The notes under the pieces were generated by a model. It searched no databases and had not been told where the DNA came from. It worked only from the letters and a program-made list of their open reading frames with translations. Both the position numbers and the translations under genes were made by a program. From the NCBI GenBank assembly GCA_963921275.4, contig OZ001293.3, positions 768,001-832,000 of the forward strand: a stretch of 64,000 nt of DNA. The letters run 5' to 3'. Positions 1 through 64,000 of this stretch are shown here, one piece after another (the stretch's first letter is position 1; every line of letters starts with the position of its first letter). This DNA comes from an uncultured Hormoscilla sp. Lineage in GTDB: Bacteria > Cyanobacteriota > Cyanobacteriia > Cyanobacteriales > Desertifilaceae.

Positions 1-382
1 TATCACGATGCCAAAGGCTGAATAACGCTCTTCTGGGCAGCTCATAATTATCACATGCTGAATAGCGCAAGCATGAGAGCACATAATTATCGCAGTCTGC
101 TGAATGAAGATTTCTTCGCAGTACTGTTCGATTGCTTTCTGGAATGAAGCGATTGTGGGAAAAAATGGACATCTCTAGCAGACGATTGTCGCCGGGTAAC
201 CAATCTTAGCCGTGTGACGACATCTCTGTCTTGCTATTGAATGTCTCGATTGCTAATTAATAATTGATAATTGATAATTAATAATTGGAAATTGTCCAAG
301 TTCACCCTGTTATCTTAGTCCCAGTCGTCCTTATCTATTTGCTTCTATGAGATGCACCCGATATAATCTGACCACTGACTCC

Positions 383-435
383 CAGGCGATCCGCCCGTCC
401 TACGCCCCCGGACAGGCGATCCGCCCGTCCTACGC
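383..435. repeat. Two direct copies of 23-bp CAGGCGATCCGCCCGTCCTACGC (HIP1 apparently interrupted by 12 nt)
   Basis: Copies at 383-405 and 413-435 seen directly. Confidence 0.8.
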
Positions 436-450
436 AACTAACCACCGATC

Positions 451-1740
451 ATGAGAATTTTATTTCTACATCCCAATTTTCCGGCCCAGTTTCGTCATCT
501 AGCTACCTCCTTTGGTAGCGACCCTAAAAATCAGGTAGTATTTGCCACCAAAAACGAACGCCCAGAATGGGTGATACCGGAAGTACAAAAGGTTGTCTAT
601 ACCCCCAGTCGGGAAGCGCGTCCAGAAACCCATCATTATGTCCGGACCCTAGAAAATGCCGTATTGCAAGGACAAGCAGTATTTCGCATCGCCGAAAAAC
701 TCAAATCAATGGGATTTTTCCCGGATATAGTTTACGGACATTCCGGTTGGGGGCCGACCCTGTTTATGAAAGACGCCTTTCCTAAGACAAAACTAATGTG
801 TTTCTTTGAATGGTTCTATCATTCCCGGGGTTCTGACGCCGACTTTGACCCAGCGGACCCCCTGACAGTAGACGATCTATGTCGCATCCGGTTAAAGAAT
901 GCCCCCATTTTGCAAGATTTGTACGCCTGCGACTGGGGACTGTCTCCCACCGAGTGGCAAAAATCGCAGTTTCCGCCAGAATTCCACGATCGGATTTCCG
1001 TAATTCATGATGGGGTAGATACAGATTACTTTCAGCCCGTACCCGATGCCAAACTGGTGTTACCAGAGTTAGATTTATCCGGAGTTGACGAGATTGTCAC
1101 CTACGTGTCCCGGGGGATGGAACCCTATAGAGGCTTTCCCCAGTTTATCGAATCCTTGGCTTATCTCCTGGAACGTAGAGCCAATTGTCATGTCGTAGCT
1201 GTCGGTTCTGAACGAGTATGTTATGGCAAATCCCTGCCCGATGGCAAGAGCTATAAAGCATACATGCAAGAAAAAGTCAAGCTAGATTGGTCGCGAGTGC
1301 ATTTTGTCGGTTCCTTACCCTATGGCCTTTACTTAAAAGTAATTCAAGCATCTTCTGCCCATATTTATTTAACTCGACCCTTTGTCTTATCCTGGTCCAT
1401 GATTGAGTCCATGTCAGTGGGATGTGCGATCGTGGCCTCGGACACACCACCGGTGCGGGAGGTAATCCGGGATGGGGAAAATGGCTTACTGGTAGACTTC
1501 TTTTCTCCCAAGCAGATAGCTGATAGAGTAGGTGAGGTGCTGGATCATCCCACCCGCATGGCCGACTTACGCGCTCGGGCCCGGGAGACAGTATTAGAGC
1601 GATATGCTCTGGCGAAGTTGTTACCGCGACATCTACAACTGGTACGGGATGTGGCCAATGGTCAGGTATCGCCATCGGTGAAGTACAAGCCACCAGCAAA
1701 AGGGAAGAAGAAGCAGAACAAGGGTTTTGCCCTGAAATAA
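451..1740 (+). CDS. Glycosyltransferase family 4 protein
   Basis: 429-aa ORF; LHPNFPAQF N-terminus, GHSGWG, RGMEPYRGF and PFVLSWSMIESMS motifs of a GT-B/GT4 subfamily. Confidence 0.9.
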   Translation: MRILFLHPNFPAQFRHLATSFGSDPKNQVVFATKNERPEWVIPEVQKVVYTPSREARPETHHYVRTLENAVLQGQAVFRIAEKLKSMGFFPDIVYGHSGWGPTLFMKDAFPKTKLMCFFEWFYHSRGSDADFDPADPLTVDDLCRIRLKNAPILQDLYACDWGLSPTEWQKSQFPPEFHDRISVIHDGVDTDYFQPVPDAKLVLPELDLSGVDEIVTYVSRGMEPYRGFPQFIESLAYLLERRANCHVVAVGSERVCYGKSLPDGKSYKAYMQEKVKLDWSRVHFVGSLPYGLYLKVIQASSAHIYLTRPFVLSWSMIESMSVGCAIVASDTPPVREVIRDGENGLLVDFFSPKQIADRVGEVLDHPTRMADLRARARETVLERYALAKLLPRHLQLVRDVANGQVSPSVKYKPPAKGKKKQNKGFALK

Positions 1741-2293
1741 CCACCATGCTAAGTGGTTGTGCAAAATTATTTTTATATTTGTGGCATGGCTTGATCTAAC
1801 CCGGAAATTAGAGCTGAAAGCCTTACCCCATAAGAATTTCATGGATTTAACTTGTCGGAAATTTACGGATTCAAAAAAATATCAATCCGGATGCAAGCCT
1901 ATGTACTTACCAGACGGATGGCCTTTTTTGGTAGCCCGATTCCGAAATCCCTGCACTCAAAGTTGTATACAGCACCTGATTTGGCTTTTTAATTCCGATC
2001 GGGAAATAGTAATTTTCGCTGTGATGATGATATGATAATCTATGTAAAAATCACGTCGGTCAGACCGATCGCAGCCGTTGGGTAGGTATCCCAACCGACC
2101 ACCTGTGTTACTTGACTCTTATGAGATAATATCCTCTGATAGATGTCAAGTGAGACAACAGCGCCAAAACTAGCTGTGTCCCCAGGGGACACAGCCCGGT
2201 CACGCTCCGGTGGCAGAGGTATATAACCTCGGTAGACAGAAAGATGTAATGCGTCGAGCGCAAGAAATTGTAGTAAAGGAGATGGAGTGAACA

Positions 2294-3952
2294 ATGGCAG
2301 AAGTGACTATACTCACATTGGGGGCAGATACTGCTACTTTGATTTCCAGAAGAGATGCCATGGGATTTGATTCCCTCAGAGGGAATGACGGCGACGATAC
2401 CCTAGGTTTTGAAGTTGGCGTCTCGGGATATATCTTTGGCGATGGAGGCAATGACTTTATCACTGGCGCTGTCCTCCCAGGAAACGCGGCCAACATATTT
2501 GGCGGTCAGGGTAACGATACCGTCATGAGTCTTGGTAGCCCCAGCAGGATCCAAGGTGATCGTGGCAATGACAGTCTTGTTGGTAGTGAATCGAACGACA
2601 GCATCCTGGGTGGTCAGGATAGTGACACTATAGAAGGTAATTTGGGCAATGACACCATCTACGGAGGAAACGGCAATGATTTCATAGTTGGGGACGACCC
2701 CTCCTTTGGCATTGGGTTTGGCGATCGGGACATCATCTTGGGAAATCAAGGTGAAGATACTATCTTTGGTAGTGATGGCAGTGACACAATCTATGGCGGT
2801 AAGGAGGACGATCAGATCGATATCTTCACTGAAGACCTGGATCACACCGGAGGCAGCGATGTCATCTTTGGTGACTTGGGGAACGACACGATCGGCCGAG
2901 AAGATAGCGACAATCCTAACAATCCCGAGACAGGAGTTCCTGGCAACGATACTCTGCTAGGGGGCGAAGGAGACGACAGCGTTGTCGGCGGTTACGGCGA
3001 AGACGACCTGTTTGGTGATGAAGGGAATGACACAGTTCGGGGCGGTTTGAGCGGTCGCGACTTCCTCAATGGTGGAGATGGTGACGACTCTCTATTAGGT
3101 GGCGATGAATCATTCCCAACAGACCCGAACTTCATCTTTGGCGATACGATCGAGGGTGGCGAAGGTAATGACACCATGTTGGGCGAAGGTGGAGATGACC
3201 TGCTTGATGGAGGCATTGGCGAAGACATTATTGTAGGCGGTGAGGGCAATGACAGTATTGAAGGTGGCGATGACAACGACTCTCTGTCTGGTGATGATGG
3301 CCGCGACACGGTCATGGGCGGGGATGGGAACGATTTCATTATAGAAGGCAATGGTGATGATCTAGTAGACGGAGGTAATGGCGCTGATGTTGTATTAGGC
3401 GGCAATGGCGATGACAGTATTGGAGGTGGCGATGACGGCGACTTCCTGTCGGGTAACGATGGTGGCGATAGCCTGATCGGTGGTTTGGGCGCGGATACCT
3501 TAAATGGGGGTGTTGGTAGTGACACTTTGAACGGTGGCGAGGTTGGAGCAGTTGCTGCTGATGCTGGGGATCTGTTTGTTTACAGTCTCGTGGACGTGAC
3601 AGAAGTAGATGTCGTGTCGGGGGGTCCTCAAGCTGTTACTCAACAGCAAGCTGACTTTGTCCAATTTTTTGATGTAAACAACGATATCCTTCGCGTCGAA
3701 GATCGCAGCTTTACGATCGCCGAACAAACGGTAATCTATGGTGATGTCTTCAGTGCGGCGAACGCTGATGGTATAGGTACCGCTGATTTAGGACAAATTG
3801 GCGCTGCTCAGGTTGGTAATAATACAGTTATTTACCTGGAGAACGGCGTTTTGGGCAGCGGCTATAACGATGGTGCTGACGTTGCTCTGGCGACATTACT
3901 GGGGGTACAGGCCAATACTGTCGCTCTTAATAACTTCGATCTAAGCAGTTAG
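2294..3952 (+). CDS. RTX/hemolysin-type Ca-binding repeat protein, probable T1SS substrate
   Basis: 552 aa, very acidic, many GGxGxD repeats, no N-terminal signal peptide, close to HlyB/HlyD. Confidence 0.9.
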   Translation: MAEVTILTLGADTATLISRRDAMGFDSLRGNDGDDTLGFEVGVSGYIFGDGGNDFITGAVLPGNAANIFGGQGNDTVMSLGSPSRIQGDRGNDSLVGSESNDSILGGQDSDTIEGNLGNDTIYGGNGNDFIVGDDPSFGIGFGDRDIILGNQGEDTIFGSDGSDTIYGGKEDDQIDIFTEDLDHTGGSDVIFGDLGNDTIGREDSDNPNNPETGVPGNDTLLGGEGDDSVVGGYGEDDLFGDEGNDTVRGGLSGRDFLNGGDGDDSLLGGDESFPTDPNFIFGDTIEGGEGNDTMLGEGGDDLLDGGIGEDIIVGGEGNDSIEGGDDNDSLSGDDGRDTVMGGDGNDFIIEGNGDDLVDGGNGADVVLGGNGDDSIGGGDDGDFLSGNDGGDSLIGGLGADTLNGGVGSDTLNGGEVGAVAADAGDLFVYSLVDVTEVDVVSGGPQAVTQQQADFVQFFDVNNDILRVEDRSFTIAEQTVIYGDVFSAANADGIGTADLGQIGAAQVGNNTVIYLENGVLGSGYNDGADVALATLLGVQANTVALNNFDLSS

Positions 3953-3965
3953 TAGATGGTAGGAT

Positions 3966-4024
3966 GCTGCGGGGAAATATTCCCGCAGCCCAGAAACCCG
4001 GTGGATGGGAAAAACCGGGTTTCT
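3966..4024. terminator. Two hairpins between convergent genes (probable bidirectional terminator)
   Basis: GCTGCGGG..CCCGCAGC and AGAAACCCGG..CCGGGTTTCT inverted repeats. Confidence 0.55.
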
Positions 4025-4055
4025 TAATTTACTTAGGTAGCCTCTATCATGAGGA

Positions 4056-4922
4056 CTAACTAGCTGGGAATCGGATTTGTCCGCCAATCAGACTCAAAAA
4101 CCTGTTCCCATAATGCTGAATTTCCAGGAACCCAGCATTAGATGGAGCGGGTTTATAAATTCTAAAGGTCTTCATTATGCCCAGGGTGGCAGCACTTTCC
4201 AGGGGTCCGACAAAACTGGTATCCCGGTCGAGAAAATAGGGTTGCTCTGCCCAATGTGCCATCTGGGCTGCATTCAAGAAATAGCAGCCTGAATGGGGGT
4301 TGAGGGCCCGGCGGAAAATAACTGGACTTCCCATCACCTGACCTTTGAGTTCTGGTTCTTCTTGGACATTCTGAAACGGTGCCGTGACTCTTGGTGCCAA
4401 GTCGCCATCAATGTAGGCTTTGCGGACGAGACCCTGGGGAGAAACTTCGTAGCGGTTGGGTTGCAGGAGATGGCGCGTGCCCGTCATTTTGGTAAACCAA
4501 GCTAGTTTAATAAAGAACCAGGGATCGGATATAATCAAGTCATCTTCTAGAAAGCAGTAATAATCATATTGTCCCAGAGAGTCTCGCAATACCTCCTGAC
4601 AGGAAAATCCCAATAGCATTGGTTCCGCATGAGTGGAGTGATGTTTGTAGAAATGCGCGGGCAAAGGTAACCGCTCTAATAAATGATAACTCCCCGTCGT
4701 ACAGATAACAATATCAATATCATGGGATTGCAGCTGATTTGCTGGCACCGCCACCCGCTGACCAATATCGATCGTACATTGAGATTTGCTAAATACCTGA
4801 TGCAGACTGGCGATCGCCACTGCCAATGCCTGGATGCGGGGTCGGGGATCTTGACGCTGGGAAGCATGCTTTCCCTGTCCCATGGGATTGAAAAAATGGG
4901 CGATCGTGAACAGAATTCGCAT
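4056..4922 (-). CDS. Conserved hypothetical protein, glycosyltransferase-like (FLEDD motif)
   Basis: 288-aa ORF with DYYCFLEDDL motif inside the RTX/T1SS locus. Confidence 0.7.
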   Translation of the reverse strand: MRILFTIAHFFNPMGQGKHASQRQDPRPRIQALAVAIASLHQVFSKSQCTIDIGQRVAVPANQLQSHDIDIVICTTGSYHLLERLPLPAHFYKHHSTHAEPMLLGFSCQEVLRDSLGQYDYYCFLEDDLIISDPWFFIKLAWFTKMTGTRHLLQPNRYEVSPQGLVRKAYIDGDLAPRVTAPFQNVQEEPELKGQVMGSPVIFRRALNPHSGCYFLNAAQMAHWAEQPYFLDRDTSFVGPLESAATLGIMKTFRIYKPAPSNAGFLEIQHYGNRFLSLIGGQIRFPAS

Positions 4923-5623
4923 AGATTGTTAATTGTTAATTGCTAATTGTTGATTTGATGGTCAAGATCTGTCACGCATGTGCCGGCACCATATATTCCT
5001 GGCCCTGGCTTTCGGAATTGTCGGACTTGCTACAGCAGCAGAATTTTTGATATACTGACTGTCGGGACCATCTTTACCGGCAGGTGGTGGCTGACTACCG
5101 TGGTTAATGATTCCGGCTAATGCTGTGGTATATTTTACCAGAGATATGGCCAACGATAGCCTCTGTGTCCCCGATTGTGAACCCAGAGAGGCCAAGTTGC
5201 TCAACCTAACCCAAAAAATCGGAGGTTGGCTTTGTCGGAATTCGGGCTGCGGTACCTGGAGCTAGCTCCAGGTACCGCCCAGATGTTGTAGAATATCAGA
5301 GACCGGACTATGAGTTCGTCTGTCAAGGAGACAGAGGACTGCCAGAGAGCGCTGTAAGGCTGGGTAACCTGAAGAAATTTTATAGATGACCGCTGACCAG
5401 GACCGTAAGCGCGAGAGATCGCCAATCCCCACACCAGTGACAGCTTTTGCTCAATGTTACAGTGGAAATTAATTTGAGGCCATAGGCTGAGGCCCCATGA
5501 AGTCACAGCTAGTGACTGGTGATACCATTGGGAAAAAGTAGGCGAGTCGCTCGGGGAAATAAGGCGAGTTCGACAAGATAAAATAGAAAATCCAAAATGA
5601 TTTGGCTGCAAGCGCTGGAAAAA

Positions 5624-6418
5624 ATGGTGGAAATTCTGGAAATTGGCAATAAGGTAGTAAAAAGTGATGAAATCATATCCCTATTAACTCGTTATCAGTT
5701 AATGCCGCAAGTGGTGCGGGGTCTGCTGATCGACCAGGCGATCGCGGAGGTGACCTGTACTGAACAAGAAAGGTCTCAGGCGATCGCCGCAGTGGAAGCT
5801 CATCTGAAAATAACTGACCCCCAGGCAAAAGCGGCTTGGCTAGAAAGTCAAGGTCTGACATCTTCAGAACTGGAGGCGATCGCGGTGCGGTCTCTGCTGC
5901 TAGACAAATTTAAGCAAGCGAACTGGGGCAAAAAAGTGGAATCATATTTCCTGACCCGCAAAACGAACCTGGATCAGGTAGTATATTCTCTGATCAGGAC
6001 GAAGGATGTGGGTCTGGCCCAAGAAATATTCTTCCGGATCCAAGAAGAAGAACAGTCCTTTGCGGAATTGGCACGAGAACATTCTCAGGGACCGGAAGCC
6101 CATACGAGGGGTCTATTAGGTCCGGTGCCCATATCTCAGCCCCATCCGACATTGGGAAAAATCTTGTCGGTCTCTCAACCAGGTCAACTATGGCCGCCTC
6201 GGAACTTGGGGGAATGGTTTGTGATTGTCAGGTTAGAAAAAACGATCCCAGCTCAACTAGATGACGGCATGCGTCGTCAATTGATGGATGAATTGTTTGA
6301 AAACTGGCTCCGGGAAGAGATCCAAAAGAAAGGCAAGATCGAGAGAAAGGACCAAAAGCCCCAGGCTCAAAGCGATGCTCACGCCCCAATTTACTTGACT
6401 CCTGGTATCGTCGGCTAG
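5624..6418 (+). CDS. Parvulin/PrsA-like peptidylprolyl isomerase associated with T1SS
   Basis: SFAELAREHSQGPE..GLLGP rotamase motif; directly upstream of HlyB. Confidence 0.85.
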   Translation: MVEILEIGNKVVKSDEIISLLTRYQLMPQVVRGLLIDQAIAEVTCTEQERSQAIAAVEAHLKITDPQAKAAWLESQGLTSSELEAIAVRSLLLDKFKQANWGKKVESYFLTRKTNLDQVVYSLIRTKDVGLAQEIFFRIQEEEQSFAELAREHSQGPEAHTRGLLGPVPISQPHPTLGKILSVSQPGQLWPPRNLGEWFVIVRLEKTIPAQLDDGMRRQLMDELFENWLREEIQKKGKIERKDQKPQAQSDAHAPIYLTPGIVG

Positions 6419-6637
6419 TCGAGGAGCAGTTGTATTAGAGGTAGCTAGTGGATAAGCTGAAAAAAAAGTAATAAAAAGGAAATAGAGGGAGAGGGAAATT
6501 GTCGGGTAAAAGAAGATAGATAAAAAAGTGGAAATAATGGCGGGCAGATGCCGGAAAAAGTAGAAGGTAAAAATCTCAAAGCCATTAGTGAGGAGACAGA
6601 AAAACCAGCAGAAAAAACCAGAAGATAGTCAGGAAAA

Positions 6638-9600
6638 ATGACCCAAGCCGTATCCCAGTCACAAATAGAAGGGTTTATCAGAGAAGTTTCTCCCTTCTCA
6701 AAAATCAGCCTCAGTGCCTTGCAACAGGTGATGGGGAAGTTTAAATTGTTGCGCTACAGGATTGGACAACCAATTTTGGTGCGGGAAAAACTACCAGCTT
6801 TTGTGTCGATCGTCTATCAGGGACAGGTGCGCCAGCTGGGATACGACCAGCGGATGCAAATGCCTGCGAGCTTGAAATTGGCAGGACCGGGTGAAATCAT
6901 GGGTTGGGCAGGATTGGTGCGGGACATCGGGTGCGAAACGGCGATCGCATCGACGGAGGTAGTTTGCATTACAATCTCATCAGAGGACTTTTTAGACATG
7001 ATGAGACGCTCACCAGCTTTTGCCGAAGCATTGCAGCAAAGCTGCTCTCTGAGTGAGCTGTTTGAATTGTTGAGCCTGGAGTTGCAGCGCCGGGCCGATG
7101 GCACAGTAAATCTAAAAGAGTTATCGTCTCAGGTGTGGGAGAACAATCCCACAGTGGTGAATTTAGGGCCACCGAAGGTGCAAACAAAAGACCTGCTCTC
7201 GACCCTAGACCCAGAAAGAATTTGGCTCGTCAGTAGTGGCAGCATAGGGAATTTTACCACGGGCAGCAGATTGCCCCTGGAAACCCTGTCTCCAGAAAAC
7301 ATTGAGACCCTGGCGATCGCAGGTTATAGTCGGAGCAAAGGATCGAGATTGTTGGGGTTGCGTCTGCCAGCAGAACTGCCCCGGACGGGCAGTCCTCCGG
7401 TGGCGGCGGAAACTCCGACCCAGACAAATGGCACTCTGGTCTTGGCTCAAAAAGCAAGCGCTATTAGCACTACCCAGGAGGCAGGAACAGCAGAAATTAG
7501 CTCCTTGGAGGAGATTCCCTATGGGCCCGATCGCCCTCCAGAACTGGAACAAGACCCCCTAGCGCCAGCACCGAAATTTCCCTTCGTGAGGGGAAGCGGA
7601 CCGATAAATGCCCCCCTAGCTTGCTTCCACATGTTGAGTAAGCACACCGGAGCCAAGTTTCGCCGGGACATCCTGGAGAAAATTTTAAAGGACCAGCTCA
7701 ACAGAACTGGACAAATATCCATGCAAGCCTGCGGGGCGATCGCGGAAATGATGGGTATGCGAGCGCAACTAGTAGAAGTGCCTGCCAGTTCAGTTAACCG
7801 CTTGAAAGCACCAGCACTGATTCAGTGGCAAGACAGCTTTGCCATTCTTTACCAGATTACGGAAAAAAATATGGTAATAGCGGTGCCGCAAAGGGGGCTG
7901 ATTAAAAAGCGTGCTGGTGATTTTGCCGAAATATGGGGGGATAAAGGTCAGGTACTGCTGATCCAACCTCCTCCTGGCGAACAAAGAGAAAAGTTCGGTT
8001 TCCGCTGGTTTATCCCCGCTGTCCAAAAATATCGCGGCATCCTCACCCAAGTCTTCATCGCCTCTTTCTTCGTGCAGCTGTTTAGCCTTGCTAATCCCCT
8101 GATTACCCAGGTGATTATTGATAAGGTTTTAGTACAGCGGTCTCCCGATACCCTGGACGTGCTGGGGGCATTGTTACTAGGGGTGGCCATATTTGAAGGG
8201 CTGCTGACCTGGTTGCGAACTTACCTGTTTGTAGACACGACTAACCGCATTGACCTGGGTCTGGGTGCGGAAGTTATCTCTCACTTGCTACGCTTGCCTC
8301 TAAATTACTTCGATCGCCGTCGGGTTGGGGAACTGGCGGGTCGGATTAACGAATTGGAAAATATCCGCAAGTTTCTCACAGGTACGGCACTGACGGTGGT
8401 CCTGGATGCGGTCTTTTCTGTAGTTTACATCGCGGTGATGTTTTACTATAGCTGGCTGCTGAGTATCTGGGCTCTGGCAGTAGTACCCATGTTAGGCTTG
8501 TTAACCCTGTTAGTATCACCCATAGTACGGCGCCAGTTACGCCATAAGGCAGAGCGATATGCTGACGTGCAGAGCTACCTGGTGGAAGTGCTAGGGGGGA
8601 TCCAGACGGTTAAAGCCCAGAATATAGAACTGAAATCCCGCTGGCAATGGCAAGAGCGCTACGCTAAATATATCAGTGCGGGTTTTAAGTCGGTGCTGAC
8701 TTTCAGCACGGCAGGTGCCTTGAGCGGTTTCTTGAACAAGGTGTCGGGACTGGCAATCCTCTGGGTGGGTGCGGGTCTGGTGCTATCGACAGCCTCATCG
8801 GATAATCCCTTTACCCTAGGTAAGCTGATTGCCTTCCGGATTATTGCTGGCTATGTTACTAGCCCCCTGCTGCGCTTGATTCAACTCTGGCAGAACTTCC
8901 AGGAAACGGCTCTGTCGATAGAACGACTTAGCGATATCTTAGATGCAGCCCCAGAAGCAGATGAGATTAATCGCCAGAATATCCCCATGCCAGATGTTCA
9001 AGGTGGGGTGACCTATGAAGAGGTCTCTTTCCGGTTTAACACTAGCGGTCCTCTGCAACTGACTAATGTGAATTTGGATTTTCCCGTTGGCAGCTTTGTG
9101 GGCATAGTCGGTCAGAGTGGGTCTGGTAAGAGTACGCTGATGAAGCTGTTGCAGCGCCTCTACGAACCTACTTCGGGTCGGATTAAAATCGATGGCTATG
9201 ATATTAGCAAGGTGGAACTTTACTCTCTGCGCCGTCAGATAGGGGTGGTACTGCAAGATACTTTGCTATTTAATGGCACGGTGCAGGATAATATTTCCCT
9301 GACTAAACCCGAAGCTACTACTGATGAAATAATTGAGACGGCAAAAATAGCAGTGGCTCACGATTTCATTATGGAACTTCCCCAGGGTTACAATACGGTG
9401 GTGGGAGAACGGGGCTCATCTCTGTCAGGGGGACAGCGACAACGGATCGCGATCGCGCGCACGGTCTTGCAGAAACCGAAGCTGCTGATTTTGGATGAAG
9501 CAACTGGCGCTCTGGATTACGATTCCGAGCGACAAGTATGCAATAACTTGGCATCAGCATTTACAGGGGAAACGGTGTTTTTTATCACTCACCGCCTGTC

Positions 9601-9733
9601 TACAGTAAAAAATGCCGATATAATCATCATGATGGATAAGGGTTCTCTCGCAGAAATGGGTACTCATGATGAACTGATGGCGTCTAAAGGGCGTTACTAT
9701 TGCCTCTTTCAACAACAAGAGTCGCAACTGTAA
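6638..9733 (+). CDS. Type I secretion ABC transporter (HlyB family) with cNMP-binding and C39-like domains
   Basis: 1031 aa; GQSGSGKST Walker A, LSGGQRQR signature, LILDEAT Walker B, transmembrane region. Confidence 0.95.
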   Translation: MTQAVSQSQIEGFIREVSPFSKISLSALQQVMGKFKLLRYRIGQPILVREKLPAFVSIVYQGQVRQLGYDQRMQMPASLKLAGPGEIMGWAGLVRDIGCETAIASTEVVCITISSEDFLDMMRRSPAFAEALQQSCSLSELFELLSLELQRRADGTVNLKELSSQVWENNPTVVNLGPPKVQTKDLLSTLDPERIWLVSSGSIGNFTTGSRLPLETLSPENIETLAIAGYSRSKGSRLLGLRLPAELPRTGSPPVAAETPTQTNGTLVLAQKASAISTTQEAGTAEISSLEEIPYGPDRPPELEQDPLAPAPKFPFVRGSGPINAPLACFHMLSKHTGAKFRRDILEKILKDQLNRTGQISMQACGAIAEMMGMRAQLVEVPASSVNRLKAPALIQWQDSFAILYQITEKNMVIAVPQRGLIKKRAGDFAEIWGDKGQVLLIQPPPGEQREKFGFRWFIPAVQKYRGILTQVFIASFFVQLFSLANPLITQVIIDKVLVQRSPDTLDVLGALLLGVAIFEGLLTWLRTYLFVDTTNRIDLGLGAEVISHLLRLPLNYFDRRRVGELAGRINELENIRKFLTGTALTVVLDAVFSVVYIAVMFYYSWLLSIWALAVVPMLGLLTLLVSPIVRRQLRHKAERYADVQSYLVEVLGGIQTVKAQNIELKSRWQWQERYAKYISAGFKSVLTFSTAGALSGFLNKVSGLAILWVGAGLVLSTASSDNPFTLGKLIAFRIIAGYVTSPLLRLIQLWQNFQETALSIERLSDILDAAPEADEINRQNIPMPDVQGGVTYEEVSFRFNTSGPLQLTNVNLDFPVGSFVGIVGQSGSGKSTLMKLLQRLYEPTSGRIKIDGYDISKVELYSLRRQIGVVLQDTLLFNGTVQDNISLTKPEATTDEIIETAKIAVAHDFIMELPQGYNTVVGERGSSLSGGQRQRIAIARTVLQKPKLLILDEATGALDYDSERQVCNNLASAFTGETVFFITHRLSTVKNADIIIMMDKGSLAEMGTHDELMASKGRYYCLFQQQESQL

Positions 9734-9822
9734 AGTGGAAATATCAAAGAGAAAATGGAGCAATTGTTAATGGTTATTGACCGTTAGCAATTCACCATTT
9801 CCCACGAACAACTGAGGGACAA

Positions 9823-11343
9823 ATGAAAGCAGAGAACATAGAAGTAAAAAAAAGAGATAAGGAAATCTTTGTCGAACAACCGGTAATCCTAGAACGGCAA
9901 ATTATCTGGTCGCAAGTTTTGGTATGGCTGCTGCTGGGGGTGACGAGCTTTGCTATAGTCTGGGCAGCAGTAGCAAAAATTGATGAAGCTGTGCCAGCTA
10001 TAGGGAAATTGGAACCGGAAGGTTCTGTAAATGAAGTGAAGGCCCCAACGACAGGTGTAGTGGAGGCAGTTTATGTAGAAGATGGAGAATATGTCAAAGA
10101 AGGGGACCTATTAGTTACCTTTGAAGAAGACGCCCCAGAAGCAGATATAGAGTCCCTAACCAAGTTGCGGGAGACTTTGCTAGAGGAAAGCAAGTTTTAC
10201 AAGGATCAGGTGCATGGGGGGACTCAGGGCGGTCCTTCAGAATTGGTAGCGCTGGTGCGGCTGAAAAATGCGTTGCAAGATGAAAATGTATTTCTGACAG
10301 CGGAGATTGGCGGGTACGACCCGGAAGCGGAAATCAGCGGGGAGTTCAATGCCAACCAAAGACGGTTACTGAGAGCTAGTCGGGATGAATATCGCAGTAG
10401 AGTGGAAGCTGCGAGATTGCAGGTTAGAGAGCTAGAAAAACAACTTTCCCAGACAGAAGACCGCTTAGCAGCAACCAAGGAAAGGTTGAAAAAATCTCAA
10501 CAGACTCTCGCCCTCAATCAAGCAACTCTGAAAAGACTAGAACCGCTGGTGGAGGAAGGCGCGGTGGCGCAGTTGCAATACGACCAACAAAAACAAGCGG
10601 TGTTGGTTCGGGAAGATGAGGTGTTGTCCCGTGAAGGGGAGATTCAGCAGCTAATTATGGAAATTCAGCGCCTGAAAGTGGCAATTTCTCAGGCGAAAGA
10701 ACAGATGCAAAATACGAGGGATATCTCGGCGAAAGATGTTCTAACTCGTATTGCCGAAAACCAGAAACGAATTGCCGAAATTGATACCCAATTGAGTCGG
10801 GCAAAGCTGGAAAATCAGAAGCGATTGACGGAAATAGAAGGGGAGCTAGTTAAGGCCAGACAAGCTCTGCGATACAGAGAAGTGCGATCGCCTAAAGATG
10901 GCGTGGTATTCGATCTGCAAGTTGGTCCTCAATCTGTAGCCCAGGCGACAGATATAATCGTGAAGATCGTGCCGAATGACGAATTGTTGGCAAAGGTATA
11001 TCTCCAGAATAAAGATGTCGGGTTTGTGAAGGAAGGGATGGAGGTAGAAGTAGACGTGTCGTCCTTTCCGCCCTCGGAATTTGGCACTATTCCTGGGAAA
11101 TTGATCTGGGTGGGTTCGGATGCGTTAGAACCAACGCAAATTCGCCCCTACTATGCGTTTCCGGCGAAGATAGAGCTGTCAAGACAGCACTTTAATGTGG
11201 GAGAACCTCCTCATCAAAAGCAGCTGCGACTGCAATCGGGAATGGAGGTGAATACGAGGATTAAGGTGCGCAAACGCACGGTGATGAATCTCTTGTTCGA
11301 TAAGTTTGACACTAAGGTCCGCAGTCTGGAAACGGTTCGTTAG
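9823..11343 (+). CDS. HlyD-family membrane fusion protein
   Basis: N-terminal TM helix, coiled coil, lipoyl-like halves, LQSGME C-terminal motif. Confidence 0.92.
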   Translation: MKAENIEVKKRDKEIFVEQPVILERQIIWSQVLVWLLLGVTSFAIVWAAVAKIDEAVPAIGKLEPEGSVNEVKAPTTGVVEAVYVEDGEYVKEGDLLVTFEEDAPEADIESLTKLRETLLEESKFYKDQVHGGTQGGPSELVALVRLKNALQDENVFLTAEIGGYDPEAEISGEFNANQRRLLRASRDEYRSRVEAARLQVRELEKQLSQTEDRLAATKERLKKSQQTLALNQATLKRLEPLVEEGAVAQLQYDQQKQAVLVREDEVLSREGEIQQLIMEIQRLKVAISQAKEQMQNTRDISAKDVLTRIAENQKRIAEIDTQLSRAKLENQKRLTEIEGELVKARQALRYREVRSPKDGVVFDLQVGPQSVAQATDIIVKIVPNDELLAKVYLQNKDVGFVKEGMEVEVDVSSFPPSEFGTIPGKLIWVGSDALEPTQIRPYYAFPAKIELSRQHFNVGEPPHQKQLRLQSGMEVNTRIKVRKRTVMNLLFDKFDTKVRSLETVR

Positions 11344-11424
11344 GGAATGGAGAATTGAGAATTGAAAATTGGGAATTGGAAATGATTAGACTCGGCGCGG
11401 GCTACGATCTTGTCAGCCGAAATG

Positions 11425-11613
11425 GTCATTGCGAGGGGGAGTTATGGTCGCAATTGTTATGATACCAGCCAGTAGGACCCCCGAAGCAGTCTCCTACTCT
11501 TCTACCGACGGCGTAGAGATTGCTAGCCCGACGGCGTAGGGCCGCTGCGCTAACGGGGTGAAGTTACTCTGAAAGCACAAGAATATCTCAACTATCCCCC
11601 CCCTCCCAATGAC
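11425..11613. repeat. REP/MITE-like palindromic element GTCATTGCGAG...CCCAATGAC with nested small insert
   Basis: Terminal inverted repeat; the inner CCCCGAAGCAGTCTC/GAGATTGCT..CGGGG arm is interrupted. Confidence 0.6.
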
Positions 11614-11714
11614 ATATTGGCTATCCCAAAAAGAGCAGTTTATGACCGTTCAGAGTATAGCAATGAGGAGAGGTGAAATGTTTCACCCCTACCTCAGCAC
11701 TTCGGATAAGCAAG

Positions 11715-12263
11715 ATGAAAATTGAGGCGACTGATATTAAGGATGTGTCGATCCTGAAACCGAAAGTCTTTGGAGACGATCGCGGATTCTTTTATGAAAG
11801 TTATAACCAGCGGGTTTTTGCGGAAAAGACTGGTTTGTCGGTGGGGTTTGTCCAGGATAATCATTCTCGTTCTGCGGAGGGGGTCTTGCGGGGGCTGCAT
11901 TATCAAATTCAACAGCCTCAAGGAAAGTTGGTGCGGGTAGTTAGGGGTGAGGTGTTCGATGTAGCGGTGGACATCAGAAAAAGCAGCCCATATTTCGGCA
12001 AGTGGGTGGGTTGCTTGTTGAGTGCTGATAATCACCGACAACTGTGGATCCCGGCGGGGTTTGCCCACGGCTTTTTGGTTGTTTCGGAAGTGGCGGAAAT
12101 GCTGTACAAGACTACTGACTATTACGCTCCTAACCACGAACGCTGTATAATCTGGAATGACCCAGATTTGGCAATTGATTGGCCCCTAGGGGGGAAAACG
12201 CCCGTACTATCGGGAAAAGATTTTGCTGGGTTACCTTTTAAGTCGGCAGAGGTTTTCCCATGA
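11715..12263 (+). CDS. rfbC: dTDP-4-dehydrorhamnose 3,5-epimerase
   Basis: FGDDRGFFYESY, QDNHSRS, RGLHYQ, GFAHGF motifs. Confidence 0.95.
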   Translation: MKIEATDIKDVSILKPKVFGDDRGFFYESYNQRVFAEKTGLSVGFVQDNHSRSAEGVLRGLHYQIQQPQGKLVRVVRGEVFDVAVDIRKSSPYFGKWVGCLLSADNHRQLWIPAGFAHGFLVVSEVAEMLYKTTDYYAPNHERCIIWNDPDLAIDWPLGGKTPVLSGKDFAGLPFKSAEVFP

Positions 12264-13144
12264 AACGGATTTTACTACTTGGGGTTAACGGTCAGTTGGG
12301 TCAAGAATTGTCTCGCACTCTCACCTCTATGGGTGATGTGACGGGAGTGGGTCGCGAAACGGTGGACTTGGAACGACCAGATGATATTCGTCGGGTGATG
12401 CAGGAGATGAAGCCGGACTTGGTGGTGAATGCTGCTGCTTATACTGCTGTAGATAAGGCGGAACAGGAACCGGAACGGGCGATCGCGATCAATGGGACGG
12501 CCTCTGGGATCCTGGCAGAGGGGGCTGTTTCTTTGGAGTCTACTCTGGTTCACATTTCGACTGACTACGTGTTTGATGGCAATTATAACTGCCCTTACCG
12601 GGAAACTGACTCTCCTAATCCTATGAATGTCTATGGTGAGTCTAAACTGAAGGGGGAGTTGGCGATTCAAGCCTCTGGTGTTAACTATATTATTCTCAGA
12701 ACTGCCTGGGTTTATGGTGCTGGTCCCACTGGCAACTTTGTCAAAACTATGCTCAGATTGGGGGCCCAACGGGATGAACTCCGCGTGGTTTACGACCAAG
12801 TTAGTAGCCCCACTTGGACTCGCCATCTCGCAGGGGCGATCGCCTCTTTAATTGCCAAAGAAGCAGCAGGGGGCATTTACCATTATACTAACAGTGGTGT
12901 TGCCAGTTGGTATGACTTTGCTGTGGCGATTTTTGCGGAGGCGAAAGAGTTAGGTTTTCCTCTGAAGGTGCAGCAGGTGATTCCCATTACTACTGCTGAA
13001 TATCCGACTCCCGCACGCCGCCCTCCTTATTCTGTCCTAAACATTGGCAAAATCTCCTCTGTTTTGGGTGGGCCTCCTCTTCATTGGCGAAATGCCCTGC
13101 GGGAAATGCTCCCCGAACTGATTTCAGTTATCAGCGATCAATGA
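12260..13144 (+). CDS. rfbD: dTDP-4-dehydrorhamnose reductase
   Basis: GxxGQLG, NAAAYTAVD, STDYVFDG, YGxSK motifs. Confidence 0.95.
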   Translation: MKRILLLGVNGQLGQELSRTLTSMGDVTGVGRETVDLERPDDIRRVMQEMKPDLVVNAAAYTAVDKAEQEPERAIAINGTASGILAEGAVSLESTLVHISTDYVFDGNYNCPYRETDSPNPMNVYGESKLKGELAIQASGVNYIILRTAWVYGAGPTGNFVKTMLRLGAQRDELRVVYDQVSSPTWTRHLAGAIASLIAKEAAGGIYHYTNSGVASWYDFAVAIFAEAKELGFPLKVQQVIPITTAEYPTPARRPPYSVLNIGKISSVLGGPPLHWRNALREMLPELISVISDQ

Positions 13145-13224
13145 ATTAAGAAACCTTGTATCCCCTACTTACTAGGTTATATTGCGATTGCGACTTGGAG
13201 TCCTGATTGTCTCGGTCTAAATTT

Positions 13225-14241
13225 ACGTGAGTTCGACGGACTGGACAAAAAAAAAAGGCGGAGACTGGGTTTGAACCATTCCACCCCAGTCTGAACCCAC
13301 CATGAGTCAAATTGTATCGCGCCTGGATGTCACCCGCATCTTCTGTGAACTAGACGACTTCTGCCAAATGTTCGATTTTTCCGGAACGGTGCGCCACTGG
13401 GAAGAACAACCGCAACTGCCCTCCATGCCTGGGGAACGATGCTGTCGTTCGCGCATGAGCCTCTCAGAAATTATGACGATTGCCATCGCTTTTCATGGCT
13501 CGGGCTTCCGTACGTTCAAAGAGTTTTACACCCTGTGTGTTCTCCCCCATTGGCGCGGAGCCTTTCCCAACTTGGTCAGCTATAATCGCTTTGTGGAATT
13601 GATGCCGTGGTGTCTAATGCTATGAAGTTGTTTTCTTCATACTCGAAAAGGAGAAGTTACAGGCATTTCCTTTGTTGATTCTACACCCATAGAAGTTTGT
13701 CACCCTCGTCGTGCTCATAACCATAAGGTGTTCAAAGGGCTAGTCCACTGGGGGAAAAGCTCAACTGGCTGGCATTTCGGATTTAAATTGCATTTGATTA
13801 TCAACGAGCGCGGAGAGTTACTAGCCTTCAAGCTCACGCCAGCCAACACTGACGACCGTAAACCTGTACCAGAGATGGCTCAAGACTTGTTTGGAAAACT
13901 GTTTGGAGACCGGGGATATGTCTTGAGAGACCTATTCGAGAAATTATACGAACAAGGTCTCAAATTGCTAAATCGAAGCGAAATATGAAAAATCGCTTGA
14001 TGAAAACGAGCGATAAAATCCGGCTCCGGAAGCGGGCCGTCATTGAATCGGTCAACGACCAACTCAAGAACATCTGTCAAATCGAGCATTCTCGCCACCG
14101 AAGTGTCTTCAACTTCTTGGTCAACCTGCTGGCTGGCTTGGTGGCCTACACCGACGCCGATAAAAAACCTCGCCTCGTTCTGGAGGTCAAAGGCTTACCA
14201 GCACTACCTCCTGCCATTTTCTAGTTTCGTCGAACTCACGT
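13225..14241 (+). mobile_element. IS982-family element with broken transposase
   Basis: TIR ACGTGAGTTCGACG; GFKLHL, GDRGY and [10 protein letters not shown] motifs; in-frame stop at 13623 and a frameshift; near-TSD TAAATTT/TACATTT. Confidence 0.9.
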
Positions 14242-15282
14242 TACATTTTTGCCTACATGAGAGATAACGACTCCCACCGTCCCAGGGGGGATTTCCGTTA
14301 ACGGCACTTCTTCAACTTGAACGAACCAAGGGTTAAGACTCCAAGAACCTTCTTGCAGAAATTCTTCCTGCAAACCTCGGTAGCCCCCTGCATCAATGAA
14401 CTTTTGCCCATTTTGGAATGTGTAGTGTCCTTGGATGAACGGACCAGCTATCTCATTTTCTGGAAGAGGCATGCCGTAGAGAGTAGTTACGATCCCGATC
14501 ATATTTCTCCCTACCGTATATACCTTCATATCTTCAGGCTTTATCCCATATTCGGTAGCACGGGCCGCTGTTACAATCGTAAACAATGCCGTATTAATTT
14601 GGTATTCACCAGCCCTCAAAATAGCCAATTGTTCCCCACGCTGTCCTCCATTGGTAATGAATGCTCGTGCGTCTTGGAAGTTATTGCATTCAACAACCTT
14701 ACCAAGAATTCGTTCATCTGGTAGCGGGGCACCATCGTGGGCGATTACTAGAGCAATTTCTCTTGGCGGAACCTTGACCGTGGGTACTCTGCGAACCTTG
14801 AACAATGCAGTATTTATTTGGTAAGTTCCAGCTTTAAGGATAGCTAGTTGCTGACCTCTCTGCCCCCCATTCTTAATAAATGCTTCTGCATCCTGGAAGT
14901 CATTGCACTCAACAACTTTACCAAAGTTTTGACCCGGAGGTAGGGCAGCACCATTTTTCGCCTCGACTATGCCAACTTCACTTGCTTCAATCTGGATGAC
15001 GTTATTTTCTGTTATACTCTCAGGCGGAACCTTGACCGTGGGTACTCTGCGAACCTCGAACAATGCAGTATTTATTTGGTAAGTTCCAGCTTTAAGGATA
15101 GCTAGTTGCTGACCTCTCTGCCCCCCATTCTTAATAAATGCTTCTGCATCCTGGAAGTCATTGCACTCAACAACTTTACCAAAGTTTTGACCCGGAGGTA
15201 GGGCAGCACCATCTTTCGCCTCGACTATGCCAACTTCACTTGCTTCAATCCGGATGACGTTATTTTCTGTTATACTCTCAGG
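14236..15282 (-). pseudogene. C-terminal module of the conflict effector: flotillin/SPFH-associated beta repeats, interrupted by IS982
   Basis: Repeats VECNDFQDAEAFIKNGGQRGQQ..GTYQINTALF; frame continues past the IS to a stop at 13146; no own start codon. Confidence 0.7.
14765..15282. repeat. Near-identical in-frame 258-bp tandem duplication
   Basis: Units start at 14765 and 15023 (GGCGGAACCTTGACCG). Confidence 0.9.
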
Positions 15283-15603
15283 AGGTTTGAGGAAATTGGT
15301 TCAGTTGATTGAGTGTTTTGGTTCGGATCTTTTGAACCTGTCTGCTTAATCTGAAGCTTTGCCAGGATCTCAAAGGCGAAGGCACTGGCATGAGCGGAAG
15401 ATTTTTCCTGTCGATCCCGTTCCGATTCTAAAAAATCGTCATTTTTGCCCTCAATTAAGTCGGAAATACCTCTAATCACGATAGCCTTAATATTGGGGTA
15501 GGCAAAGGCGGCGCTCAGGAAACCAAAACCTTCCATCTCAACCGCGATCGCGTCGTTATAACTTTCTCTCAGAAATTTGAAAATCTTTGACTGTTTGGAG
15601 GCA
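15270..15603 (-). pseudogene. Nucleoside phosphorylase (PNP_UDP/MTAN-like) domain, 3' part
   Basis: AIAVEMEGFGF..VIRGISD motif; joins the 5' part in frame when the intron is removed. Confidence 0.85.
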
Positions 15604-16530
15604 GTGCGATTCGTTCCGGCATAAGCCAGTAGGTGAAAGTCGGGTCTGGCTCTATCAGCCAGATAACTCTGGTTATCATGGGGGTTAAATTCCCTTTCCC
15701 CAGGTACGGGGGTCGAGGGTACTACCGGTCGGAGGTGCTACGGAGCCACATCGCCGTGGTGCCTCCCGAGGACTTAAATGTAGGATAACTGGCAGCCTAA
15801 GCCGGTGACGCCGCTAGGAAAGATGCTAATGGTTAGAACAAGCGAACCTATGTAAACCTCGTTAACCAGAACCAGCGGAAGAAGGCTTATGCGCTTGCCC
15901 AAAAAGGGAAATGGTAGTTAGTATTAGCTCTTGCCTCTGGCTAATAACGTACTCAAAGAACTCTCGGGGTATAGTAGGAACCTAAAAGCATCGCGAAATG
16001 ATACCAGGGAACGGAGTAACCTCTCGTGAGCTGTCCCCATTTGGACAAGTTAGATGTAAAGCGCAAGCCACGAAGAGGAAGGATGTCCTAAGAAGCCAAC
16101 GCCCGGGGTAATGCTTGTGGATATGCAGACGTAGGACGGATATGGTAAGACACCCTTGGGAAAAGTAACCTTAATGTCACAGAACTAGGAAGAAATTCCA
16201 AAAGTACGAATCTTGGATTCAAATCTTAGCCAGGTAAAGTTCAGAGCCCCTACGAAAAGCGGAAAGCAGAATGGGGAAGATGTTAGTAAAGAGCGGCGAG
16301 TATGGTTTGCTGAACTATCCTCCGCGAACCTTCCGCAGCTCAGTACTTAAACGGTCCAATAGGATTGACCATAAGGGGTAAAATTTCAAAGGGTAAGGGA
16401 CAACGGGGGTAACCCCCAGTAATCCTACTGATGACAACAGCTTACCAACCAGTAGCCGTGTGCGGTTCCAGTCGCTCTTCAGGTTTCGCTCTTGGAGGGT
16501 TGGGGAGTGATTCCCAGCTCGACCCCGACC
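15604..16530 (+). mobile_element. ORF-less group II intron, antisense to the host gene
   Basis: 5' GTGCGATTCGTT; degenerate domain V/VI (AGTAGCCG...GGAGGGTTGGG..CCCAGCTCGACCCCGACC); removal restores GEKVIASKQ. Confidence 0.88.
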
Positions 16531-17297
16531 ATGACTTTTTCCCCGGCGGCAATGAGAGCCACAAATACATGGGGTTGCTGGCTCGAACTGCTGAGCCGTT
16601 GCAGCCATTCCTCTTTCCGTGCTTCTGCTTTCGCTCTTTGTACCAGTGCATAGCTTGACTGTCCCAAGTCAGGTCGGGTAAAGAACTGGTCTTCGTCTCC
16701 TACTTTTCCTGCCTCATAGCCGTAAACCTTCGTCCCTACGACCACATCACCGATTGTAACGTCTTTGATTCCTCCAGCAATACCCACAAACAAGAGGATG
16801 TGAGGCTGGAAGTAGGCGATCGCCCGTTCCGCTGCCGCTGCGGCCCTCGCATTACCAGCCTCAATCTCGGCAATCCCGACCTCCCATTCCTTGCCGTTGG
16901 CGATGAATTTTCCCCGTTCGTAAACGGTTCCCCCGGGATGAACATCCTCCCGTAGCTCTTTCAAATGGGTCCGGACTGCTAAATATTCGACGGGCAGGGC
17001 AGTCACTATTATGGCACGACGTTTCAATTTTTCTGCCGTTAGAGGTACTTCATCGGGAATTGATAAACTTAGTCCGTTAATATCTAACAGGCGATCGCGT
17101 CTTGGCAACTTGCTGAATTGTTCTGTCGCACCTTCGACATCTCCAATTGTAAAATTTGCCAGACCACGAGCATAAGTAATCAATAGTGGAGCGAATTCGC
17201 ATTCTTTCAAAGGTTCGGCAAAAGTTTCTACTAATGAGGATAGGCGAAATAACTCTTTCCAATTTTTCTCTTGCAACCTCAACCGGATCTTTTCCAA
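16531..17297 (-). pseudogene. Nucleoside phosphorylase domain, 5' part
   Basis: IVTALPVEY, LFVGIAGG, GDVVV and IAAGEKV motifs. Confidence 0.85.
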
Positions 17298-17359
17298 TAA
17301 CTTGCGACTAAGTTCCGTTGGTTGAGTATAAGCAAGAGCTGTCCAATATTGTGCTTCTG

Positions 17360-17746
17360 CTAAATTTTTTGTGTGACTATTTTCCCCAGCAAATTTTGCG
17401 TTACATAGTTAGTCAAAAAATCCGCTAGTTTCTCCAATTGCTTTTGACCAAAACGCTCGTCCTCTTTGAGTTCTGTTAACAGCAAGTTGCGGACAGCAAT
17501 ATCCATCTCGTAAAGCTCATACCCGACCTCACGACACAAACGAGAGAGAAGTACGCGAGCAACTGCCGTCCAAGGAGCTTGGGGTACGAAGCGAAGCCAA
17601 ATTTTGTAAAGCAGGTCAGGAGTGAGTACCAGCGGAAACGCCGCATGATAAGCTAAGTCCAGGTGTGTCCGGTCGAATTCTCCGGCAAATCCGACCACAC
17701 GCTCGATAGCAATTTCACAATCCGTTGTACTCGCTTCACTCATCAT
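17360..17746 (-). pseudogene. N-terminal domain of a vWA-MoxR system effector, frameshifted from the PNP domain
   Basis: LAYHAAFPLVLTPDLLY..YEMDIAVRNLLL; alternate frame reads AEAQYWTALAY into the 17297 ORF. Confidence 0.7.
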
Positions 17747-17784
17747 GCTTACACCGTCCACCGATCGGGACGCTCCCAATAAAC

Positions 17785-18128
17785 TTAGCGTCCTCGCAAA
17801 GTATTAATAACTGCATTCAATCCCTCGCGACTCATTTCAAACATTAGCACATTACGAGCAATATCGCCAGCAGTGGTATCCTGCCAACTATCCTCGGGCA
17901 TGGGATTGAGCCAAGCGTAATAACGGACTGACTCAGCGAGCTGATTGAGGAACTTTTGGGTGTACTCAACACGCTCTGGATTGTAGTTACCTCGTGCTGC
18001 ACCTGCATCGCTGACGATTAGGACCCCTGCTTTGTCAGCAATTGATGTCAAAACCTCTGTAACTGGCTGGGCTTTGAGGCGCGTCGGGTCACTATACAGA
18101 TATTTTTCAGGATAATTGTAGAAGTAAT
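17785..18128 (-). pseudogene. vWA domain protein, C-terminal remnant
   Basis: YYFYNYP, VLIVSDAGAARG and WLNPMP..W motifs; 5' part lost at the IS boundary. Confidence 0.8.
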
Positions 18129-19179
18129 AGACATCTCCAAAAATAAAACCCTTGTCAGCTCTGGGTTTTAAGCTCTACCTCCCATGCTCACATATGTTAC
18201 TCAAACGGCAGAATCAGGGTTTGATAGATTTCCTGTTAATAAAGAACTCCAAAGGTGGTACTGGTTAATCTCAAGTTTTTCAGAGCTATCAACAGATTCT
18301 AATACTTCTAAAATTCGCGCAACCAACCCAACTTTTGTCGAAATTACCGATTCATATTTATCAATATTTAACCGAAATCGCTCGCTGGCAACCCGGAAAA
18401 TTTTTACCAATGACCTGTTCAACGAAAACGGGAAGAAAAATCTCTATTTTCTTCTTTTTGTTTAGCTGTTAATTCCTGTTTTTTCGGTTTGAAAAGTTTT
18501 GAGGTTCTCCAATATAGGCTTTATCCCCTGCAAAAATTTGATCTGGATCGAAAACGACGCTCGCAAGATTTATATCGCTTGCTGGGCCTCTTTCTCCAGA
18601 TACAACATCGACAAGATCTGCACGCTTCGCTACCAGGTAAAACATTGATTTTTCAAAGTATTTCTTCTTACCTGAGTAAAACTTTTTCTGCTCTTCATAG
18701 TCTTTAGGTCTTGGTATGGCTTGCGCTATCGACTATCAACTCATATTCTGTGTTTGGATAAATATTCTTCATCTTCTCCATTTTTTTTGTTCAAGTAAAC
18801 GGCAAAGCGGAAAAGATATTGCCAATAATTAAAAATATCATTAGCTGTAGATTCACTGACGCCAAAAACTATACCTAATACTTGGAATGTTAATCCTTGA
18901 CGCAGATACATCAAAGTTAAAATTATTTGCTCTTCTACTAATAATTTAGCTTTCGCCCCCACGACGTATCAATCTAGTTTTGTGTTCTTCCACATTTTCT
19001 TTATGATTTTTATCCAACTTTTTAGCAATTGCAATAAGTTGTATTAAGTTTTTATAGCTGATACCGATGAGCCGTTTTGCTTCTTTAGGCTTGGCTTGCA
19101 AATATGTCCAGGTAATACTCGTCACAAAATTAAATTTTCAAATCTTATTATAGCATAAATTTCTATTTTGGAGATGTCT
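18129..19179 (-). mobile_element. Degenerate IS (IS5/ISL2-like, HTH plus DDE transposase remnant)
   Basis: TIR AGACATCTCCAAAA at both ends; LMYLRQGLTFQVLGIVFGVSESTA motif; many frameshifts. Confidence 0.75.
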
Positions 19180-19524
19180 GTTTAACTTTGGAACGTTGTT
19201 CCTCATCAAAACGTGCCAGTTGAGCATCGTGGAGACGACCGACTGCATCGTCAGTGTAGAGTCCATCTCTTGCCTTAGTTGTAGACTGGATGTACCAAGG
19301 TTCATAGGGTAAAACTCGTCAGCCACCGCTTGTGCCAAGCGAGTTTTACCGCATCCAGGATCCCCCTTCAACAACAATGGACGTTTCTGTAAAAAAATAG
19401 TGAGATTCACTGCCTCAATTAATGATTCCGAAGGCAAGTAAGGCTGAAGTCCATAACGTTTGTAATCCTCTGGGGAAGGTTGCTTTGTTCCCGTATAGAC
19501 GCGAGATATTACTGAATCAACCAT
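19180..19524 (-). pseudogene. MoxR-family AAA+ ATPase, N-terminal remnant
   Basis: RPLLLKGDPGCGKTRLA Walker A; frameshift, then truncated by the IS. Confidence 0.85.
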
Positions 19525-21488
19525 TTTGCTAATTTTCCTTCCCAACTAGTGCGTGTCATCAATTAAGCCATATTACAGCTGCCGCGAGGTAGATGGCACC
19601 CAAGAAATTGCGAGCCGTTTTATCGTAGCGTGTCGCCAGAGCCCTGTATTGCTTGAGTTTTTGGAATAGATTTTCAATTAGATGCCGCCACTTGTACATT
19701 TCTTCATCGTATTCTCTGTGTTCTGTGCGGTTACTTTTTGGAGGAATGACAGCCATCCAATCCGCCTCTTTCAGGCGCTCGAGCACACGTTGTTCCGCAT
19801 CATAGGCTTTATCTGCAAGCAGCGCGCCAATCTCACCGATTTTATCCAATAGCACGTCAGCGCCTTTCCCGTCGTGGGCTTGGCCAGGGGTAAGATGAAA
19901 TCCTGTGGGATTGCCTTGGGCAATCGCAAGTGGCATGAATCTTTGTCGATAGTCCCCCTTTACTACGGCCTATGGCTTGGGTTTCGCACGTATCTGAGGG
20001 TGTTTTTTTTTGCACCCGCACGCTCGTTGATGGGCACGCAGGATGGTGGCATCAATCGCGGCGTATTCGTTATCGGCGTCTGAGGCCAAGACATCGAATA
20101 CCTGCTTCCAAACTCCCTTTTCAGACCAACGGGTATGGCGGGTATGAACAACCCGAAAATCCCCAAAACACTCCGGTAAATCCCGCCAGGGAATGCCAGC
20201 ACGATATCGATATAACACGGCAGAACACGAATAATCTATTGTTCTTGGCTGTAGCGCCTGGGTCACCCTCTTTACCAGGTAAAAGGTGTTCGATCCGTTC
20301 CCACTGGTCGTCTCGCAAGCCATAGCGTCTCATATCATGCCCTCTTGATTGTTATTGCTGGATAAGGACTCCATACCGTATCCATCTACTTCTGTCAAGC
20401 AATTTGATTGATGACACACCCTAGAACCACAGTAGTAACAAATTCTTTGATAAACAAGTTCTGGAACGCCATTTTGATACTCTCCTAGCAAAGTATCGAC
20501 CAACAAACTTTCAGGTACGACTTCTGCTGCAACTGCCATTCTCAACCATTGAGAAATATGCTTTCGTGAAAATCTGGTTGTGGGAGACAAGTGCAGAGGA
20601 ACTCTGGGGTATTCCGACTGTTCGACTTGCGAAGCCAAAGGCATTCCAGATTTACATACTTTACCCTTATTATCAACTAAAAACATCACTAAGTAAGTAT
20701 CGCTTAAGTTTACGCTCTCTACAATAGGTTGCCAAAAATGTTCGATTACCTCGGGAATAAATCCTATACAAGTACGGTGAACTTCAGTAAAGATAAAAAT
20801 CAAATGCTGATTTGTCAAGCATTCAATAACTCTAGGGATAACTTGGTCTGGGGAAAAATCATTGTGGGAACCAGTCAAGTCCCTAGCAACCGCATTCCAT
20901 AGTTCAGAAATGTCAACCGGCCATTTTAATCTTGATTTGCCGACCATTCCGCAACTCTGGTAATCGAGAGAATCGAGTAACTAAAATTTCTTGTCCAAAC
21001 TTTTCTTCGCCATGAATTAAAAATGCGGCTGTTCTCTGGAGCTATTTTTGTAATCTTAGAGCGTTTGTCACCTCCTCTTGCTGTTCGTCAAAATCGATTT
21101 CAAGAATTGAATTAAAAAGTCGCCTTTCATCATATGAATATATTGGTGATTGACATTTTTGAGGCTGGTGCTGAAGCGCTTTAATTTTAGCATGCAGATC
21201 ATCCAAGCTCTTTCGACGATCGTCACCTTCAGGACAAGCTGTTGCCAAAGCCTTCACAAAAATAGGAAATATCCAGCCATATTTTTCGTGTTTATTTTCT
21301 ATAAAACTTGGTAAGTTTAATTCAAATAAACTTTCACAATCTGATCCTTGTTTGAGTTTGAAATTTACAAAATAGAGAGCTTCATGTCCTCGACAAAATG
21401 AACGGAGCCTCTGATAACTTTCAAATTGATCGCATTTCAAAATTACCTGTCTGCATAATGCATTCAGTTCATGTGGTAGTCCTTCCAC
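19509..21488 (-). pseudogene. EAD-like N-terminal domain fused to inactive STAND (iSTAND) NTPase, interrupted by IS5
   Basis: N-terminus resembles that of the 24615 ORF (CDQFE..LR.F.RGH); IDFDEQ, AAFLIHG and MFLVD motifs; stop at 21042; IS removal restores YYCGSSWEGKLAKWLIQ*. Confidence 0.7.
19546..20424 (-). mobile_element. IS5-family (IS427-like) element, frameshifted
   Basis: CTAG target at both ends, inverted GTGTCATCAA ends; [20 protein letters not shown] and ATRYDK motifs. Confidence 0.88.
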
Positions 21489-21490
21489 AG

Positions 21491-23440
21491 TTAAGATCCT
21501 GAAAGATTATACTGCTCCAGCAATTGCTGGGAAACCTCCAAAGCATCCTGGTAATCTCTAACTAAATTTCGAAGTTCTTGCTCGGTCCCCACGCTGAGAC
21601 AATCCTGCAAATCAGGGGGGAATTCTTCCATCTCAAAAGCTTCGTTCGTCCTTTGCGGTCCCAACTTGGCATCTACTTCAACTTGAGTCTTACCAATAAT
21701 TTCTTTTATTTCTGGTAATAAGAACCCCCGTTGCTTGCGAGCTAATACCCGAACCTGAGTCAAAGTATAACGCCAGTCAATTGCCAGCTTGCGACGCTCT
21801 TGCTCGTTAGCAAGTTCGGCATCCAGGATTTGTTCTTTAACAGCTTCCAAGAGTTCCCACCAGGGCTCATCGCGAGCAATTTCCGGTCCCCGTCGCTTTA
21901 ATGCTAATACTTGAATGATAGCATAAGAAAAATCCGCAAGCGAACTCCCACTAATATCAGTTAGCTGTCCGTTTGCGTCTATTTTCAGTGAAGTCGGCAA
22001 AATTTCATCCCTGTGGGAGCCAACTACAACCCGGTAGCCCGCTTTCAAATCTTGGAGGTTGAGATCCATCGTGGAGGAGAAAATCTCATCTTGAGAGCCT
22101 TCACGCAGTAGAAAACTCACCAATTGCCCGACAATTTTACTCACTCTCAGAGCCACAGCCCAATCAGGTCGAAGTAGCGATACTTGAGCGACTAAACCAG
22201 TTTGTTCGAGTTGAGTCATTGGATGGGGTCGAGCCGGGAATCGCTTCCCGACCCTCCCTTGAGGAACCGGACTTGCGATTTTCACCGCATCCGGCTACTG
22301 GGTACTAGGCCCTTTTCATAGGTAGACTTAATAGGAATTACTTCCGTTAGCCCTTGCCGCCTGTCTTTTCTTCCCTTTCCTGGTTTAGCGAGTGGTTGTT
22401 CTGATAACCGTTAGTATCACCATTTTCAAGTCAGTTTTACCAGTTATCCATACCTTATCCTCCACTTGCGTTTCGGATTAGTTCCGTGGCTTTTTAGGAT
22501 TACTCATTCCAGCAGCTTCCTAGTATCACCGACCCACGTCAGCGCTGGCTACCCAGCATCATCTACATTACTGTAGATGTTATCCCAGGAATTACCCCGG
22601 GCATTCGCTTCTTGGGTCATCCCTCCCCCCGTGGCTTGCGCTTAACATCTAACTTGTCCTGATGGACAGCACACGAGAGGTTACTTCGTTCCCTAACAAC
22701 ATTTCGCGATACCTTTAGGTCCACACTATACCCCGGGAGCTATTTGAGTACTATATTAGCCAGAGTCTAAAACTAATACTAGCTACCATTTCCTTTTTAG
22801 GCCAGCGCATATAGCCTTATTTCGCTGGTTCCTTATAACGAGGCTTGCACATGTTTGCCTGCTCTAACCTTGGATATCTTTCCTAGCGGCGTCACCGGCT
22901 TAGGCTGCCAGTTATCCTACATTTGAGTCCTCGCTTAGCACCACGATGATGTCGCTTCGTAGCACCGAGGACCGGTGTCACCCCCGTACCTGGGGGGAGG
23001 GGAATTTAACCCCATGCGGTCAGAGTTCCCGGCTAATGAAACCGGGCTAGCGTTCCGTGTTTGACCACGTTAGGCTAGAACGAATCGCACAAATTCTGTA
23101 AAGGTTTATCTTGCCATACTATATATTTCAAGTTGACACGCAACCAGTCAGTAGAGCGGGCAGGCAACTAGTCAGTTAAATTGATACTGAGACCCAAGCG
23201 ACAAGCCTTATTTTTTTGCACGGAGGAGATCTTGTGGAGGCTTTGGGTCGAGTAATTTGGCTGAAAAGAGCTTTCGACTGAAGAACTAAAAGTGATAAAT
23301 CCAGGTTCAGTCAGCAAACCAGCTCTGTAGAATGCTTGGGCATCGTGCAGCCTAACTAGAAAGTAGCTGTTGTTTAAATATAGGTTGCACGGGGGGTTAG
23401 GTTGCTCTGGATAGTAAATAGAACTGACACTACTTAGCAT
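21491..23440 (-). pseudogene. Hypothetical protein in the conflict operon, split by a sense-oriented group II intron, with a premature stop
   Basis: Exons join in frame (KPLQNL-MTQLEQ); in-frame TAG at 23168. Confidence 0.7.
22221..23090 (-). mobile_element. ORF-less group II intron (lineage B, copy 1)
   Basis: GTGCG 5' end at 23090; intact DV AGTAGCCGGATGCGGTGAAAATCGCAAGTCCGGTTC; near-identical to 56934-57804 and 57805-58675. Confidence 0.92.
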
Positions 23441-23450
23441 AGTTTACTCC

Positions 23451-24615
23451 TTATGAATTTTGTGTTTCCATAATTTCACGATATAGCTCTTTCTGATTTT
23501 GTCTCAAGTCAGACAATATGGCACTGATTAGGGTAGCTTCCCGCAACTGTTCATCATCATTTTCACCATTATGCAACCCTACCACCTGCAATTATTCACT
23601 TTTAACACGGGAGCGCCGGAAGTTCCTTTGTCACTAGGAGCATTATAGAGAATGCGGTTTCGATCCGAGGCCAACTTGACAAAATATCCTTCAGAGCGCT
23701 GCTGTGGCTGCCCTTTTGGATGTTGAATCACTAGGAGCTTGGTTTGAACCGTGACAGGTTCGTCCTCCTCTAACTTCAAAAAGCCCCACTGCTTAAGCGG
23801 ACGATTCTTCCGATCCTGCAAGCGCAGTAGAGCATAGTTAGATCGGGATTATAATATTCAAGTGCATCTATTTTATATTCAACACCTTGACCGGGCAGTG
23901 CATTTTGAAAAATTAACAAGCCATTCGCAATTTGCTCTTGAAGATCGAGTTCGCTAATCGGATATTCCCGCCATTCTCTTGCTTCAATGACGTGCCAGCA
24001 AGTCAAAGCTAATTCAGGAGTTACCAACCATCCCGTGCCTCTAGGAACTTGCTTCCTGTCTCCATCGATAATTCTTGGCACGCTCACGCGAGCAACCGAA
24101 CGAGCGCAGGTTAGCAACTTTTCGTCTACCGCCAGGAAAAACATCGACTCGCCTTGGGGATTAGCTTCTCGCCCAGAAATTACAGCGGGTAACCCTTCGG
24201 GAAGAGTGTTGTCTGTTTTATTTGGTACTATGGAAAGTCTCGGTTTGCTATTAGGATTAACTGCTTGTCCCAAAGGTGCAGCAGATGAATCACTTGACAG
24301 AGCAGTGTCAAGTTCCTGGGCTAGATCCGCCAGGGTTCGATGACGACCATCTGCCGGATCTATTTGCTTGGCTAATAAGTCAACTAAAATAACTAGGGCA
24401 TTTTTCTTAGTGTCGTCACGAAATTTATCATTTAAGAAGCCGATCGCGTCTTCCACAAGTTCACTCGGACTGCCGGCTTGCCATCGATGTCGCCAAGGCC
24501 CAAGTAGAGCATGTCCCCTAAAGAAATTTCTTAATGTTTTAGCGTTTTCAAATTGGTCACAATCTAATAGGGCGTCATACAATCGAGTATAGAGTTCAGA
24601 CGTAATTCCAGCCAT
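23451..24615 (-). pseudogene. EAD-like domain fused to a trypsin-like serine protease
   Basis: GTGWLV, LTCWHV and GTSGAPV motifs; 1-nt deletion at the expected catalytic Asp (L-D-YALLRL, about 23838) and a second frameshift near the end. Confidence 0.85.
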
Positions 24616-24719
24616 ATCCTTTTACGAAGTCATTCTGATAATATAGCTTTTTCAACCAAACTGGATCGTACTTTTGCAGTTCCCCTCGATCGGTTTTTTA
24701 AGCTGTCGCAGTATGACAG

Positions 24720-25614
24720 GTCAGACGGCTCCGGGATCCTCAGACAGCAGCGCCTCTATATCTGCCAGCAGAGCTTCTAGTCTTGTACGCTTATCTAGGT
24801 CGTCCCAGACTTTGATCTGCTTAACTCTTTTGGAGATACTCTCCATCCGAGATTGCAGTTATTCTCGGTCTGCCGGGAGCTGTTGGGCTTTGATTTGCTC
24901 TCGAATTTCGCGCAGGGACAGAGATTTTCGATCGCCTCCTCCAGGAGTGCCTGTCGTGCTGACTCTACCTTGAGTTTAGCAATAGCTTTAGCCTTAGTAT
25001 ACTCGATGCGACCCTGGCGGAGAGCTTCTAGGATTTCCGGGGGAAGTTTCAGCAGGGGAAGCCTGGTGCGGATAAAGGTTTGCCAGTTCATCTTGCCCAG
25101 ACTGGCAAAGACTGCTTCCACCTTCTCACGATCGGGATTAGGGGAAACGTTTCCCCTAGCATCTGGGGCTGAAGCCGTAGAGTTGTCCGCTGGAGTATCG
25201 GTGCCTTGAGACCTGGATTCCTTTTCCAGGGAGTTCTTCATCCGATACAGCAGCAACTTGACCCGATCGACAGAGCAGTTGAGCTCGATCGCCAGCAGTT
25301 GCAGAATCCCCTCAGTCTCCTCTACTGAGTTCAAATCTTGCCGCTGCAAGTTCTCCACCGTACTGCATCGCTTCCGCATCAGTCATCTCCCTCAACATCA
25401 CTGGCACTTCGGTCAGTCCCACTGCCCGAGCAGCTTTATACCGGCGCTCCCCCGCCACAACCTCATACTTATCCCCCACAGGTCGCACCAGCAAGGGCTG
25501 CAAAATGCCGTTTGACTTGATACTGGCGATCAATTGCTCCATGGCTTCTTCATCAAAATAGCGCCGGGGTTGGCGAGCAGGAGGCAAAAGCTGGTCGAGC
25601 TCGATTGACTGCAC
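24720..25614 (-). pseudogene. parB: ParB/Spo0J partition protein, frameshifted
   Basis: QPRRYFD, GILQPLLVRP, VAGERRY and ENLQRQDLN motifs split over several frames. Confidence 0.85.
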
Positions 25615-26827
25615 GGCGTTGGATGGCTTGGAGCCATTTGACTTCTTCGCTCAGACCTTGGGGTTTGGGGGATGGACGCTGAGACTGCTGCTTTGAATCC
25701 ATTCGTAAATTTGTCAAACCTCCTACTATTCTAATGCTGTCCTTTTCTAGCAGGGGCGTATGTTTAACAAAAAATTACACGGTTGAGACTGATAAATACT
25801 CACCTCCCTCCACAACAATGCACGCCGGTCATAGTTAATGCCAAACTTAAGGGAAAGCTTTTCCGAATTTAGACAGAATTAATCACTTTAATGTTATGGA
25901 TTTATTTTACCCTAGTGTAAACCCGACCCAGAGCCTCTAGTATAATATCATTACCAGGCGGGTGTGCTCAAAACCCGTTGATCGTTCATGGGCCCTCCAG
26001 TCGTCGGATCCCCCCTGCGATGTCTCGCGAAGGCCGCGCCACATGCGCTGCGCGCACCGGGCTACTAGTCAGGAGCGATCGCACTACCCAAGAGACATCG
26101 CACCCCCCTTAAAAGATACTGTGGGCGAATTACCAGATCATGCGCTCAGAGCTCCCTGCTCCGCCTCGAAATGTTAAGAAATATGTGAGTAAGGCATAGA
26201 ATTGGCGTGGGGGGGTTTGGGGGGGATCCCTATGCAACAACTGCGCCTTCCACACCCCTTTTAACCCCAAGAGCGTCTAAACCCAGCCGCAGTAGGGCTA
26301 AAGGAGGGCGAGAGTCCCAATTGATCGCCAGCATAGTCTTACATTTTGGATGTGAGAGTAACCTCGGAGGTCAATACTTCGTAGGTTTTGGATATAGGTT
26401 GTCCGGAGCGAGGGGGGGGACAACCGCTCACAACTTATGCTCAATTGAGTTAACCCCCCCGTTCGCGCAGGCGTAGCCGTGGCGAAGCAGCAGCTAGCAA
26501 TCTCCCGGCTCGGGTGCTCCCGGCTCCCTGCTATCCCTTGAGGTATTGCCTCGGAGGTTACTTTTTTTTCAGTGCCAGCAAGCAGCACTAATAGGGCCAT
26601 TACGGACAAAGAAAAAAGAGCGTCCCAAAGTAGCCATCAACCTTGAAACCTATCGCCGGTCATAAAGCGAGCGGATTCTCAGAACAGACTGGCACCGAAG
26701 CTCAGGTCATCAATCACCGGCTGTACCCAAAAAAGATTGCCTCATCCAAAAATCAACCCCAAAAAAATCCCCAAGCCGCGTAACTCCCCCCAACTCCACC
26801 ACCCCATTTCAAGTCCCCACTAAGACC

Positions 26828-26858
26828 CCAGTAAGTTACCAGTAAGTTACCAGTAAGT
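26828..26858. repeat. 11-bp tandem repeat CCAGTAAGTTA (about 2.8 copies)
   Basis: Seen directly. Confidence 0.8.
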
Positions 26859-26973
26859 CCTAAAATCCCGGATCCTGTACTAGATGCAACCGGAAAATAA
26901 ATCACATACTGAGATAGATAATTTTTCGACAAGCACCGGTCATCTCAACCCTGAAAAAACACATCCCCGGGTG

Positions 26974-27801
26974 ATTAGGGGTCTCCCTGGGAATAGCTTC
27001 GGAACCCTCCCGTTCGGAACCGGACTTGTGATTTTCACCACATCCGGCTACTGGGTAGTAGGGCCTTGTCATTGGTAGAATTACTAGGGATTACTCCCGT
27101 TGTTCCTTGTCTCATGCTATTTCACTCATCTACTGGTTTCTAGCCAGCCATCCATTCCTCATCATTATTGCTAATGAAGGGCTCATAACGTTTTTAGAGC
27201 TACTTTTACCCGAGACATCCTGCTATCACCGACCGACGTCTGCATATCCTAAGCATTCCCCGGCGTCTTCCGCATGCTCTTGTCCTGAAGGACTCGGCAT
27301 GCGGAAGACACCGCCTAGGCATTAGCTTCTTAGGCCATCTTTCCCACCTGCGGCATACGCTTCACATCTGACTGGTCCTTTCGGACAGCTCGCAAGGGGT
27401 TACTTCGTTCCCTGGTCTCCGGAGCGCGATACCTTTAGGTTCCTACTCTACCCCGGTAGCTTTTCGAGTACGATGTTAGTTACGAGCGACAACTAACACT
27501 AGCTACGTTGACTTTTGTCTCCGGTGTATACAGCCTTATTTCACCGGTTCTACATAACGAGGCTTACATAAGTTCGTTTATTCTAACCTTGGGTATCTAA
27601 CAAGCGCGGTGTCACCAGCTATGGCTGCCAGCTATCCTACATTTAAGTCCTCGCTGAGCACCAATGGTGATGTTACTCCACAGCACCTCACGCGGTTACC
27701 CCCGTACTTGGGGAGAGGGAATTTAACCCCATGAATACCAGAGTTCCTAGTTTCCTAGGCTAGCGTTCCGTATTACTACGTTAGGCTAGAACGAATCGCA
27801 A
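26974..27801 (-). mobile_element. ORF-less group II intron (lineage C)
   Basis: 5' TTGCGATTCGTT; DV AGTAGCCGGATGTGGTGAAAATCACAAGTCCGGTTC; 3' end GACCCCTAAT. Confidence 0.85.
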
Positions 27802-28172
27802 CGCTCACTTGTAGTTGATAGCCGGGTGCATCTTAGATGCATGTAAAATAGCCCGCCGGTAGGCTCACGCTCACCCGACCACGCAGGCGGTCGGGTGAGC
27901 GTGGTCGGGTGAGCGTATACGAAGTGCGCGTAGCGCTAGCCGAAGGGAGCCGAAGGGAGCCTACCGGCGGGCAATGTTGCGGAGTAGCCGGACCATGCAC
28001 GGGTGAGGGCTGTGTTTCCCCTTTTGTGCGTAAGGCGCGAGGTTTCTCCTATGCATGTGCGATTACGATGTCCCCCCAGAGGGGGGTGCGGTTAGCGCGA
28101 GGTATCTCCACCGGTTGTGCGATTAGCGCTCCCAGGAGATACCTCCCCCCAGAGGGGGGACATCGAGCTCCC

Positions 28173-29911
28173 CGGGTAGTCTTTAAGTTGCAAAAGCGAA
28201 TTTACAGAGCGGCAATGGAAGGCGTAATAAGCGAACGGTTCGCAGACTCCAAAGATTACTGGTAAAATCCCGGGCAGCCAAAAGTCTAGCGGTACGACAG
28301 GTTACACAAGACAACCAGGGAAGGAAAACTGCCGGTGTGGATGGTGTTAAAGCACTGACCCCAAAGCAGCGCTTAGAACTGGTAGGACAGATTGAAATCT
28401 CAAACAAGGCCAAGCCTACACGTCGTGTATGGATACCCAAGCCAGGGAGAGAGGAAAAACGTCCTTTAGGAATACCAACGATGTACGACCGTGCGACACA
28501 AGGACTCCTCAAGACTGCGCTAGAACCCGAATGGGAAGCGTACATGGAAGGGAACTCCTACGGGTTCAGACCGGGAAGGGGATGCCACGATGCAATCGAG
28601 GCAATATACAGTAGCATCAAACAAAAACCCAAGTGGGTACTGGATGCAGACATTGCAAAATGCTTCGATAAGATAAACCACAAGGCGCTACTAGAAAAAC
28701 TGAATACAATATCACCAATCCGTAAGCAAATACGGGCATGGTTAAAAGCCGGGGTGATGGACAAAGGGGAATGGCATGCAACTGAAGCGGGAACGCCCCA
28801 AGGGGGTGTCATATCACCGCTACTAGCCAACATAGCCTTACATGGGTTAGAGGAGGCAGTAATGAAGCTCGCCAAGCCAACAAAGAACGAAAGAAAAAAG
28901 CTGACAGTAGTCAGATATGCAGATGACTTTGTAGTCATGCACGAGAACAGAGTGATAGTGGAAAAAGCGCAGATAGTGGTCGCAGAGTGGCTAAAAGGAA
29001 TCGGGTTAGAACTGAAAGCCGAAAAAACAAAAATAGCTCATACGCTAAAGGGGGAAAACCCGGGGTTTGACTTTCTGGGTTTCAACATCAGGCAATATGA
29101 GGTGAGTAAATACAGGACCGGCAAGTCAACACACGGAACACCCCTAGGATTCAAAACCCTAATAAAACCCAGTAATAAGTCCATAGGGAAGCATAAAGAA
29201 CGGTTATCAGAAATGGTGGCCAGCCATAAAGCAGCACCACAAACAGCCTTGATAAGTGGGGTAAACCCGATAATACGGGGATGGTCAAACTACTACAGGG
29301 CGGTGGTGAGTAAGGAAACTTACAGCTACATGGACCACTACCTATGGACCATTCTCTGGCAGTGGGCAAAAAGGAGACATCCCAATAAATCCAGTCATTG
29401 GATAGCTCGTAAGTACTGGTCCCTAAGTGAGGACGGTAAATGGCGATTCCGATGCAAGATAGGAAAAGATGAGATAACGCTGCGCAAACACTCCGAAACT
29501 GAGATAATCAGGCACGTAAAAGTGAAAGGTACAGCCAGCCCATATGACGGGAACCTTACATATTGGAGCGCAAGACTAGGTAAAAGCCCCGAGTTGAGTA
29601 AGAGGGTAGCAACGCTACTCAAGAGACAAAAGGGGAAATGCCAACACTGTGGACTAACGTTTATGAACTGTGACAAATGGGAAGTTGACCATATCAAGCC
29701 CCTCTCATTAGTCTCATTAGGGGGTAAGGACCGGTACGACAACCTACAGTTACTACACAAGCATTGCCACGATATAAAGACTGCCAACGATGGTAGCAAA
29801 CGTAGCCGTACCTATGACAAGGGTGGCGTTGCTGAGGAGCCGGATGATGCGAAAGTATCAAGTCCGGTTCTGAAGACTAGCAGGAGTGGTGACACTCTTG
29901 CTTAGTTTAAT
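28173..29911 (+). mobile_element. 5'-truncated RT-encoding group II intron (chloroplast-like class)
   Basis: DV GAGCCGGATGATGCGAAAGTATCAAGTCCGGTTC; end GCTTAGTTTAAT; 5' domains missing relative to the 55942 copy. Confidence 0.88.
28337..29905 (+). CDS. ltrA: Group II intron reverse transcriptase/maturase with HNH endonuclease (N-terminus frameshifted)
   Basis: RPLGIP, GTPQGG, YADD, IRGWSNYY and HNH (EVDHI..LHKHCH) motifs. Confidence 0.9.
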   Translation: MDGVKALTPKQRLELVGQIEISNKAKPTRRVWIPKPGREEKRPLGIPTMYDRATQGLLKTALEPEWEAYMEGNSYGFRPGRGCHDAIEAIYSSIKQKPKWVLDADIAKCFDKINHKALLEKLNTISPIRKQIRAWLKAGVMDKGEWHATEAGTPQGGVISPLLANIALHGLEEAVMKLAKPTKNERKKLTVVRYADDFVVMHENRVIVEKAQIVVAEWLKGIGLELKAEKTKIAHTLKGENPGFDFLGFNIRQYEVSKYRTGKSTHGTPLGFKTLIKPSNKSIGKHKERLSEMVASHKAAPQTALISGVNPIIRGWSNYYRAVVSKETYSYMDHYLWTILWQWAKRRHPNKSSHWIARKYWSLSEDGKWRFRCKIGKDEITLRKHSETEIIRHVKVKGTASPYDGNLTYWSARLGKSPELSKRVATLLKRQKGKCQHCGLTFMNCDKWEVDHIKPLSLVSLGGKDRYDNLQLLHKHCHDIKTANDGSKRSRTYDKGGVAEEPDDAKVSSPVLKTSRSGDTLA

Positions 29912-31890
29912 TCCGACCCACCTAATGAAAGTGGTTTAATATGGTCAACTTCCCACTTGTCACTATTTGTGAACGTTAGTCCTAATTCTCGGCAGTTACC
30001 TTTCTGCATCTTCATGCGCTTCGCAACTCGTGTTCCCACATCTGGGCTCTTACCGAGTCTTGTACTCCAGTAAACGAGCTCACCGTTATATGGGCTTACA
30101 TCACCTTTTACTTTGACATGTCTTACTATCTCTACACTACTGTGCTTCAACAGCTCAACTTCCTTACTTTCATCTTTCGATCTGAACAGCCATTGACCAT
30201 CCTTGTCTATTGACCAGTCATTCTTGGCCATCCATTCTCCAGACTTATTCGGGTGTCGTCTTTTCGCCCATCTCCACAAAACCTTCCACAAGTAATCGTC
30301 CAGATCACTATACGTTTCCTTGCTCACTCCTGTTCTGAAGTAATTAGCCCATCCACGTATCAGAGGATTCAGCTTCATTATCAGCTCCTCCTGAGACTTT
30401 CTGTCATCTATCTCTTTCTGATGACTTTCCTTGTGCTAAAGAACGGATTTCTCACTCAGCTTGATTAGTGTTTTGAATCCTAGGATCTTCCCTTTACACC
30501 TTCCAGACTTGTTCTTGACTACCTGATATTGTCTCACATTGAATCCCAGGAAATCAAATCCCGCGTCTTCTGCGTGTAACCTATGAGCAATCCTAGTCTT
30601 CTCAGGCTTAAGTTCAAGTCCTATTCCTCTCAGCCATTCAGCTATAACCTTCTGCGCCTTCTCCACCACTTCCCGACTTTTATGTATGACTACAAAGTCA
30701 TGTATCTGACCACAGTCAACTCTGTCTTTTTTCGTTCAGGCACCAGAGTCATAACTTTTTCCTCTAGTCCATGCAGAGCAACGTTTGCCAGCAATGGTGA
30801 AATCACTCCTCCTTGTGGTGTACCTTCATTCGTTGCACACCAATTCCTCCCATCTATCACACCAGCAGTCAGCCAAGCGCGTATTTGTCTACGAAAGATA
30901 GATGAAGTATTCACTTTTGTCAACAGCGCTTCATGGCCTATCTTATCGAAGCATTTAGCTATGTCAGCATCAAGAACCCATTTAGCTTTCTTGTTGATCG
31001 CTGAGCATATTGCTTCGATTGCATCATGACATCCTCGACCTGACCTAAATCCATAGGAATTACCTTCTTTCCTTAGCTTCCCATTCTGGTTCTAATGCCT
31101 GTTTCAGTAATCCCTGTAGTGCGCGGTCGTACATCACCGGTATTCCCAATGGACGTAACTCTTTCCTACCTGGTTTAGGTATCCAAACCCTTCGAGTCGG
31201 CTTAACCTTCTTCCAAGTCTTAAGTTGTCCTACCAGTTCGAGACGCTCGTTAGGTTTCAGCTCTTTTATACCGTCTACCCCAGCCGTCTTCTTTCCCTGG
31301 TTATCTTGTGTTACTCGTCGTACCGCTAGACAGTTGGCAGACCAAGACTTCACTAATAGCCTCTGGAGTTTGCGAACTTTCCGCTTATTACCTTCCTGAG
31401 TCGCTCTGTAAATCCGCTTTTGCAAAAGACTAACCGCTCCAATTTTGGCCACGGTAGATCTTTCCATTCATACATCGGCTTTCCCGTGTTCATAACGTTT
31501 TCACTGCTACAAGTAGCTTCACATTTGACATCATTGTGAGGGCGTCAGCGTATCCATACCTATTACAGGTAGGCTTTTGCTTCTCCACGAAATCCTTCCC
31601 GGCTATGACCTGGCATATGTAACCAGATGTTGCGTCTTTGGTGACTACCAGATGTGATCGACCTCTAGATCTGGAGTACATAACCGGTTTACTTCGTTCC
31701 TACAGATGATTGATCATGACCTTAGATGGATTCTATGTACCGGGTTTATTGTCGGTGCTTGTTAGTCGGCCTACGATCCACTAACGACCTCTATCCTTTC
31801 CCTTTTGGGCCAGTGTTTCAGCCTTATTACACTGGTTGTGTGTGACGACACTGCAAATCTTCGCTTCATGCTCACCATAGTCACTTGCTC
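29912..31890 (-). mobile_element. Degenerate RT-encoding group II intron, truncated at both ends
   Basis: RT fragments at 31060-31467, 30690-30923, 30436-30669 and 29902-30378; 31500-31890 matches domain I of the 55942 intron. Confidence 0.85.
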
Positions 31891-32828
31891 GAATGTATCC
31901 ATGAGTCCTATAACTTGCTGCGAACCTTGCCCCTAGATGACTTCGATGTGGTGTTTATCTTTCACTGCTTCCATCAGTTTCCCTCGGAAGTCCGACGGAT
32001 CCTGCTAGACCGGGGCGCGCGCCAGATCAAGATTGTGGGCTACACCATGGGCAGTCACTGGGACCCCACGGATACCTTCCGCGAGATTTTCTATCCGGGT
32101 ATGCGGGTGAGTGACCTGGCCAACTTGCTTTGTCTCGACCTGGTATTGATGGTTTCACATTATTTCCGAGAGGTGTTGCTCCATCATGTGGGTGCCTTCA
32201 GTACGACAGCAGCAGCGGAACTCGATCGCCGCATCGCCGTCACGGGTTTGCCCATTAACAACGAATTGATGGACCGCGGCTGCACTAGCAGCAAAGCAGA
32301 CAAGGTGCAGATTGTCTTCAACCATTCTCCTACACCAGGGAAGCCCCCGAAATTTTCTTCCGCATCATGGAGCAGATATTACCTCACCACGACGTGAGGT
32401 TAGTTGTTACCCGTCAGTTTGACGCTGATAGTCCTGGTCAGGAGCAATTGCAGCAACTGCAAGCACGCTATGGCGATCAGGTAATCATCGGGAATACCAT
32501 GTCTTTAGCAGATTACTATGAAACCCTGTGGAAATCCCACATCCAGGTCTCGACAGCCGAGCACGAATCCTTCGGCATATCGACCTTAGAGGCAATGTAC
32601 ACTCGCAATGCCTGTATCCTGCCCAGTCGCCATAGTTACCCGGAAATCACCGACAATACCAACCTCTATACATCCGAACAAGAACGGCTAGAGATGCTGA
32701 CGCACTACATTCAGGACCAACTCTCATGCAGTCAAATGGCCGAAGTCATGCATCAGCAGAGCTGGCGGTACGTTCCCGAGCAGGTCGTAGAACGCATTTC
32801 CCAGGCGATCCACGACCTACTCTCCTAA
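31891..32828 (+). pseudogene. Glycosyltransferase (GT4-like) remnant
   Basis: HESFGISTLEAM motif; frameshift near 32350; 5' end missing. Confidence 0.75.
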
Positions 32829-32913
32829 CCCCCAAAAGTATGAAACCCAGACCCGCAAGCTGTGTCCCAAGTGCTCTTAGCGCTTCCAGGAGACACTTCA
32901 CCGGGGGACACAG

Positions 32914-32994
32914 GGTAGTGGGTAACAAGTAGTGATTTTAGCGCCTGAAACCCTGAGCAGACCGTAGTCAAATCACTACATCTTGACCACTACC
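32914..32994. mobile_element. 81-bp MITE with IS1-like GGTAGTG ends
   Basis: Inverted ends GGTAGTGG/CCACTACC; 8-bp TSD GGACACAG. Confidence 0.8.
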
Positions 32995-33020
32995 GGACAC
33001 AGAAGGTGCTTGCGGTTTTT

Positions 33021-33138
33021 GGATCTCCTGGGTTTTGGGGCAAAAATGTATTGTAATATACATTTTTTGCGATCTAAAAGGCTATAATAGTTAATTTTGA
33101 GTGATTGCTTTACTTATCACTCGAAACCCAGGAGACCC
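33021..33138. mobile_element. 118-bp MITE
   Basis: TIR GG(A/G)TCTCCTGGGTTT; flanks GGTTTTT/GATTTTT. Confidence 0.7.
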
Positions 33139-33194
33139 GATTTTTGGGGCAGACTTGACAGTAAAGCTAAAATTTGTGTTAAATTATAGATTAT

Positions 33195-33355
33195 GGAGAG
33201 TGTGAAGTTCTCACAGAATACGACCTCGTCTAAAAGCTGAAACCCTTGCTGGGGGTAGCTTACAGCCAGTATTAGCCCGCTTATTGCCCATGATCGGTCG
33301 ATCGGACCAAAACCCGCTTATGACAAGCCGTTATCCAAAGAACTTCGCACTGTCC
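33195..33355. mobile_element. 161-bp MITE
   Basis: TIR GGAGAGTGTGAAGTTCT / GGACAGTGCGAAGTTCT; no clean TSD. Confidence 0.6.
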
Positions 33356-33363
33356 AGATAGAT

Positions 33364-34274
33364 TGAAAGTCTGGTTTGGTTTCATTTGCTAGACAACTCT
33401 GGTTATCATGGGGGTTAAATTCCCTCTCCCCAGGTGTGGGGGGTCGAGAATACTACCGGTCCTTAGTGCTGCGGAGTCACATCGCCGTGGTGCTCCGCTA
33501 GGACTTAAATGTAGGGTAGCTGGCAGCCTAAGCTGGCAACACCGCGCTTGTTAGATGTTCATGGTTAGAACAAGCGAACCTGTGTAAGCCTCGTCACCTA
33601 TAACCAGCGGAATAAGGCTGATACGCTGGCCCAAAAGGGAAATGGTAGTTAGTGTTGGTAATCTGTACTTACTAGCATCGCACTCGAAGAACTCCCGGGG
33701 TATAGCAGGAACCTAAAAGCATCGAGAAATGATACCAGGGAACGAAGTAACCTCTTGTGTGCAGTTCGGCTCAACGGGGCCGAACCAGTTAGATATACGT
33801 CCGCGTAGCGTGCGCGGAGCGCATAGCGCAAGCCACGAGGGGAAGGATGTCCTAAGAAGCAAATGCCCGGGGTAATGCCCGTGGATAAGCTGACGTCGGA
33901 CGGATATGGTAAGAAGCCTTTGGTGAAAGTAGCCCTAATATGTCGCAAAACTTAGGAGAAATCCAAAAGTATGAATATGGACTAGAGTCTCAGCCGGGTA
34001 AAGTTCAGAGCCCCGATAAATCAGGAATGGGGAAATGTTAGTAAAGAGCGGTTAGACCGGTTTGCTGAACTACCCTCCGCGAACCTTCCGGAGCTGAAAT
34101 CATTAACGGTCCAATAGGATTGACCATAAGGGGTAAAATTACAGAGGGTAAGGGGAAACGGGGTGACCTAATTATTGATGATGATATGCCTAAGGACAAG
34201 CCCCAGCGGTGAAAGTCGCAAGTCCGGTTTCGCTCTTGGAGGGTTGGGAAGTGATTCCCAGCTCGACCCCGACC
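33364..34274 (+). mobile_element. ORF-less group II intron (lineage D), 5' end lost and DV damaged
   Basis: Colinear with 15604-16530; same 3' end CCCAGCTCGACCCCGACC. Confidence 0.82.
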
Positions 34275-34573
34275 TTGACATATTGGCAAGACGCTAAGTA
34301 GTCAAACTAGGAACTACTTAGGTCCAGGGCCCAGACGAGTACCGGTCTATCCTGTGTGATGGCCAAGCCCAAGCGGCGATAAGAAGCTGCGCATCGCTTA
34401 GCGTGCGCGTAGCGCATAGCTACCTGACTTGCATGAGTAGTTGCTCATACCACAAGTCAATCTTGGTCTGTTTTGTCTAGCTCGCGCTCATGAGCAGCGT
34501 AGTAGTTAGGGCCACGGCGTTGGCGACATAAATGAATCGAGAAAAAGCTATTGGTGTAAGGAGATTAACGTTG

Positions 34574-35677
34574 ATGGAGAAAATTAAGATAGCGATCGCA
34601 GGAATAGGAAACTGTGCGAGTTCATTAATTCAAGGGATTGAATATTACAAGGGGAAAGACTTCTCTGAGGCGATCGGATTGATGCATTGGGAGATCGGCA
34701 GCTATAAGCCCTACGATATGGAAGTTGTCGCTGCCTTTGACATCGATCGCCGCAAAGTTGGGTTCGAGGTGCATGAAGCTATCTTTGCCGAACCAAACTG
34801 CACGGCTGTGTTTTGCTCCGACCTGCCCAAAACTGGAGTGAAAGTAAGTATGGGCAAGGTGCTGGATGGATTCTCGGAGCACATGAAGAATTATGAGGAT
34901 AAATATACCTTCGTCCTCAGCGACGAACCCGAACCGGAGAAAGCAGATATTGTCAAGATATTGAAAGAGTCGGGCACGGAAATCTTGCTCAATTACCTGC
35001 CAGTAGGCTCACAGGAAGCAACGGAGTTCTATGCAGAATGTGCAGTGGATGCGGGAGTAGGATTTATCAATTGCATCCCGGTGTTTATCGCTAGCAATCC
35101 CCTCTGGGCAGAGAAATTCCAACGAAACAACATACCCATCATTGGGGACGACATCAAAGCGCAACTGGGTGCCACAATTACTCACCGCACCCTATCGGAC
35201 TTGTTCAAGAAGCGGGGGGTGAAGGTAGAACGCACCTACCAGATTAATACCGGGGGCAATACTGACTTCATGAATATGCTCAACCGCAGTCGCCTGAACT
35301 CGAAGAAAGAATCCAAAACCGAGGCAGTGCAAGCGGTGATGAGCGCTCACCTGGAAAAGGAGAACATCCATATCGGTCCCAGCGATTACGTGCCCTGGCA
35401 AAAAGATAACAAGGTGGCGTTCATTCGCATGGAGGGCAAACTGTTTGGGGACGTGCCCATGAATCTGGAAATGCGTCTGTCTGTAGAAGATTCACCCAAT
35501 TCGGCGGGAGTCTCGATCGATGCCATCCGCTGCTGCAAGCTAGTCCTCAATGCCAAAAAGGGTGGTATTCTCTATTCACCTTCCGCCTATTTCATGAAGC
35601 ATCCGCCCAAACAGTATACGGATGACGAAGCTTATCGGATGACGGAGAACTTTATTGCTGGCAAGCGTGCCGATTAA
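34574..35677 (+). CDS. ino1: Myo-inositol-1-phosphate synthase
   Basis: GIGNCASSL, NYLPVGS, GDDIK, GGNTDF, SKKESKT and DSPNSAG motifs. Confidence 0.93.
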   Translation: MEKIKIAIAGIGNCASSLIQGIEYYKGKDFSEAIGLMHWEIGSYKPYDMEVVAAFDIDRRKVGFEVHEAIFAEPNCTAVFCSDLPKTGVKVSMGKVLDGFSEHMKNYEDKYTFVLSDEPEPEKADIVKILKESGTEILLNYLPVGSQEATEFYAECAVDAGVGFINCIPVFIASNPLWAEKFQRNNIPIIGDDIKAQLGATITHRTLSDLFKKRGVKVERTYQINTGGNTDFMNMLNRSRLNSKKESKTEAVQAVMSAHLEKENIHIGPSDYVPWQKDNKVAFIRMEGKLFGDVPMNLEMRLSVEDSPNSAGVSIDAIRCCKLVLNAKKGGILYSPSAYFMKHPPKQYTDDEAYRMTENFIAGKRAD

Positions 35678-35838
35678 GCAGTGATATCCGATTTTTCCGG
35701 AACGGTGGCATCACTGTAGGGTTGAGGCGGGTAATTGTCTCGATATGAAGGAAGTTGTTGCGTGCATTTCGTATTCGCGCAACAACTTCCTATCGATCGG
35801 ATATAGTTGCTCCATTACAAATAATTTACAAAAGTATT

Positions 35839-36520
35839 ATGTCGGACTTACGCTTAAATCTGGGCTGTGGTGCAAAACATCTAGAGGGCTACATCAATGT
35901 GGACAAGTTTGAAAATCCCGACATCAGATTAGACTTGGAGACATTCCCTTGGCCGTGGGAAGACAATAGTGCGATCGAAATTGAACTGTCTCACGTACTG
36001 GAACATCTCGGACAGTAGACAGAAGTCTATCTGAAAATCATCCAGGAGATATATCGGATCTGTAAAGCAGGGGCAAAGGTGCATGTGAGAGTCCCCCACC
36101 ATCGCCACGATGATTTACTCCACGATCCGACCCACGTGCGGGCAATCACTCCCTTTAGTTTGAGCATGTTTTCCCAAAAACTGAACCAAGAGTGGCAAGC
36201 AAACGGAGATGCTACTACGCCACTGGGTCTAGATCTGGGTGTTAACTTCGATTTGGTGGAGACTATCTATATCCCTAGCGAACTTTGGTACTCTCGGGAA
36301 GGCGATCGGGCTGATGATACAGATTATCTCCTGGAACAGAGTACACTGTACAATAACCGGCGTTGCACAATCACGGGATGATGGGTCTCTTTGCATAAGT
36401 CTTAAACGTATACTATAAGCCACTTTTAGTTATGTGCAAACAATGGCATCATCCCCAAAATGTGCAACGCCCAATAACCTAATCAGAGAGATGGACATGA
36501 CCCTAGTGGCAGTCAAGTAA
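35839..36520 (+). pseudogene. Class I SAM-dependent methyltransferase
   Basis: LNLGCG, HVLEHL and DPTHVR motifs; TAG at 36016 and a MITE insertion. Confidence 0.82.
36359..36471. mobile_element. 113-bp MITE with IS1-like ends
   Basis: TIR GGCGTTGCACA; 8-bp TSD CAATAACC. Confidence 0.88.
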
Positions 36521-36576
36521 CAGTGGTAAGTTGTAAGTGGTCAGTTGTTAATTGTCAGTTGTGCAACAGCAATCAA

Positions 36577-36792
36577 CCGTTGCACATTTTTGAGATGATT
36601 CCATTTTTGTACAATGGAGGTCGTAAATCTGGTAAGTTTAGATTTAGCGTCGCTACCGCATTATGGTATTAGTCGGTTAAAACCGACTAATACCGAGTTA
36701 CCTGGGTACCGCCTGGTAACGCGGGGGTTTGCAACCCCCGGCGGGATGACAGCGAAGTGAGTATTCCGATCGTCCCATCATTATGCAACGCC
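36577..36792. mobile_element. Related MITE with a nested palindrome
   Basis: Ends CGTTGCACA...ATGCAACGCC similar to the 36359 element; TSD unclear. Confidence 0.6.
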
Positions 36793-36825
36793 CAACCATG
36801 AACCATGAACAATGAACCGTAAAAG

Positions 36826-38178
36826 ATGAACCAACAAACAAATAAAATAGACGCTCGAAGTCTGAAGCTTGCCCTGTCAGGACTGGAAATGATTACAGAC
36901 CCCACTCAGGTGGCTAAGTTATCCCAAGATTACCATACATTTAGCCCAGTTCTCCAACCCCTGCTGTCACCGAAAACGGGGGATATTGTCATTCGTCCTG
37001 CTAACGAAGCGGAAGTCTTGCGCGTTGCTGCTGCATGTGTAAAACATCAAGTCCCCCTAACGGTACGGGGGGCGGGAACGGGAAATTATGGACAATGCGT
37101 TCCCCTCCATGGCGGCGCGATCTTGGAGATGACGCGGATGCAGGAAATCAAAGAAATGAAACCAGGATGGGCCCGGGTGGAACCGGGAGTGAAACTGGCC
37201 CAACTGGATAAGCAAACTCGGTCAATTGGTTGGGAAATTCGCATGGCCCCCTCAACCTATCGTACCGCCACGATCGGGGGATTTATTGGTGGGGGTAGCT
37301 ATGGTCTTGGTTCGATTACTTATGGAGGACTGCGCGATCGGGGTAATCTGTTAGCAGTGCGCATCGTCTCCCTGGAAGAGGAACCCCGGGTTATCGAACT
37401 GCGGGGAGATGATGTCCAGAAAGTGAATCACGCTTACGGTACAAATGGCATTATCACCGAGTTGGAAATTCCCCTCGCCCCTGCTTATCCTTGGGTAGAG
37501 GCGATCGCCACCTTTAGCGATTTTATGGCAGCAGCAAAATTTGGGCAAGCATTAGGGGATGCCGATGGGATAATCAAGAAACTAATCAGCATTCATGCCT
37601 GGCCCATTCCCAAATATTTTACAGCCTTAAGCGAATATATTCCTGAAGGTACCCATGCCGCCTTACTAATGGTAGCAGAATCTGGATTAGAACCCTTGCA
37701 AAAGTTAGTGGGCGAATTTGGCGGTCAGATTACTTATGAAAAAGCAGCAGCATCAGCTGAAAAAGGAGTAAACCTAGGAGAATTTACCTGGAATCATACC
37801 ACATTACATGCCCGGACTGTAGATCCTTCCCTAACATATTTACAGAGTGGATTTCCTGCAGATCGAAATCTCCAGATGATGGAACACATGTATCGCTACT
37901 TTGGAGATGAAGTGATGATGCACTTAGAATTTATGCGGGTGAATAGTCAAGCAGTTCCCATCGGGTTACAAGTAGTGCGGTTTACCACGGAGTCCCGCCT
38001 GAACGAGATTATTCGCTATCACGAAGCACAGGGAGTGTTTATAGCTAATCCCCACACTTATATCTTAGAGGATGGGGGCAGAAAAGAGATAGATCCAGTC
38101 CAGTTCGAGTTTAAGAAACAGGTCGATCCCTACGGACTGCTGAATCCTGGTAAAATGCGGGCATGGGATTTACAGTAG
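36826..38178 (+). CDS. FAD-binding oxidoreductase (GlcD-like)
   Basis: RGAGTGNYGQ, ATIGGF and DPYGLLNPGK motifs. Confidence 0.9.
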   Translation: MNQQTNKIDARSLKLALSGLEMITDPTQVAKLSQDYHTFSPVLQPLLSPKTGDIVIRPANEAEVLRVAAACVKHQVPLTVRGAGTGNYGQCVPLHGGAILEMTRMQEIKEMKPGWARVEPGVKLAQLDKQTRSIGWEIRMAPSTYRTATIGGFIGGGSYGLGSITYGGLRDRGNLLAVRIVSLEEEPRVIELRGDDVQKVNHAYGTNGIITELEIPLAPAYPWVEAIATFSDFMAAAKFGQALGDADGIIKKLISIHAWPIPKYFTALSEYIPEGTHAALLMVAESGLEPLQKLVGEFGGQITYEKAAASAEKGVNLGEFTWNHTTLHARTVDPSLTYLQSGFPADRNLQMMEHMYRYFGDEVMMHLEFMRVNSQAVPIGLQVVRFTTESRLNEIIRYHEAQGVFIANPHTYILEDGGRKEIDPVQFEFKKQVDPYGLLNPGKMRAWDLQ

Positions 38179-38274
38179 GGCACCGGAGATATCCGCCAGT
38201 CGAGTTTTGGGAGGCGATCGCAAAAATGCTATAATCCACAACCTACCTTCGAACGCTAAATAAATTACTTTTTT

Positions 38275-38709
38275 ATGCCAGCTAGAGACACTTATCACGC
38301 TAATTTAATTAACGCTCTGGTAAAAGATGACTGGAGGATAACGGAGGATCCATTTATTATGCGCTGGGGATCGAGAGATTTGTATGTAGATATAGGTGCT
38401 AGTTTACTTATCGCTGCCGAAAAAGCAGAAATAAAAATAGCAGTAGAATTGAAAAGTTTTAAAGGTTATTCTCCCATGAATGACCTATAAAATGCAGTCG
38501 GTCAGTATATCGTCTATAACGATGTACTCGAAAAAATAGATCCTGATAGGGTTCTCTATTTGGCAGTGGATATCGATACTTTTGATGGCATATTTAGCGA
38601 ACCAATAGGTCAACTCATACTGGATAATGACCGCTTAAATATAATAGTTTTTAACCGAAATGAGGAGGTAATTGTAGAATGTATTCCACCGCTGAATATC
38701 AACAATTGA
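38275..38709 (+). pseudogene. xisH: XisH-family protein with premature stop
   Basis: MPARD..IAVELKSF..AVGQY..LYLAV; TAA at 38488. Confidence 0.85.
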
Positions 38710-39014
38710 TCGAAAATATTATCGGCGAATATGCTCAATTGCGCTACTCTCACGGGGAAGTAGAGAGACAACCAGTGTTCGACCGAGAAAATCACCAATA
38801 TTTATTAATGCTTGTGGGAATGGATGGTCGTAAAATGGTTCACGGCTGCTTAATTCATTTCGCGATCGTAGATGATAAAATTTGGATTCATAGGGACGGA
38901 ACAGAAGATGGTGTAGCAGGAGATTTGTTAGCAGCAGGGGTGCCCAAAGAGCGCATAGTCTTAGGATGTTATCACCCAGACACGCGCAAGATTACCGATT
39001 TTGCTGTTTGCTGA
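38679..39014 (+). CDS. xisI: XisI-family protein
   Basis: KIWIHRDGTEDGVA..GVPKERIVLG motif. Confidence 0.88.
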   Translation: MYSTAEYQQLIENIIGEYAQLRYSHGEVERQPVFDRENHQYLLMLVGMDGRKMVHGCLIHFAIVDDKIWIHRDGTEDGVAGDLLAAGVPKERIVLGCYHPDTRKITDFAVC

Positions 39015-39120
39015 TTTCAGGGGCGATCGGGCGGCGAGTGGTACTCTATTTTTGCGCTTGTCCCTGATTATGCTATTATAGGGGCGATCGCCTCTATGTT
39101 CGGAGAAAGGAAGGTAAATT

Positions 39121-39710
39121 ATGACGACAGCAACAAAATACGCTTGTGGACTGTAGAGGAATATCATCGGATGATCTCCAGTGGTATTCTTACCCGTGAC
39201 TCCTATGTAGAATTGTTAGAAGGTCGGATTGTAGAAATGAGCCGGAAAGGTCTACTCCATGCAGGTACTACCCAACGCGCTTCCGATTATATCAAAGCTC
39301 GATGACACGATCAAGCTCATGTCAGGATGCAATTGCCCGTTACTTTACCAACTTCCGATTTTTCCGGAACGGTACCGGAACCCGATGTGGCCGTAGTTAG
39401 GATCGATCGGGGTGCCTATGGAGATCATCATCCTACGCCAGACGAAATATTTCTGCTCGTAGAAGTCGCCGATACAACCCTAAGAATCGATCGCCTGGAG
39501 AAAGCGCCCCTCTACGCCAGGGCAAATATTCCAGAATACTGGATTTTAGATGTGAGCGATCGCCAAGCCTATATTTTCCGCGATCGAACTTCCGTTGGCT
39601 ATAGATCGTCTTTTGTTTTGCCAGATAATGCCGCTATTGCACTAAGAGCATTTCCAACAATAGAAATATCCCTATCCGATTTTTCCGGAACGGTGCTTTT
39701 TCTGCCGTAG
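39121..39710 (+). pseudogene. Uma2-family endonuclease
   Basis: WTVEEYHRM, EPDVAV, LLVEVAD and IPEYWI motifs; frameshift, stop at 39303, two 15-bp inserts. Confidence 0.85.
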
Positions 39711-40090
39711 TGGGTGCATCCTTCTGCCAAGCAAATATCGCTCATAAAAAAATAAAGTGATCGCACTGTTTGCAGTAAACACTTTAGTGTTTACCCGGTA
39801 ACAATATAAATTTGTAGTGCTAATTTATTCTGTGCGATTGGTTTTAAATTTGGGAGGCAAATAGAACATAATCCAGGGGAAAAGCATCCTATAGTTGAAA
39901 TATTTTGGCAGTATTAGTTATAGAATTTGATAAGGATGAATAATAGCTTATACCAAAACTGCAAGCCATGTTGCGCATGTTAAAAACAAGATGAATTTGG
40001 GAAATTACCTCGCAATCGCCGCATTATCACGCGATCGCTCCAAGCAGGAAACCGGGTCCGATTGGGAAAGAGAAAATGCAGGTATATGAT

Positions 40091-40539
40091 TTACAGTATG
40101 GCACCATAAACTGGCGCATACAGCTTCACATATTCATCATTTATTGAGATATCTGAGTTTAATAATTCTGCAATCTTCCTAACCTGAAGGTCTTGGTATA
40201 GCAGAATTTCTTGATATAAAACTCTGGCAGATTCATCATTGCAGATGCGGTAATGGAGGATCTTTGTCCATTCTGGGGCCCGCGCCATCAACTCAGGCAA
40301 AACCTTGACAAAAGCGAGCAATTGTGCTTTCATATCAAAGATTCCAGAAAATGGATCAAATCCCACATCACTTCCTGCTGCTGACAGCGATCGTCTAAAA
40401 CTAGATGCAACTTAGGTAAGCAGCGGTTTTCGGGATTTTGAGCGAGTTTAGTTAAGACATTCTCAAACGCAGCGATTTCAGAAGGCGATCGCATCAATCG
40501 ATTTGCCTGTAATATGTCAATCATTTTATCCGCATTCAT
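40091..40539 (-). pseudogene. Imm30-like immunity protein, frameshifted
   Basis: Two overlapping ORFs: NRLMRS..VLDD..LIHFLESFD..APEW..ILHYRI. Confidence 0.6.
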
Positions 40540-40551
40540 TGCGAACCAATC

Positions 40552-41487
40552 TTACTCGCGCGACACTGGCACATCATAAGTAAAGAAATCATAAGCCATT
40601 TTCGTGTGGGGGAAAATCGCCCGCGCTTCTTCGAGCAAATTATCCAGCCCGATCGCATTTCCCGGAGCGTAGCGGGGGCTAAAATGAGTCATAATCAACT
40701 GCTTCACCTGGGCTAGATGGGCCACTTGTGCCGCCATTGTACTTGTAGAATGGAGGCGATCGTAAGCCATTTGAGCATCAAGATGAGCAAAAGTCGCCTC
40801 GTGAACCAATACATCTGCCTGTTGGGCCAACTCCACCGCCCGATCGCAGAAGATGGTATCGGTACAATAGACAAACTTGCGCCCCGGTTGAGTCGGACCG
40901 CACAAAGAAGCACCATTAATCTGGCGACCATCTGGCAGTTCTACCCACTCGCCCCGCTTCAACTGACCGTAGACCGGACCCGAGGGAATGCCTAAAGCCC
41001 GAGCTTTTTCCACATTAAAGCGTCCCGGTCGGTCTTTTTCCGCGATCCGATAACCAAAGGCGGGCACCCGATGGTGCAAAGGACCGCAGCTAACCGTAAA
41101 TTCTTCATTCTCAAATATCACTCCCGGCTCCACCGCGTGGACCTTCAGGGGATAAGATAAATGAGTTTGGGAGTAGTGCAGACAAGCTTGTAGATACTCA
41201 TTCAGCTTCGGCGGACCGTAGATATCAATCCGTTCTATATTACCCGCCAAGCCGCAACTGGCCAACAGACCCATCAAGCCGAAAATATGGTCGCCGTGCA
41301 TGTGGGTGATAAATATCCGTCGCAACTGACTGACTCTCAGGTCGCTGCGCAGGAACTGGTGCTGAGTTCCTTCCCCGCAATCAAACAGCCAGACCTCTGC
41401 CTTTTGGGGTAACCGTAAGGCAATCGCCGACACGTTGCGCGATCGGGTGGGTACGCCGGAGCTTGTTCCTAGGAATGTAATCTGCAA
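40552..41487 (-). CDS. rnz: Ribonuclease Z
   Basis: FLGTSSG, DCGEGTQ, THMHGDH, HEATF and THFSPRY motifs. Confidence 0.96.
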
Positions 41488-41682
41488 AACGCTTTTATAT
41501 CTATAATAGAGAGTTGATGTTAGTTCTGAGATGATTGTATCATATTAACCCGAAATCTCCATGGCAAAATCAAGAAACCTGGTTTTTTGCTCATACCGGG
41601 TTAGAGGGCTACGGCGGTCAGAAACCACTGCAGCGAACGGGCCGTCTCAGTTTCTCCGGTTAGAGTGAGGGGAAAAACACAG

Positions 41683-42858
41683 ATGATATTCCGACGATAC
41701 TTCCTGTTTGCCCAGCTAAGAAAACACTGGTGGGTGACTCTGCTATTGTGGATAGCGATGTTCAACCCAGCGCTAGCAGCTGCTTTAGAACTGCGAGTCG
41801 CAATAGAAGAAGAAGTCAAGCAAGTGCAAGTGGGCAGTTCCTCGGCGGCCACAGTCAAGAATAGTGCTGGGGAAACCCTCGGAGAACTGAGGGCGATGTC
41901 GGGGTTTGTCGCTCAACATCAGGATAGCACTGTTGCCCTGTCCAAATGGCAAGCTGGTCAAATTTGGATTGAACCCGCAGATAATGGTTTAGTCTGGATC
42001 GGCGATCGCTGGTATCGAGGGCGCGTCCTCCTAGTCCCCAGCGAGTCAGGACTCACTGCTGTCAACTACGTAGACATCGAACATTATCTGTACAGCGTCT
42101 TAGGAGGGGAAATGCCTCCCAGCTGGCCCCTGGAAGCCCTGAAAGCCCAAGCAGTGGCCGCCCGTTCCTACGCCTTGTATCAGCGGGGGAAAACTGCCAA
42201 TAAAATCTACGATCTCGGCGATACCACCGCTTGGCAAGTTTACCAAGGGGTCGAAGATGAATATATCAGCACCCAACAAGCCGTAAATGCCACAGCTGAT
42301 CAAGTTCTCATCCACGATGGTAAGATTATCGAAGCCGTTTTCCACTCCTCCTCAGGAGGGCACACGGAAAACGTGGAAGATATCTGGACAGCGTCCCTAC
42401 CCTATTTGCGAGCAGTCCCCGACTTCGATCAGAATGCACCCGTGTTCGAGTGGAAAAAAACCTTTTCGGGCGATATTCTCAGCAGTTTAATTAGCAGTGT
42501 AGGTAATATTTTATCCCTAACTCCAGAGCGTACCACACCTCACGGACGGATTACCACCATGAAAGTTATCGGTGATAAAGGGGAGAAAGTCGTCACTGGC
42601 AAGGAACTGCGTAAACTGCTAAGCCTGAAAAGCACTTTATTTACTATCAGTCCCCTTGGGGAAAGTGCCGATTTTTCCGGAACGGTGGATGAAAATTCAC
42701 CTCCAAGCAGTTTCCAAGTAGTCGGTCGCGGTTTCGGACATGGACTGGGCCTGTCTCAGTATGGCGCTAATGCCTTAGCTCGACGGGGATACAACTACCA
42801 GCAGATTTTACTGCATTACTATACCAAAACATCTCTTGCTCGCATTGAAGTCGAGTAA
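41683..42858 (+). CDS. SpoIID/LytB domain protein
   Basis: ALKAQAVAARSY, QVY.G and GFGHGLGLSQYGA motifs; carries an in-frame 15-bp insert. Confidence 0.92.
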   Translation: MIFRRYFLFAQLRKHWWVTLLLWIAMFNPALAAALELRVAIEEEVKQVQVGSSSAATVKNSAGETLGELRAMSGFVAQHQDSTVALSKWQAGQIWIEPADNGLVWIGDRWYRGRVLLVPSESGLTAVNYVDIEHYLYSVLGGEMPPSWPLEALKAQAVAARSYALYQRGKTANKIYDLGDTTAWQVYQGVEDEYISTQQAVNATADQVLIHDGKIIEAVFHSSSGGHTENVEDIWTASLPYLRAVPDFDQNAPVFEWKKTFSGDILSSLISSVGNILSLTPERTTPHGRITTMKVIGDKGEKVVTGKELRKLLSLKSTLFTISPLGESADFSGTVDENSPPSSFQVVGRGFGHGLGLSQYGANALARRGYNYQQILLHYYTKTSLARIEVE

Positions 42859-42893
42859 TTGAGCAATTGAGCAATTGAGCAATTGAGCAATTG
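42857..42893. repeat. 8-bp short tandem repeat AATTGAGC x4
   Basis: Seen directly. Confidence 0.85.
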
Positions 42894-43045
42894 AAAATTG
42901 TTGAATTGAGAATTGATTCTTCCCTCGTTCCCAGGGTCTCCCTGGATGCATGCGCGGTTGAGCACTGTGCCGCAGGGAGACGCTGGGAACGAGGCCAATT
43001 TTTGATTCTTTATTCATGTCAATTAACAATTGCTCAATTTACTAT

Positions 43046-43594
43046 TTACAAGTAAGCGTCTGGTTCTAAAACCCAGATCAGATAACCTTTTCTAGTTTGG
43101 GTCAACAGGACTCGATCCCCTTCGTTAGTTAATTGTAGAGCAATTTTTAAGGCTTTATCCCGATCGGGAACATTCTTGAGGAAACTGTAATATTTGCCAG
43201 AGACCTCAATAGCGGCCAATGTTTTTTTCACATCGGGCACCCTAATCTTACAGGGTTGATACTGCGATCGGTCTAAGATTGCCGAATTTGCTGAGGAGGT
43301 CGGGGGACTGGCAGGTTCAGAGGGTTTCTGCACAGATTTTAAGTATGCTTTTGCTTCCCACACCCAGATAGCATAGCCTTTTGGTGTAGCGGTCAAAACG
43401 ACCCTATCCCCCCGCTTGACTAGCTTTTCTGCTAATTCTACGGCTTTCTGCTGTGAGGGGACGACTTTCAGCAGACTGTAATACTTGTCCCCGACATTAA
43501 TTGCTGCTAAGGGGTCTGTCAGATCTGGCACCCAGATCTGACAACGGCGATACTCAGAGGGAGATTTTAAGATCGGGTAGTTTGGGTTTGACAC
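43046..43594 (-). CDS. Hypothetical protein with an internally duplicated domain
   Basis: Two copies of C.I.VPD..LAAI.V..KYYS.LK...KGY.IWV.E. Confidence 0.8.
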   Translation of the reverse strand: MSNPNYPILKSPSEYRRCQIWVPDLTDPLAAINVGDKYYSLLKVVPSQQKAVELAEKLVKRGDRVVLTATPKGYAIWVWEAKAYLKSVQKPSEPASPPTSSANSAILDRSQYQPCKIRVPDVKKTLAAIEVSGKYYSFLKNVPDRDKALKIALQLTNEGDRVLLTQTRKGYLIWVLEPDAYL

Positions 43595-43674
43595 GATAAT
43601 GAGGGAGATTTCTGCAGAATGCTATGCAAACGGGCGCTTGACTAGCCTTTGAGACTTTTCTTTAATTATAGCCA

Positions 43675-44055
43675 TTAGCCCATATCCAATGACTGATGTA
43701 GAATTAACCGGTTGCCCTGCGGATCGTAGGCGTAGATTTCTCTGCCGTGGGATGCGGTAGAAATCTCTCCAGGTGGTCGATCTCCTAGAGTCCGCAGATG
43801 GGCGATCGCCCTTTCCAAGTCATCCACTTCTAAGCATAAACTCATGCTACCACTGGATTTGCGCTCAAATTCTTGTCGATGGGAGTCTTTCGGCTGAAAA
43901 ATCCCCAAGCGTAACCCCGGCAGATGAAATTCCGCATATACCTGCTCGATGTTCACATCCGGTTGCCGTCCCAGCAAGGGGACATAGAATGCCAGCATTT
44001 TCTCCATATCCTCAGCCGCTAGGGTCACAAATGCTTGACTAAAATTAAAACTCAT
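43675..44055 (-). CDS. VOC/glyoxalase family protein
   Basis: LCLEVDDLE and YAYDPQGNRL motifs. Confidence 0.85.
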   Translation of the reverse strand: MSFNFSQAFVTLAAEDMEKMLAFYVPLLGRQPDVNIEQVYAEFHLPGLRLGIFQPKDSHRQEFERKSSGSMSLCLEVDDLERAIAHLRTLGDRPPGEISTASHGREIYAYDPQGNRLILHQSLDMG

Positions 44056-44066
44056 GCTACACAGGC

Positions 44067-44456
44067 TCAATCCAACCACTCACTGGGATCGGGTTGTTTG
44101 CGTTCCATTGCTTTGATATAATCTTTCAGCGTCCGCTTATAGTCGGCTGGCTTGGGCCGCTCAACTCGTACTCGGCCCGAATGGCCAGCCCGATTTTTCG
44201 CGCAGCGTTCGCGGGTCTTGGGAGGTTGGGGGGCCCGGGTTGGAGGAACGGTCAGGATCGACCGCAAGCGATCGCGAGCCTCATTGATTTGTCTCATTTT
44301 CTCATGAGCCTTCTGTTGCAGCCGAGGAAACTGGACAAAACGATCGGGGTGCCAGACGATCGCCAAATCCTTATAACCTTGGTGAATTTCCTCTAGGGAA
44401 GCCCCCGGTTCTAGTTCCAGGATTCTATAGTAGTGAGCTGCATCTGTCATATCCAA
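44067..44456 (-). CDS. DnaJ-domain protein
   Basis: YYRILEL..WHPD..INEA J-domain. Confidence 0.88.
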   Translation of the reverse strand: MDMTDAAHYYRILELEPGASLEEIHQGYKDLAIVWHPDRFVQFPRLQQKAHEKMRQINEARDRLRSILTVPPTRAPQPPKTRERCAKNRAGHSGRVRVERPKPADYKRTLKDYIKAMERKQPDPSEWLD

Positions 44457-44707
44457 CAGCCCTCACAGGACAAACACATTGCGATCGCAGTTTGCTCTGA
44501 TTTGAGCTGACTGAGACAAGTCAGACAGATATCGTAAAAAAAATATATAATATTAAGGTTTTGTTTAACTTAAGTTAACGTTTTATTAGTTTGCCAGTGT
44601 CCGGAAAGTGCTCAAACAGTTAAAAAACTTTAATCTGAAGCCAGTCTCAAGAGACTCTGGAAAACTAGAAAGCGACAACAGCAAAGGTATATGGGAGTTT
44701 GGTAAGA

Positions 44708-45874
44708 ATGAAGCTGGCAGCAAGAGTAGGTCAGGTAACGCCTTCCTTAACGTTGACTGTGACCGCCAAGGCCCTGGCGATGAAGGCAGAAGGGATTGAT
44801 GTTTGTAGTTTCAGCGCTGGAGAACCGGATTTTGAAACGCCGGCGCATATTAAGGCCGCAGCCCAGCAAGCACTGGATGAGGGAAAAACTAGGTATGGCC
44901 CGGCAGCAGGAGAACCGAGGTTGCGAGAGACGATCGCCCGCAAGCTGCAACATGAATATCAGCTGAACTATACGGCAGAAAATGTGATAGTCACCAACGG
45001 CGGCAAGCATTCTCTCTACAACATGATGATGGCCCTGATCGAACCGGGTGATGAGGTAATTATCCCGGTTCCCTACTGGGTGAGTTACCCAGAAATGGTG
45101 AAACTAGCCGGTGGTACGCCAGTGTTTGTACAGACAACAGCCGCTACTGGATATAAAATCACCCCCGCACAACTGCGTCAGGCTGTAACACCACAAACAA
45201 AGCTGTTTGTGATCAATTCTCCGTCCAATCCCACAGGGATGGTTTATACCGCAGCGGAGATTATTGCCCTGGGAGAAGTGGTGGTGGAGCAGGATATTCT
45301 GGTAGTTTCGGACGAGATTTATGAGAAGATTCTCTATGAGGGTGCAGAACATCTGAGTATTGGTGCAGTTAGTCATAAACTCTTTACCCGCACCCTCGTC
45401 AGCAATGGGTTTGCCAAAGCTTACTCGATGACGGGTTGGCGGGTTGGCTATCTGGCGGGTGCAGTAGAACTGATTAAAGCTTGTAGTACCATCCAAGGAC
45501 ATAGTACATCCAATGTCTGCACATTCGCTCAGTATGGAGCGATCGCGGCCTTGTCAGAGTCGCAAGATTGTGTAGAACGAATGCGCCTGACTTTTTCCCA
45601 ACGGCGTGAGGTAATGCTAGAAAGGATAAATGCCATACCCGGACTCAGCTGTGTAAAACCTTCAGGGGCGTTCTACCTGTTTGTGGATATTAGTAAAACC
45701 GGTTTGACTTCTCTGGAGTTTAGCAATTCTCTGTTAGAGTCGCAACAGGTGGCTGTGATTCCCGGAATTGCCTTTGGCGCTGACGACCATATCCGCTTCT
45801 CCTATGCCACTGACATGACTACGATCGAGAAAGGGATGGATAGGTTAAAAAAGTTTGTGCGATTGCTAAAATAA
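44708..45874 (+). CDS. aspC: Aspartate aminotransferase (class I PLP-dependent)
   Basis: [19 protein letters not shown] and [11 protein letters not shown] motifs. Confidence 0.92.
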
Positions 45875-46214
45875 TAATATCTGAGCAAATTGTCATAAAT
45901 TAGTTCAGTTGAGATTAAAATAGGAGCCAACATTGGAGCAAAAAAACCATGACTGAAAGTCTCTTAATCCAAGCTGAAGCCTGGGGGTTGGTTTGCAAAT
46001 GTAATCTTGACGGCAACTGGCAGATTATCTCAAAAACTCCCATAGAAAAATGGAAATTACAGCTAGTATATTCCTGATGGTTGCTGCTAATTCGCGAGAT
46101 TCCTCAAGTTAGTTTTTTGCCAGAAGAAGCGCAAGCATTTTTATCCCGTCGCGTCAGTAAATTCAAAAAAAATGGCTCGACGCCATTACTAATTTCAACT
46201 CTTAATTATAGTCA

Positions 46215-46720
46215 TTAAGAGTTGGTAGGCTTGCGCAACAGTTGTTGAGGTTGTAGAATGGGAATACCGATGAGAAACTGGGCCCCCTGCCCTGGTACGG
46301 ACTGACATTTCAAGCTCCCGTGGTACTTTTTGATAATCTGATAGCTAATGGATAACCCCAGACCAGTCCCTTTGCCTACAGGTTTGGTGGTAAAGAAGGG
46401 AATAACTGAGAACGTACAGACTCTCTGATGCCAGGACCATTATCCCGAATGGCGATCGCCACCTGATTGCCCTTTACCACCTGAGTGCGAATCAGAATCT
46501 GTCGGCTGTGTCCCCCGGGAGGGCTAGGAGCACGTTCCCAGGCAGAGCCGTGGGAACGAGGGGGGGACACAGATTGTGCCTAGGTTTCTCTTTTTCCTGA
46601 CCAGCAACAACTGACTGTTCTAAGGCATCGATCGCATGAGCGAGGATATTCATAAACACCTGATTGGTTTGCCCTGGGTAGCACTCGACTAAGGACAAGT
46701 TGCCGTATTGTTTGAAGCAC
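46215..46720 (-). pseudogene. Sensor histidine kinase HATPase fragment
   Basis: VECYPGQ.NQVFMNIL and IRDNGPGI motifs; nested palindromic insert and frameshifts. Confidence 0.75.
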
Positions 46721-46880
46721 CTAAATTTCTGGGTGCCCGCCAGGATCTTTGGCTCTAGCCTGGTTAATGCCCTCTGACTTGCATAAATAAGTCGCCCAGG
46801 GCATCTCCCTCACAGCAGAGTTAGTAAAATAATTTTCTTATAGTTTTGTATAGTTTTTTTAACTTGCAATAATCAAGTCC

Positions 46881-47897
46881 ACGTGAGTTCGACGAAACTA
46901 GAAAATGGCAGGAGGTAGTGCTGGTAAGCCTTTGACCTCCAGAACGAGGCGAGGTTTTTTATCGGCGTCGGTGTAGGCCACCAAGCCGGCCAGCAGGTTG
47001 ACCAAGAAGTTGAAGACACTCCGGTGGCGAGAATGCTCGATTTGACAGATGTTCTTGAGTTGGTCGTTGACCGATTCAATGACGGCCCGCTTCCGGAGCT
47101 GGATTTTATCGCTCGTTTTCATCAAGCGATTTTTCATATTTCGCTTCGATTTAGCAATTTGAGACCTTGTTCGTATAATTTCTCGAATAGATATTGAGAG
47201 ACATATCCCCGGTCTCCAAACAGTTTTCCAAACAAGTCTTGAGCCATCTCTGGTACAGGTTTACGGTCGTCAGTGTTGGCTGGCGTGAGCTTGAAGGCTA
47301 GTAACTCTCCGCGCTCGTTGATAATCAAATGCAATTTAAATCCGAAATGCCAGCCAGTTGAGCTTTTCCCCCAGTGGACTAGCCCTTTGAACACCTTATG
47401 GTTATGAGCACGACGAGGGTGACAAACTTCTATGGGTGTAGAATCAACAAAGGAAATGCCTGTAACTTCTCCTTTTCGAGTATGAAGAAAACAACTTCAT
47501 AGCATTAGACACCACGGCATCAATTCCACAAAGCGATTATAGCTGACCAAGTTGGGAAAGGCTCCGCGCCAATGGGGGAGAACACACAGGGTGTAAAACT
47601 CTTTGAACGTACGGAAGCCCGAGCCATGAAAAGCGATGGCAATCGTCATAATTTCTGAGAGGCTCATGCGCGAACGACAGCATCGTTCCCCAGGCATGGA
47701 GGGCAGTTGCGGTTGTTCTTCCCAGTGGCGCACCGTTCCGGAAAAATCGAACATTTGGCAGAAGTCGTCTAGTTCACAGAAGATGCGGGTGACATCCAGG
47801 CGCGATACAATTTGACTCATGGTGGGTTCAGACTGGGGTGGAATGGTTCAAACCCAGTCTCCGCCTTTTTTTTTTGTCCAGTCCGTCGAACTCACGT
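46881..47897 (-). mobile_element. IS982-family element, copy 2
   Basis: Near-identical to 13225-14241; 6-bp TSD AAGTCC. Confidence 0.92.
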
Positions 47898-48070
47898 AAG
47901 TCCAATTGCAGAAATCGCATTTTGCCCAGGCGATCGCCTCCCTCTGGTTATGAGGCTCGCCGGTAGTTACCATAGGGTTCCCATTGCTCACCTGACAAAC
48001 AGTAGACTCGGAAGGTGGCTATTTTACAGGAACCGAAAGCTGACAAAGCTTAAACGCTGCTAGAGGTGAC

Positions 48071-48195
48071 AAAAACGCTAATATACATAATCAAAACGCT
48101 AGCATATATAGCAAAAAGGCTTGTTGACATAATGAAAACGCTAGTATATATAGTAAAAAGCTAGCATGGGTAATCAAAACGCTAGTATATATCAT
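48071..48195. repeat. About 21-bp periodic repeat with AAAACGCTAG core (about 6 units)
   Basis: Seen directly. Confidence 0.7.
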
Positions 48196-48284
48196 ACAAG
48201 TCCGCCTTTTGATTGCTGAAAACCAGTAGGGTGGGCATTGCCCACCATCGTTCACAGGGCATAACGAAGATATGTAGCAGGGAT

Positions 48285-48632
48285 TTAGAAAGTGTAGAGG
48301 ATGTCAAAGCCCTGCAAACCTTGAGGCTGTTCGTAGTCAACCGCGACATCTGTGACCGCAGCATCAAGGGGTCCGTGGTAACACCAGCGAATCATCGCTT
48401 CAACGGCAGGTGCTGGTCCTTCAAAGACAGCTTCGACTCGGCGATCGGGCAAATTGCGTACCCAACCAGCAACACCCAAATGTTTGGCCTGGGAGCGAGT
48501 GGAGAAGCGATAGCCGACGCCCTGGACTCGGCCCGAAATGAAGACATGGGCAAGCTGTGTCCCTCGGGTAGTGCTTTTAGCGCTCCCGGGGGACACAGCA
48601 ATTTCTAGTTCTGGTTGTGATGGTTTTTCCAT
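48285..48632 (-). CDS. acyP: Acylphosphatase
   Basis: GRVQGVGYR and GWVRNLPD..VEA motifs; N-terminal palindromic insert. Confidence 0.9.
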   Translation of the reverse strand: MEKPSQPELEIAVSPGSAKSTTRGTQLAHVFISGRVQGVGYRFSTRSQAKHLGVAGWVRNLPDRRVEAVFEGPAPAVEAMIRWCYHGPLDAAVTDVAVDYEQPQGLQGFDILYTF

Positions 48633-48666
48633 AAACTTATCTACAGATGCTCAATCAGTGATAATC

Positions 48667-49191
48667 ATGATCATAGTTCATCGCTTCACGGCGGCATTCT
48701 CCACCATTCCTGATGCCGAAGCTTGGGTCTGGGCGGCATTGCTAGTATGCATATTTACCATAATTTCCCTGCCCGTGGGATTCAAGTTTTATTTTCTCCA
48801 ACTGAAAGTAGAGACAGCATGGGAAATCGTTGTCAGTGTAATGGCAATGACACTGCTAATCCCTGCGCTATTAGAGGAGACAGTGTTTCGGGTTTTACTC
48901 CTGCCTCACCCAGCAGAAAACCCTTCTCTCGGAGTCCAGTTGCTGTGGGGATTGGGCAGTTTAGCAATTTTCATTATCTCTCATCCGCTGAATGGTTTGA
49001 CCTTCTATCGGGCTAGACTGAAGACATTTACCAATCCAGTTTTTCTGTTTTTAGCCGGACTTCTCGGCCTTGTCTGCACGATCGTTTATTGGCAGAGTGG
49101 TTCAATCTGGACGCCCATAGCTATTCACTGGCTAATTGTAGTAATTTGGTTGCTAGGCCTAGGTGGATATGAAAAAATCTATCATTCGTAG
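48667..49191 (+). CDS. CPBP (Abi/CAAX) family intramembrane glutamic endopeptidase
   Basis: EExxFR, F...H and H motifs; hydrophobic. Confidence 0.85.
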   Translation: MIIVHRFTAAFSTIPDAEAWVWAALLVCIFTIISLPVGFKFYFLQLKVETAWEIVVSVMAMTLLIPALLEETVFRVLLLPHPAENPSLGVQLLWGLGSLAIFIISHPLNGLTFYRARLKTFTNPVFLFLAGLLGLVCTIVYWQSGSIWTPIAIHWLIVVIWLLGLGGYEKIYHS

Positions 49192-49207
49192 TCTGTCATG
49201 TTTGTGT

Positions 49208-49520
49208 CATGTTTGTAGTAAGCGCTTTAGCGCTTTCCATGTTTGTAGTAAGCGCTTTAGCGCTTTCTGGGCAGTGGTGACAAGGTTTGCGCTCGCACGG
49301 GTGATGGTGGGCACCGCCCACCCTACGCAGCTTTGATTATAAATTGAAAGAGTTGGTTTTTCCATCCAGGGCCGTAGTGACAAGGTTTGCGCTCGCACGG
49401 GTGATGGTGGGCGGTGCCCACAAAGAGCGCTTTCCATGTTTGTAGTAAGCGCTAAAGCGCTTTCTGGGCAGTGGTGACAAGGTTTGCGCTCGCACGGGTG
49501 ATAGTGGGCGGCGCCCATCA
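49208..49520. repeat. Mosaic REP-like repeat cluster
   Basis: TGTAGTAAGCGCTTTAGCGCT x3 and GTGACAAGGTTTGCGCTCGCACGGGTGAT x3. Confidence 0.85.
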
Positions 49521-49734
49521 TACTAACTGAAACCCTTGCAGGGTAAGGATTTGGGCAAAACCAGCTTGCACAAGGACGCTCCGGCTCGCTATAGGTAGCA
49601 ACTTGGGTTAAAATAAGTTGGGTAAATTGCCTGCCGCTAGCTAAATTGCTTGACTCGGAAGGCTGTCTAAGGGTATCATTAGCTTGGCATAAGCTCTACA
49701 TTTTGTCCATTTTGCAAGAACAAACCATTGATAT

Positions 49735-52578
49735 ATGAGAACTAATTCATCAGTACCTCAGGAGAATACCGTCGAAGGAGACAGCGTTACCTTTTCAGAC
49801 ATTGCCAGTTTAGCTGGGATCGACTATCGTCGCATCCCCTCAGCACGAAACGAAATTTTCGATGAAATCAAACTAGGGCCTCCGTTGACGCCAGAAGATC
49901 GGGCCGAAGTACCGCTATTCGCGAGGGGCTTGCCCGGGGTGGCGATTCTGGATTACGACGGGGATGGGGATCTGGACATCTACGTCATAAACGGACCTGG
50001 GGCTGCCAACAGTCTCTACTCCAATCAATTAGAGGAAACGGGTCAGTTAACCTTTGTCGATATGGGGGAGGCGGCAGGAGTCGCAGCGACTGACCAAGAC
50101 AGCACTGGCGTTTCCTATGGTGACATCGATAACGACGGCGACCACGACCTGCTAGTTCTGGGTGCGGGGGAAGCAAATCGACTGTTTGAAAACCTGGGAG
50201 ATGGCACGTTTGTTGATATTACCGAAGCGAGTGAGATTGGTGAGGATAACCGGTACTCCGGTTCGGCCTCTATGGGAGATGTCAACGGGGATGGCTGGCT
50301 GGATATTGTCGTTGCTAATTCTTTCAACTGGGACAACACTTTTGCCATCGCCTTAGAACCCTTTGCCTTGAACGAGCATAACCAGCTATTCCTGAATACA
50401 GGGAACAATACTTTTATAGATGTCAGCGCTACCTCTGGAATAGAAAACCTGACTGGCTTTGGCGAAGATGTACGAGATGGAATGGCTACCATTACTTGGG
50501 CGATCGCCATAGTAGACTACGATCTAGATGGAGACCTGGATATCATCCATGGAGACGACCAAGGGGTTGTTCCAACTGGAGAATTCGGTGGGGTTGATCG
50601 CGGCTTGATCCATGTTCTCCAAAACGACGGTACTGGGAACTTTACCGATGTAACGGCGTCCGCCAACCTGAATGTCCCTGGTGCATGGATGGGTCTCTCC
50701 TTCGCAGACTTTAATGCCGATGGGAATATGGATATCTTTGGCTCCAATTTCGGCGAGTATGGGTTGTTAAGAGATGGCTTAACCCTGCGCTCGGGAAATT
50801 CCCGGTGGTTTTTGGGACAGGACGACGACACCTTCACAGATCCAGGTGTAGGGCCCCTAGTAGCTACAACCTTTGGCTGGGGGAATGGGACGACAGATTA
50901 CGACAACGACGGCGACACGGATATTATCTTTCAAGGTGGTTTAGATGTCGGTCCGTTTGTTGACGCTTCCAATCCAGGCACGCTCCTGAGAAACGATGGT
51001 GCTGGCAATTTTACCTACGACGCCGACGCCTTGGCATCAGCCACCGACCACCTGCGACGCAGCAATAAGGGACTGGCCCTTGGAGATCTAAATCAGGATG
51101 GTTTTGTCGATATCGTTTCGACGTCGAATTTTGACTACCCAGAATCCGTACCCCTCGTCCCTTATCCTGACGAATTTGGTTCACCGTTCGATTCCATAGC
51201 GGCGACTGTGCCCACTTTTATGACTACGGAGAATGGAGAATTTGCCTGAAGTGGATTAGTATTCCCCGATGGCACCCTGTCTGTGGAAATCAATAGTGCC
51301 GATAACGGCAATGGTTGGGTAGAAGTGCAAACCCTGGGTACGGTGGGCCTGACTGGGGAGGGAATTGTCAATCGGGATGGCATTGGCGCGGTGGTCTTCT
51401 TTACTCCCGAAGGGGGCCAGACGGCCATGGAACCGATTCTGGGTGGGTCAAGCTTTATCTCCCAGAATAGTCTAGCTGCTAACTTTGGCCTAGGTTCAGA
51501 AACCCGAGGGACTGTGGAAGTGCTGTGGCCAGGTGGGGTGCGTAACCGACTCTACAATGTTGAGGCGGGAGAAAAGATCTATTTCCCAGAAATTCCAGTC
51601 AGTTTTGATGACAATGACAAAAGCCTGCGAGAGTACGTCATGGAGGTCAGGGATGCTTTGGATCAGTTGGTGGCTTCTGAAGTTTTGACCCCTAGCGATC
51701 GGAGTCGATTCTTGTTCAGCGCTATCAAGGCTTTTCAGGAGGATAATGGCAACAGCCGATTGGACGTCAATGGTTGGGTAGAAGTGCAAACCCTGGGTAC
51801 GGTGGGCCTGACTGGGGAGGGAATTGTCAATCGGGATGGCATTGGCGCGGTGGTCTTCTTTACTCCCGAAGGGGGCCAGACGGCCATGGAACCGATTCTG
51901 GGTGGGTCAAGCTTTATCTCCCAGAATAGTCTAGCTGCTAACTTTGGCCTAGGTTCGGAAACCCGAGGGACTGTGGAAGTGCTGTGGCCAGGTGGGGTGA
52001 GTAACCGACTCTACAATGTTGAGGCGGGAGAAAAGATCTATTTCCCAGAAATTCCAGTCAGTTTTGATGACAATGACAAAAGCCTGCGAGAGTACGTCAT
52101 GGAGGTCAGGAATGCCTTGGAGCAGTTGGTGGCTTCTGAAGTTTTGACCCCTAGCGATCGGAGTCGATTCTTGTTCAGCGCGATCTCTGGTTTTCAGGAG
52201 GATAATGGCAACAGCCAATTGGACGTCCAGATAGGGAGTAGCGGCCGAGACGTTCTGACTGGTGGTGGTGTCCGCCGCGCTTTCCTTTATGGGGGTGATG
52301 GGGACGACTTGCTTAATGGTAATGCTGCTAGTCGCGCTCATCTTGATGGAGGTAATGGTCGCGATACCTTTGTCATCCTACCGGGAAGGGGTCAAGCTAT
52401 TATCCACTTTTTTGAAGATGGGATGGACAGCCTGGGTCTAGTTGGCTTGAGTTTCAGCGAACTAGAAATTGTCCCGCGCGGTAGTGCGACGACTATTAAC
52501 ATGGCGTCTACAGGAGTTACTCTCGCTACTCTGTTGGGTATTGATTCTACATTGATTAGCGAGGCTGACTTTTCTTAG
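49735..52578 (+). pseudogene. CRTAC1-like FG-GAP / ASPIC-UnbV protein with RTX tail, split by one in-frame stop
   Basis: DxDGDGDLD repeats, two ASPIC/UnbV copies, GGxGxD tail; TGA at 51247 in frame with the 51283 ORF. Confidence 0.85.
51309..52227. repeat. 459-bp in-frame tandem duplication
   Basis: CAATGGTTGGGTAGAAG at 51309 and 51768; units near-identical. Confidence 0.9.
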
Positions 52579-53516
52579 CTTCTTGGGATCGGGTTCATGT
52601 TGAATTCGACCTTCGGAGTTCGACCTTCGGAGTTCAAGGTATTCACGTAGCCCTCTAACCCGGTTTTTCTGAAAAACCGGGTTTCTTGATTCTGGCGCTG
52701 TGCCCACTTTTTCCAGATTTGAGGTTGACGGAAAGCGTAGATATCTTTGATTACCTGTACCCAGCTATTGGCCAGGGATGCTAAGATGCGATCGCCCTTT
52801 TCCGGGGAAGCAGTTGTCGGATCCCCCAGGACTCCACTTGCGGTTAAATCTCGCGTCGCCCAAGGGAAAGGCAGCTTACCTTCCATGCTCAGCATACTAT
52901 CTTTTGGCAAACCTTGAGGATATTCAGCTACTGCCGCCTCCATTTTCACCTGTTCTGGTAGCAGGGAAAGGAGTAAGCTAGTTTCCCCATCTCCAGCATG
53001 GATACCCAATTCTGACTCCTTTGCTGTCAGTAATTCCTGAGTAATATTAGGAACGCGCCAGGTAAACAGAGGAAACACCATAAAATCATCATACTTGACG
53101 TGCAAATCCCGCGCTGCTATTTCCAATACCTGGGGTTGTCCCCCGTGGGAGTTCATCAACACCAACTTGCGAAAACCTGCCCGGTAAATACTTTCTGCCA
53201 CTTCGGTAATAACTGCCAATAGGGTTTGTGCACTCAGAGTAATTGTACTCGGGAAATGCCAATGTTCGTTAGATTTGCCGTAATAAAGGGCAGGCAAGGC
53301 ATAAGCGGGGATGCTAGGATCTAGTTGATGCAATGCCTTTCCCAAAACCCCCACACTAATGGCAGCATCGACGATTAGCGGCAAATGAGGGCCATGTTGC
53401 TCAATTGCCCCGATCGGCTGGACGATCGGCACATTTTCTTTCTCCGGCATTGCCTGGATCTCTGTCCAGCTGAGGTAGGGAAAAAAGCGTTCTGGAGGGA
53501 TGAAGCTGTGCATCAT
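52575..53516 (-). CDS. Creatininase family protein
   Basis: GAIEQHGPHLP, NSHGG and HAGDGETS motifs. Confidence 0.92.
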   Translation of the reverse strand: MMHSFIPPERFFPYLSWTEIQAMPEKENVPIVQPIGAIEQHGPHLPLIVDAAISVGVLGKALHQLDPSIPAYALPALYYGKSNEHWHFPSTITLSAQTLLAVITEVAESIYRAGFRKLVLMNSHGGQPQVLEIAARDLHVKYDDFMVFPLFTWRVPNITQELLTAKESELGIHAGDGETSLLLSLLPEQVKMEAAVAEYPQGLPKDSMLSMEGKLPFPWATRDLTASGVLGDPTTASPEKGDRILASLANSWVQVIKDIYAFRQPQIWKKWAQRQNQETRFFRKTGLEGYVNTLNSEGRTPKVEFNMNPIPRS

Positions 53517-53599
53517 TGCTAATTGCTAATTGCTAATTGTTAATTGCTAATTGCTAACGGGGCACGGCCAAGTCAAATAATGCTCCTAGGCTCTTTCGC

Positions 53600-54340
53600 G
53601 CCTGGGAAGCACTCTTCGTGCTTATTACGAACGGCAGGATCGGAATGCCGTCAGCGATGCTGCTGCGCAGCGCCATTACTATCCACATCCAGCATGATAT
53701 CACGCCCCGAGTCCAGGTAGTTGGTAATTGCATCTGGATTCTTCCGGTTGGCACCCTCACTGATCGCGCCTCCAGTGAGAGCATCAGGGAGCATCTCACT
53801 ATGGGATCTGTATTTGCGAAGGTCAAATGGCTAATTGCGAATGGCTCAGGGAAAATGGAGCAATTGTCAATTAACTCTTGCTCAATTCTCAATGAAACAA
53901 TTTTCAATGAAACAATTTTCAATTGCTCAAGAAGCAAACTTGATACGACTGAGATGCACCCGAGCATCACCTCTAATGTCAAATAGATAACGTAAAGCCA
54001 GAACACCGTCAGTCAGAGCATCTACCTGTGTCCCTTGACACGTTCGATATCTTCTGGGAGCGCTACCCGCACAAAAGAGAAGATATCGACATGAGATACT
54101 ATCGCCCAAAATGCGTGTCAAGGGACACAGCTTCCCCATTCTCGTCTATGTCCAGAGTAAACTCAGATGGTTCGATATCTCCAGAAAATTCAAAAGCCCC
54201 AATATAGGAGATCGCTGTGCCATAGGTATAGGCGACCTAGGCTTTCGATGTCTCCTGGGAGCGCTACGAGCACTACCCAGGAGACATCGTTGTGAGATAC
54301 AATATAAACTGCGTCAATCTTCTGGGATTGTTTTTGGACG
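53600..54340 (-). pseudogene. Decayed remnant of a surface-protein repeat (LDIDxNG..DALTDGVLALRYLF)
   Basis: Motif pieces in several frames. Confidence 0.5.
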
Positions 54341-54557
54341 ATCGTGGTAATTTGGTTGATGCCCGGAGCGATCGCCTTCTAAAATATACGCTTCTACGCT
54401 ATCCAGGTATTGGCGTGCTGGTAGCTGGTAGATCACCCTGGATGCATCCGATTTACGAACCGGTTAAATGAACGGCATCATCTTACCTTTGTAATGCTAG
54501 TTGCTGTTGCCTGCTGCCCTCAATCAGCGCTCGCCTATTGCACGATATTTGAGTTAA

Positions 54558-55124
54558 CTAAGTTTTTCCCGAGTTTTCCCGAACGGTACAATCACAAATC
54601 AGGAGATCCATTAACATCTTAGCCGGATTGACTTTTTCGCTACGATTTTCTGCCGTTTCTCTGGTACTAGCCATCAATGCCTCTCGGGTAGTGCGACTAG
54701 CGATCCCGAGAGGCATCGAACGCAGGCGATCGCGAATATTGCCCAGTATGAATTGATTATTGACAGGTAAACGGGGTGTTGGCAGATCTAGATTAGGCCA
54801 CCAAGGCAAATTATTACAGGGACAGCACTGGGGTGGCAGGCCCGCAGTCGGGAGAGGGAGGGGGAGCTCACAACGACAACACATCACCAGTTCCCACTCC
54901 GGCGTCAACAGTTGAGTAATAGTTTCGTCAGTCCCCTCCAGGTAGCAGTCTCTGGAGTCAGGTGAGATAATTTTCTGCCAGCATGCTTCAAACTCCTGAC
55001 TATAACTATCGCCTTTTACTACTGGTTGAGGCAGCAAAGCTTCGTTCCCATTGAGAATCATCACTTTTTTGCCCAATTGTAGCCAATAGGCAAGATATTG
55101 TTTTACTTGCGTTTGAGATGCCAT
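54558..55124 (-). CDS. Conserved cyanobacterial hypothetical protein (Cys-rich)
   Basis: MASQTQVKQYLAYWLQLGK; CxxC motifs. Confidence 0.8.
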   Translation of the reverse strand: MASQTQVKQYLAYWLQLGKKVMILNGNEALLPQPVVKGDSYSQEFEACWQKIISPDSRDCYLEGTDETITQLLTPEWELVMCCRCELPLPLPTAGLPPQCCPCNNLPWWPNLDLPTPRLPVNNQFILGNIRDRLRSMPLGIASRTTREALMASTRETAENRSEKVNPAKMLMDLLICDCTVRENSGKT

Positions 55125-55205
55125 AGTATCTGAGCATTGCCTATTGCTAATATTGTAACGAGGCATCGCCGCCTTTGGGGATCGGAAACTTAAGTTAATG
55201 TAAAG

Positions 55206-55796
55206 TTATCGCTTGATCGCGTAGCGTGCGCGCTGCGCATTCGCTCCTGACAAGGGAGTGCCTAGCTCACTGAGGTTAAGGATATGACCAGCAGTAACCA
55301 GGTAAACTGGATGGGCTACCGCAGCGATGTGGCGCACTAGCGTGCTGAGGCGATCGCGAAACAGCCGACCAATAGGATAAGCTGGAACCAGGCCCCACCC
55401 TGTCTCTTCAGCCACCAAAATCACATCAGCAGCAGTCCGCTGCAAACAGGAAAGCATTGCCTGCTGGGTCTGATTCCAGCTTACATCATCCTGGTGCAAT
55501 AAATTTGCCAGCCAAGTTCCCACTGAATCGATCAATAGACAGCTATTCGCCCCATATAGCTCAATTGTGGCCGCCAACTCGATCGGCACTTCCAGAGTTT
55601 TCCAGCTGGGGGGACGCCGCCGCTGGTGCAGTACAATCCGATTATGCCACTCCCGATCCGTCGGGTCAGTAGCAGCGGTTGCCACATAGACCACCTGTTT
55701 GCCCGTACCCGTGGCCAGGGTCTCAGCCCATTCGCTCTTTCCAGACCGGGCCGGTCCTGTCACCAGGATGAATTGCCTTGCCTGAGAAGATGTCAT
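55206..55796 (-). CDS. cobU: Adenosylcobinamide kinase / phosphate guanylyltransferase
   Basis: GPARSGKS, YVATA and EETGWGLVP..GRLFRD motifs. Confidence 0.93.
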   Translation of the reverse strand: MTSSQARQFILVTGPARSGKSEWAETLATGTGKQVVYVATAATDPTDREWHNRIVLHQRRRPPSWKTLEVPIELAATIELYGANSCLLIDSVGTWLANLLHQDDVSWNQTQQAMLSCLQRTAADVILVAEETGWGLVPAYPIGRLFRDRLSTLVRHIAAVAHPVYLVTAGHILNLSELGTPLSGANAQRARYAIKR

Positions 55797-56933
55797 GTAG
55801 TTTGGGAGAGATTTCTGGGCAATATCTAATATAACAGTAAAGGAACTCTCATTACAAATAGCGGCATGAAACCGGAATTGGAGCGGATTGAGGCTACATT
55901 GGCTCAAATTATAGCAGAGCAAAACAATAATGTAAAAAGGGGTGCGATTCGTTTAGTGTAAACCACCGGCGATAAGCCGACGGGGGACCACTAGCAGGGT
56001 TTCATTAGCCCTGATAACTTTTAGATGATGGTGGTGAAAGCCCACCCCTCCAGGTGCAGGAGTGAAAGCGTAACCCCTACGGTAGCGATGGCATCAATCC
56101 GTAAAGCGGGGTTAAAAGGCGCAGTAACTGGTAGCCCTTACCGGTCATCGCCAAGCAAGTAGTCATGGTGAGCGAAAGCAAAGACTCATAAGTGTCGTTA
56201 CACTAAACCAGTGAAAAGGCTGAGAAGCTGGCCCAAAAGGGAAAGGATAATGGTCATTGGCGGTTCCTTTCCCGACCAATAAGCACTGACAATAAACCCG
56301 GCATAAAGAGCCCATCTAAAACTACGACCAATCATTTAGAGGAGCGAAGTAAACCAGATACACACCCTTAACTACCGGTCGATAGGTTGAGTAGCCACCA
56401 CAGGCGCAACATCTGCTCTCATCAGGCAGGTTGTATCTGGGAAAGATTTCGCGGAGAAGCTAACGCCCGTCTGTAATGGATGGGATATGCTGACGCCCTC
56501 ACGGTAACGTCAATTGTGAAGTTGTAAGTAGCAATGCATACGTCATGAGCACGATATCAGAATCGATGAATGAATGGAAGGATATCCCCTGGCCTCGGCT
56601 GGAGCGGGTAGTCTTTAAGTTGCAAAAGCGAATTTACAGAGCGGCAATGGAAGGCGTAATAAGCGACCAGTTCGCAGACTCCAAAGGTTACTGGTAAAAT
56701 CCCGGGCTGCCAAAAGTCTAGCGGTACGACAGGTAACACAAGATAACCAGGGAAAGAAAACGGCGGGAGTGGACGGTGTTAAAGCACTGACCCCGAAGCA
56801 ACGCTTAGAACTGGTAGGACAAATTGAAATCTCAAACAAGGCCAGGCCAACACGTAGAGTATCGATTCCCAAGCCAGGGAGAGAGGAAAAGCGTCCTTTA
56901 GGAATACCAACGATGAACGACCGCGCGACACAA

Positions 56934-57804
56934 GGATGGGGTCGAGCCGGGAATCGCTTCCCGACCCTCCCTTGAGGAACCGGACTTGCGATTTTCACCG
57001 CATCCGGCTACTGGGTACTAGGCCCTTTTCATAGGTAGACTTAATAGGAATTACTTCCGTTAGCCCTTGCCGCCTGTCTTTTCTTCCCTTTCCTGGTTTA
57101 GCGAGTGGTTGTTCTGATAACCGTTAGTATCACCATTTTCAAGTCAGTTTTACCAGTTATCCATACCTTATCCTCCACTTGCGTTTCGGATTAGTTCCGT
57201 GGCTTTTTAGGATTACTCATTCCAGCAGCTTCCTAGTATCACCGACCCACGTCAGCGCTGGCTACCCAGCATCATCTACATTACTGTAGATGTTATCCCA
57301 GGAATTACCCCGGGCATTCGCTTCTTGGGCCATCCCTCCCCCCGTGGCTTGCGCTTAACATCTAACTTGTCCTGATGGACAGCACACGAGAGGTTACTTC
57401 GTTCCCTAACAACATTTCGCGATACCTTTAGGTCCACACTATACCCCGGGAGCTATTTGAGTACTATATTAGCCAGAGTCTAAAACTAATACTAGCTACC
57501 ATTTCCTTTTTAGGCCAGCGCATATAGCCTTATTTCGCTGGTTCCTTATAACGAGGCTTGCACATGTTTGCCTGCTCTAACCTTGGATATCTTTCCTAGC
57601 GGCGTCACCGGCTTAGGCTGCCAGTTATCCTACATTTGAGTCCTCGCTTAGCACCACGATGATGTCGCTTCGTAGCACCGAGGACCGGTGTCACCCCCGT
57701 ACCTGGGGGGAGGGGAATTTAACCCCCATGCGGTCAGAGTTCCTGGCTAATGAAACCGGGCTAGCGTTCCGTGTTTGACCACGTTAGGCTAGAACGAATC
57801 GCAC
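56934..57804 (-). mobile_element. ORF-less group II intron (lineage B, copy 2)
   Basis: 871 bp, near-identical to 22221-23090. Confidence 0.92.
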
Positions 57805-58675
57805 GGATGGGGTCGAGCCGGGAATCGCTTCCCGACCCTCCCTTGAGGAACCGGACTTGCGATTTTCACCGCATCCGGCTACTGGGTACTAGGCCCTTTT
57901 CATAGGTAGACTTAATAGGAATTACTTCCGTTAGCCCTTGCCGCCTGTCTTTTCTTCCCTTTCCTGGTTTAGCGAGTGGTTGTTCTGATAACCGTTAGTA
58001 TCACCATTTTCAAGTCAGTTTTACCAGTTATCCATACCTTATCCTCCACTTGCGTTTCGGATTAGTTCCGTGGCTTTTTAGGATTACTCATTCCAGCAGC
58101 TTCCTAGTATCACCGACCCACGTCAGCGCTGGCTACCCAGCATCATCTACATTACTGTAGATGTTATCCCAGGAATTACCCCGGGCATTCGCTTCTTGGG
58201 CCATCCCTCCCCCCGTGGCTTGCGCTTAACATCTAACTTGTCCTGATGGACAGCACACGAGAGGTTACTTCGTTCCCTAACAACATTTCGCGATACCTTT
58301 AGGTCCACACTATACCCCGGGAGCTATTTGAGTACTATATTAGCCAGAGTCTAAAACTAATACTAGCTACCATTTCCTTTTTAGGCCAGCGCATATAGCC
58401 TTATTTCGCTGGTTCCTTATAACGAGGCTTGCACATGTTTGCCTGCTCTAACCTTGGATATCTTTCCTAGCGGCGTCACCGGCTTAGGCTGCCAGTTATC
58501 CTACATTTGAGTCCTCGCTTAGCACCACGATGATGTCGCTTCGTAGCACCGAGGACCGGTGTCACCCCCGTACCTGGGGGGAGGGGAATTTAACCCCCAT
58601 GCGGTCAGAGTTCCCGGCTAATGAAACCGGGCTAGCGTTCCGTGTTTGACCACGTTAGGCTAGAACGAATCGCAC
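57805..58675 (-). mobile_element. ORF-less group II intron (lineage B, copy 3), tandem with copy 2
   Basis: 871 bp, abuts copy 2 with no spacer. Confidence 0.92.
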
Positions 58676-59876
58676 GGACTCCTCAAGATTACGCTCGAAC
58701 CTGAATGGGAGGCGTATATGAAAGGGAACTCCTACGGGTTCAGACCGGGTAGGGGATGTCACGATGCAATCCAGGCAATATTTGATAGCATCAGATATAA
58801 ACCCAAGTGGGTAATGGATGCTGATATTGCAAAATGCTTCGATAAGATTGACCACAAAGCGCTAATGAAAAAATTAAATACAACGTCACCAATCCGTAAG
58901 CAAATACGGGCATGGTTAAAAGCCGGGGTGATGGACAAAGGAGAATGGCATGCAACCGAAGCGGGAACTCCCCAAGGGGGAGTCATATCACCACTACTAG
59001 CCAACATAGCCTTACATGGGTTAGAGGAGGCAGTAAAGGAACTCGCCAGGACACAAAGGGAAAAGCAAAAGCTGACGGTAATCAGGTATGTTGATGACTT
59101 TGTGATAATACATGAAGATAGGGAGATAATAGACAGAGCGCAGACAGTGGTGGCAAAGTGGCTAAAGGGAATGGGGCTAGAGTTGAAAGCCGAAAAGACA
59201 AAAATAACTCATACGCTAAAGGGAGAAAAACCGGGATTTGATTTCCTGGGGTTCAACATAAGGCAATATGAGACGGGTAAATACAGAGCCAACAAATCAC
59301 CCCAAGGAATACCCCTAGGGTTCAAAACCCTAATCAAACCCAGTAATAAGTCCGTAGGTAAGCATAAAGAACGGTTATCAGAAATGGTCGCCAGCCATAA
59401 AGCAACACCACAGACAGCCTTGATAAGTAGGCTAAACCCGATAATACGGGGATGGTCAAACTATTACAGAACTGTGGTGAGTAAGGAAACTTACAGCGAC
59501 ATGGATAACTACCTATGGAACATCCTATGGCAATGGGCCAAAAGGAGACATCCCAAAAAGTCAAGTCACTGGATAGCCCGTAAGTACTGGTCTAAAGACC
59601 AGGGTGGTAAATGGCGATTCCGATGCAAGACAGGAGAGGGAGAGATAACGCTGTGCAAACATACTGAGATAATCAGACAAGTAAAAGTAAAAGGCACAGC
59701 AAGCCCATACGATGGGAACCTTACATATTGGAGTACGAGATTAGGCAAAAGCCCCGAACTGAGCAAGAGAGTGGCAACAGTATTGAAGAGGCAAAAGGGA
59801 AAATGTCAATACTGCGGATTAACGTTTATGGACAGTGACAAATGAGAAGTTGACCAGATCAAGCTTCTTTCATTAG

Positions 59877-60088
59877 CTTACCATTACTCGCATAATTCTT
59901 TACAATCTTAAAACCCTTATGGTACAAAGATTCTGAGACTTAGCATCCTCAACGGGGTTGACAAAAATCCCGACCTCTTTCTTGATAAATTATTTAATTT
60001 ATTGAGAATGACTTAGGAAGTAATCAGGGTTTCACCCCCCATAGTGGCCACAGAGAGAAATGTTAAGAAATATGTGAGTAAAGCATAG
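59877..60088. mobile_element. 212-bp MITE in the intron HNH region
   Basis: 9-bp TSD TTTCATTAG; imperfect TIR CTTACCATTACTCGCATA / CTATGCTTTACTCACATA. Confidence 0.85.
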
Positions 60089-60288
60089 TTTCATTAGGGG
60101 GTAAGGACCGGTATGACAACCTACAGTTGCTGCACAAGCATTGCCACGATATAAAGACTGCCAGCGATGGCAGCAAAAACAGCCGTACCCATGACAAAGG
60201 TGGCGTTACTGAGGAGCCGGATGACGCGAAAGTGTCAAGTCCGGTTCTGAAGACGAGTCGAGGTGGTGACACCCTGGCTTAGTTTAAT

Positions 60289-60837
60289 TCCGCTATTCAG
60301 AAAAATCAGACCTACTCCTTTGACTTACTACCCAAAACCCCGCCAGAAATCAAAGCGACAATCCCTCCCATACAGCCCTTGTCGCAAGAGAACCGGTCCA
60401 AGACGCCAGCACTGCCCAAGCTGAAAACTCATAGCTTTAGCTCTCATCAAAACGCAGCCAACCCATATCTGGCAATCAATCTGTTGCAAGAAATTCAGGG
60501 GGTAGTCACCGGCTGGCAGCGGGATTTGCAGCAAGTACATGCAGAAATTCAAGACCTGTACCGAGAAGGACCGATAGTGGATGGCTGGTTAGAGTCCAAT
60601 CCGACAGGAGGAGGTAAGCTTGATGTGGCAGCGGGCTATCGCCTGTGCAGACTAGAGTCCAACGGCAAGTTGTGGTTCTGTCCCTGTCCTCCAGACCAGG
60701 TGGCCACTGTCTCGGTGGCGATCGCCCGCTATCATCAGCTGCGACAACTGCTCAGTCGCAAGCAAGATCTGGAATCTCGTCTGACCCAATTATCTGAAGC
60801 CTTGGTAATTTTGCACGGGCAACTGCGTGAAGCATAG
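60289..60837 (+). CDS. Conserved hypothetical protein, 3' exon (5' exon probably 55866-55941)
   Basis: Frame open from the intron end; EGPIVDGWLES and GYRLC motifs. Confidence 0.7.
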   Translation, partial: SAIQKNQTYSFDLLPKTPPEIKATIPPIQPLSQENRSKTPALPKLKTHSFSSHQNAANPYLAINLLQEIQGVVTGWQRDLQQVHAEIQDLYREGPIVDGWLESNPTGGGKLDVAAGYRLCRLESNGKLWFCPCPPDQVATVSVAIARYHQLRQLLSRKQDLESRLTQLSEALVILHGQLREA

Positions 60838-60845
60838 GGAAGATA

Positions 60846-61550
60846 TGACTGAGCCGAAAATTTCAGCAATTATCTGTACTCACAATCGGGATAATTATCT
60901 GGGAGCAGCCATAGATAGCTTGCTGACCCAGGACTTTCCCGATTTTGAAGTCCTGGTAGTAGATAATGGTTCGAGCGATCGCACTCGTGAAGTAGTAGAA
61001 GCGAGACTATCCGATCCGCGCCTCCAGTATGTCTTTGAGCCAGTCCTGGGTCTATCCGTAGCGCGGAACAGGGGCGCAGGCCAGACAACGGGTGAGATTA
61101 TTACCTATCTGGACGACGATGCCGTTGCCAGTCCCAGCTGGCTGAGCATTCTTTACCAAGCCTATCAGCAAAACGAGAAGCTAGCGATCGCGGGTGGCAA
61201 AGTTACGCTAATATGGCCAGAGGGCATTACCCCTCCCCCCTGGCTGACTCCAGGACTAGCGGGGAATCTAGGAGCCTACGACCTCGGGGACCGCCTGGTT
61301 TACATCGAGAGTCCAGGTCTGACTCCCAGAGGTTTAAACTACTCTATCCGCCGGTCATAATGTGGCCCCAGAGCGCATCAAACGCAGCTGGTTCCTGAAT
61401 CGAGGCTGGTGGCAAGGCATCAGCGAGTGCTATCGAGAACAGCTAGTTAGTAGAGCCGGTCGGGCGCAGCTGGGGCGAGGTGGGGAACGTCTGGTGCGAG
61501 GACTGTACAAAGCCCTGAAATATTTTCCCGACCCGGCCCAGCGGTTTGAT
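60846..61550 (+). pseudogene. Glycosyltransferase family 2 with internal deletion, truncated by IS
   Basis: IICTHNR, VVDNGSSD and YLDDD motifs; break at about 61357. Confidence 0.85.
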
Positions 61551-62119
61551 ATACTTCACTTGGTCAGGATTTGAGCTTTATCGATAATTTGAAATTTCAG
61601 ATTTAGCAGAGATTTAAGCTCTTCTTTATGGACGGTATGAGCGCTGTCTATTATAGTAGTGATTGCTGATTTGAATGCATCAAAATTCTCATAATATTGA
61701 GAATTTAAACATCTTTTTTTGACCCATTTCCACAATCTTTCTATTAAATTTAAGTTAGGAGAATATGAGGGCAAATATAATAAATCTATATTGAGTTTTT
61801 TAGCTCTTTCCCAAACTAAATTGCATTTTTGATATCGGGCATTGTCCATAACTAATGAAATTGGTATTGACGGCAATTTTCTGCGAATTTTTGATAATAA
61901 TTCACAAACCGTTTCCGCCTTAATATAGGTATCATTAGTTACAGTTATTACTTCGGAAGTAATAGCATTTAAAGCTCCTAAAACATTGAACCGTTTTCGA
62001 CCAAATGGTGTTTTGATAAAAATTATTTTAAAACACCACAAAAATCCCAGAAAAGCTCCCATTACAAAATGCGCTCGCTCGTCAAGAAAGTACAGGCGCA
62101 CGCCCGGGACGTAAGGCAA
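61551..62119 (-). mobile_element. IS630-family transposase fragment
   Basis: MDNARYQ and LPSYSPNLNLIERLW motifs; AT-rich. Confidence 0.88.
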
Positions 62120-62214
62120 TATTTCGCTAAGAAATCATCGGCGATCGTGTTGTGGTCTGACCATAAGCGCTGGTAATCTATTTATCAGTCCTGCCCACTA
62201 AAGCCCGATTGCCT

Positions 62215-63581
62215 GGGTACATCTCAGTTAGGCGATGAGTAATTATACTTAGTGCTTGTCTCCCTCAAAACGGTACATAATTTAGGCACTGTTGACCACC
62301 CTTGACCCATGAACTCCCAAAAGCAGGCTGAACTCCAGCAACATCTTGACGCGATTGCCGCGATTCTCTACCAGGAAGCCGACCCCACTGAACTCACCAC
62401 CCTTGAAGGCATTGAGAAAAACGTTCGTGCGCTTGCCCAAGAACACGTCTGGCCTCAACTAGGAATTTTTTTATCAACACGGCGACTTCCCGCCGCACCG
62501 GAAAACAGCGTACCCTGACCAGTATCCTGGGCAAACTAACCCTCACCACTGCTCAAGCCCAACAACTGCAAGTTAAACCGGGAACTCGTTGGAGTCCGTA
62601 TGTGGAAAAATGTTGTTGGGTCGTCAGTGCCAATGCCTCTTACCAGAGAGCCGATTTTTCGGGCCGTCCGCGGACCGTACAAGATCTCGCGATGCTGACT
62701 GGGGTGAGCATCTCCACAGTACGCTCCAACGCTTTGTTCAACGAGAGGACTGGTCTGAGGTAGAGATAGCTGAACCGATTCAGGAGCTCAGCTTGGATGG
62801 CGGCATGATTCGCCTTCGTACCGATTTTTCGGGCCGTCCGCGGACCGTGGAGGGTCAACCTGGTGAGTGGCGAGAATACAAAGCCTTAAATGTCCATGAG
62901 CAAGGCAGTGTGGCTTTCTTCAAGGATAATCAAGGGCTGCTTGAGTGGGTGAATGCCCAGCCCCTCGGGGCGCAGTTCACCGGTCTCGGAGATGGTCATG
63001 ATGGGGTGTGGAACATTTTCAGTGGTATCGGGACACCAGAACAACGTATCGAAGTGCTCGATTGGTATCACCTAATGGAAAATGCCAATAAGGTGCAAGG
63101 GACACCGGCTCAATCCGATTTTTCGGGTCGTCCGCGGACCGTGCAGATCCGATTTTTCGGGCCGTCCGCGGACCGTGCACTCCTGTGGCGAGGGGAGACC
63201 CAGAGGGCGATTAGTTATCTGCGCCAACAGCAATGTCGGGGAGCCACAGGGTTGATCAACTACTTGAAGCACCATCAGACGCGCATCATTGACTACCAGG
63301 CTAGCCCTCCTGGCGTCGGGCCGCTGCGCGAACGGGCAGGCAGCTCGGCACTCGATTGGCTCTGGTCGGGTTGAGTCCCTGGTGAAACAAATTGGGTTAA
63401 GGGTGAAATTACCGGGGGCACAATGGCGAGCCGAGAATGTGCCGATTTTTCGGGCCGTCCGCGGACCGTAGGTGTTGAAGCATCGCTGTGCCTACCTGAA
63501 TGGCGCATTAGTTGCCTAATCAGACTCAGTAAATCCACTTTTGCTGAGTAAATATACTCATCGCCTAACTGAGATGCACCC
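62215..63581 (+). mobile_element. ISKra4-like element with degraded transposase
   Basis: TIR GGGT(A/G)CATCTCAGTTAGGCGATGAG; 8-bp TSD GATTGCCT; LGDGHDGVW, LDWYHL and IGSG.VES motifs. Confidence 0.88.
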
Positions 63582-64000
63582 GATTGCCTAATATACGATC
63601 CAGACAATCTCGACTCGATCAATTGGCGTGGCGACGGGCCAATGCCATTAATCTACTACAACCCTGAGGAAATGGTGTCGCCGATCAAAGACGTACATCA
63701 CGAGTTAGGAAAGAGGCATTTCTTAAACACTGGCGAGCCGAGAACGGGCAAGTCTCACAAATCATCATCAGCGCATCCTGATGACTTTGATTTAGAGAGG
63801 GAGAACGTGCTTCTTGAGCGCAAGAATGGGGAGGTCGAGCAGTGCGGGCACGAGCCAAAGATATGGTATTTGACAAACTCACCTAAGAACCCTACCAATG
63901 CACCATTAGAAGAGAATTTTGAAGCTTTACCATCTTGGGCCGAACGCCTATATGCTGGTGACAAGACAACGCCAAGCGGTCGGAGCTATCATCACTCCCA

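Follow-up and report, generated by a model that had tools for sequence, protein, structure and literature searches.

The window analysed here is a stretch of 64,000 nucleotides from an uncultured Hormoscilla sp. (GenBank assembly GCA_963921275.4, contig OZ001293.3, positions 768,001 to 832,000). A preliminary description, made from the sequence alone, had recognised within it four related lineages of ORF-less group II introns built on one scaffold. Alignment confirmed that this observation is real: all four copies, here A to D, are present and related. The boundaries proposed for A and B were retained, while the lower coordinate of C was moved to give 26977-27801 and D, although kept, proved to be truncated at its 5' end.

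Copy A (15604-16530, plus strand, 927 nt) belongs to cluster 2, which has 17 copies in the genome. It carries the guides EBS1 TGCCTC (15932-15937) and EBS2 ACCAG (15865-15869), and the IBS1 sequence GAGGCA in its 5' exon (15598-15603) is complementary to EBS1 at 6/6 positions, exactly as had been quoted. Copy A lies antisense within a PNP_UDP_1 gene (phosphorylase family, minus strand) and splits it, with profile positions 2-139 matched upstream and 168-230 downstream. Copy B (22221-23090, minus strand, 870 nt) represents cluster 0, with 140 genomic copies. Its guides are EBS1 AGACTC (22763-22768 in plus-strand coordinates) and EBS2 TAAGG (22831-22835), its DV/DVI (22223-22299, minus strand) is matched by Rfam and it is inserted in sense orientation, approximately 25 codons into or ahead of the ORF at 21491-22285 (minus strand). 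The AGACTC loop had been described as pairing with GAGTCC and, more weakly, with GAATTT; both pairings were recovered at 5/6, that with GAATTT including one G-U.

Copy C (26977-27801, minus strand, 825 nt) is the sole member of cluster 31. Its 5' end reads TTGCG (G1 to T) and its DV/DVI scores 39.3 bits, slightly below the Rfam cut-off. The claimed pairing of EBS1 CGCTCG (27483-27488) with IBS1 TGAGCG (27802-27807) holds at 6/6 with one G-U, and no long frame crosses the insertion site. Copy D (33364-34274, plus strand, cluster 8) lacks the GTGCG start, with loose contig ends at 33367 near its beginning. It retains an EBS1 loop, CTGTAC (33663-33668), and has two C-C mismatches in domain V; it is probably dead. 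Contigs of four runs over 15000-34500 are broken at repeat borders, with no joint skipping a window intron, and are consequently mute on presence/absence polymorphism of these copies.

The window also contains introns that encode a reverse transcriptase (RT), of the type we call autonomous. The first (28173-29911, plus strand) is 5'-truncated and ends in GCTTAGTTTAAT; its ORF (28337-29905) has RVT_1, GIIM and HNH domains and its DV/DVI (29835-29911) matches RF00029. Adjacent to it is a degenerate remnant (29918-31852, minus strand) that is 69% identical to a full-length copy, has lost both ends and retains ORF fragments with GIIM and RVT_N. A full-length RT-encoding intron (55942-60288, plus strand), which possesses an additional stretch of approximately 212 nt at 59877-60088, is interrupted near its position 993 by two further, antisense B copies arranged head to tail (56934-57804 and 57805-58675, minus strand). 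This pair is the source of the GAGTCC noted previously: the copy at 57805-58675 adjoins the 5' exon, where IBS1 GAGTCC (58676-58681) pairs at 5/6, whereas the 5' flank of the copy at 56934-57804 is the 3' end of its neighbour. The former would thus be the younger of the two and the latter the older. Within the window, RF00029 exceeds its cut-off in all three copies of B and in both introns that encode an RT.

ORF-less introns are abundant across the genome

A BLAST search of the window's own 7.03-Mb genome yielded 559 related loci, of which 316 are at least 780 nt long and fall into 41 clusters. Group II introns make up 7.56% of the assembly. At the aligned column, 303 of the 316 long copies begin with an accepted sequence, either GTGCG, as in A and B, or, in isolated cases, TTGCG or GCGCC; in cluster 4 (n = 9) the start lies around 100 nt further upstream than the BLAST locus in the four of nine copies inspected. 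At the 3' end, ORF-less copies have a bulged A located 9 nt before the terminus. A genome-wide search with RF00029 (DV/DVI) gave 867 first-look candidates, at least 148 of the 150 scored being above the cut-off, and a simple DV pattern counted 354 ORF-less-type and 49 autonomous-type domains. Comparison of the chromosome by octant revealed no obvious strand bias.

Some ORF-less lineages are very young. The 140 copies of lineage B group at 92% identity or more, those among the matches listed (n = 46) are 99.3-99.8% identical to copy B of the window, and in 95 copies the terminal 125 nt at the 3' end are the same. Some B copies are also nested in others of the lineage, and some form head-to-tail pairs. 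Some copies have long identical flanks in common, indicating that they reside inside other repeats which have themselves been duplicated; the 303 elements collapse to 272 distinct sites.

Two intron guides covary with the target

The loop noted in the preliminary description was proposed to be EBS1 and to covary with the target. An unbiased search for covariation, in which each of 870 intron columns was compared with each of 35 flank positions in 41 lineage consensuses, recovered two antiparallel diagonals. In the first, intron positions 323-328 (the loop in question) pair with exon positions -1 to -6 (EBS1/IBS1); in the second, intron positions 256-260 pair with exon positions -9 to -13 (EBS2/IBS2). 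The 13 strongest cells of the scan comprise six EBS1/IBS1 cells (paired in 34-37 of 41 lineages, Z 5.5-7.6) and five EBS2/IBS2 cells (28-37 of 41, Z 4.3-6.6); the remaining two are 254/-14, which is off the diagonal, and one cell that is likely noise.

At the level of individual copies, EBS1 pairing among 250 distinct insertions was 6/6 in 106 and 5/6 in 111 (217 at 5 or 6), with a mean of 5.24 compared to 2.66 in cross-lineage controls. Both guides exceeded their controls and complementarity did not fail across the additional copies. The 41 lineages possess 37 distinct EBS1 and 33 distinct EBS2 sequences, and the EBS1 loop is the most variable of the 864 6-nt windows in the intron. Target information is confined to positions -15 to -9, -6 to -1 and +1. 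With A at +1 in 33 of the 41 lineages, variation there is too limited for a test of EBS3; no intron column stood out against +1, the best candidate reaching Z 2.6. The same pairing rule was observed in 13 elements of two genomes of the same genus, with three further EBS1 sequences. Identification of the loop as EBS1 was supported in every test run.

Structure of the ribozyme

The stem (312-320/330-338) of the hairpin that holds EBS1 in its terminal loop forms in 32-40 of the 41 lineages, with compensatory changes; for its eight inner pairs the range is 37-40. RNAalifold folding of the 41 consensuses found this hairpin and DV/DVI within an untidy global fold, and was used solely for these two elements. 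Rfam D1-D4 models gave no match in the whole window at E values up to 1; with B alone, intron positions 78-196 matched RF01999 at 20.9 bits, under its cut-off of 36, and this match stops short of EBS1. The position of the loop, its covariation and its location 63 nt downstream of EBS2 would suggest a tentative placement in ID3.

Lineage A and clusters 5 and 9 have a common domain V with two adjacent mismatches and a minimum free energy of about -7, as against -18 kcal/mol. Domain V of group II introns is a 34-nt helix with an AGC triad, a 2-nt bulge and a GNRA loop, and precedes a domain VI that has its bulged A close to the 3' end. The family displays the group II hallmarks of a GUGYG 5' end, DV/DVI and EBS-IBS pairing, with DV/DVI present only in part in A and D: each has two mismatches in DV, and neither gave an Rfam DV match. 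Lineage A, despite its weakened domain V, has nonetheless attained its 17 genomic copies.

Insertion is exact and sometimes antisense

For 53 of the 303 elements, the exact 30-nt intron-free junction exists elsewhere in the genome. In 52 of these 53, comparison with the paralogous site puts the end of the element at offset 0 from the aligned intron end, and the target is not duplicated. Antisense landing had been claimed, and is exemplified by copy A in the PNP_UDP_1 gene; across the genome, 24 of 272 distinct sites are antisense inside long frames and 16 of 303 elements lie antisense in RT genes. Because the orientation of an insertion depends on which DNA strand is paired, some copies come to lie antisense to host or RT genes.

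The introns encode no protein and coexist with RT loci

To the reported absence of an ORF from these elements we can add that neither an ORF nor a remnant was found when a representative of each of the 41 clusters was compared by blastx with 20 intron-encoded proteins, the best in-element match having an E value of 0.04. The elements are thus non-autonomous. For the same reason the ATGA.AAGG motif upstream of DV in B and C, earlier read as the remnant of an ORF end, is not demonstrably derived from an ORF, and that part of the description is unsupported.

An intact RT elsewhere in the genome is a plausible partner for such elements. Searching with tblastn revealed 100 RT loci, of which 20 retain a stop-free frame of at least 567 aa and 80 do not. 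One 592-aa ORF matches TIGR04416 (356 bits) and, over nearly its full length, chain C of PDB 6me0 (E 4.5e-113), which we take to be the T. elongatus TeI4h RNP. In DI-DIII, identity between the ORF-less RNAs and the RT-bearing introns is only 59-68%, and the two differ in DV/DVI and 3' ends; recognition by the resident RT proteins is therefore not self-evident.

Discussion

We consider it very probable that the ORF-less elements are retargeted, non-autonomous, IIB-like group II introns that have spread to several hundred sites using an RT/maturase supplied in trans. The interpretation given in the preliminary description is thereby supported. EBS2 would pair with exon positions -13 to -9 and EBS1 with -6 to -1 of a DNA target in which +1 is usually A; the intron RNA would then reverse-splice exactly after -1 and be copied into DNA by a reverse transcriptase. 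As the elements encode no protein, that enzyme must come in trans, its likeliest source being the approximately 20 open-frame RT loci in RT-encoding introns of the same genome. Mutation of the guides would have generated dozens of sub-lineages with new targets. We infer that these ORF-less introns possess catalytic activity and splice in vivo; at antisense insertions, splicing would be unable to restore the host message.

A different helper would be a maturase or RT encoded outside introns, an ORF-bearing sibling that was lost or went unsampled, or an unrelated RT acting after unaided reverse splicing. The divergence of the two clades is in keeping with this idea, as is the finding that none of 75 RT loci retaining a 3' end has only an ORF-less-type DV/DVI downstream. 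However, among the 100 RT loci found by tblastn, the set that this comparison covers, all 73 typeable tails are of autonomous type. Furthermore, one autonomous sub-lineage (and only one) has a short DIV segment in common with D and B, scoring 49 and 34 respectively against shuffle maxima of 29 and 24. Precedent also exists, since some T. elongatus IEPs are reported to mobilise several degenerate ORF-less introns (Mohr 2010, PMC2882425). We judge an alternative helper improbable.

We hold it equally improbable that past bursts left the copies behind as fossils, lineages that were formerly mobile now being inert and EBS/IBS pairing a frozen record. The defects of window copies C (TTGCG) and D (5' truncation, mismatched DV), the weakened domain V of lineage A and the predominance of RT loci with no frame of at least 567 aa (80 of 100) would fit such a history. 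The near-identity of the B copies, their insertion into one another and the roughly 20 RT loci with long open frames would not. Genomes of the same genus, moreover, possess different sub-lineages and from 7 to 197 candidates compared to 463 here, which indicates turnover since the species split. Spread at the level of DNA, by segmental duplication, recombination or a DNA transposase with incidental loop/flank complementarity, would account for the long identical flanks and the collapse of 303 elements to 272 sites, but is ruled out as the route of spread, with scarcely any probability left to it, by pairing at two separate guides far above controls among distinct flanks and by exact insertion without target duplication or terminal inverted repeats, and the elements contain ribozyme domains.

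Retargeting of introns mobilised in trans, as proposed here, matches a mechanism already known on a small scale from T. elongatus (Mohr 2010). In that account (PMC2882425), T. elongatus has 28 introns, 17 of them ORF-less, in six families occupying approximately 1.3% of the genome. As in the present genome, many related introns, IIB-type in T. elongatus (TeI3/TeI4) and IIB-like here, include more ORF-less than ORF-bearing members, families are set by diverged EBS1 and EBS2 (in T. elongatus by EBS3 too) with matching IBS, insertions occur in other introns (twintrons) and mobile DNA, targets are recognised mainly by RNA pairing and some DVs are defective. The introns of T. elongatus, however, are 85-100% identical, and its ORF-less ones retain visible ORF remnants and reflect a single deletion, whereas the ORF-less clade here, with 59-68% identity to RT-bearing introns, its own DV/DVI and 3' end and no remnant, does not consist of recent deletion derivatives of a resident ORF-bearing intron. 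Many insertions antisense in RT genes (16 of 303) likewise distinguish the present genome from that account, as does scale: against the 28 introns there, this genome has 316 long loci of the ORF-less kind and some 100 RT loci, with 37 EBS1 sequences and 7.56% of the assembly taken up. For T. elongatus, a thermophile, it was suggested that heat favours intron proliferation (PMC2882425).

A survey of cyanobacteria (Miura et al. 2022, PMC8919778) gives a maximum of 101 introns per genome, against which our 867 first-look DV/DVI candidates and pattern count of 354 + 49 can be compared only approximately because the counting methods differ. That survey likewise describes how CL-type group II introns, some of them ORF-less, have multiplied in Arthrospira platensis and further filamentous cyanobacteria. 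In the library searched, no paper mentions both Hormoscilla and introns and, judged by titles and the starts of abstracts, nothing on group II introns in sponge or cyanobacterial symbionts concerns this organism. The related Hormoscilla are, we presume, sponge-associated and live at ambient temperature, and the host is probably mesophilic. What is new, then, is the scale, the probably mesophilic host and the divergence of the ORF-less clade from the RT-bearing introns.

As in SINE/LINE systems, a short non-coding family here far outnumbers the coding elements that presumably supply its protein, and the sequences of the two are only distantly related. Unlike a SINE, the non-autonomous element here is itself a ribozyme, base pairing guides it to its target, and splicing could in principle excise its insertions from RNA. 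We tentatively propose, at somewhat less than even confidence, that the ORF-less elements are an old SINE-like ribozyme clade with no coding sibling, living off the RTs of a distinct clade whose genes it often destroys by antisense insertion; that, through unrestricted mutation of their two guides, they have attained the highest bacterial group II load we found reported, in a host that is probably no thermophile; and that lineages with a weakened DV still proliferate. The split is a clear one, between a coding clade and a far more numerous non-coding clade that would be parasitic upon it. If true, this would be a natural bacterial instance of a trans-acting splicing/mobility apparatus shared by hundreds of degenerate introns, a stage that has been proposed for the evolution of spliceosomal introns. 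How a single genome comes to hold so many group II introns is an old problem for models of spliceosomal intron origin; the one well-studied bacterial case has 28 copies and invokes heat, and the present genome and its genus provide one more than tenfold larger. The 37 EBS1 and 33 EBS2 specificities, each with real targets, form a natural catalogue on which rules of targeting could be tested. What the host pays is visible in the 24 distinct sites antisense in long frames, which include the phosphorylase-family gene of the window.

Group II introns of the window and of the genome

The four ORF-less introns of the window, copies A to D, were found by repeat finding and alignment to be homologous end to end. 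Refined boundaries place A at 15604-16530 (+), B at 22221-23090 (-), C at 26977-27801 (-) and D at 33364-34274 (+); two further B copies, arranged head to tail, occupy 56934-57804 and 57805-58675 (both -). A and B start with GTGCG and C with TTGCG. D is 5'-truncated, with no recognisable 5' end, and contigs of other family members part from its sequence at 33367. An Rfam scan of the window returned group II domain V/VI (DV/DVI) matches (RF00029) at 22223-22299, 56936-57012 and 57807-57883 (-) and at 29835-29911 and 60212-60288 (+), together with a near-threshold match at 26987-27052 (-; 39.3 bits, cut-off 40). No DV/DVI match was obtained for A or D.

The window also holds introns of the reverse transcriptase (RT)-bearing type: a 5'-truncated intron at 28173-29911 (+) with an ORF containing RVT_1, GIIM and HNH domains, a degenerate one at 29918-31852 (-), and a full-length one at 55942-60288 (+), interrupted at around its position 993 by the head-to-tail pair of B copies, which lie antisense to it. 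An additional stretch of approximately 212 nt (59877-60088) breaks the full-length intron between its positions ~2199 and 2191. The RT ORF at 28337-29905 reads through domain V to a stop codon within domain VI, so that the 20-odd codons at its C-terminal end (29835-29905) also form part of the catalytic RNA helix. In full-length genomic copies, too, this frame is open across domain V. Directly upstream of the truncated intron, 27990-28170 contains short repeats with intron-like GTGCGATTA starts beside palindromic CCCCCCAGAGGGGGG motifs.

BLAST searches of the 7.03 Mb assembly with the four lineages recovered loci that merged into 559, of which 316 reach 780 nt or more. Single-linkage clustering of these long copies at an identity of at least 92% gave 41 clusters: ten with 140 (B), 72, 17 (A), 14, 9, 8, 8, 4, 4 and 3 members, plus six pairs and 25 singletons. 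At the aligned column, 303 of the 316 have an accepted 5' end (GTGCG; TTGCG and GCGCC in single copies). The other 13 comprise copy D, three others and the nine copies of cluster 4, whose true start, in the four of nine inspected, precedes the BLAST locus by approximately 100 nt. Together, ORF-less and RT-bearing introns account for 531,766 bp in 551 intervals, or 7.56% of the assembly. Pattern counts of domain V across the genome gave 354 of the ORF-less type versus 49 of the autonomous, RT-bearing type, and a genome search with Rfam gave 867 first-look candidates, with at least 148 of the 150 scored exceeding the cut-off.

The guide sequences covary with the 5' exon

The preliminary description had proposed that the variable loop of one stem is EBS1, the guide that pairs with the exonic target IBS1. 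Covariation was assessed on the consensuses of 41 lineages (cluster by loop variant), covering 250 distinct insertions after duplicates with identical cluster and 20-nt flank were dropped. Each of the 870 intron columns was compared with each of 35 flank positions (-25 to +10), the null being 300 rounds in which flanks were permuted between lineages. The six cells 323/-1 to 328/-6 came out among the top eleven (34-37 of 41 lineages paired, Z 5.5-7.6). Intron positions 323-328 coincide exactly with the proposed loop. A second antiparallel diagonal, corresponding to EBS2, contributed four more of the top eleven, 257/-10 to 260/-13 (36-37 of 41 paired, Z 6.0-6.6), and cell 256/-9 followed (28 of 41, Z 4.3). 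The remaining top cell, 254/-14, lies off the EBS2 diagonal. The isolated cell 714/-10 (13 of 41 paired), which ranks between the top eleven and 256/-9, looks like noise.

With G-U pairs allowed, EBS1 and IBS1 pair at 6/6 positions in 106 of the 250 insertions, 5/6 in 111, 4/6 in 22, 3/6 in eight and 2/6 in three. The mean of 5.24 compares with 2.66 when guides were set against flanks of lineages with a different EBS1. Across the 41 lineages, EBS1 takes 37 distinct sequences and EBS2 takes 33. Among 864 6-nt intron windows, the EBS1 loop ranks first in variability and EBS2 third (non-overlapping windows). In the stem that closes the EBS1 loop (312-320 against 330-338), pairing is kept in 32-40 of the 41 lineages, and in 37-40 at the eight inner pairs; several pairs show compensatory changes. 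The 'ID3' placement of this hairpin was not assigned by any curated structure model.

Two same-genus genomes provided 16 loci, 13 of which gave a 5' end and enough downstream intron. Three additional loop sequences found there, TCTAGA, CACTCC/CACCCC and TTTATC, match their own flanks. Scripted pairing of seven elements was 6/6 in five, 5/6 in one and 4/6 in one, and six additional elements were paired at 5-6 of 6 positions by inspection. Complementarity therefore did not fail across additional copies in this genome or in its relatives, and the assignment of the loop as EBS1 stands.

For B (115 sites) and cluster 1 (58 sites), only positions -15 to -9, -6 to -1 and +1 carry target information, the last being A in 83% and 91% of sites, respectively; none was detected beyond these positions. 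This fits target recognition mainly by RNA. As +1 is A in 33 of the 41 lineages, EBS3 could not be located.

Insertion is exact and some copies land antisense

For 53 of 303 elements, the exact 30-nt intron-free junction was found elsewhere in the genome. All but one terminate precisely where the aligned 3' end lies, and no bases were duplicated or lost; the exception is shifted by 5 nt owing to local misalignment. These junctions fix the 3' ends of B (...CCCCATCC) and A (...CCCCGACC). In the head-to-tail B pair, the exon-adjoining copy has IBS1 GAGTCC and the flank of the other is the 3' end of the first, from which we infer that the IBS2-IBS1 of an already occupied site had remained intact and received a second insertion.

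Each copy was excised in silico and the joined flanks examined for stop-free frames of at least 60 codons either side of the junction. No such frame was present at 199 of the 272 distinct sites; the insertion is sense to the frame at 45, antisense at 24 and both at four. The corresponding counts for 1500 random positions are 865, 292, 300 and 43. Antisense-in-frame sites are thus rarer than random (8.8% versus 20%), yet present, in agreement with the earlier claim that some copies land antisense. Copy A is such a case: it splits a gene on the opposite strand. Its joined flanks form a 403-codon minus-strand frame, in which the upstream piece aligns with positions 2-139 of the PNP_UDP_1 profile and the downstream piece with 168-230. 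Just downstream of this split gene on the minus strand, ORF 14236-15063 (-) contains two tandem 258-nt units, 99% identical, at 14765-15280.

Of the 303 elements, 50 have another group II intron as their host. RT-bearing introns contain 20 of these in sense and 16 in antisense orientation, and other ORF-less copies contain 14. Every one of the 16 antisense elements is a B copy, ten near position 2000-2020 of the RT-bearing intron and four near 1000-1010. B is inserted into B six times, at position ~770. Cluster 1, the second-largest ORF-less lineage (72 copies; EBS1 TGCACT), has recurrent sense sites in domain I of RT-bearing introns, 11 at ~240-250 and two at position 20.

A variant domain V is found in three lineages

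Clusters 2 (A), 5 and 9 have different EBS1 sequences and, outside domain V, are well diverged from each other, yet they share a domain V with two adjacent lower-helix mismatches (for example, window 16440-16480 in A). Predicted stability falls from approximately -18 to approximately -7 kcal/mol. Despite this, cluster 2 has reached 17 copies, which occupy 13 distinct sites and for the most part show good IBS matches, and the lineages of all three clusters have multiplied. Either the variant domain is functional, or it was passed between copies through recombination after insertion.

Resident RT-bearing introns as putative helpers

A tblastn search of the genome identified 100 RT loci; in 20 of them, a frame of at least 567 aa is free of stops. 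In 17 of the best 22, a GTGCGA 5' end lies 560-720 nt upstream; the resulting introns are approximately 2.4 kb long and have the 3' end GGCTTAGTTTAAT. One ORF of 592 aa scores 356 bits against TIGR04416 (cut-off 300) and aligns across almost its entire length with PDB 6me0 chain C (E 4.5e-113).

Across domains I to III, identity is 59-68% between ORF-less and RT-bearing introns, 68-87% between ORF-less clusters and 82-87% between RT-bearing introns. The ORF-less introns' DV/DVI and 3' ends also differ from those of RT-bearing introns. The ORF-less RNAs are a clade apart, and the split between coding and non-coding introns is unusually deep. None of 75 RT loci with a retained 3' end was followed solely by an ORF-less-type DV/DVI; 46 were autonomous-type by pattern and 27 of the other 29 had an autonomous-type DVI by inspection. 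An ORF-end remnant previously proposed for B and C was not borne out, as blastx of 41 cluster representatives found no ORF remnants. A domain IV segment is common to one RT-bearing sub-lineage and to D and B (scores 49 and 34 versus shuffle maxima of 29 and 24), the sole hint of a putative shared protein-binding site. On the most economical reading, then, the resident RT proteins would mobilise the ORF-less introns in trans.

Distribution and known systems

The preliminary observation is confirmed, and its interpretation as retargeted ribozymes that probably spread in trans is supported. The same mechanism is described in a study of T. elongatus (PMC2882425), which reports 28 introns (17 ORF-less) that fall into six EBS families and make up ~1.3% of the genome, with twintrons and intron-encoded proteins (IEPs) mobilising ORF-less copies. 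In a 2022 survey (PMC8919778), the highest count for any prokaryotic genome was the 101 introns of Arthrospira platensis. The system type is already known, and the Hormoscilla case is a new, very large member. No paper tying Hormoscilla or a sponge cyanobacterial symbiont to group II introns was found in the literature searched.

The family was absent from 21 searched genomes of other genera and present in all four same-genus genomes searched, with 7, 130, 152 and 197 first-look candidates versus 463 here. Relatives of the RT occur in Hormoscilla MAGs.

Other repeats and contigs

Other repeats in the window include an inverted pair of 1019 nt (13223-14241 and 46881-47899; 99% complementary), probably two insertion sequence copies. 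ORF 51283-52578 contains, at 51305-52063, a pair of 300-nt direct repeats that lie 459 nt apart and are 99% identical. Three units of ~98 nt with the conserved core GTGACAAGGTTTGCGCTCGCACGGGTGATGGTGGGC... at 49229-49523 resemble a short dispersed or tandem repeat. In the assembly, contig C3 (31,420 bp) has a G+C content of 17.6% versus 47.4% for the chromosome and may be foreign to this organism, such as an organelle or another organism's plasmid or phage.

Follow-up and report, generated by a model that had tools for sequence, protein, structure and literature searches.

The 15-nt element in the window

The window, by which we mean the whole 64-kb stretch of Hormoscilla DNA analysed here, contains two inverted 1019-nt copies of an IS982-like element (99% complementary), an inositol-1-phosphate synthase gene, a Uma2 gene (Pfam PF05685), a gene with a SpoIID/LytB domain (PF08486) and the remnant of an ISKra4-family transposase gene (Table 1). 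Within or beside these features lies a 15-nt sequence, TTTTTCCGGAACGGT, hereafter family A. The original prediction listed six identical copies of this 15-mer, and all six (n=6) are indeed present and exact. At up to two mismatches the window has seven matches against 0.19 expected, and none of 100 shuffled windows contained seven or more.

Family A occupies the same position in both IS982-like copies, within the IS982-family transposase reading frame, so the copies at 13376 and 47732 represent one insertion in a duplicated IS and the window holds five independent family A sites. CCGA stands immediately before the element at four sites and TCGA in both IS copies, the following base is G in five copies and A in one, and no direct repeat of the flanking bases is found at any of them. 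In each of the four genic copies in the window, the encoded residues are DFSGTV. The Uma2 host gene, which has an in-frame stop, is probably a pseudogene.

Table 1. Coordinates of the inserted elements and of related features in the window
Feature	Position	Strand	Remarks
Family A copy	13376-13390	+	exact; within IS982-like copy 1 (13223-14241), N-terminal transposase frame, MF-DFSGTV-RHW
Reverse transcriptase with HNH nuclease domain	28337-29902		
Family A copy	35692-35706	+	exact; intergenic, in loop of inverted repeat CAGTGAT...ATCACTG, downstream of inositol-1-phosphate synthase gene
Uma2 host gene	39096-39710	+	in-frame stop at 39303-39305
Family A copy	39359-39373	+	exact; Uma2 gene, TSE-PEPD becomes TS-DFSGTV-PEPD
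Family A copy	39680-39694	+	exact; Uma2 gene again, SLSE-LFLP becomes SLS-DFSGTV-LFLP
SpoIID/LytB-domain host gene	41665-42858	+	reading frame intact, 397 aa
Family A copy	42672-42686	+	exact; SpoIID/LytB-domain gene, SAE-DEN becomes SA-DFSGTV-DEN
Family A copy	47732-47746	-	exact; within inverted IS982-like copy 2 (46881-47899)
Possible decayed family A copy (uncertain)	54573-54587	+	GTTTTCCCGAACGGT, 2 mismatches; CCGA before, A after
Host of the five family B copies	62589-63471	+	frameshifted ISKra4-family transposase remnant; NF033572, 93.6 bits, below curated cut-off of 205
Family B copy	62655-62678	+	CCGA before, A after; decayed ISKra4-family transposase gene
Family B copy	62825-62848	+	RLRT-DFSGRPRTV-EGQPGEW
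Family B copy	63119-63142	+	1 mismatch; first of pair 34 nt apart
Family B copy	63153-63176	+	second of pair with 63119
Family B copy	63446-63469	+	CCGA before, A after

Empty sites in host genes

Alignment of the host genes, proposed at the outset as a way to find empty sites, located them for SpoIID and for both Uma2 sites; DFSGTV is not ancestral there. In the close Uma2 orthologues a single Glu stands in place of DFSGTV at each of the two sites; to illustrate, P0121 (94% identity) and P0122 (97%) read TSEPEPD and lack the insert. The SpoIID insert is common to the window gene and P0001, from Hormoscilla sp. SP5CHS1 (97%), and is missing from P0002, P0003 and P0005 (91-92%), the close orthologues again having a single Glu at the site. 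All ten of the more distant SpoIID sequences in the alignment also lack DFSGTV. Cutting out exactly 15 bases yields TSEPEPD, SLSELFLP and ESAEDEN, the sequences of the closest orthologues and the restoration that had been predicted, and Glu is regained only at shift 0 and at no other 15-base boundary. With the empty site kept in orthologues of 91-97% protein identity, the family A insertions are evidently recent.

At the insert position, SpoIID homologues P0004 and P0006 have a longer, unrelated stretch. Uma2 orthologues P0122 and P0123 carry an extra 7-residue insert, whose back-translated guess has no match in the window.

Distribution beyond the window

A scan of reference genomes for family A gives counts that refer to the matches listed, a sample of copy number and host range. 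Among the matches listed, at least 20 of 115 loci come from four Hormoscilla assemblies. The remaining 95 belong to unrelated organisms, 94 of them with one match and one with two, and these 96 matches serve as controls. The 20 listed Hormoscilla loci are unrelated to one another, as is the sequence outside the 15 nt among all family A copies. A search for the empty site at the DNA level, by BLAST of these 20 loci against the window and each other, returned only the elements and other short repeats. Family A is found in no fewer than five independent assemblies, including one with Mb-scale contigs, and the insert is translated in the deposited proteins P0001 and P0242. It is not an assembly artefact, given the number of assemblies, the deposited proteins and the IS duplication that carries the insert along.

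In 13 of the listed Hormoscilla loci, family A is spanned by an open frame of 100 codons or more, six sense and seven antisense; four of the six sense loci read DFSGTV and two read IFPER. The expectation that genic copies are sense-oriented and encode DFSGTV is thus correct for the window and fails outside it. In the listed Hormoscilla loci both orientations and five of six frames are used. Over all 25 independent family A sites, those of the window included, 17 fall in an open frame of 100 codons or more. Its spread is not protein-driven, as the two orientations, the five frames and one intergenic copy attest. A literature search found no paper giving the 15-mer, its reverse complement or DFSGTV, and a term search of the Hormoscilla genome paper (PMC6520454) gave nothing on such repeats, insertions, transposases or mobile elements.

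Target site

Each of the 20 listed Hormoscilla copies has C-Y-G-A before it and a purine after it. The pattern YYGA/R (the slash marks the insertion point) is present at 20/20 of these copies compared with 3/96 control matches, which, for the copies listed, speaks against random flanks. Over the 25 independent family A sites, C stands at position -4 in 24 and at position -3 in 22, the other three having T at -3, and G at -2, A at -1 and a purine at +1 occur in 25/25. T is preferred at -5, TCCGA being the target in 14 of the 25. The target is best written t-C-Y-G-A/R, with insertion exactly between the A and the purine. Variant targets of exact copies are CTGA (three) and TCGA (one), and a 1-mismatch copy in locus L075 also has TCGA; the anticipated rule of CCGA or TCGA before, a purine after and no target-site duplication therefore holds in the window and has to be widened to CTGA beyond it. 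Insertion always involves the complete element, facing one way with respect to the target, and duplicates no target bases; all 26 exact-pattern copies are equal in length, and a duplication is found in none.

A 24-nt relative with the same target

The 15-nt unit had been taken to be a single element. Family A is real but not alone, since a 24-nt sister, TTTTTCGGGCCGTCCGCGGACCGT (family B), has similar ends and uses the same target: tCYGA/R is found at 25/25 A sites and 6/6 B sites. Five B copies lie in the window and one in locus L015, all with CCGA before and a purine after. Comparison with other IS copies, which are paralogous or orthologous at 57-86% identity and not strict orthologues, reveals empty sites for this family as well. 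At the 62655 site, homologues P0264 and P0266 read AE and P0265 reads A-DFSGRPRTV; at 62825, the eight residues are absent from P0262, P0264 and P0266 and present in P0265; and at the 63119/63153 pair, the 16-residue double insert is absent from P0261 and P0263. In L015, an M48 protease gene, A and B inserts share a hypervariable linker, and the nearest homologue (76%) lacks the whole linker. A search for more families with these ends (pattern YYGA-TTTT...CSGT-R) returned, besides the 1-mismatch A copy in L075, just two matches that are probably due to chance. A candidate element at 44192 was dropped because its end is not CSGT.

Effects on proteins and local clustering

The lengths of both elements are multiples of three and stop codons occur in none of six frames, so that insertion into a gene merely adds five or eight residues. 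In the commonest frame, Glu is replaced by Asp-Phe-Ser-Gly-(Arg-Pro-Arg)-Thr-Val, that is, DFSGTV or DFSGRPRTV. This is a route by which proteins may gain short peptides without a frameshift, at a density of roughly one insert per 10 kb in the window. Those who annotate Hormoscilla and related symbiont genomes should be aware of such inserts.

Insertions cluster locally and share orientation. Four of the five window family A sites fall within 6980 nt (p about 0.02), and all five family B sites fall within 791 nt, which 0/200000 resamplings of real CCGA sites matched; the nine clustered A and B copies are all on the + strand. Neighbours in opposed orientation on one contig are the pairs L062/L063 (2.8 kb apart) and L014/L075 (28 kb apart).

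Mobility and possible mechanisms

The best explanation, to which we assign a probability of about 0.7, is that A and B are two related families of tiny non-autonomous mobile DNA in Hormoscilla cyanobacteria. Their standing as mobile-element families is the part that the data show: the empty sites and the flank rule bear out the original view that the 15-mer, with its TTCCGGAA palindrome, is a mobile unit that is site-specific and lengthens proteins by five residues. They are among the smallest mobile DNA elements seen, in sponge-symbiont Hormoscilla hosts, and are most likely selfish or neutral passengers rather than functional modules.

For the movement itself we can offer a tentative analogy, on its own less likely than not, in which an enzyme supplied in trans would move the elements by strand-specific cut-and-join of the HUH/IS200-IS605 type. 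The join would lie 3' of a target of four or five fixed bases, the element's own end being a fixed tetranucleotide (here ACGGT or ACCGT), and the target might be recognised by base pairing with the stretch right after the T-run, CGGA in A and TCGG in B. Target variants are seen only from C to T, which fits the wobble tolerance of a G partner. This complementarity is partly a by-product of the elements' palindromes, and C/T tolerance is also common in protein recognition. Arguing against the HUH type, 15 nt are too short for the two subterminal hairpins of IS200/IS605 ends. Folded as single strands, target and element together do no better than shuffles (z -0.4 to -1.4), element orientation does not follow local GC skew in a weak test on 1.2-kb loci (mean 0.011, 10/20 positive, p = 0.51), the two neighbouring pairs named above are in opposed orientation, and a scan of the 63 window ORFs found no gene for an HUH, RAYT or other candidate enzyme.

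Rather doubtful is a further proposal, that these are guide-bearing micro-transposons. A stretch carried by the element itself would pair across the empty target and so program the trans-acting enzyme, and selection for life in genes would have shaped both length and freedom from stops. TT-C-GG in B and TT(C)CGGA in A would be set against tCCGA/R, with G-T wobble covering the C/T and A/G tolerance. If so, no site-specific mobile DNA smaller than these 15 nt would be known.

We consider RNA-templated insertion unlikely. Here a nick after the A of CCGA would free a 3'-OH, from which reverse transcription would start on a small RNA, 5'-ACCGUUCCGGAAAAA-3', which possibly ends in UCGG and pairs with the primer; the cDNA, TTTTT...ACGGT, would then be sealed into the gap, much as in target-primed reverse transcription. 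The inserted strand does start with T5, its complement ending in A5 like the tail of a retroposon, and the window is rich in group II introns (five 3' domains) and has one reverse transcriptase with an HNH nuclease domain, the others being fragments. Near-identity of the copies would be expected from a master transcript, and the C-to-T tolerance of the target is consistent with RNA-DNA pairing. Nevertheless, both ends are exact in all copies and 5'-truncated ones are absent, CCGATTTTTCC occurring in the window only inside the full element, and neither a gene for such a small RNA nor a master locus came to light. Group II intron proteins, moreover, work on their own intron RNA. Those group II intron exon junctions that were examined have no consistent CCGA target, for which reason a link of the elements to group II target sites was dropped.

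Nor is a double-strand mechanism likely. A dimeric recombinase or a restriction-type nuclease-ligase would read TCCG half-sites, cut bluntly between A and R and join in a short duplex. Strict insertion orientation despite the symmetric core implies that the asymmetric ends must be read too, no candidate gene occurs among the 63 window ORFs, and we know of no enzyme that integrates a 15-bp duplex. The arrangement of half-sites, two inverted ones per element (TCC-GGA in A, TCCG-CGGA in B) and one in the target (TCCGA), speaks for this mechanism, as does the favoured T at -5, which makes TCCGA the target at 14/25 sites. Perfect loopless palindromes likewise suit a symmetric protein site over a hairpin, the folds being weak. 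Directed cutting at HIP1 is proposed in PMC4390886 for the precise insertion of SDR5, one of the repeats compared below.

It is very improbable that the 15 and 24 bases are excision scars of a departed larger transposon with such ends. A constant sequence at a constant target, with the complete element absent, would agree with this, but neither the window nor the 20 listed Hormoscilla loci contain a longer element with such termini. The footprints of excision usually differ in length from one another and contain duplicated bases of the target, at odds with the uniform, duplication-free exact-pattern copies (26/26). That the 15-mer is not mobile DNA at all, reflecting an ancestral or convergent DFSGTV peptide motif (the reading of all four window genic copies) or an adapter or other artefact of sequencing or assembly, is already refuted by the other frames, antisense copies and intergenic copy, by the lack of DFSGTV in close orthologues and outgroups, by the occurrence in at least five independent assemblies and duplication together with an IS, and by the random flanks of the chance matches in the 95 listed loci of other organisms.

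Comparison with known systems

Small dispersed repeats SDR1-8 of Nostoc punctiforme and relatives, reported by Elhai et al. in 2008, are said to be 21-27 nt long. Comparing them by description, we would class A and B as a new, smaller, non-Nostocacean variant of these cyanobacterial repeats, and the original likening to the SDRs of Nostocales was apt, given the precise insertion, empty sites and dispersed near-identical copies. Like A and B, SDRs are dispersed, near-identical and very short, their orthologous sites are filled in some genomes and empty in others, and several related families occur per genome. SDR5 inserts between bases 3 and 4 of HIP1, GCGATCGC (PMC4390886); as with A and B, the insertion is precise, falls at one set position in a short specific target and duplicates nothing. 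At 15 nt, family A lies below the SDR size range, with family B inside it; the target is tCYGA/R and not HIP1; and the host, Hormoscilla, is an Oscillatoriales-type sponge symbiont and not one of the Nostocaceae, outside which no SDR-like repeat was found according to PMC5861425.

The position of A and B relative to larger systems may be seen feature by feature. IS200/IS605 elements, with an HUH (Y1) TnpA, insert in a fixed orientation 3' of a tetra- or pentanucleotide with no duplication, and have a conserved 3' tetranucleotide and no terminal inverted repeats. A and B match them in these features, among them oriented insertion 3' of a specific target without duplication. IS200/IS605 elements, however, are hundreds to thousands of bases long with subterminal hairpins at both ends, whereas A and B are too short for hairpins, fold weakly and have no Y1_Tnp or OrfB match among the window ORFs.

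RAYT-type HUH proteins are common in Cyanobacteria, and it is presumably a single-copy HUH protein that moves REPs in trans (PMC6006769). REP/REPIN sequences (20-40 nt) resemble A and B in having a short head sequence and a palindrome in many copies. REP heads are GTAG or CGTC (PMC3733652), unlike those of A and B, which are ACCG and ACGG on the opposite strand, with no GTAG or CGTC. REPs are also extragenic, in contrast to the frequent placement of A in open frames (17/25 sites), and form real hairpins, which A and B do not.

Rickettsia palindromic elements are about 100-150 nt long, with long hairpins and no reported pentanucleotide target, and their sequences are unrelated to A and B. These elements, attributed to Ogata et al. 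(2000), are cited in the section on repeats in protein genes of PMC3184786, a paper which also describes the cyanobacterial MITEs (Nezha, MaeMITE and others) as non-autonomous, multi-copy and filled or empty between relatives. MITEs share these three features with A and B, but are at least about 100 nt long, carry terminal inverted repeats that correspond to those of a parent IS and are flanked by direct repeats, all of which A and B lack. The ends of family A, TTTTTC and ACGGT, are not inverted repeats.

Compared with the SDRs, A and B form a cleaner system, with two lengths, one exact five-base target, similar ends and copies almost all identical. To our knowledge, the mobility of sequences of 20-odd bases has been an open matter since the Nostoc SDRs, with no enzyme or mechanism known. 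In Hormoscilla, strains whose protein sequences diverge by just 3-9% differ in whether a site is filled or empty, and the A/B system narrows what the machinery must recognise, making comparative gene-content searches and in vitro assays feasible.

Family A copies and their host genes

The original prediction placed a 15-nt element, TTTTTCCGGAACGGT (family A), at six positions, and a search of the window found an exact copy at each. With up to two mismatches allowed, seven matches occur in the window against 0.19 expected, a number reached in none of 100 shuffles. The copies at 13376 (+) and 47732 (-) occupy the same position within two inverted 1019-nt IS copies, which are 99% complementary, end in 13-bp terminal inverted repeats and contain transposase fragments of the IS982-family / DDE_Tnp_1_3 type. 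They are therefore not independent, leaving five independent family A sites in the 64 kb. The host genes named beforehand, a Uma2 gene, a SpoIID/LytB-domain gene and an IS transposase, also agree, and all four genic copies in the window read DFSGTV. The Uma2 gene is probably already a pseudogene, given its in-frame stop (KAR*HD, where the orthologues P0121 / P0122 read KARLQE/KARLHE).

Coordinates of features in the window and in one further Hormoscilla locus
Feature	Position	Strand	Remarks
Family A, 2-mismatch match	54573		
Uma2 gene			Two family A copies; in-frame stop 39303-39305
SpoIID/LytB-domain gene			Family A copy
IS transposase, N-terminal frame			Family A copy
Intergenic family A copy	35692		Loop of 7-bp inverted repeat, downstream of inositol-1-phosphate synthase gene
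Family B copies	62655-63469	+	
CCCGA, then TTTTTCGCGCAGCGTTCGCGGGTC	44192-44220		
Group II intron 3' domains	22223-23090, 56936-57804, 57807-58675	-	Rfam RF00029/RF04357
Group II intron 3' domains	29834-29911, 60211-60288	+	Rfam RF00029/RF04357
Truncated intron reverse-transcriptase ORF	58718-59842		
Full RT+maturase+HNH ORF	28337-29902		
Related intron fragments, scattered	about 15.6-16.1, 27.0-27.7, 33.4-34.2 kb		
GCGCGCACGCTACGCG-type repeat	55218-55233, 33802-33817, 34395-34410	-	
GCGCGCACGCTACGCG-type repeat, locus L005	662-691		
Tandem short repeats	42857-42893, 43027		Straight after SpoIID stop codon
Tandem short repeats	53520-53553, 4937		Beside creatininase-family gene
Tandem duplication of 258 nt	14765-15280		Perfect to 99%; within ORF 14236-15063 (-) and past its end; no Pfam match for this ORF
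Type I secretion cluster, then dTDP-rhamnose genes rmlC, rmlD	2294-11343		RTX-repeat protein (HemolysinCabind), HlyD-family protein, C39-peptidase ABC transporter with cyclic-nucleotide-binding domain
Adjacent ORFs matching iSTAND and bacterial Death-like domain 1 (bDLD1)	20333-21488	-	IS4/IS5-family transposase alongside; possible conflict-system remnant

The tandem short repeats are of AATTGAGC and CAATTAG type and look like cyanobacterial STRR-type repeats; a similar heptamer run occurs in two other Hormoscilla loci (L031, L047).

Comparison with orthologous sites

The SpoIID proteins of the window and of Hormoscilla sp. SP5CHS1 (P0001) read GESA-DFSGTV-DENSPPSS. Three homologues that are 91-92% identical (P0002, P0003 and P0005, one labelled Hormoscilla) have SAE-DED/DEN; DFSGTV is likewise absent from the ten more distant SpoIID sequences of the alignment, and P0004 and P0006 have a longer, unrelated stretch at the insertion position. 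Similarly, P0121 (94%), P0122 (97%) and ten further Uma2 homologues read PTSE-PEPD and SLSE-LFLP, as compared with PTS-DFSGTV-PEPD and SLS-DFSGTV-LFLP in the window. Such SpoIID and Uma2 orthologues, free of DFSGTV, speak against the peptide being ancestral. Per insertion, one Glu becomes Asp-Phe-Ser-Gly-Thr-Val in both proteins, as follows when 15 bases enter a GAR codon between GA and R. If the excision is shifted by 1 or 2 positions in either direction, Val or Asp results, never Glu, so the element boundaries are unique. The alignments show family A insertions to be derived, with an age below that of about 3-9% protein divergence. An artefact is ruled out by occurrence in at least five independent assemblies, by deposited translated proteins (P0001, P0242) and by copying together with the IS.

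Elsewhere in the Uma2 alignment (A2, columns about 121-130), P0122 and P0123 read ADT-IDRQDACPTG-IDR against ADTTLR-IDR in the window, a net gain of 7 residues. In other Hormoscilla strains, this segment may stand for one more family of small in-frame inserts; a back-translated guess of it has no match in the window.

Occurrence in other genomes and insertion target

An exact-match scan of a reference-genome collection (roughly 600 Gb) returned at least 115 loci with the 15-mer; ~1100 chance matches are estimated for the entire collection, and the matches listed amount to about a tenth. Hormoscilla accounts for 20 of the 115 loci listed, in four assemblies with 7, 7, 5 and 1 loci. The other 95 are from unrelated bacteria or archaea and have a single match in 94 cases, the exception among the matches listed being a Methanoregula assembly locus with two matches 269 nt apart; this background is about that expected for a random 15-mer in roughly 600 Gb. 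That the window derives from a Hormoscilla-type cyanobacterium follows from its SpoIID protein, whose closest relatives are labelled Hormoscilla sp. (P0001 at 96-97% identity). Hormoscilla is described in PMC6520454 as a filamentous symbiont of Dysideidae sponges. Apart from the element and some further short repeats, the 20 loci have nothing in common with the window or each other, and thus represent additional independent sites. At one of them (L075), a copy with one mismatch, TTTTTCCGGCACGGT, lies on the minus strand at ~295, after TCGA and before G, making another close pair with the exact copy ~300 nt away; it shows that family A copies decay.

Copies in the window follow CCGA (TCGA in the IS) and precede a purine, and at all of them the flanking bases are unrepeated, as predicted for insertion without target site duplication. 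At the 20 Hormoscilla loci the preceding bases are CCGA (17) or CTGA (3) and the following base is A (11) or G (9), so that YYGA|R (bar, insertion point) surrounds 20/20 Hormoscilla matches versus 3/96 control matches. Among 25 independent family A sites, position -5 is T in 14, -4 is C in 24 and T in 1, -3 is C in 22 and T in 3, and -2 and -1 are G and A in all 25; downstream, +1 is a purine in 25, +2 is G or C in 19 and +3 is a purine in 20. By these counts the proposed YCGA|R target is essentially right, although better written t-C-Y-G-A|R. The window still contains 194 CCGAR and 43 TCCGAR unfilled sites, which means that a minority of potential targets is occupied. With empty orthologous sites, a YYGA|R target and flanks that are non-random, the reading of family A as a short mobile unit proves largely correct.

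A second family

A k-mer survey of the window brought out a further short repeat, family B (TTTTTCGGGCCGTCCGCGGACCGT, 24 nt), with four exact copies and one with one mismatch; Hormoscilla locus L015 has a sixth, on the other strand from its A copy. CCGA precedes and a purine follows in 6/6. Like family A, family B begins with TTTTTC, and it ends similarly (ACCGT versus ACGGT in A). Both contain a perfect internal palindrome with a common half-site (GTCCGCGGAC in B, TTCCGGAA in A), have a length divisible by three and, on direct reading in the case of A, have no stop codon in six frames. The frame giving DFSGTV in A gives DFSGRPRTV in B.

The five window copies lie in what remains of a frameshifted ISKra4-family transposase gene, whose homologues were found by an all-against-all profile search and then aligned. 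Eight residues are missing at RLRT|GQPGEW from P0262, P0264 and P0266 and at SYQRAE| from P0264 and P0266, and the 16 residues of an adjacent pair are missing from P0261 and P0263; two copies are common to the window host and P0265. Homologues without these inserts imply that family B is also an insertion, the IS copies compared being 57-86% identical rather than strict orthologues. In the M48 protease of L015, the one cellular gene compared, the inserts fall in a hypervariable linker. A further sequence, TTTTTCGCGCAGCGTTCGCGGGTC, starts like A and B at the same target; it occurs once in the window, lacks a CSGT end and is either a third family or a chance resemblance.

Orientation, frame and clustering

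A reading frame open for 100 codons or more, which is not proof of a gene, crosses the element at 13/20 Hormoscilla loci, and several of the 13 span the full 1.2 kb. The element is sense in six (4 DFSGTV, 2 IFPER) and antisense in seven (4 STVPEKS, 2 PFRKNR, 1 YRSGKIG), giving 10 sense and 7 antisense with the window's four included. The claim that it is sense-oriented and encodes DFSGTV thus holds in the window but not elsewhere. Since sense DFSGTV as a rule is confined to the window, the peptide is not the object of selection.

Four of the five independent family A sites fall within 6980 nt (p ~0.02) and all five family B sites within 791 nt (0/200000 resamplings), the comparison being with five sites drawn at random from the CCGA (or YYGA) positions that the window really contains. 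The nine copies in these clusters share the + strand. Two same-contig pairs, 2.8 and 4 kb apart, occur among the matches listed, one opposed in orientation (L062/L063) and one equal (L005/L006). Clustering suggests either local re-insertion or locally permissive DNA, the latter in view of the pseudogenes and IS remnants among the hosts.

Mode of insertion

What is established is that whole units insert in a set orientation at one exact position within a five-base target, without duplication, that there are two lengths with common ends and near-identical copies, and that activity is recent and insertions cluster. In HUH/Y1 systems the joining site lies 3' of an invariant tetra- or pentanucleotide, nothing is duplicated, and the element has a fixed tetranucleotide end. 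The anatomy of A and B most resembles such systems, and by this analogy a single-strand mechanism of the IS200/IS605 or REP-RAYT kind might insert them, with a probability of roughly one in four. PMC6006769 describes such proteins as common in Cyanobacteria. The target may be recognised by base pairing with the stretch right after the T-run, namely CGGA in A (nt 7-10, versus TCCG, as paired in the computed fold) and TCGG in B (nt 5-8, versus CCGA). The only target variants seen, C to T at -3/-4 and A or G at +1, are changes compatible with wobble pairing to a G or T/U partner, which hints at such recognition. Nevertheless, two subterminal hairpins do not fit 15 nt, the elements fold no better than shuffles, complementarity to the target is in part a consequence of the palindromes, none of the 63 window ORFs scanned is an HUH gene, and orientation does not track local GC skew.

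Insertion could instead be RNA-templated and target-primed: the T5 start is A5 on the opposite strand, and reverse transcriptases of group II introns, one of them carrying an HNH domain, are numerous in the window, but truncated copies are absent. A double-strand route, in which a dimeric protein reads TCCG half-sites, is a further rival. That the elements are excision footprints is unlikely, with a parent element in 0/26 contexts.

Of the five intron 3' domains in the window, three are ORF-less copies that begin with GTGCGATTCG and measure ~869 nt; a head-to-tail pair of them, 2 nt apart, is directly upstream of the truncated reverse-transcriptase ORF.

Comparison with known repeats

None of the papers searched contains the 15-mer, its complement or DFSGTV, and searching the Hormoscilla genome paper (PMC6520454) by term found nothing on repeats of this kind. 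The lack of terminal inverted repeats and duplication rules out MITEs; REPs are ruled out by a location that is not extragenic and by the absence of a hairpin and of a GTAG/CGTC head. The effect on proteins parallels that of Rickettsia palindromic elements, although A and B are a tenth the size. The closest known relatives in kind are the small dispersed repeats (SDRs) of Nostoc, which behave similarly as far as citing papers portray them. The SDRs of Elhai et al. 2008 reportedly range from 21-27 nt, and family A is shorter. According to PMC4390886, SDR5 enters HIP1 at a precise point, between bases 3 and 4; this target differs from that of A and B. PMC5861425 reports that SDR-like repeats were not found outside Nostocaceae; the host of A and B is not a member of that family. 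A GC-rich short repeat, GCGCGCACGCTACGCG with variants, has three matches in the window versus 0.02 expected; at L005 and 55.2 kb it adjoins GCGATC / HIP1-like sequence, which recalls the reported placing of SDR5 in HIP1. Unlike SDRs, the two families have one target in common. Families A and B are a new form of a type of element that is known but poorly understood, and they are of value mainly as an exceptionally clean system in which to ask how such short sequences move.

Follow-up and report, generated by a model that had tools for sequence, protein, structure and literature searches.

A natural head-to-tail doublet of an ORF-less group II intron, antisense in the RT pseudogene of another intron: probable origin by re-homing

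How do two copies of one intron come to lie end to end, with no spacer between them? To address this question we examined a window of 64,000 nt (the whole stretch of DNA analysed) from an uncultured Hormoscilla sp. A first-pass annotation had described here two head-to-tail copies of a group II intron without an ORF, joined without a spacer and lying antisense in another intron's RT gene. It had offered two mechanisms: re-homing with the IBS retained, or the copying of circular or dimeric intron RNA into cDNA. The description holds. Two 871-nt units, each above gathering for RF00029, follow one another head to tail on the minus strand; H1, the host intron, is on the plus strand (table 1). The upstream copy, unit A, passes at ...CCCCATCC/GTGCGATTCG directly into unit B (slashes mark boundaries). 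A repeat search of the window gave three copies, starting at 22221, 56934 and 57805, the last two spaced by 871. Over their 871 positions units A and B differ once, at intron position 61, which is the one SNP reported earlier at 57744; chance cannot account for a tandem of 871-nt units with 99.9% identity. Of the 12-nt junction word there are two exact occurrences and one with a single mismatch, against an expectation of 0.14. The host frame, ...MNDRATQ/GLLKITLEPEWEA, is interrupted between 56933 and 58676. Taking exactly 1742 nt out of 56634–59845 leaves 490 codons and no internal stop; with one unit retained, a stop falls 14 codons past the junction. The doublet, as observed in the assembly, is confirmed. 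A 400-nt query spanning the A/B junction had no match in the plasmid collection.

Table 1. Positions of the doublet, its predicted recognition elements and the surrounding features within the window.
Feature	Position	Strand	Detail
Unit A, upstream copy of the ORF-less group II intron	57805..58675	-	871 nt, GTGCG...CCCCATCC
Unit B, downstream copy of the ORF-less group II intron	56934..57804	-	871 nt
Sole A/B difference	57744 (unit B), 58615 (unit A)	-	A in B; G in A and copy C
D5 and D6 of unit A	57849-57880 (D5), 57809-57842 (D6)	-	Rfam alignment
D5 and D6 of unit B	56978-57009 (D5), 56938-56971 (D6)	-	Rfam alignment
5' exon, -1 to -13, with IBS1 (GGAGTCC) and IBS2 (TCTTG)	58676..58688	-	Pair table
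EBS1 loop AGACUCU, unit A (unit B: 57475-57481)	58346..58352	-	Covaries with 5' exon across lineages
EBS2 AUAAGG, unit A (unit B: 57544-57549)	58415..58420	-	Unpaired stretch adjoining helix
Inferred EBS3, U364, unit A (unit B: 57441)	58312	-	Column fit to 3'-exon base
Copy C, lone copy of the 871-nt-type intron	22221..23090	-	870 nt
Empty paralogous target in H2	28497..28515	-	GTCTTGAGGAGTCC/TTGTG; 5'-exon motif matches 13/14 bases
Host intron H1 with broken RT ORF	55942..60288	+	5' GTGCGATTCG; D5-D6 at 60212-60288
Host RT ORF piece upstream of doublet	56634..56933	+	Ends ...IPTMNDRATQ
Host RT ORF piece downstream of doublet	58676..59845	+	GLLKITLEPEWEA..., premature stop within HNH region
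MITE-like insert splitting the host RT HNH domain	59877..60088	+	212 nt

What kind of intron is the repeated unit? It starts with GTGCG, in agreement with GUGYG, at 58675, at 57804 (minus strand) and in copy C. RF00029, which covers D5–D6, matched all three copies at 44.4 bits (gathering 40), at 57807–57883 in unit A and at 56936–57012 in unit B; its alignment contains the AGC triad, and D6 has an unpaired A. The longest ORF inside the intron is 53 aa, and an RT ORF is absent. Among the Rfam D1–D4 models the best, RF01999, stayed below threshold (22 bits against a gathering score of 36, E 0.09). The Trichodesmium twintron paper gives three hallmarks of class IIB2, namely a 5' consensus of GUGCGAUUC, an EBS2 without a stem and an EBS3 (PMC4649490). 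The window intron has all three, with a putative EBS3: the unit begins GTGCGATTCG, in accord with the consensus, and EBS2 is unpaired beside a helix in the alifold consensus. On these features it is an ORF-less, IIB2-like group II intron and a predicted ribozyme. The absence of an RT ORF, combined with several near-identical dispersed copies, is as in the ORF-less TeI3-like introns, and the intron would presumably depend on a trans-acting RT.

The 3' end departs from the usual pattern. The AY expected about 7–8 nt past the branch A does not end the mobile unit, which finishes in ...CAUCC; the AU aligned last by RF00029 sits 2 nt inside the 3' end. That alignment would end the intron at ...CCCCAT, a reading that was rejected: 20 relatives, the vacant site in H2 and copy C all put the end 2 nt later, past the CC. 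This terminal CC is kept at 20 of 20 distinct 3' ends, with variable bases beyond (20 loci, among the matches listed).

The third copy, placed at 22221 by the annotation, is present there (copy C, 23090..22221). Relative to unit A it lacks one nucleotide of a G run and carries one G>A change; position 61 is G in both, and no window copy has more than two changes from unit A. Copy C lies 1 nt upstream of the ATG of ORF 21491–22219, with ends TTT/GTGCG...ATCC/AATG. The boundaries of copy C agree with the empty H2 site, and the ends of the unit are thereby fixed. The H2 paralog had been called intact near 28500. This is true of the target itself, CACAA/GGACTCC being continuous at 28497–28508, but the paralog is otherwise 5'-truncated, at 28173, and has a frameshift in common with the host. 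That this near-identical site is empty means that it is not an efficient target, an observation that counts against re-homing.

Is the doublet unique? A scan of genome contigs gave at least 20 loci of relatives; the ATCC-type intron of the window itself was not among the matches listed. A second natural doublet lies on contig RFFC02000032.1 of Hormoscilla sp. GUM202 (a MAG), where two identical 903-nt units (2 x 903 nt) meet at ...CCCCGACC/GTGCGG. This 903-nt intron belongs to a different lineage, about 62% identical to the window intron. Its doublet lies in sense inside a dienelactone-hydrolase (DLH) gene, which needs both units removed.

By which pairings would these introns recognise their sites? 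Across five lineages both loops, EBS1 and EBS2, covary with the exon sequence, EBS2 with exon positions from about -13 to -8. EBS1 is UGCCUCU in lineage I15, opposite GGAGGCA (7/7), GGUCUGU in the 903-nt intron, opposite GCAGACC (7/7), and UUUCCU in an 887-nt intron, opposite AGGAAA. The EBS analysis omitted 7 of the 20 loci, those without a placeable 5' end (L001, L002, L006, L007, L012, L014 and L020), together with L010, whose flanks duplicate L003, and the second identical unit of L019. Another EBS1 candidate, GGACUC at about position 165, proved to be conserved among lineages with different exons and was replaced by the covarying loop at 324–330.

In IIB introns EBS3 lies in an internal loop of subdomain ID and pairs with the first 3'-exon base (PMC8643678). 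Only 1 of 1052 alignment columns can form Watson–Crick pairs with that base at 12 of 12 usable sites, on a weak control in which 4 of 15 labelings, the true one included, give at least one such column. The column has U with A in four lineages and G with C in two non-sister lineages. Its base in the window intron, U364, falls in a 2-nt unpaired stretch of a D1 internal loop in the alifold consensus. We infer that U364 is EBS3.

If the site is already occupied by a first copy, can a second still pair with it? At the upstream junction IBS1 pairs at six of seven positions (five Watson–Crick and one GU), the mismatch being C.A at -1, and the best IBS2 window pairs at five of six (three Watson–Crick and two GU). 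The resident intron's G1 stands at IBS3 and can wobble with the inferred EBS3 U. The empty window site has the same IBS1 and IBS2, with a U.U mismatch at IBS3. Since IBS3 thus changes from a mismatched U to a wobbling G, occupation makes the site no worse a target than it was when empty. At copy C, IBS1 pairs 6/7 and IBS3 is A with U; in GUM202 the 903-nt intron pairs 7/7 at IBS1. An EBS3 able to pair with G must be U or C, and the inferred base is U in both doublet-forming introns.

Engineered systems have yielded tandem re-homing, explained there by EBS3 pairing with G1 of the resident copy (PMC12584367, PMC4075523). Because of this experimental precedent and the fit of the EBS/IBS pairings, we favour re-homing, and the best explanation of the doublet, in our judgement a probable one, is that the second copy re-homed at the junction of 5' exon and resident intron. 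With an RT encoded elsewhere acting in trans, the 871-nt intron would first have moved by retrotransposition into an ectopic and imperfect site, antisense in the RT pseudogene carried by another group II intron. Another RNP of the 871-nt intron would then have reverse-spliced at the same phosphodiester position, by now the boundary between the 5' exon and the resident first G. The 5' exon would still have supplied IBS1 and IBS2, and occupation would have turned the base opposite EBS3 (U) from a U mismatch into a G wobble. The product would be 5' exon, new copy (A), resident copy (B) and 3' exon, in that order, with an exact 3'-end/GUGCG junction. The observed order, in which the first unit is preceded by the native 5' exon and meets the second at an exact 3'-end/G1 junction, is the arrangement expected of tandem re-homing. 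Replacement of the 3' exon by intron sequence would be tolerable if the IEP recognises no 3'-exon base, as in T. elongatus, whose IEPs are described as recognising none (PMC2882425).

Which unit came last? By the re-homing route A would be the newer and B the older resident. The position-61 change in B is derived, A matching copy C, and it breaks a covarying C–G pair of a D1 stem, leaving C.A; this stem, CCGG with CCGG, is CUGG with CCAG in I15 and in the 903-nt lineage (alignment inspected by eye). The change in B is consistent with B being older, yet one SNP cannot order the insertions.

In both doublets the 5' exon ends as the intron ends, over 3 nt in the window (TCC) and over 4 nt in GUM202 (GACC), an identity present at 2 of 2 doublets and at 1 of 12 single sites, L008 (p = 0.033, post hoc). 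Re-homing does not predict this identity at the two doublets. Could each doublet instead be the product of one event, in which both units were laid down together by an RT? Group II RTs are efficient end-to-end template switchers, which speaks for such a concatenation, whether by a template switch through 3–4 nt of microhomology or by the copying of a circular or dimeric intron RNA. The identity itself points the same way, and in the window it is not explained by strength of pairing, the C at -1 being a mismatch to EBS1. A precise rejoining of the cDNA to the 5' exon would nevertheless be needed, and no irregularity is seen at either outer junction; extra bases are absent from both inner junctions. 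In the 903-nt intron, moreover, the identity coincides with an ideal IBS1, and a single site, L008, shares it. Intron circles lack the free 3'-OH required for reverse splicing, which tells against a circular template, and the literature searched yielded no report of integrated products of this kind. We regard RT-driven concatenation as unlikely, and hold a similarly low opinion of its specific form, in which every doublet is a single event and the RT copies an intron RNA plus 3–4 nt of the 5' exon before switching, through that microhomology, to another intron RNA at its 3' end. Of the two mechanisms offered by the annotation, re-homing with the IBS retained fits the EBS/IBS analysis; reverse transcription of a circular or dimeric RNA gained no positive support and involves extra unproven steps.

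An assembler might have expanded a single real copy. Repeats are error-prone in assemblies, the doublet rests on one, and the SNP could be a consensus error. Assemblers, however, usually collapse identical tandem repeats and do not expand them; the units differ at one base, a different intron forms a second doublet in an independent public assembly, and experiments yield the same arrangement (PMC12584367, PMC4075523), so that an artefact seems to us quite unlikely. Tandem duplication of a single resident intron at the DNA level, by slippage or unequal exchange between the bracketing TCC...TCC repeats, would make use of the exon-end/intron-end microhomology, and its reciprocal product would be precise intron loss. 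Repeats of 3–4 nt are ubiquitous, however, and offer no reason to pick the pair at the intron ends, and the same coincidence would be needed twice, in two lineages and two genomes; this we consider very unlikely. There remains the other junction, between the resident 3' end and the 3' exon, where the intron's own 3' end would serve as pseudo-IBS1. Insertion there would account for the identity of exon end and intron end, and the pseudo-IBS1 of the 903-nt intron, CCCGACC, pairs 5/7, including the four positions nearest the junction, with a canonical A at IBS3. In the window, on the other hand, the downstream junction offers a pseudo-IBS1 pairing only 2/7, a poor pseudo-IBS2 and U.U at IBS3, and the published second copy lies upstream (PMC12584367). 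Of all these readings we give this one the least credence.

How does the doublet compare with known systems? Among the closest is EcKTE56.groEL, a IIB1 intron in E. coli, whose second copy inserts upstream of the first, as ascribed to an EBS3(U)–G1 wobble (PMC12584367). There, as here, the copies join exactly at 3'-end/GTGCG and EBS3 is U (inferred in the window intron). Deletion of the ORF favours tandem integration of EcKTE56.groEL (22.4% for the ORF-deleted form versus 4.2%; PMC12584367), and the window intron is ORF-less in nature. The E. coli tandems were obtained under over-expression in the laboratory, where the target was the intron's own homing site at the groEL stop codon (PMC12584367); the window doublet, by contrast, is natural, belongs to a IIB2-like intron and occupies an imperfect ectopic site, antisense in an RT pseudogene. 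The window intron also differs in its 3' end, 2 nt past the usual AY. Tandems of retargeted RmInt1 were explained likewise, by pairing of the first intron G with EBS3 (PMC4075523). The account is shared with the window doublet, but the EBS3 of RmInt1 is an engineered C, Watson–Crick paired with G, its IEP lacks an endonuclease domain, and the targets were a plasmid and lacZ (PMC4075523).

In setting, the window intron resembles the TeI3 introns of Thermosynechococcus elongatus, which are near-identical ORF-less introns in a cyanobacterium, mobilised in trans and inserting in the RT ORFs of related introns (PMC2882425). Unlike the antisense doublet, TeI3 inserts in TeI4 in sense, between the first two ATGs, where it can be spliced out, so that these are true twintrons; the word 'tandem' does not occur in the main text of that paper (PMC2882425). 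The Trichodesmium twintron, as described, is a sense intron within an intron, removed by sequential splicing, and not a head-to-tail pair as in the window (PMC4649490). The literature searched, with supplements and subscription journals outside its coverage, describes no group II introns paired head to tail in a natural genome.

We conclude that the window doublet is a natural instance of a known behaviour and not a new mechanism; our understanding of group II introns is unchanged by it. Demonstrations of tandem re-homing have until now come mainly from laboratory assays, and two independent natural doublets indicate that real genomes also bear its traces. In nature, too, the EBS3 rule appears to apply, the inferred base being U in 2 of 2 doublets. 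Since the occupied ectopic site in the window pairs better at IBS3 than the empty one, the doublet suggests that imperfect sites can seed small arrays. An intron 3' end followed directly by GUGCG would be a simple diagnostic for a census of doublets. Were the template-switch reading true, concatemers would be a natural by-product of group II retromobility, and the identity of exon end and intron end in both doublets, and in only 1 of 12 single copies, would be explained.

What of the host? The doublet interrupts RT motif 2 of the H1 pseudogene. The upstream RT piece is 73% identical over 92 aa to the N-terminal part of the H3 RT, the start of the host RT ORF (56545–56697) lies in a different frame, and Pfam RVT_1 and GIIM were found in 58718–59845. 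In a twintron the inner intron is oriented as the outer, which is restored when the inner one splices; here the doublet is on the minus strand and H1 on the plus. Because it is antisense to H1, the doublet is not removable by splicing from H1 transcripts. It is without function for the host, and the RT that it splits is already dead. The RT ORFs of H1, H2 and H3 are all broken or truncated, so that no intact RT gene is present in the window, a circumstance that weighs against re-homing. The closest solved structure to the window RT is 6me0_C (E 4.7e-90), which we take to be T. elongatus TeI4h, a relationship in line with the tolerance of a replaced 3' exon considered above. The MITE-like insert in the HNH domain, absent from H2, is flanked by 9-nt direct repeats, TTTCATTAG, at 59868–59876 and 60089–60097 and has 21-nt inverted repeats that are 86% complementary.

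The stretch 58675..56934 holds two copies of an ORF-less group II intron, joined head to tail. As the first-pass annotation had described, two 871-nt units (A and B) lie on the minus strand without a spacer, and a third copy (copy C) sits at 22221. Each unit starts with GTGCGATTCG, and the longest internal ORF per unit is 53 aa. In 3/3 copies RF00029 (domains 5-6, Rfam) scores 44.4 bits, the gathering score being 40. Units A and B are distinguished only by the SNP already noticed at 57744: at intron position 61 (1 mismatch in 871) A has G (58615) and B has A (57744). Copy C has the G of unit A at position 61; a G run in it is shorter by 1 nt, and one G>A change is the only other difference from A. 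Its end is separated by 1 nt from the ATG of an ORF of 242 aa (21491-22219), so that the intron stands between this start codon and the upstream sequence. The ORF has no Pfam match; the same-strand genes after it carry bDLD1 (bacterial death-like) and iSTAND domains.

Features of the doublet, its host and the related introns
Feature	Position	Strand	Description
Unit A	58675..57805	minus	871 nt, abuts unit B without spacer
Unit B	57804..56934	minus	871 nt, abuts unit A without spacer
Copy C	23090..22221	minus	third copy
H1	start 55942; D5-D6 60212-60288	plus	host group II intron, starts with GTGCGATTCG
H2	28173-29911	plus	paralog of H1, 87-90% identical, 5'-truncated
H3	29922-31889	minus	third RT intron, 69% identical to H1, about 10 nt past H2
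MITE-like element	59877-60088		212 nt, inside H1 RT HNH region
I15	15603-16530	plus	ORF-less relative, looks intact
I27	within 26974-32100	minus	degenerate ORF-less intron, 5' GTTGCG
I33	about 33333-34274	plus	ORF-less relative, first ~40 nt swapped for unrelated sequence
Low-complexity repeats	27850-28170
GUM202 doublet	contig RFFC02000032.1		two 903-nt units head to tail, 0 differences

What did the doublet interrupt? The proposed antisense insertion into another intron's RT gene is borne out: the minus-strand pair splits the plus-strand RT ORF of H1, leaving ...IPTMNDRATQ on one side and GLLKITLEPEWEA on the other. With its 1742 nt taken out, 490 stop-free codons extend across 56634-59845; with a single unit retained, a stop follows 14 codons past the junction. 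The site said to be intact in the paralog near 28500 is indeed continuous in H2 at 28497-28515, where the 5'-exon motif is alike at 13/14 bases and is followed by an identical TTGTG.

The H1 RT was dead before the doublet was inserted. H1 and H2 have in common a frameshift after ...LQKRIYRAA-EG (56545-56700 and 28173-28270) that H3 lacks, and both are therefore pseudogenes from an already broken ancestor. Since identity among the ORF-less copies is 99.8% or higher, as against a difference of about 7-13% between H1 and H2, the doublet is much younger than the frameshift. The HNH region of H1 also carries the MITE-like insert, then a premature stop. This element has 21-nt inverted repeats (86% complementary) and is flanked (59868-60097) by the 9-nt direct repeat TTTCATTAG at either side. 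H2 is without it and carries TCTCATTAG twice in tandem at the equivalent place, perhaps the footprint of an excision. Elsewhere, 26168-26199 (32 nt) matches one end of the element.

Where does the intron end? The terminal AU of the RF00029 alignment falls two bases short of the unit end. Copy C has the boundaries TTT/GTGCG...CCCCATCC/AATG, the insert is exactly 2 x 871 nt relative to the empty H2 site, and ...CCCC(R)(W)CC is kept at the 20 distinct 3' ends listed from public genomes, the next base being any of the four. The terminal CC is thus part of the intron, and an end at the AU is ruled out. The ORF-less family (all copies, and L001-L020, the public loci listed) ends 2 nt past the usual AY, which places the unpaired A of D6 9 nt from the 3' end, not 7-8. 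H1 and H2 share 4 nt (TCCG) past their AAT and then diverge.

To read the exon-binding sites we aligned the window intron with I15 and with the 887-, 897-, 903- and 971-nt lineages of Hormoscilla MAGs (58-88% identical pairwise). Two loops covary with the 5' exons and constitute EBS1 and EBS2. The EBS1 loop of the window intron is AGACUCU. I15 has UGCCUCU, which pairs perfectly with its own exon (7/7, GGAGGCA); the 903-nt intron has GGUCUGU (7/7 with GCAGACC at its doublet site), and the 887-nt intron has UUUCCU, with the partner AGGAAA. EBS2 reads AUAAGG, AACCAG, AUCAUC, AUAUAU or AUGUAU by lineage, its partner being the exon at about -13 to -8. For EBS3, one of 1052 alignment columns, U364 of the window intron, is Watson-Crick with the first 3'-exon base at 12/12 usable sites: four lineages have U there and exons beginning with A, and two non-sister lineages have G and exons beginning with C. 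In the alifold consensus of D1 the column sits in an internal loop, within a short run of unpaired bases, in agreement with the conserved internal loop of subdomain ID to which an extract of PMC8643678 assigns EBS3 of IIB introns. When any two of the six lineages were labelled 'C', however, 4 of 15 labelings (the true one included) yielded at least one column, so that U364 as EBS3 is plausible, not proven.

The empty RT site would pair at 6/7 positions of IBS1 (C.A at -1) and at 5/6 of the best IBS2 window, with a U.U mismatch at IBS3-EBS3. At the upstream junction of the occupied site, between the 5' exon and the resident G1, IBS1 (6/7) and IBS2 (5/6) are kept and the mismatch becomes a U.G wobble. 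At the downstream junction, between intron 3' end and 3' exon, there is a pseudo-IBS1 of 2/7, a poor IBS2 and a U.U mismatch. Judged by these pairings, the occupied site would if anything be a better target than the empty one, and a second reverse-splicing at the upstream junction would be the simplest route. The main reading of the first-pass annotation, re-homing into an occupied 5' exon junction, was right in this respect. Unit A would be the newcomer and unit B the resident; the sole SNP, in B, breaks a covarying C-G pair where A agrees with copy C, a single base consistent with A being the newer.

The nearest solved relative of the window RT is 6me0_C (E 4.7e-90), which we take to be TeI4h of T. 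elongatus. The T. elongatus IEPs, according to a portion of PMC2882425, recognise no 3'-exon base, so that a replaced 3' exon would be tolerable. In E. coli, 22.4% of integrants of the delta-ORF form of the IIB1 intron EcKTE56.groEL, and 4.2% of full-length ones, carried tandem copies, the second copy lying between the exon and the first, which was ascribed to an EBS3(U)-G1 wobble (PMC12584367, in part). Tandem insertions of retargeted RmInt1 arose through pairing of G1 with an EBS3 C (PMC4075523, in part). As these excerpts present them, both are experimental descriptions of the proposed upstream-junction route. No report of a natural genomic group II doublet was found in the literature searched, supplements aside, and 'tandem' does not occur in the available text of PMC2882425 or PMC4649490.

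Is there another natural case? Scanning genome contigs with a degenerate intron 3'-end pattern returned at least 20 loci; the 20 matches listed comprise 18 from two Hormoscilla MAGs, one from Prochloron and one (L012) from a Gammaproteobacteria-labelled MAG. This last, the only listed match that is not cyanobacterial, could stem from horizontal transfer or from contamination in binning. One 897-nt intron recurs with identical flanks on two contigs of the GUM202 MAG (L003, L010), the target probably being itself a repeated element. GTGCG directly follows 1/20 distinct 3' ends among the matches listed, that of a doublet in Hormoscilla sp. GUM202. It lies in sense within a gene of the dienelactone-hydrolase family (Pfam DLH, E 3e-11), the part before the intron covering profile positions 123-186 of 217. 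With both units removed the frame stays open for 34 more codons; with one or both present a stop falls inside the intron, and expression would thus require the removal of both. This could be sequential, since a precursor that has lost the upstream unit is again an ordinary single-intron one, or could proceed via the outer splice sites. The inferred EBS3 of the 903-nt intron is U. Single copies occupy four further sites among the matches listed (L005, L008, L013, L015); compared with these four, the doublet site pairs best at IBS1: it is free of mismatches there, and its wobble pairs next to the splice site are the fewest.

We conclude that the window doublet is real. Its source is the assembly, and a mis-assembly is argued against by the SNP that separates A from B, by the independent second doublet and by the experimental precedent for tandem copies. 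It is a natural case of what laboratory work had already demonstrated; its interest is moderate and lies in the evidence from the field and in the second case, within a coding gene.

One feature does not follow from re-homing. The 5' exon and the intron end alike, GTCC and ATCC in the window, AGACC and CGACC in GUM202; at least three identical terminal bases occur at 2/2 doublets and 1/12 single sites (the window and the matches listed, L010 left out as a duplicate; one-sided Fisher p=0.033, post hoc). With the 903-nt intron, an ideal IBS1 is all that the identity amounts to. In the window, the C at -1 mismatches EBS1, so that pairing strength does not account for it. Re-homing neither needs the identity nor accounts for it, whereas template switching by the RT, DNA slippage and insertion of the second copy at the downstream junction would each make use of it. 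We rank all three low: template switching still requires an exact rejoining to the exon, nothing would make a DNA mechanism choose, twice, the sole trinucleotide pair that coincides with the intron ends, and the downstream junction pairs poorly in the window.

The region 26974-32100 is a nest of intron remnants, in which the H3 ORF is cut next to H2 and is in at least two pieces. Just upstream of I15, 14765-15280 holds an exact tandem repeat (258 nt x 2), and a 459-nt repeat, 99% identical, lies at 51305-52063 within an UnbV_ASPIC-domain ORF.

Follow-up and report, generated by a model that had tools for sequence, protein, structure and literature searches.

The window, by which we mean the whole 64-kb stretch of Hormoscilla DNA analysed here, carries towards its right end an insertion sequence (IS) whose features are collected in Table 1. 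A homologous transposase, terminal inverted repeats and a target duplication place it in the ISKra4 family, a name that we take from the NCBI names of the homologues P0006, P0064 and P0101. The copy in the window is dead. Once five 24-mers are removed from it, a tblastn search with the 353-residue Geitlerinema ISKra4 transposase (P0006) recovers the transposase gene as four gap-free segments, in frames +1, +3, +2 and +3, which run from residue 1 to residue 353, with 78–90% identity over all 353 residues. Two of the frame changes are frameshifts, and the third has its source in a separate 31-nt insert of a different repeat family, to which sequences at 11526 in the window and at L037:1063-1099 are related. 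These lesions, together with a TAG codon contributed by the fifth 24-mer, had been missed in an earlier, sequence-only reading of the locus.

Table 1. Features of the IS and positions of the short inserts in the window. A slash marks the point of insertion.
Feature	Position	Strand	Description
ISKra4-family IS	62215..63581	+	1367 bp; 1216 bp minus the five 24-mers and the 31-nt insert
IS terminal inverted repeats	62215-62252 and 63544-63581		38-nt arms, 87% complementary
IS target duplication	62207-62214 and 63582-63589		8 bp, GATTGCCT
Transposase pseudogene	62309..63519	+	frame changes near 62467-62470 (T run) and near 62715
Separate small insert	63303..63336	+	net 31 nt, not 3n; replaces one Trp codon
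24-mer copy 1	62655..62678	+	exact; in GCC GA/A CAA, after codon position 2
24-mer copy 2	62825..62848	+	exact; in ACC GA/G GAG
24-mer copy 3	63119..63142	+	C>T at element position 10; in TCC GA/G CAG
24-mer copy 4	63153..63176	+	exact; in ATC CGA/GCA, between codons; 10 nt past copy 3
24-mer copy 5	63446..63469	+	exact; in CCG A/AG, after codon position 1
Empty CCGAR site (CCGAG)	63431..63435	+	sole unfilled top-strand CCGAR in the IS
15-mer	42672..42686	+	in frame in SpoIID/LytB gene, GCC GA/G GAT
15-mer	39359..39373	+	within Uma2-family ORF
15-mer	39680..39694	+	second copy in the same Uma2-family ORF
15-mer	35692..35706	+	intergenic, just downstream of inositol-1-phosphate synthase ORF
15-mer	13376..13390	+	after TCGA; in 107-aa ORF of unassigned function
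15-mer	47732..47746	-	within inverted duplicate of 13302-13625 segment; identical flanks
Third 15-nt variant	44194..44208	+	after CCGA; antisense in DnaJ-domain ORF

The 24-mer, TTTTTCGGGCCGTCCGCGGACCGT, matches the window five times (four times exactly, once with a single substitution), on the + strand in every case; at up to three mismatches no further match was found elsewhere in the window, leaving the other 62.6 kb without a 24-mer, and none of 100 shuffles of the window gave any match. CCGA stands immediately 5' of all five copies, each of which contains the 10-nt palindrome GTCCGCGGAC. The sequence-only reading had proposed five 24-mers in one orientation at CCGA/R, sharing a palindrome and accompanied by one unoccupied CCGAG; all the coordinates and the single substitution are borne out, the palindrome is present in every copy, and our scoring of sites agrees on the empty one. 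On the + strand of the IS five of the six CCGAR sites are filled and on the – strand none of three, while all 12 CTGAR sites are empty. There are ~199 CCGAR sites in the window, and the chance that all five filled ones would fall among the nine in the IS is ~5e-8 if insertion were random. A close pair resembling copies 3 and 4 also occurs in Hormoscilla locus L003.

When the native IS is compared with P0006, every 24-mer is an exact 8-residue gap: copy 1 gives RAD FSGRPRTV QDL against RAE-EDL, and copy 2 gives RLRTD FSGRPRTV EGQ where homologues have RLRTE-EGQ. Excision had been predicted to restore transposase peptides, and the tblastn segments include all four that are regained (YQRAEQDL, RLRTEEGQ, AQSEQIRALLW and ENVPKVLK). 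In copy 5 the final T and the flanking AG make a TAG stop at the right junction (63469-63471); the homologue P0025 reads through this position without an insert. If the extra peptides were an ordinary part of such transposases, intact ISKra4 homologues should contain them, as the earlier reading had pointed out; they are absent from 119 of the 120 homologues listed, out of 154 that passed the E-value cut-off.

A 15-mer, TTTTTCCGGAACGGT, is present in the window in six copies, five after CCGA and one after TCGA; one of the six lies in an inverted duplicate and is therefore not an independent insertion. With the single copy of a third variant, likewise of 15 nt (TTTTTCGCGCAGCGT), all six independent 15-nt insertions are on the + strand. 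The 24-mer, the 15-mer and the third variant have in common a TTTTTC start, a GT end, a length divisible by three and a CCGA target; all six frames of each are free of stop codons, and the three co-occur in Hormoscilla genomes. The 24-mer and the 15-mer had been taken for one system on the basis of the window, a view that these shared properties uphold and that the third variant extends. Since all three share target and termini, we treat them as a family of site-specific, non-autonomous micro-elements.

Among 185,579 species genomes scanned, the exact 24-mer was found at 61 loci (69 matches), all in four Hormoscilla assemblies: ~45 loci in SP12CHS1, 14 in GUM202 and GM7CHS1pb together, and two in a sediment bin. 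Mapped in this way outside the IS, a check that the sequence-only reading had suggested, the 24-mer lies mostly in frame inside housekeeping genes. Within open frames of at least 150 codons are 41 of 62 unique sites (13 sense, 28 antisense, in all phases), and 27 of the 39 insert-bearing open frames have Pfam domains, for example PolA, Ycf4, trigger factor, S1 and DnaJ. Sense copies in which the final T is the first base of a codon, such that T+AA, T+AG or T+GA is a stop, are rare (1/13). Because the elements neither duplicate nor delete target DNA, have 3n lengths and are free of stops, they persist as additions of 5 or 8 residues to proteins, and also in non-coding DNA. Such additions are tolerated in DNA polymerase I, trigger factor, Ycf4 and ribosomal protein S1; they create strain-level differences in protein length in an uncultured sponge symbiont, and they can confuse gene calling and alignment.

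Target and boundaries were tallied over 75 unique copies of the 24-mer, from the window and the loci, with up to two mismatches. The 5' tetranucleotide is CCGA in 60, CTGA in 10 and another in five, and the base that follows the element is G in 40, A in 28 and T in seven; 70 of the 75 copies are confined to CYGA/R and 71 have identical end boundaries. For the 15-mer (n = 12) the corresponding tetranucleotide is CCGA in 11 copies and TCGA in one. Insertion thus takes place in a fixed orientation between the A and the next purine of CCGA/R, less often of CTGA/R, with no duplication or deletion. One 24-mer subfamily ends in CCGA and sits in CCGA/TCGG, and a 24-mer is nested in one arm of a ~100-nt palindromic repeat, the other arm of which is without CCGA and empty. 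We rejected a flank-derived ('P-nucleotide') origin of TCGG, as copies flanked by CTGA or TCGA keep an unchanged element. A replication-strand bias, suggested by the uniform strand of the 15-nt insertions, was also rejected: neighbouring 24-mers in the Hormoscilla loci are in the same orientation in 13 cases and in opposite orientation in 12.

Filled and empty sites can be compared between relatives. In the trigger-factor gene, SP12CHS1 (L048) and GM7CHS1pb (L026) differ at the DNA level by exactly the 24 nt, the empty site reading cccct/tcgg with no duplication or footprint; the two loci are 91.5% identical over an aligned overlap that extends past the gene. The 15-mer of SpoIID encodes ESAD FSGTV DEN in the window and in P0121, against ESAE-DEN in the Hormoscilla proteins P0122, P0123 and P0125, so that the site is filled in two and empty in three of the five closest gap-free Hormoscilla-type sequences. 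Among 10 Hormoscilla-type PolA sequences, 24-mer site A is filled in one and site B in four, and the 15-mer is seen only in the PolA of this genome, which is without both of the 24-mer inserts found in SP12CHS1 PolA. The site B inserts are not confined to one clade of a weakly resolved single-gene tree (supports 0.72–0.99), and this scatter needs repeated gain, precise loss or recombination. We regard it as very probable that the 24-mers are real mobile insertions. We lean towards the fuller view, in which the 24-mers derive from a site-specific, non-autonomous micro-element that is at home in Hormoscilla, has at least three variants (24 nt long in one case, 15 nt in two) and would move by the mechanism proposed below. 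The family offers clean handles for work on that mechanism, which make it directly testable: the exact CCGA/R target, exact boundaries without duplication, three cores with the same ends, a possible complementarity of guide and target, and filled and empty alleles in close relatives.

How the IS came by its inserts is illuminated by P0001, encoded by a paralogous IS copy on the 6,879,066-bp contig that also carries this genome's PolA, and belonging to a protein cluster of nine member sequences. P0001 shares inserts 1–4 and the 31-nt lesion with the window copy and differs from it in its N-terminal sequence; the set therefore goes back to a single acquisition in an ancestral IS, from which it was copied later. 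An ancestral ISKra4-family IS was probably hit at five of its six top-strand CCGAR sites, later copied within the genome, and has decayed further. The sequence-only reading had invoked strong local or processive insertion. Clustering is indeed found in Hormoscilla generally, 18 of the 61 loci having at least two copies within ~2 kb, but inserts 1–4 were inherited from the ancestral copy. The inserts may have come in one burst or by gradual accumulation, both being compatible with one window. The same reading had traced the 24-mer to a previous host of the IS, an idea that is unnecessary because the window is itself Hormoscilla (its SpoIID and that of Hormoscilla sp. SP5CHS1 are 96–97% identical) and chromosomal genes of Hormoscilla are a native location of the 24-mer; the IS may nevertheless have passed from one Hormoscilla lineage to another. 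For annotation, the 24-mers are ordinary genome residents and not a sign of a foreign host. In a family of inserts of 15 to 24 bases that extends across the genus, the saturation of one IS is the standout feature.

As to how the elements move, we tentatively suggest a single-strand mechanism based on guide pairing, which we consider possible. A trans-acting nuclease or transferase of the HUH/Y1 kind, as in IS200/IS605 and REP-associated transposases, would act on single-stranded DNA and cut after an SSGW motif, that is, after CCGA in the left flank and after CCGT, CGGT or GCGT at the element's own right end. Bases 5–9 of the element (TCGG, CCGG or TCGC) would serve as a built-in guide that presents each cut site by pairing, and the excised strand would be pasted behind another matching tetranucleotide. 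Bases 5–8 are in fact the reverse complement of the preferred target, TCGG against CCGA in the 24-mer and TCGC against GCGA in the third variant; a GCGA flank is found in two of four third-variant copies and in one of 75 24-mer copies (Fisher p ~0.006, with only four copies in the smaller group). With CTGA, the second commonest target of the 24-mer, a G.T wobble preserves the pairing. In the 15-mer the pairing with CCGA extends over just 3 bp and is in a different register, and the subfamily in CCGA/TCGG that ends in CCGA is unpredicted by a simple guide model. We also looked within the 24-mer family for compensatory change between target and guide, and found none in the two CCAA-flanked copies.

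Taken singly, the elements are predicted to fold weakly as single strands (z-scores –1.5, –0.1 and +0.75), and a hairpin was rejected as a defining feature of the elements in view of this. The 15-mer has no convincing hairpin. No Y1/HUH transposase was found among 184 open frames in the 61 Hormoscilla loci or among 44 ORFs of the window (~186 kb in total). The sole related hit in that screen was a TnpB-like fragment in locus L032. No Rfam family matched the IS or the micro-elements, the only matches in the window being group II introns elsewhere.

A bolder form of the suggestion, which we think rather unlikely, is that these are 'self-guided' single-strand micro-transposons, in which a 4-nt guide (bases 5–8) pairs with both the target and the element's own right end while one host-encoded nuclease/ligase cuts and pastes; with lengths as low as 15 nt, no mobile DNA element defined so far would be smaller. 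If this were so, the change of guide from TCGG to TCGC would retarget the element from CCGA to GCGA, a HIP1 half-site; the stop-free 3n design would permit the colonization of essential genes; and the near-saturation of one IS strand would report time spent single-stranded.

The pattern might instead arise without any element-specific enzyme, by template switching during replication or by short-patch gene conversion, a nascent strand ending in CCGA jumping to a filled site, copying the element and returning. This would suit the 4–5 nt of microhomology that form the sole constant flank as well as the local clustering (18/61 loci), and a multi-copy IS offers many templates, such that conversion between IS copies like that of P0001 could pile up inserts. 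We find it improbable all the same: 71 of 75 copies have a precise right boundary, yet the right flank shares only a purine and so provides no microhomology for the return switch, the orientation relative to CCGA is fixed, and three unrelated cores with the same termini point to recognition of the ends.

An RNA intermediate inserted by a reverse transcriptase (RT) might be considered on account of the opposite strand, AC...GAAAAA/TCGG, in which the GAAAAA end of the element resembles a short A tail, and of the window, where group II introns are represented by five domain V/VI matches and two RT/maturase ORFs. The A5 run is, however, constant in length and part of the element, the targets are without a T or A run for priming, and the elements contain no intron boundary motifs; moreover, the homing sites of group II introns are long and specific, unlike a tetranucleotide, and the elements show no association with RT genes in the 61 loci. 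We give this route little credence. Very unlikely, too, is that the 24-mer and the 15-mer are reproducible excision scars of a larger CCGA-specific transposon or intron with the ends TTTTTCGGGCCG and CCGCGGACCGT, even though constant ends and a palindromic middle look like two joined termini and in one PolA (P0243) the peptide that the 24-mer encodes has a further 23 residues within it; no split 24-mer halves were found in the window and the 61 loci (~186 kb), where all seven 'half-only' hits proved to be full-length copies with point substitutions, and the ends are constant in 71 of 75 copies. Assembly or sequencing error, which could account for the two single-base frameshifts of the IS in homopolymer runs if these are long-read errors, is a negligible explanation of the inserts, as the 24-mer is a complex 24-nt sequence, itself no homopolymer, that recurs in four independently assembled Hormoscilla genomes at shared orthologous positions and in proteins deposited by several sources.

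Judged by description, the closest known kind are the small dispersed repeats SDR1–8. Very small mobile repeats in cyanobacteria were reportedly described in 2008, when Elhai and colleagues are said to have found SDR1–8 in Nostoc punctiforme and other heterocyst-forming cyanobacteria as highly repeated, dispersed sequences of 21–27 nt with pseudo-palindromic cores, lying within genes, between genes and nested in other repeats. We know of no transposase for SDRs, and to our knowledge how they move is still not understood. Like SDRs, the Hormoscilla elements are very short and dispersed, have a palindromic core, occupy genic and intergenic positions and are nested in another repeat; nesting or confinement to a short motif, the mark of SDR mobility, is seen for the 24-mer. 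Unlike SDRs, they reside in a non-heterocystous filamentous genus, outside the SDR host range, they use a tetranucleotide target with a fixed cut position, and all members have TTTTTC...GT termini; the 24-mer fits the SDR length range, whereas both 15-nt variants fall short of it. SDR5 is confined to the HIP1 octamer GCGATCGC, and no SDR-like repeats were found outside Nostocaceae (PMC5861425). The confinement of SDR5 is paralleled by the Hormoscilla subfamily in CCGA/TCGG and by the third variant, which prefers GCGA, the left half of HIP1. A literature search, with subscription journals outside its reach, found nothing in print on the Hormoscilla elements; full-text queries with 12–14-nt pieces of them gave unrelated matches only, none on cyanobacteria or mobile DNA, and among papers on small dispersed repeats in cyanobacteria we found none on such elements outside Nostoc.

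IS200/IS605 elements insert 3' of a specific tetra- or pentanucleotide in one orientation; they neither duplicate the target nor carry terminal inverted repeats, the target is also the left cleavage site and is recognized by a short internal guide, and empty sites are seamless. These elements and the ORF-less PATEs range from 100 nt to 2 kb and have a hairpin near each end, and IS200/IS605 insertion is biased towards the lagging strand. The Hormoscilla elements share insertion 3' of a fixed tetranucleotide, the single orientation, the lack of duplication and of terminal inverted repeats, and the seamless empty sites. They differ in being 15 or 24 nt long with at most one weak hairpin (two end hairpins are impossible in 15 nt), in the absence of strand bias among neighbouring 24-mers, and in having no TnpA near copies in the 61 loci. 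Nor do they resemble MITEs, which depend on a DDE transposase and have terminal inverted repeats and a target-site duplication, their own ends TTTTTCGG and ...GACCGT not being inverted repeats and filled and empty sites differing by exactly the element. Rickettsia palindromic elements (RPEs), reportedly described by Ogata and colleagues in 2000, are said to be ~100–150 bp long and to lie in frame in functional protein-coding genes. The Hormoscilla elements are likewise selfish repeats in frame in still-functional protein genes, in another phylum; RPEs, at ~100–150 bp, are not known to have a comparable tetranucleotide target.

RPEs are also mentioned in a paper on REP elements (PMC3733652). 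REPs and REPINs are palindromic, non-autonomous sequences of 20–40 nt thought to move by means of RAYT, an IS200/IS605-type tyrosine transposase, and REPs, which have a strong stem and a head of GTAG or CGTC, are mainly extragenic and frequently arranged as inverted pairs (PMC3733652, PMC3116915). Some REPs lie in frame within ORFs and encode extra residues, and CGTC-tagged REPs have no adjacent dedicated transposase (PMC3733652). The Hormoscilla elements are like REPs in being short, palindrome-containing, non-autonomous and in some cases in frame in ORFs; they are unlike them in that 41 of 62 24-mer sites are intragenic, folding is weak, and the target is defined and the boundaries exact. 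GTAG does not occur on either strand of any variant, and CGTC is present in the 24-mer only, where it overlaps the palindrome.

The 24-nt element TTTTTCGGGCCGTCCGCGGACCGT occurs four times exactly in the window and once more with a single changed base, every time inside one insertion sequence (IS). A window search allowing up to three mismatches found no further match, and 100 shuffles of the window returned none; all five copies are directly preceded by CCGA and contain the palindrome GTCCGCGGAC, so that the sequence-only reading, which had claimed five related 24-bp inserts at CCGA with a central palindrome, holds on these points. It had also claimed that excision restores particular transposase peptides. 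The same peptides were recovered when the five 24-mers were deleted by script and the IS was searched by tblastn with P0006, a 353-residue ISKra4 family transposase from Geitlerinema: four gap-free segments then covered residues 1–353, and with the 24-mers left in place an exact 8-residue gap appeared at each copy. As to whether ISKra4 homologues carry the same peptides, 154 proteins fell within the E-value cut-off and 120 of them were listed; 119 of these 120 lack the element-encoded residues, one of them a Hormoscilla GUM202 protein with 84% identity.

Coordinates of micro-elements, the insertion sequence and other features in the window and in the Hormoscilla loci recovered with the 24-mer (Lnnn:x, position x in a locus)
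Feature	Location	Strand	Remarks
Insertion sequence	62215–63581		38-nt terminal inverted repeats; 8-bp target duplication GATTGCCT, intact
Micro-element copies 1–5	62655, 62825, 63119, 63153, 63446	+	TTTTTCGGGCCGTCCGCGGACCGT search; 63119 with C>T
Two single-base frame changes in transposase gene	near 62467–62470; near 62715
Separate insert in transposase gene	63303–63336		net 31 nt
Relatives of the 31-nt repeat	~11526–11553; L037:1063–1099		L037, Hormoscilla SP12CHS1
Six independent 15-nt insertions	13376, 35692, 39359, 39680, 42672, 44194	+
CCGA-ending subfamily	L003:1035, L022:796, L033:209, L043:1641, L048:1628, L053:704, L055:168
~100-nt palindromic repeat with 24-mer	L001, L003, L005, L011, L019, L023, L037, L044, L056		around position 1000 each
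24-mers flanked by CCAA, not CCGA	L048:1756, L018:1446
DDE_3 (IS630-like) transposase ORF	61556–62119	–	directly upstream of ISKra4 copy
Inverted duplicate of 107-aa ORF	13302–13625 / 47497–47820		same 15-mer after TCGA in each copy
TnpB-like (Cas12f1-like TNB domain) fragment	L032:1266–1688	–	~250 bp from 24-mer, Hormoscilla GUM202
Group II intron domain V/VI matches	22223–22299, 29835–29911, 56936–57012, 57807–57883, 60212–60288
RT/maturase ORFs	28337–29905, 58718–59845
98-nt repeat	49229–49523		three tandem copies

Mapped beyond this IS, by a scan of 185,579 species genomes, the exact 24-mer was found at 61 loci (69 matches), all within four Hormoscilla assemblies (~45 loci in SP12CHS1, 14 in GUM202 and GM7CHS1pb combined, two in a sediment bin), with a chance expectation for the scanned DNA of ~0.01 matches by our own arithmetic. 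The flanks of 62 sites, counted after removal of overlaps and orthologous duplicates, have T at position –5 (32/62), C at –4 (60/62), C or T at –3 (51/62 and 10/62), G at –2 (61/62), A at –1 (62/62) and a purine at +1 (60/62). Of the 62 sites, 41 fall within open frames 150 codons or longer, 13 in sense and 28 in antisense and in all three phases, and 27 of the 39 24-mer-bearing frames have Pfam domains, among them DNA polymerase I, Ycf4, trigger factor, ribosomal protein S1, DnaJ, LdpA, TamB and an ABC transporter; no transposase occurs among these 27. By inspection, both the 24-mer and a related 15-mer are stop-free in six frames. The phase that lets the terminal T start a stop codon with the next two bases is rare, used by one of the 13 sense insertions; copy 5 of the IS is in this phase, and its right junction makes a TAG stop in the transposase gene. 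One of the two CCAA-flanked copies has CAGG for CGGG within the element as well, so that flank and element together show two CpG-to-CpA changes in this copy.

Filled and empty versions of the same sites indicate that the 24-mers are very probably real insertions of a mobile element. In the trigger-factor gene, locus L048 (SP12CHS1) and locus L026 (GM7CHS1pb), 91.5% identical over an aligned overlap that reaches past the gene, differ at the DNA level by exactly 24 nt, and the empty site reads cccct/tcgg, with nothing duplicated or lost. In PolA (P0241–P0250), the first 24-mer site is filled in one and the second in four of ten Hormoscilla-type sequences, both are empty in four outgroups, and the second-site carriers do not group cleanly in a single-gene tree (supports 0.72–0.99); in one of the four second-site carriers, Hormoscilla sp. 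GM102CHS1, the 24-mer-encoded 8-residue PolA peptide is itself split by 23 more residues, a nested insertion, and the PolA of the window genome carries a 15-mer, close to the N-terminus, that none of the others shares. The SpoIID 15-mer at 42672 is common to the window and Hormoscilla sp. SP5CHS1 (ESAD-FSGTV-DEN) and is missing from three Hormoscilla sequences ~91% identical (ESAE-DEN). A palindromic Hormoscilla repeat of ~100 nt (arms TCGTGTCC..GCGCCCACCC) has a 24-mer nested within a single arm; the opposite arm has CCAGA in place of CCGA and is empty. The number of exact-copy loci also varies greatly from one of the four assemblies to another. Other small inserts also distinguish orthologous Hormoscilla regions (L007 vs L057, L035 vs L053, L028 vs L059), namely a 24-nt GC-rich, a 46-nt perfect-hairpin and 115- and 125-nt MITE-like inserts, so that small insertion elements of many kinds are present in these genomes.

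The finding is real and broader than first thought: the proposal of two variants of one system was right but incomplete, as there is also a third 15-nt variant, a 36-nt relative with the same ends as the third variant, and a CCGA-ending subfamily. The 24-mer (up to two mismatches) has 75 unique copies, with left flanks CCGA (60), CTGA (10) and other (5); the 15-mer, TTTTTCCGGAACGGT, has 12 in the window and loci together (CCGA 11, TCGA 1), and the third variant, TTTTTCGCGCAGCGT, has four (GCGA 2, TCGA 1, CCGA 1). All three co-occur in Hormoscilla DNA. The 24-nt subfamily ends in CCGA, not CCGT, and is located in the palindrome CCGA/TCGG, with TCG next in every copy and the GGGCCG and GGACCG blocks swapped in some; CGATCG is the core of HIP1. 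One copy is exactly present or absent, as 24 nt of DNA, between L053 and L035. The six independent 15-nt insertions of the window share one strand whatever the gene direction, a bias not seen among neighbouring 24-mers in the Hormoscilla loci.

The host IS has a transposase nearest, among the matches listed, to proteins NCBI-named ISKra4 family. Since its target duplication is intact, this copy arrived via transposition, and it was presumably mobilised in trans. Its transposase gene is broken by more than the 24-mers, through the two single-base frame changes and the net 31-nt insert. That insert is a different small repeat (...AGCCCTCCTGGCGTCGGGCCGCTGCGCGAAC...), which replaces a Trp codon and shifts the frame, is not a multiple of 3 in length and has no TTTTTC start. 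The adjoining DDE_3 ORF marks an IS-rich spot. Filled and empty CCGA sites, whose comparison had been proposed, were scored on this IS with the micro-elements removed: five of six top-strand CCGAR sites are filled, whereas all three bottom-strand ones and all 12 CTGAR sites are empty. Outside the IS, ~190 CCGAR sites of the window hold no 24-mer, and five insertions distributed at random over the CCGAR sites of the window would all fall in the nine of the IS with a probability of ~5e-8 (own arithmetic).

The 24-mer tends to cluster in general, with two or more copies (up to four mismatches) within ~2 kb at 18 of the 61 loci; five copies per 815 bp is extreme even so. The local or processive insertion suggested by the sequence-only reading may apply. 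P0001, an insert-bearing transposase fragment from another place in this genome (it shares a contig, taken to be the source genome, with the PolA protein P0246), carries inserts 1–4 and the same 31-nt lesion, so inserts 1–4, at minimum, were in place before this IS was last copied. The N-terminal part of P0001 is in frame with three substitutions, the fragment stops short of the copy 5 site, and it belongs to a 90% cluster of nine sequences. The five inserts may have come about in a single burst, through local hopping, or by building up over time with gene conversion among IS copies.

How such elements move can be approached from their form. Their orientation is fixed relative to the tetranucleotide and the cut position is exact; there is no duplication and there are no terminal inverted repeats; empty sites are seamless; the ends are constant though the cores differ, and element sequence is independent of flank. 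Such features typify elements that HUH/Y1 enzymes move as single strands (IS200/IS605, REP with RAYT), not DDE-type MITEs. We tentatively suggest, as a possibility, a single-strand mechanism in which element bases 5–8 would act as a built-in guide. These bases are reverse-complementary to the target that each variant prefers (TCGG/CCGA for the 24-mer, TCGC/GCGA for the third variant), pairing with CTGA, the main alternative 24-mer target, would be kept through G.T wobble, and the right ends CCGT, CGGT and GCGT are likewise complementary to bases 6–9; given this complementarity, both ends could be set by a single nuclease that cuts after SSGW. Two of four third-variant copies have GCGA as their left flank, as does one of 75 24-mers (p ~0.006 by our own arithmetic, on small numbers). 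Counting against a guide, the 15-mer would pair over only 3 bp and in another register, single elements fold weakly, and neighbouring copies in the Hormoscilla loci have no strand bias. A search of 184 open frames from the loci and 44 window ORFs also gave no Y1/HUH gene; the TnpB-like fragment in L032 is the only IS200/IS605-related match in the 61 loci.

Microhomology-driven template switching or gene conversion is a rival to guided single-strand movement, as is insertion mediated by a reverse transcriptase. Excision scars left by a larger element fit poorly with the finding of no split copies in ~186 kb, and an artefact is excluded by four independent assemblies.

The small dispersed repeats (SDRs) of Nostoc, reportedly described by Elhai et al. 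in 2008, are the closest described kind; REPs, including CGTC-tagged REPs, are the next closest. By analogy, the Hormoscilla family appears to work like both. With no head motif, an intragenic location and a weak stem it falls outside the REPs, and it falls outside the MITEs as well as the IS200/IS605 derivatives, the latter being larger and requiring a pair of hairpins. To our knowledge the movement mechanism of this class of small repeats is unsolved; the class is known already, and the Hormoscilla family makes its mechanism testable. We rate as new the lineage, the smaller minimum size (15 nt), the sharply defined target and ends, and the candidate guide; a full-text literature search found neither the element sequences nor a description of Hormoscilla repeats. 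A later paper gives HIP1 as the insertion site of SDR5 and reports no SDR-like repeat outside Nostocaceae (PMC5861425), and CGTC-tagged REPs are without a dedicated transposase, some lying in frame inside ORFs (PMC3733652).

The window SpoIID/LytB shares 96–97% identity with its counterpart in Hormoscilla sp. SP5CHS1, further matches down the ranking are likewise Hormoscilla, HIP1 (GCGATCGC) occurs 37 times in 64 kb and group II introns are frequent; the host is thus a Hormoscilla cyanobacterium, and no foreign 'previous host', as the sequence-only reading invoked for the IS, has to be assumed, so that this proposal is dropped. The group II intron regions of the window have long repeats in common, and two intron copies stand in tandem, 871 bp apart. 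The tandem 98-nt repeat contains a GC-rich hairpin (GGTGGGCACCGCCCACC).
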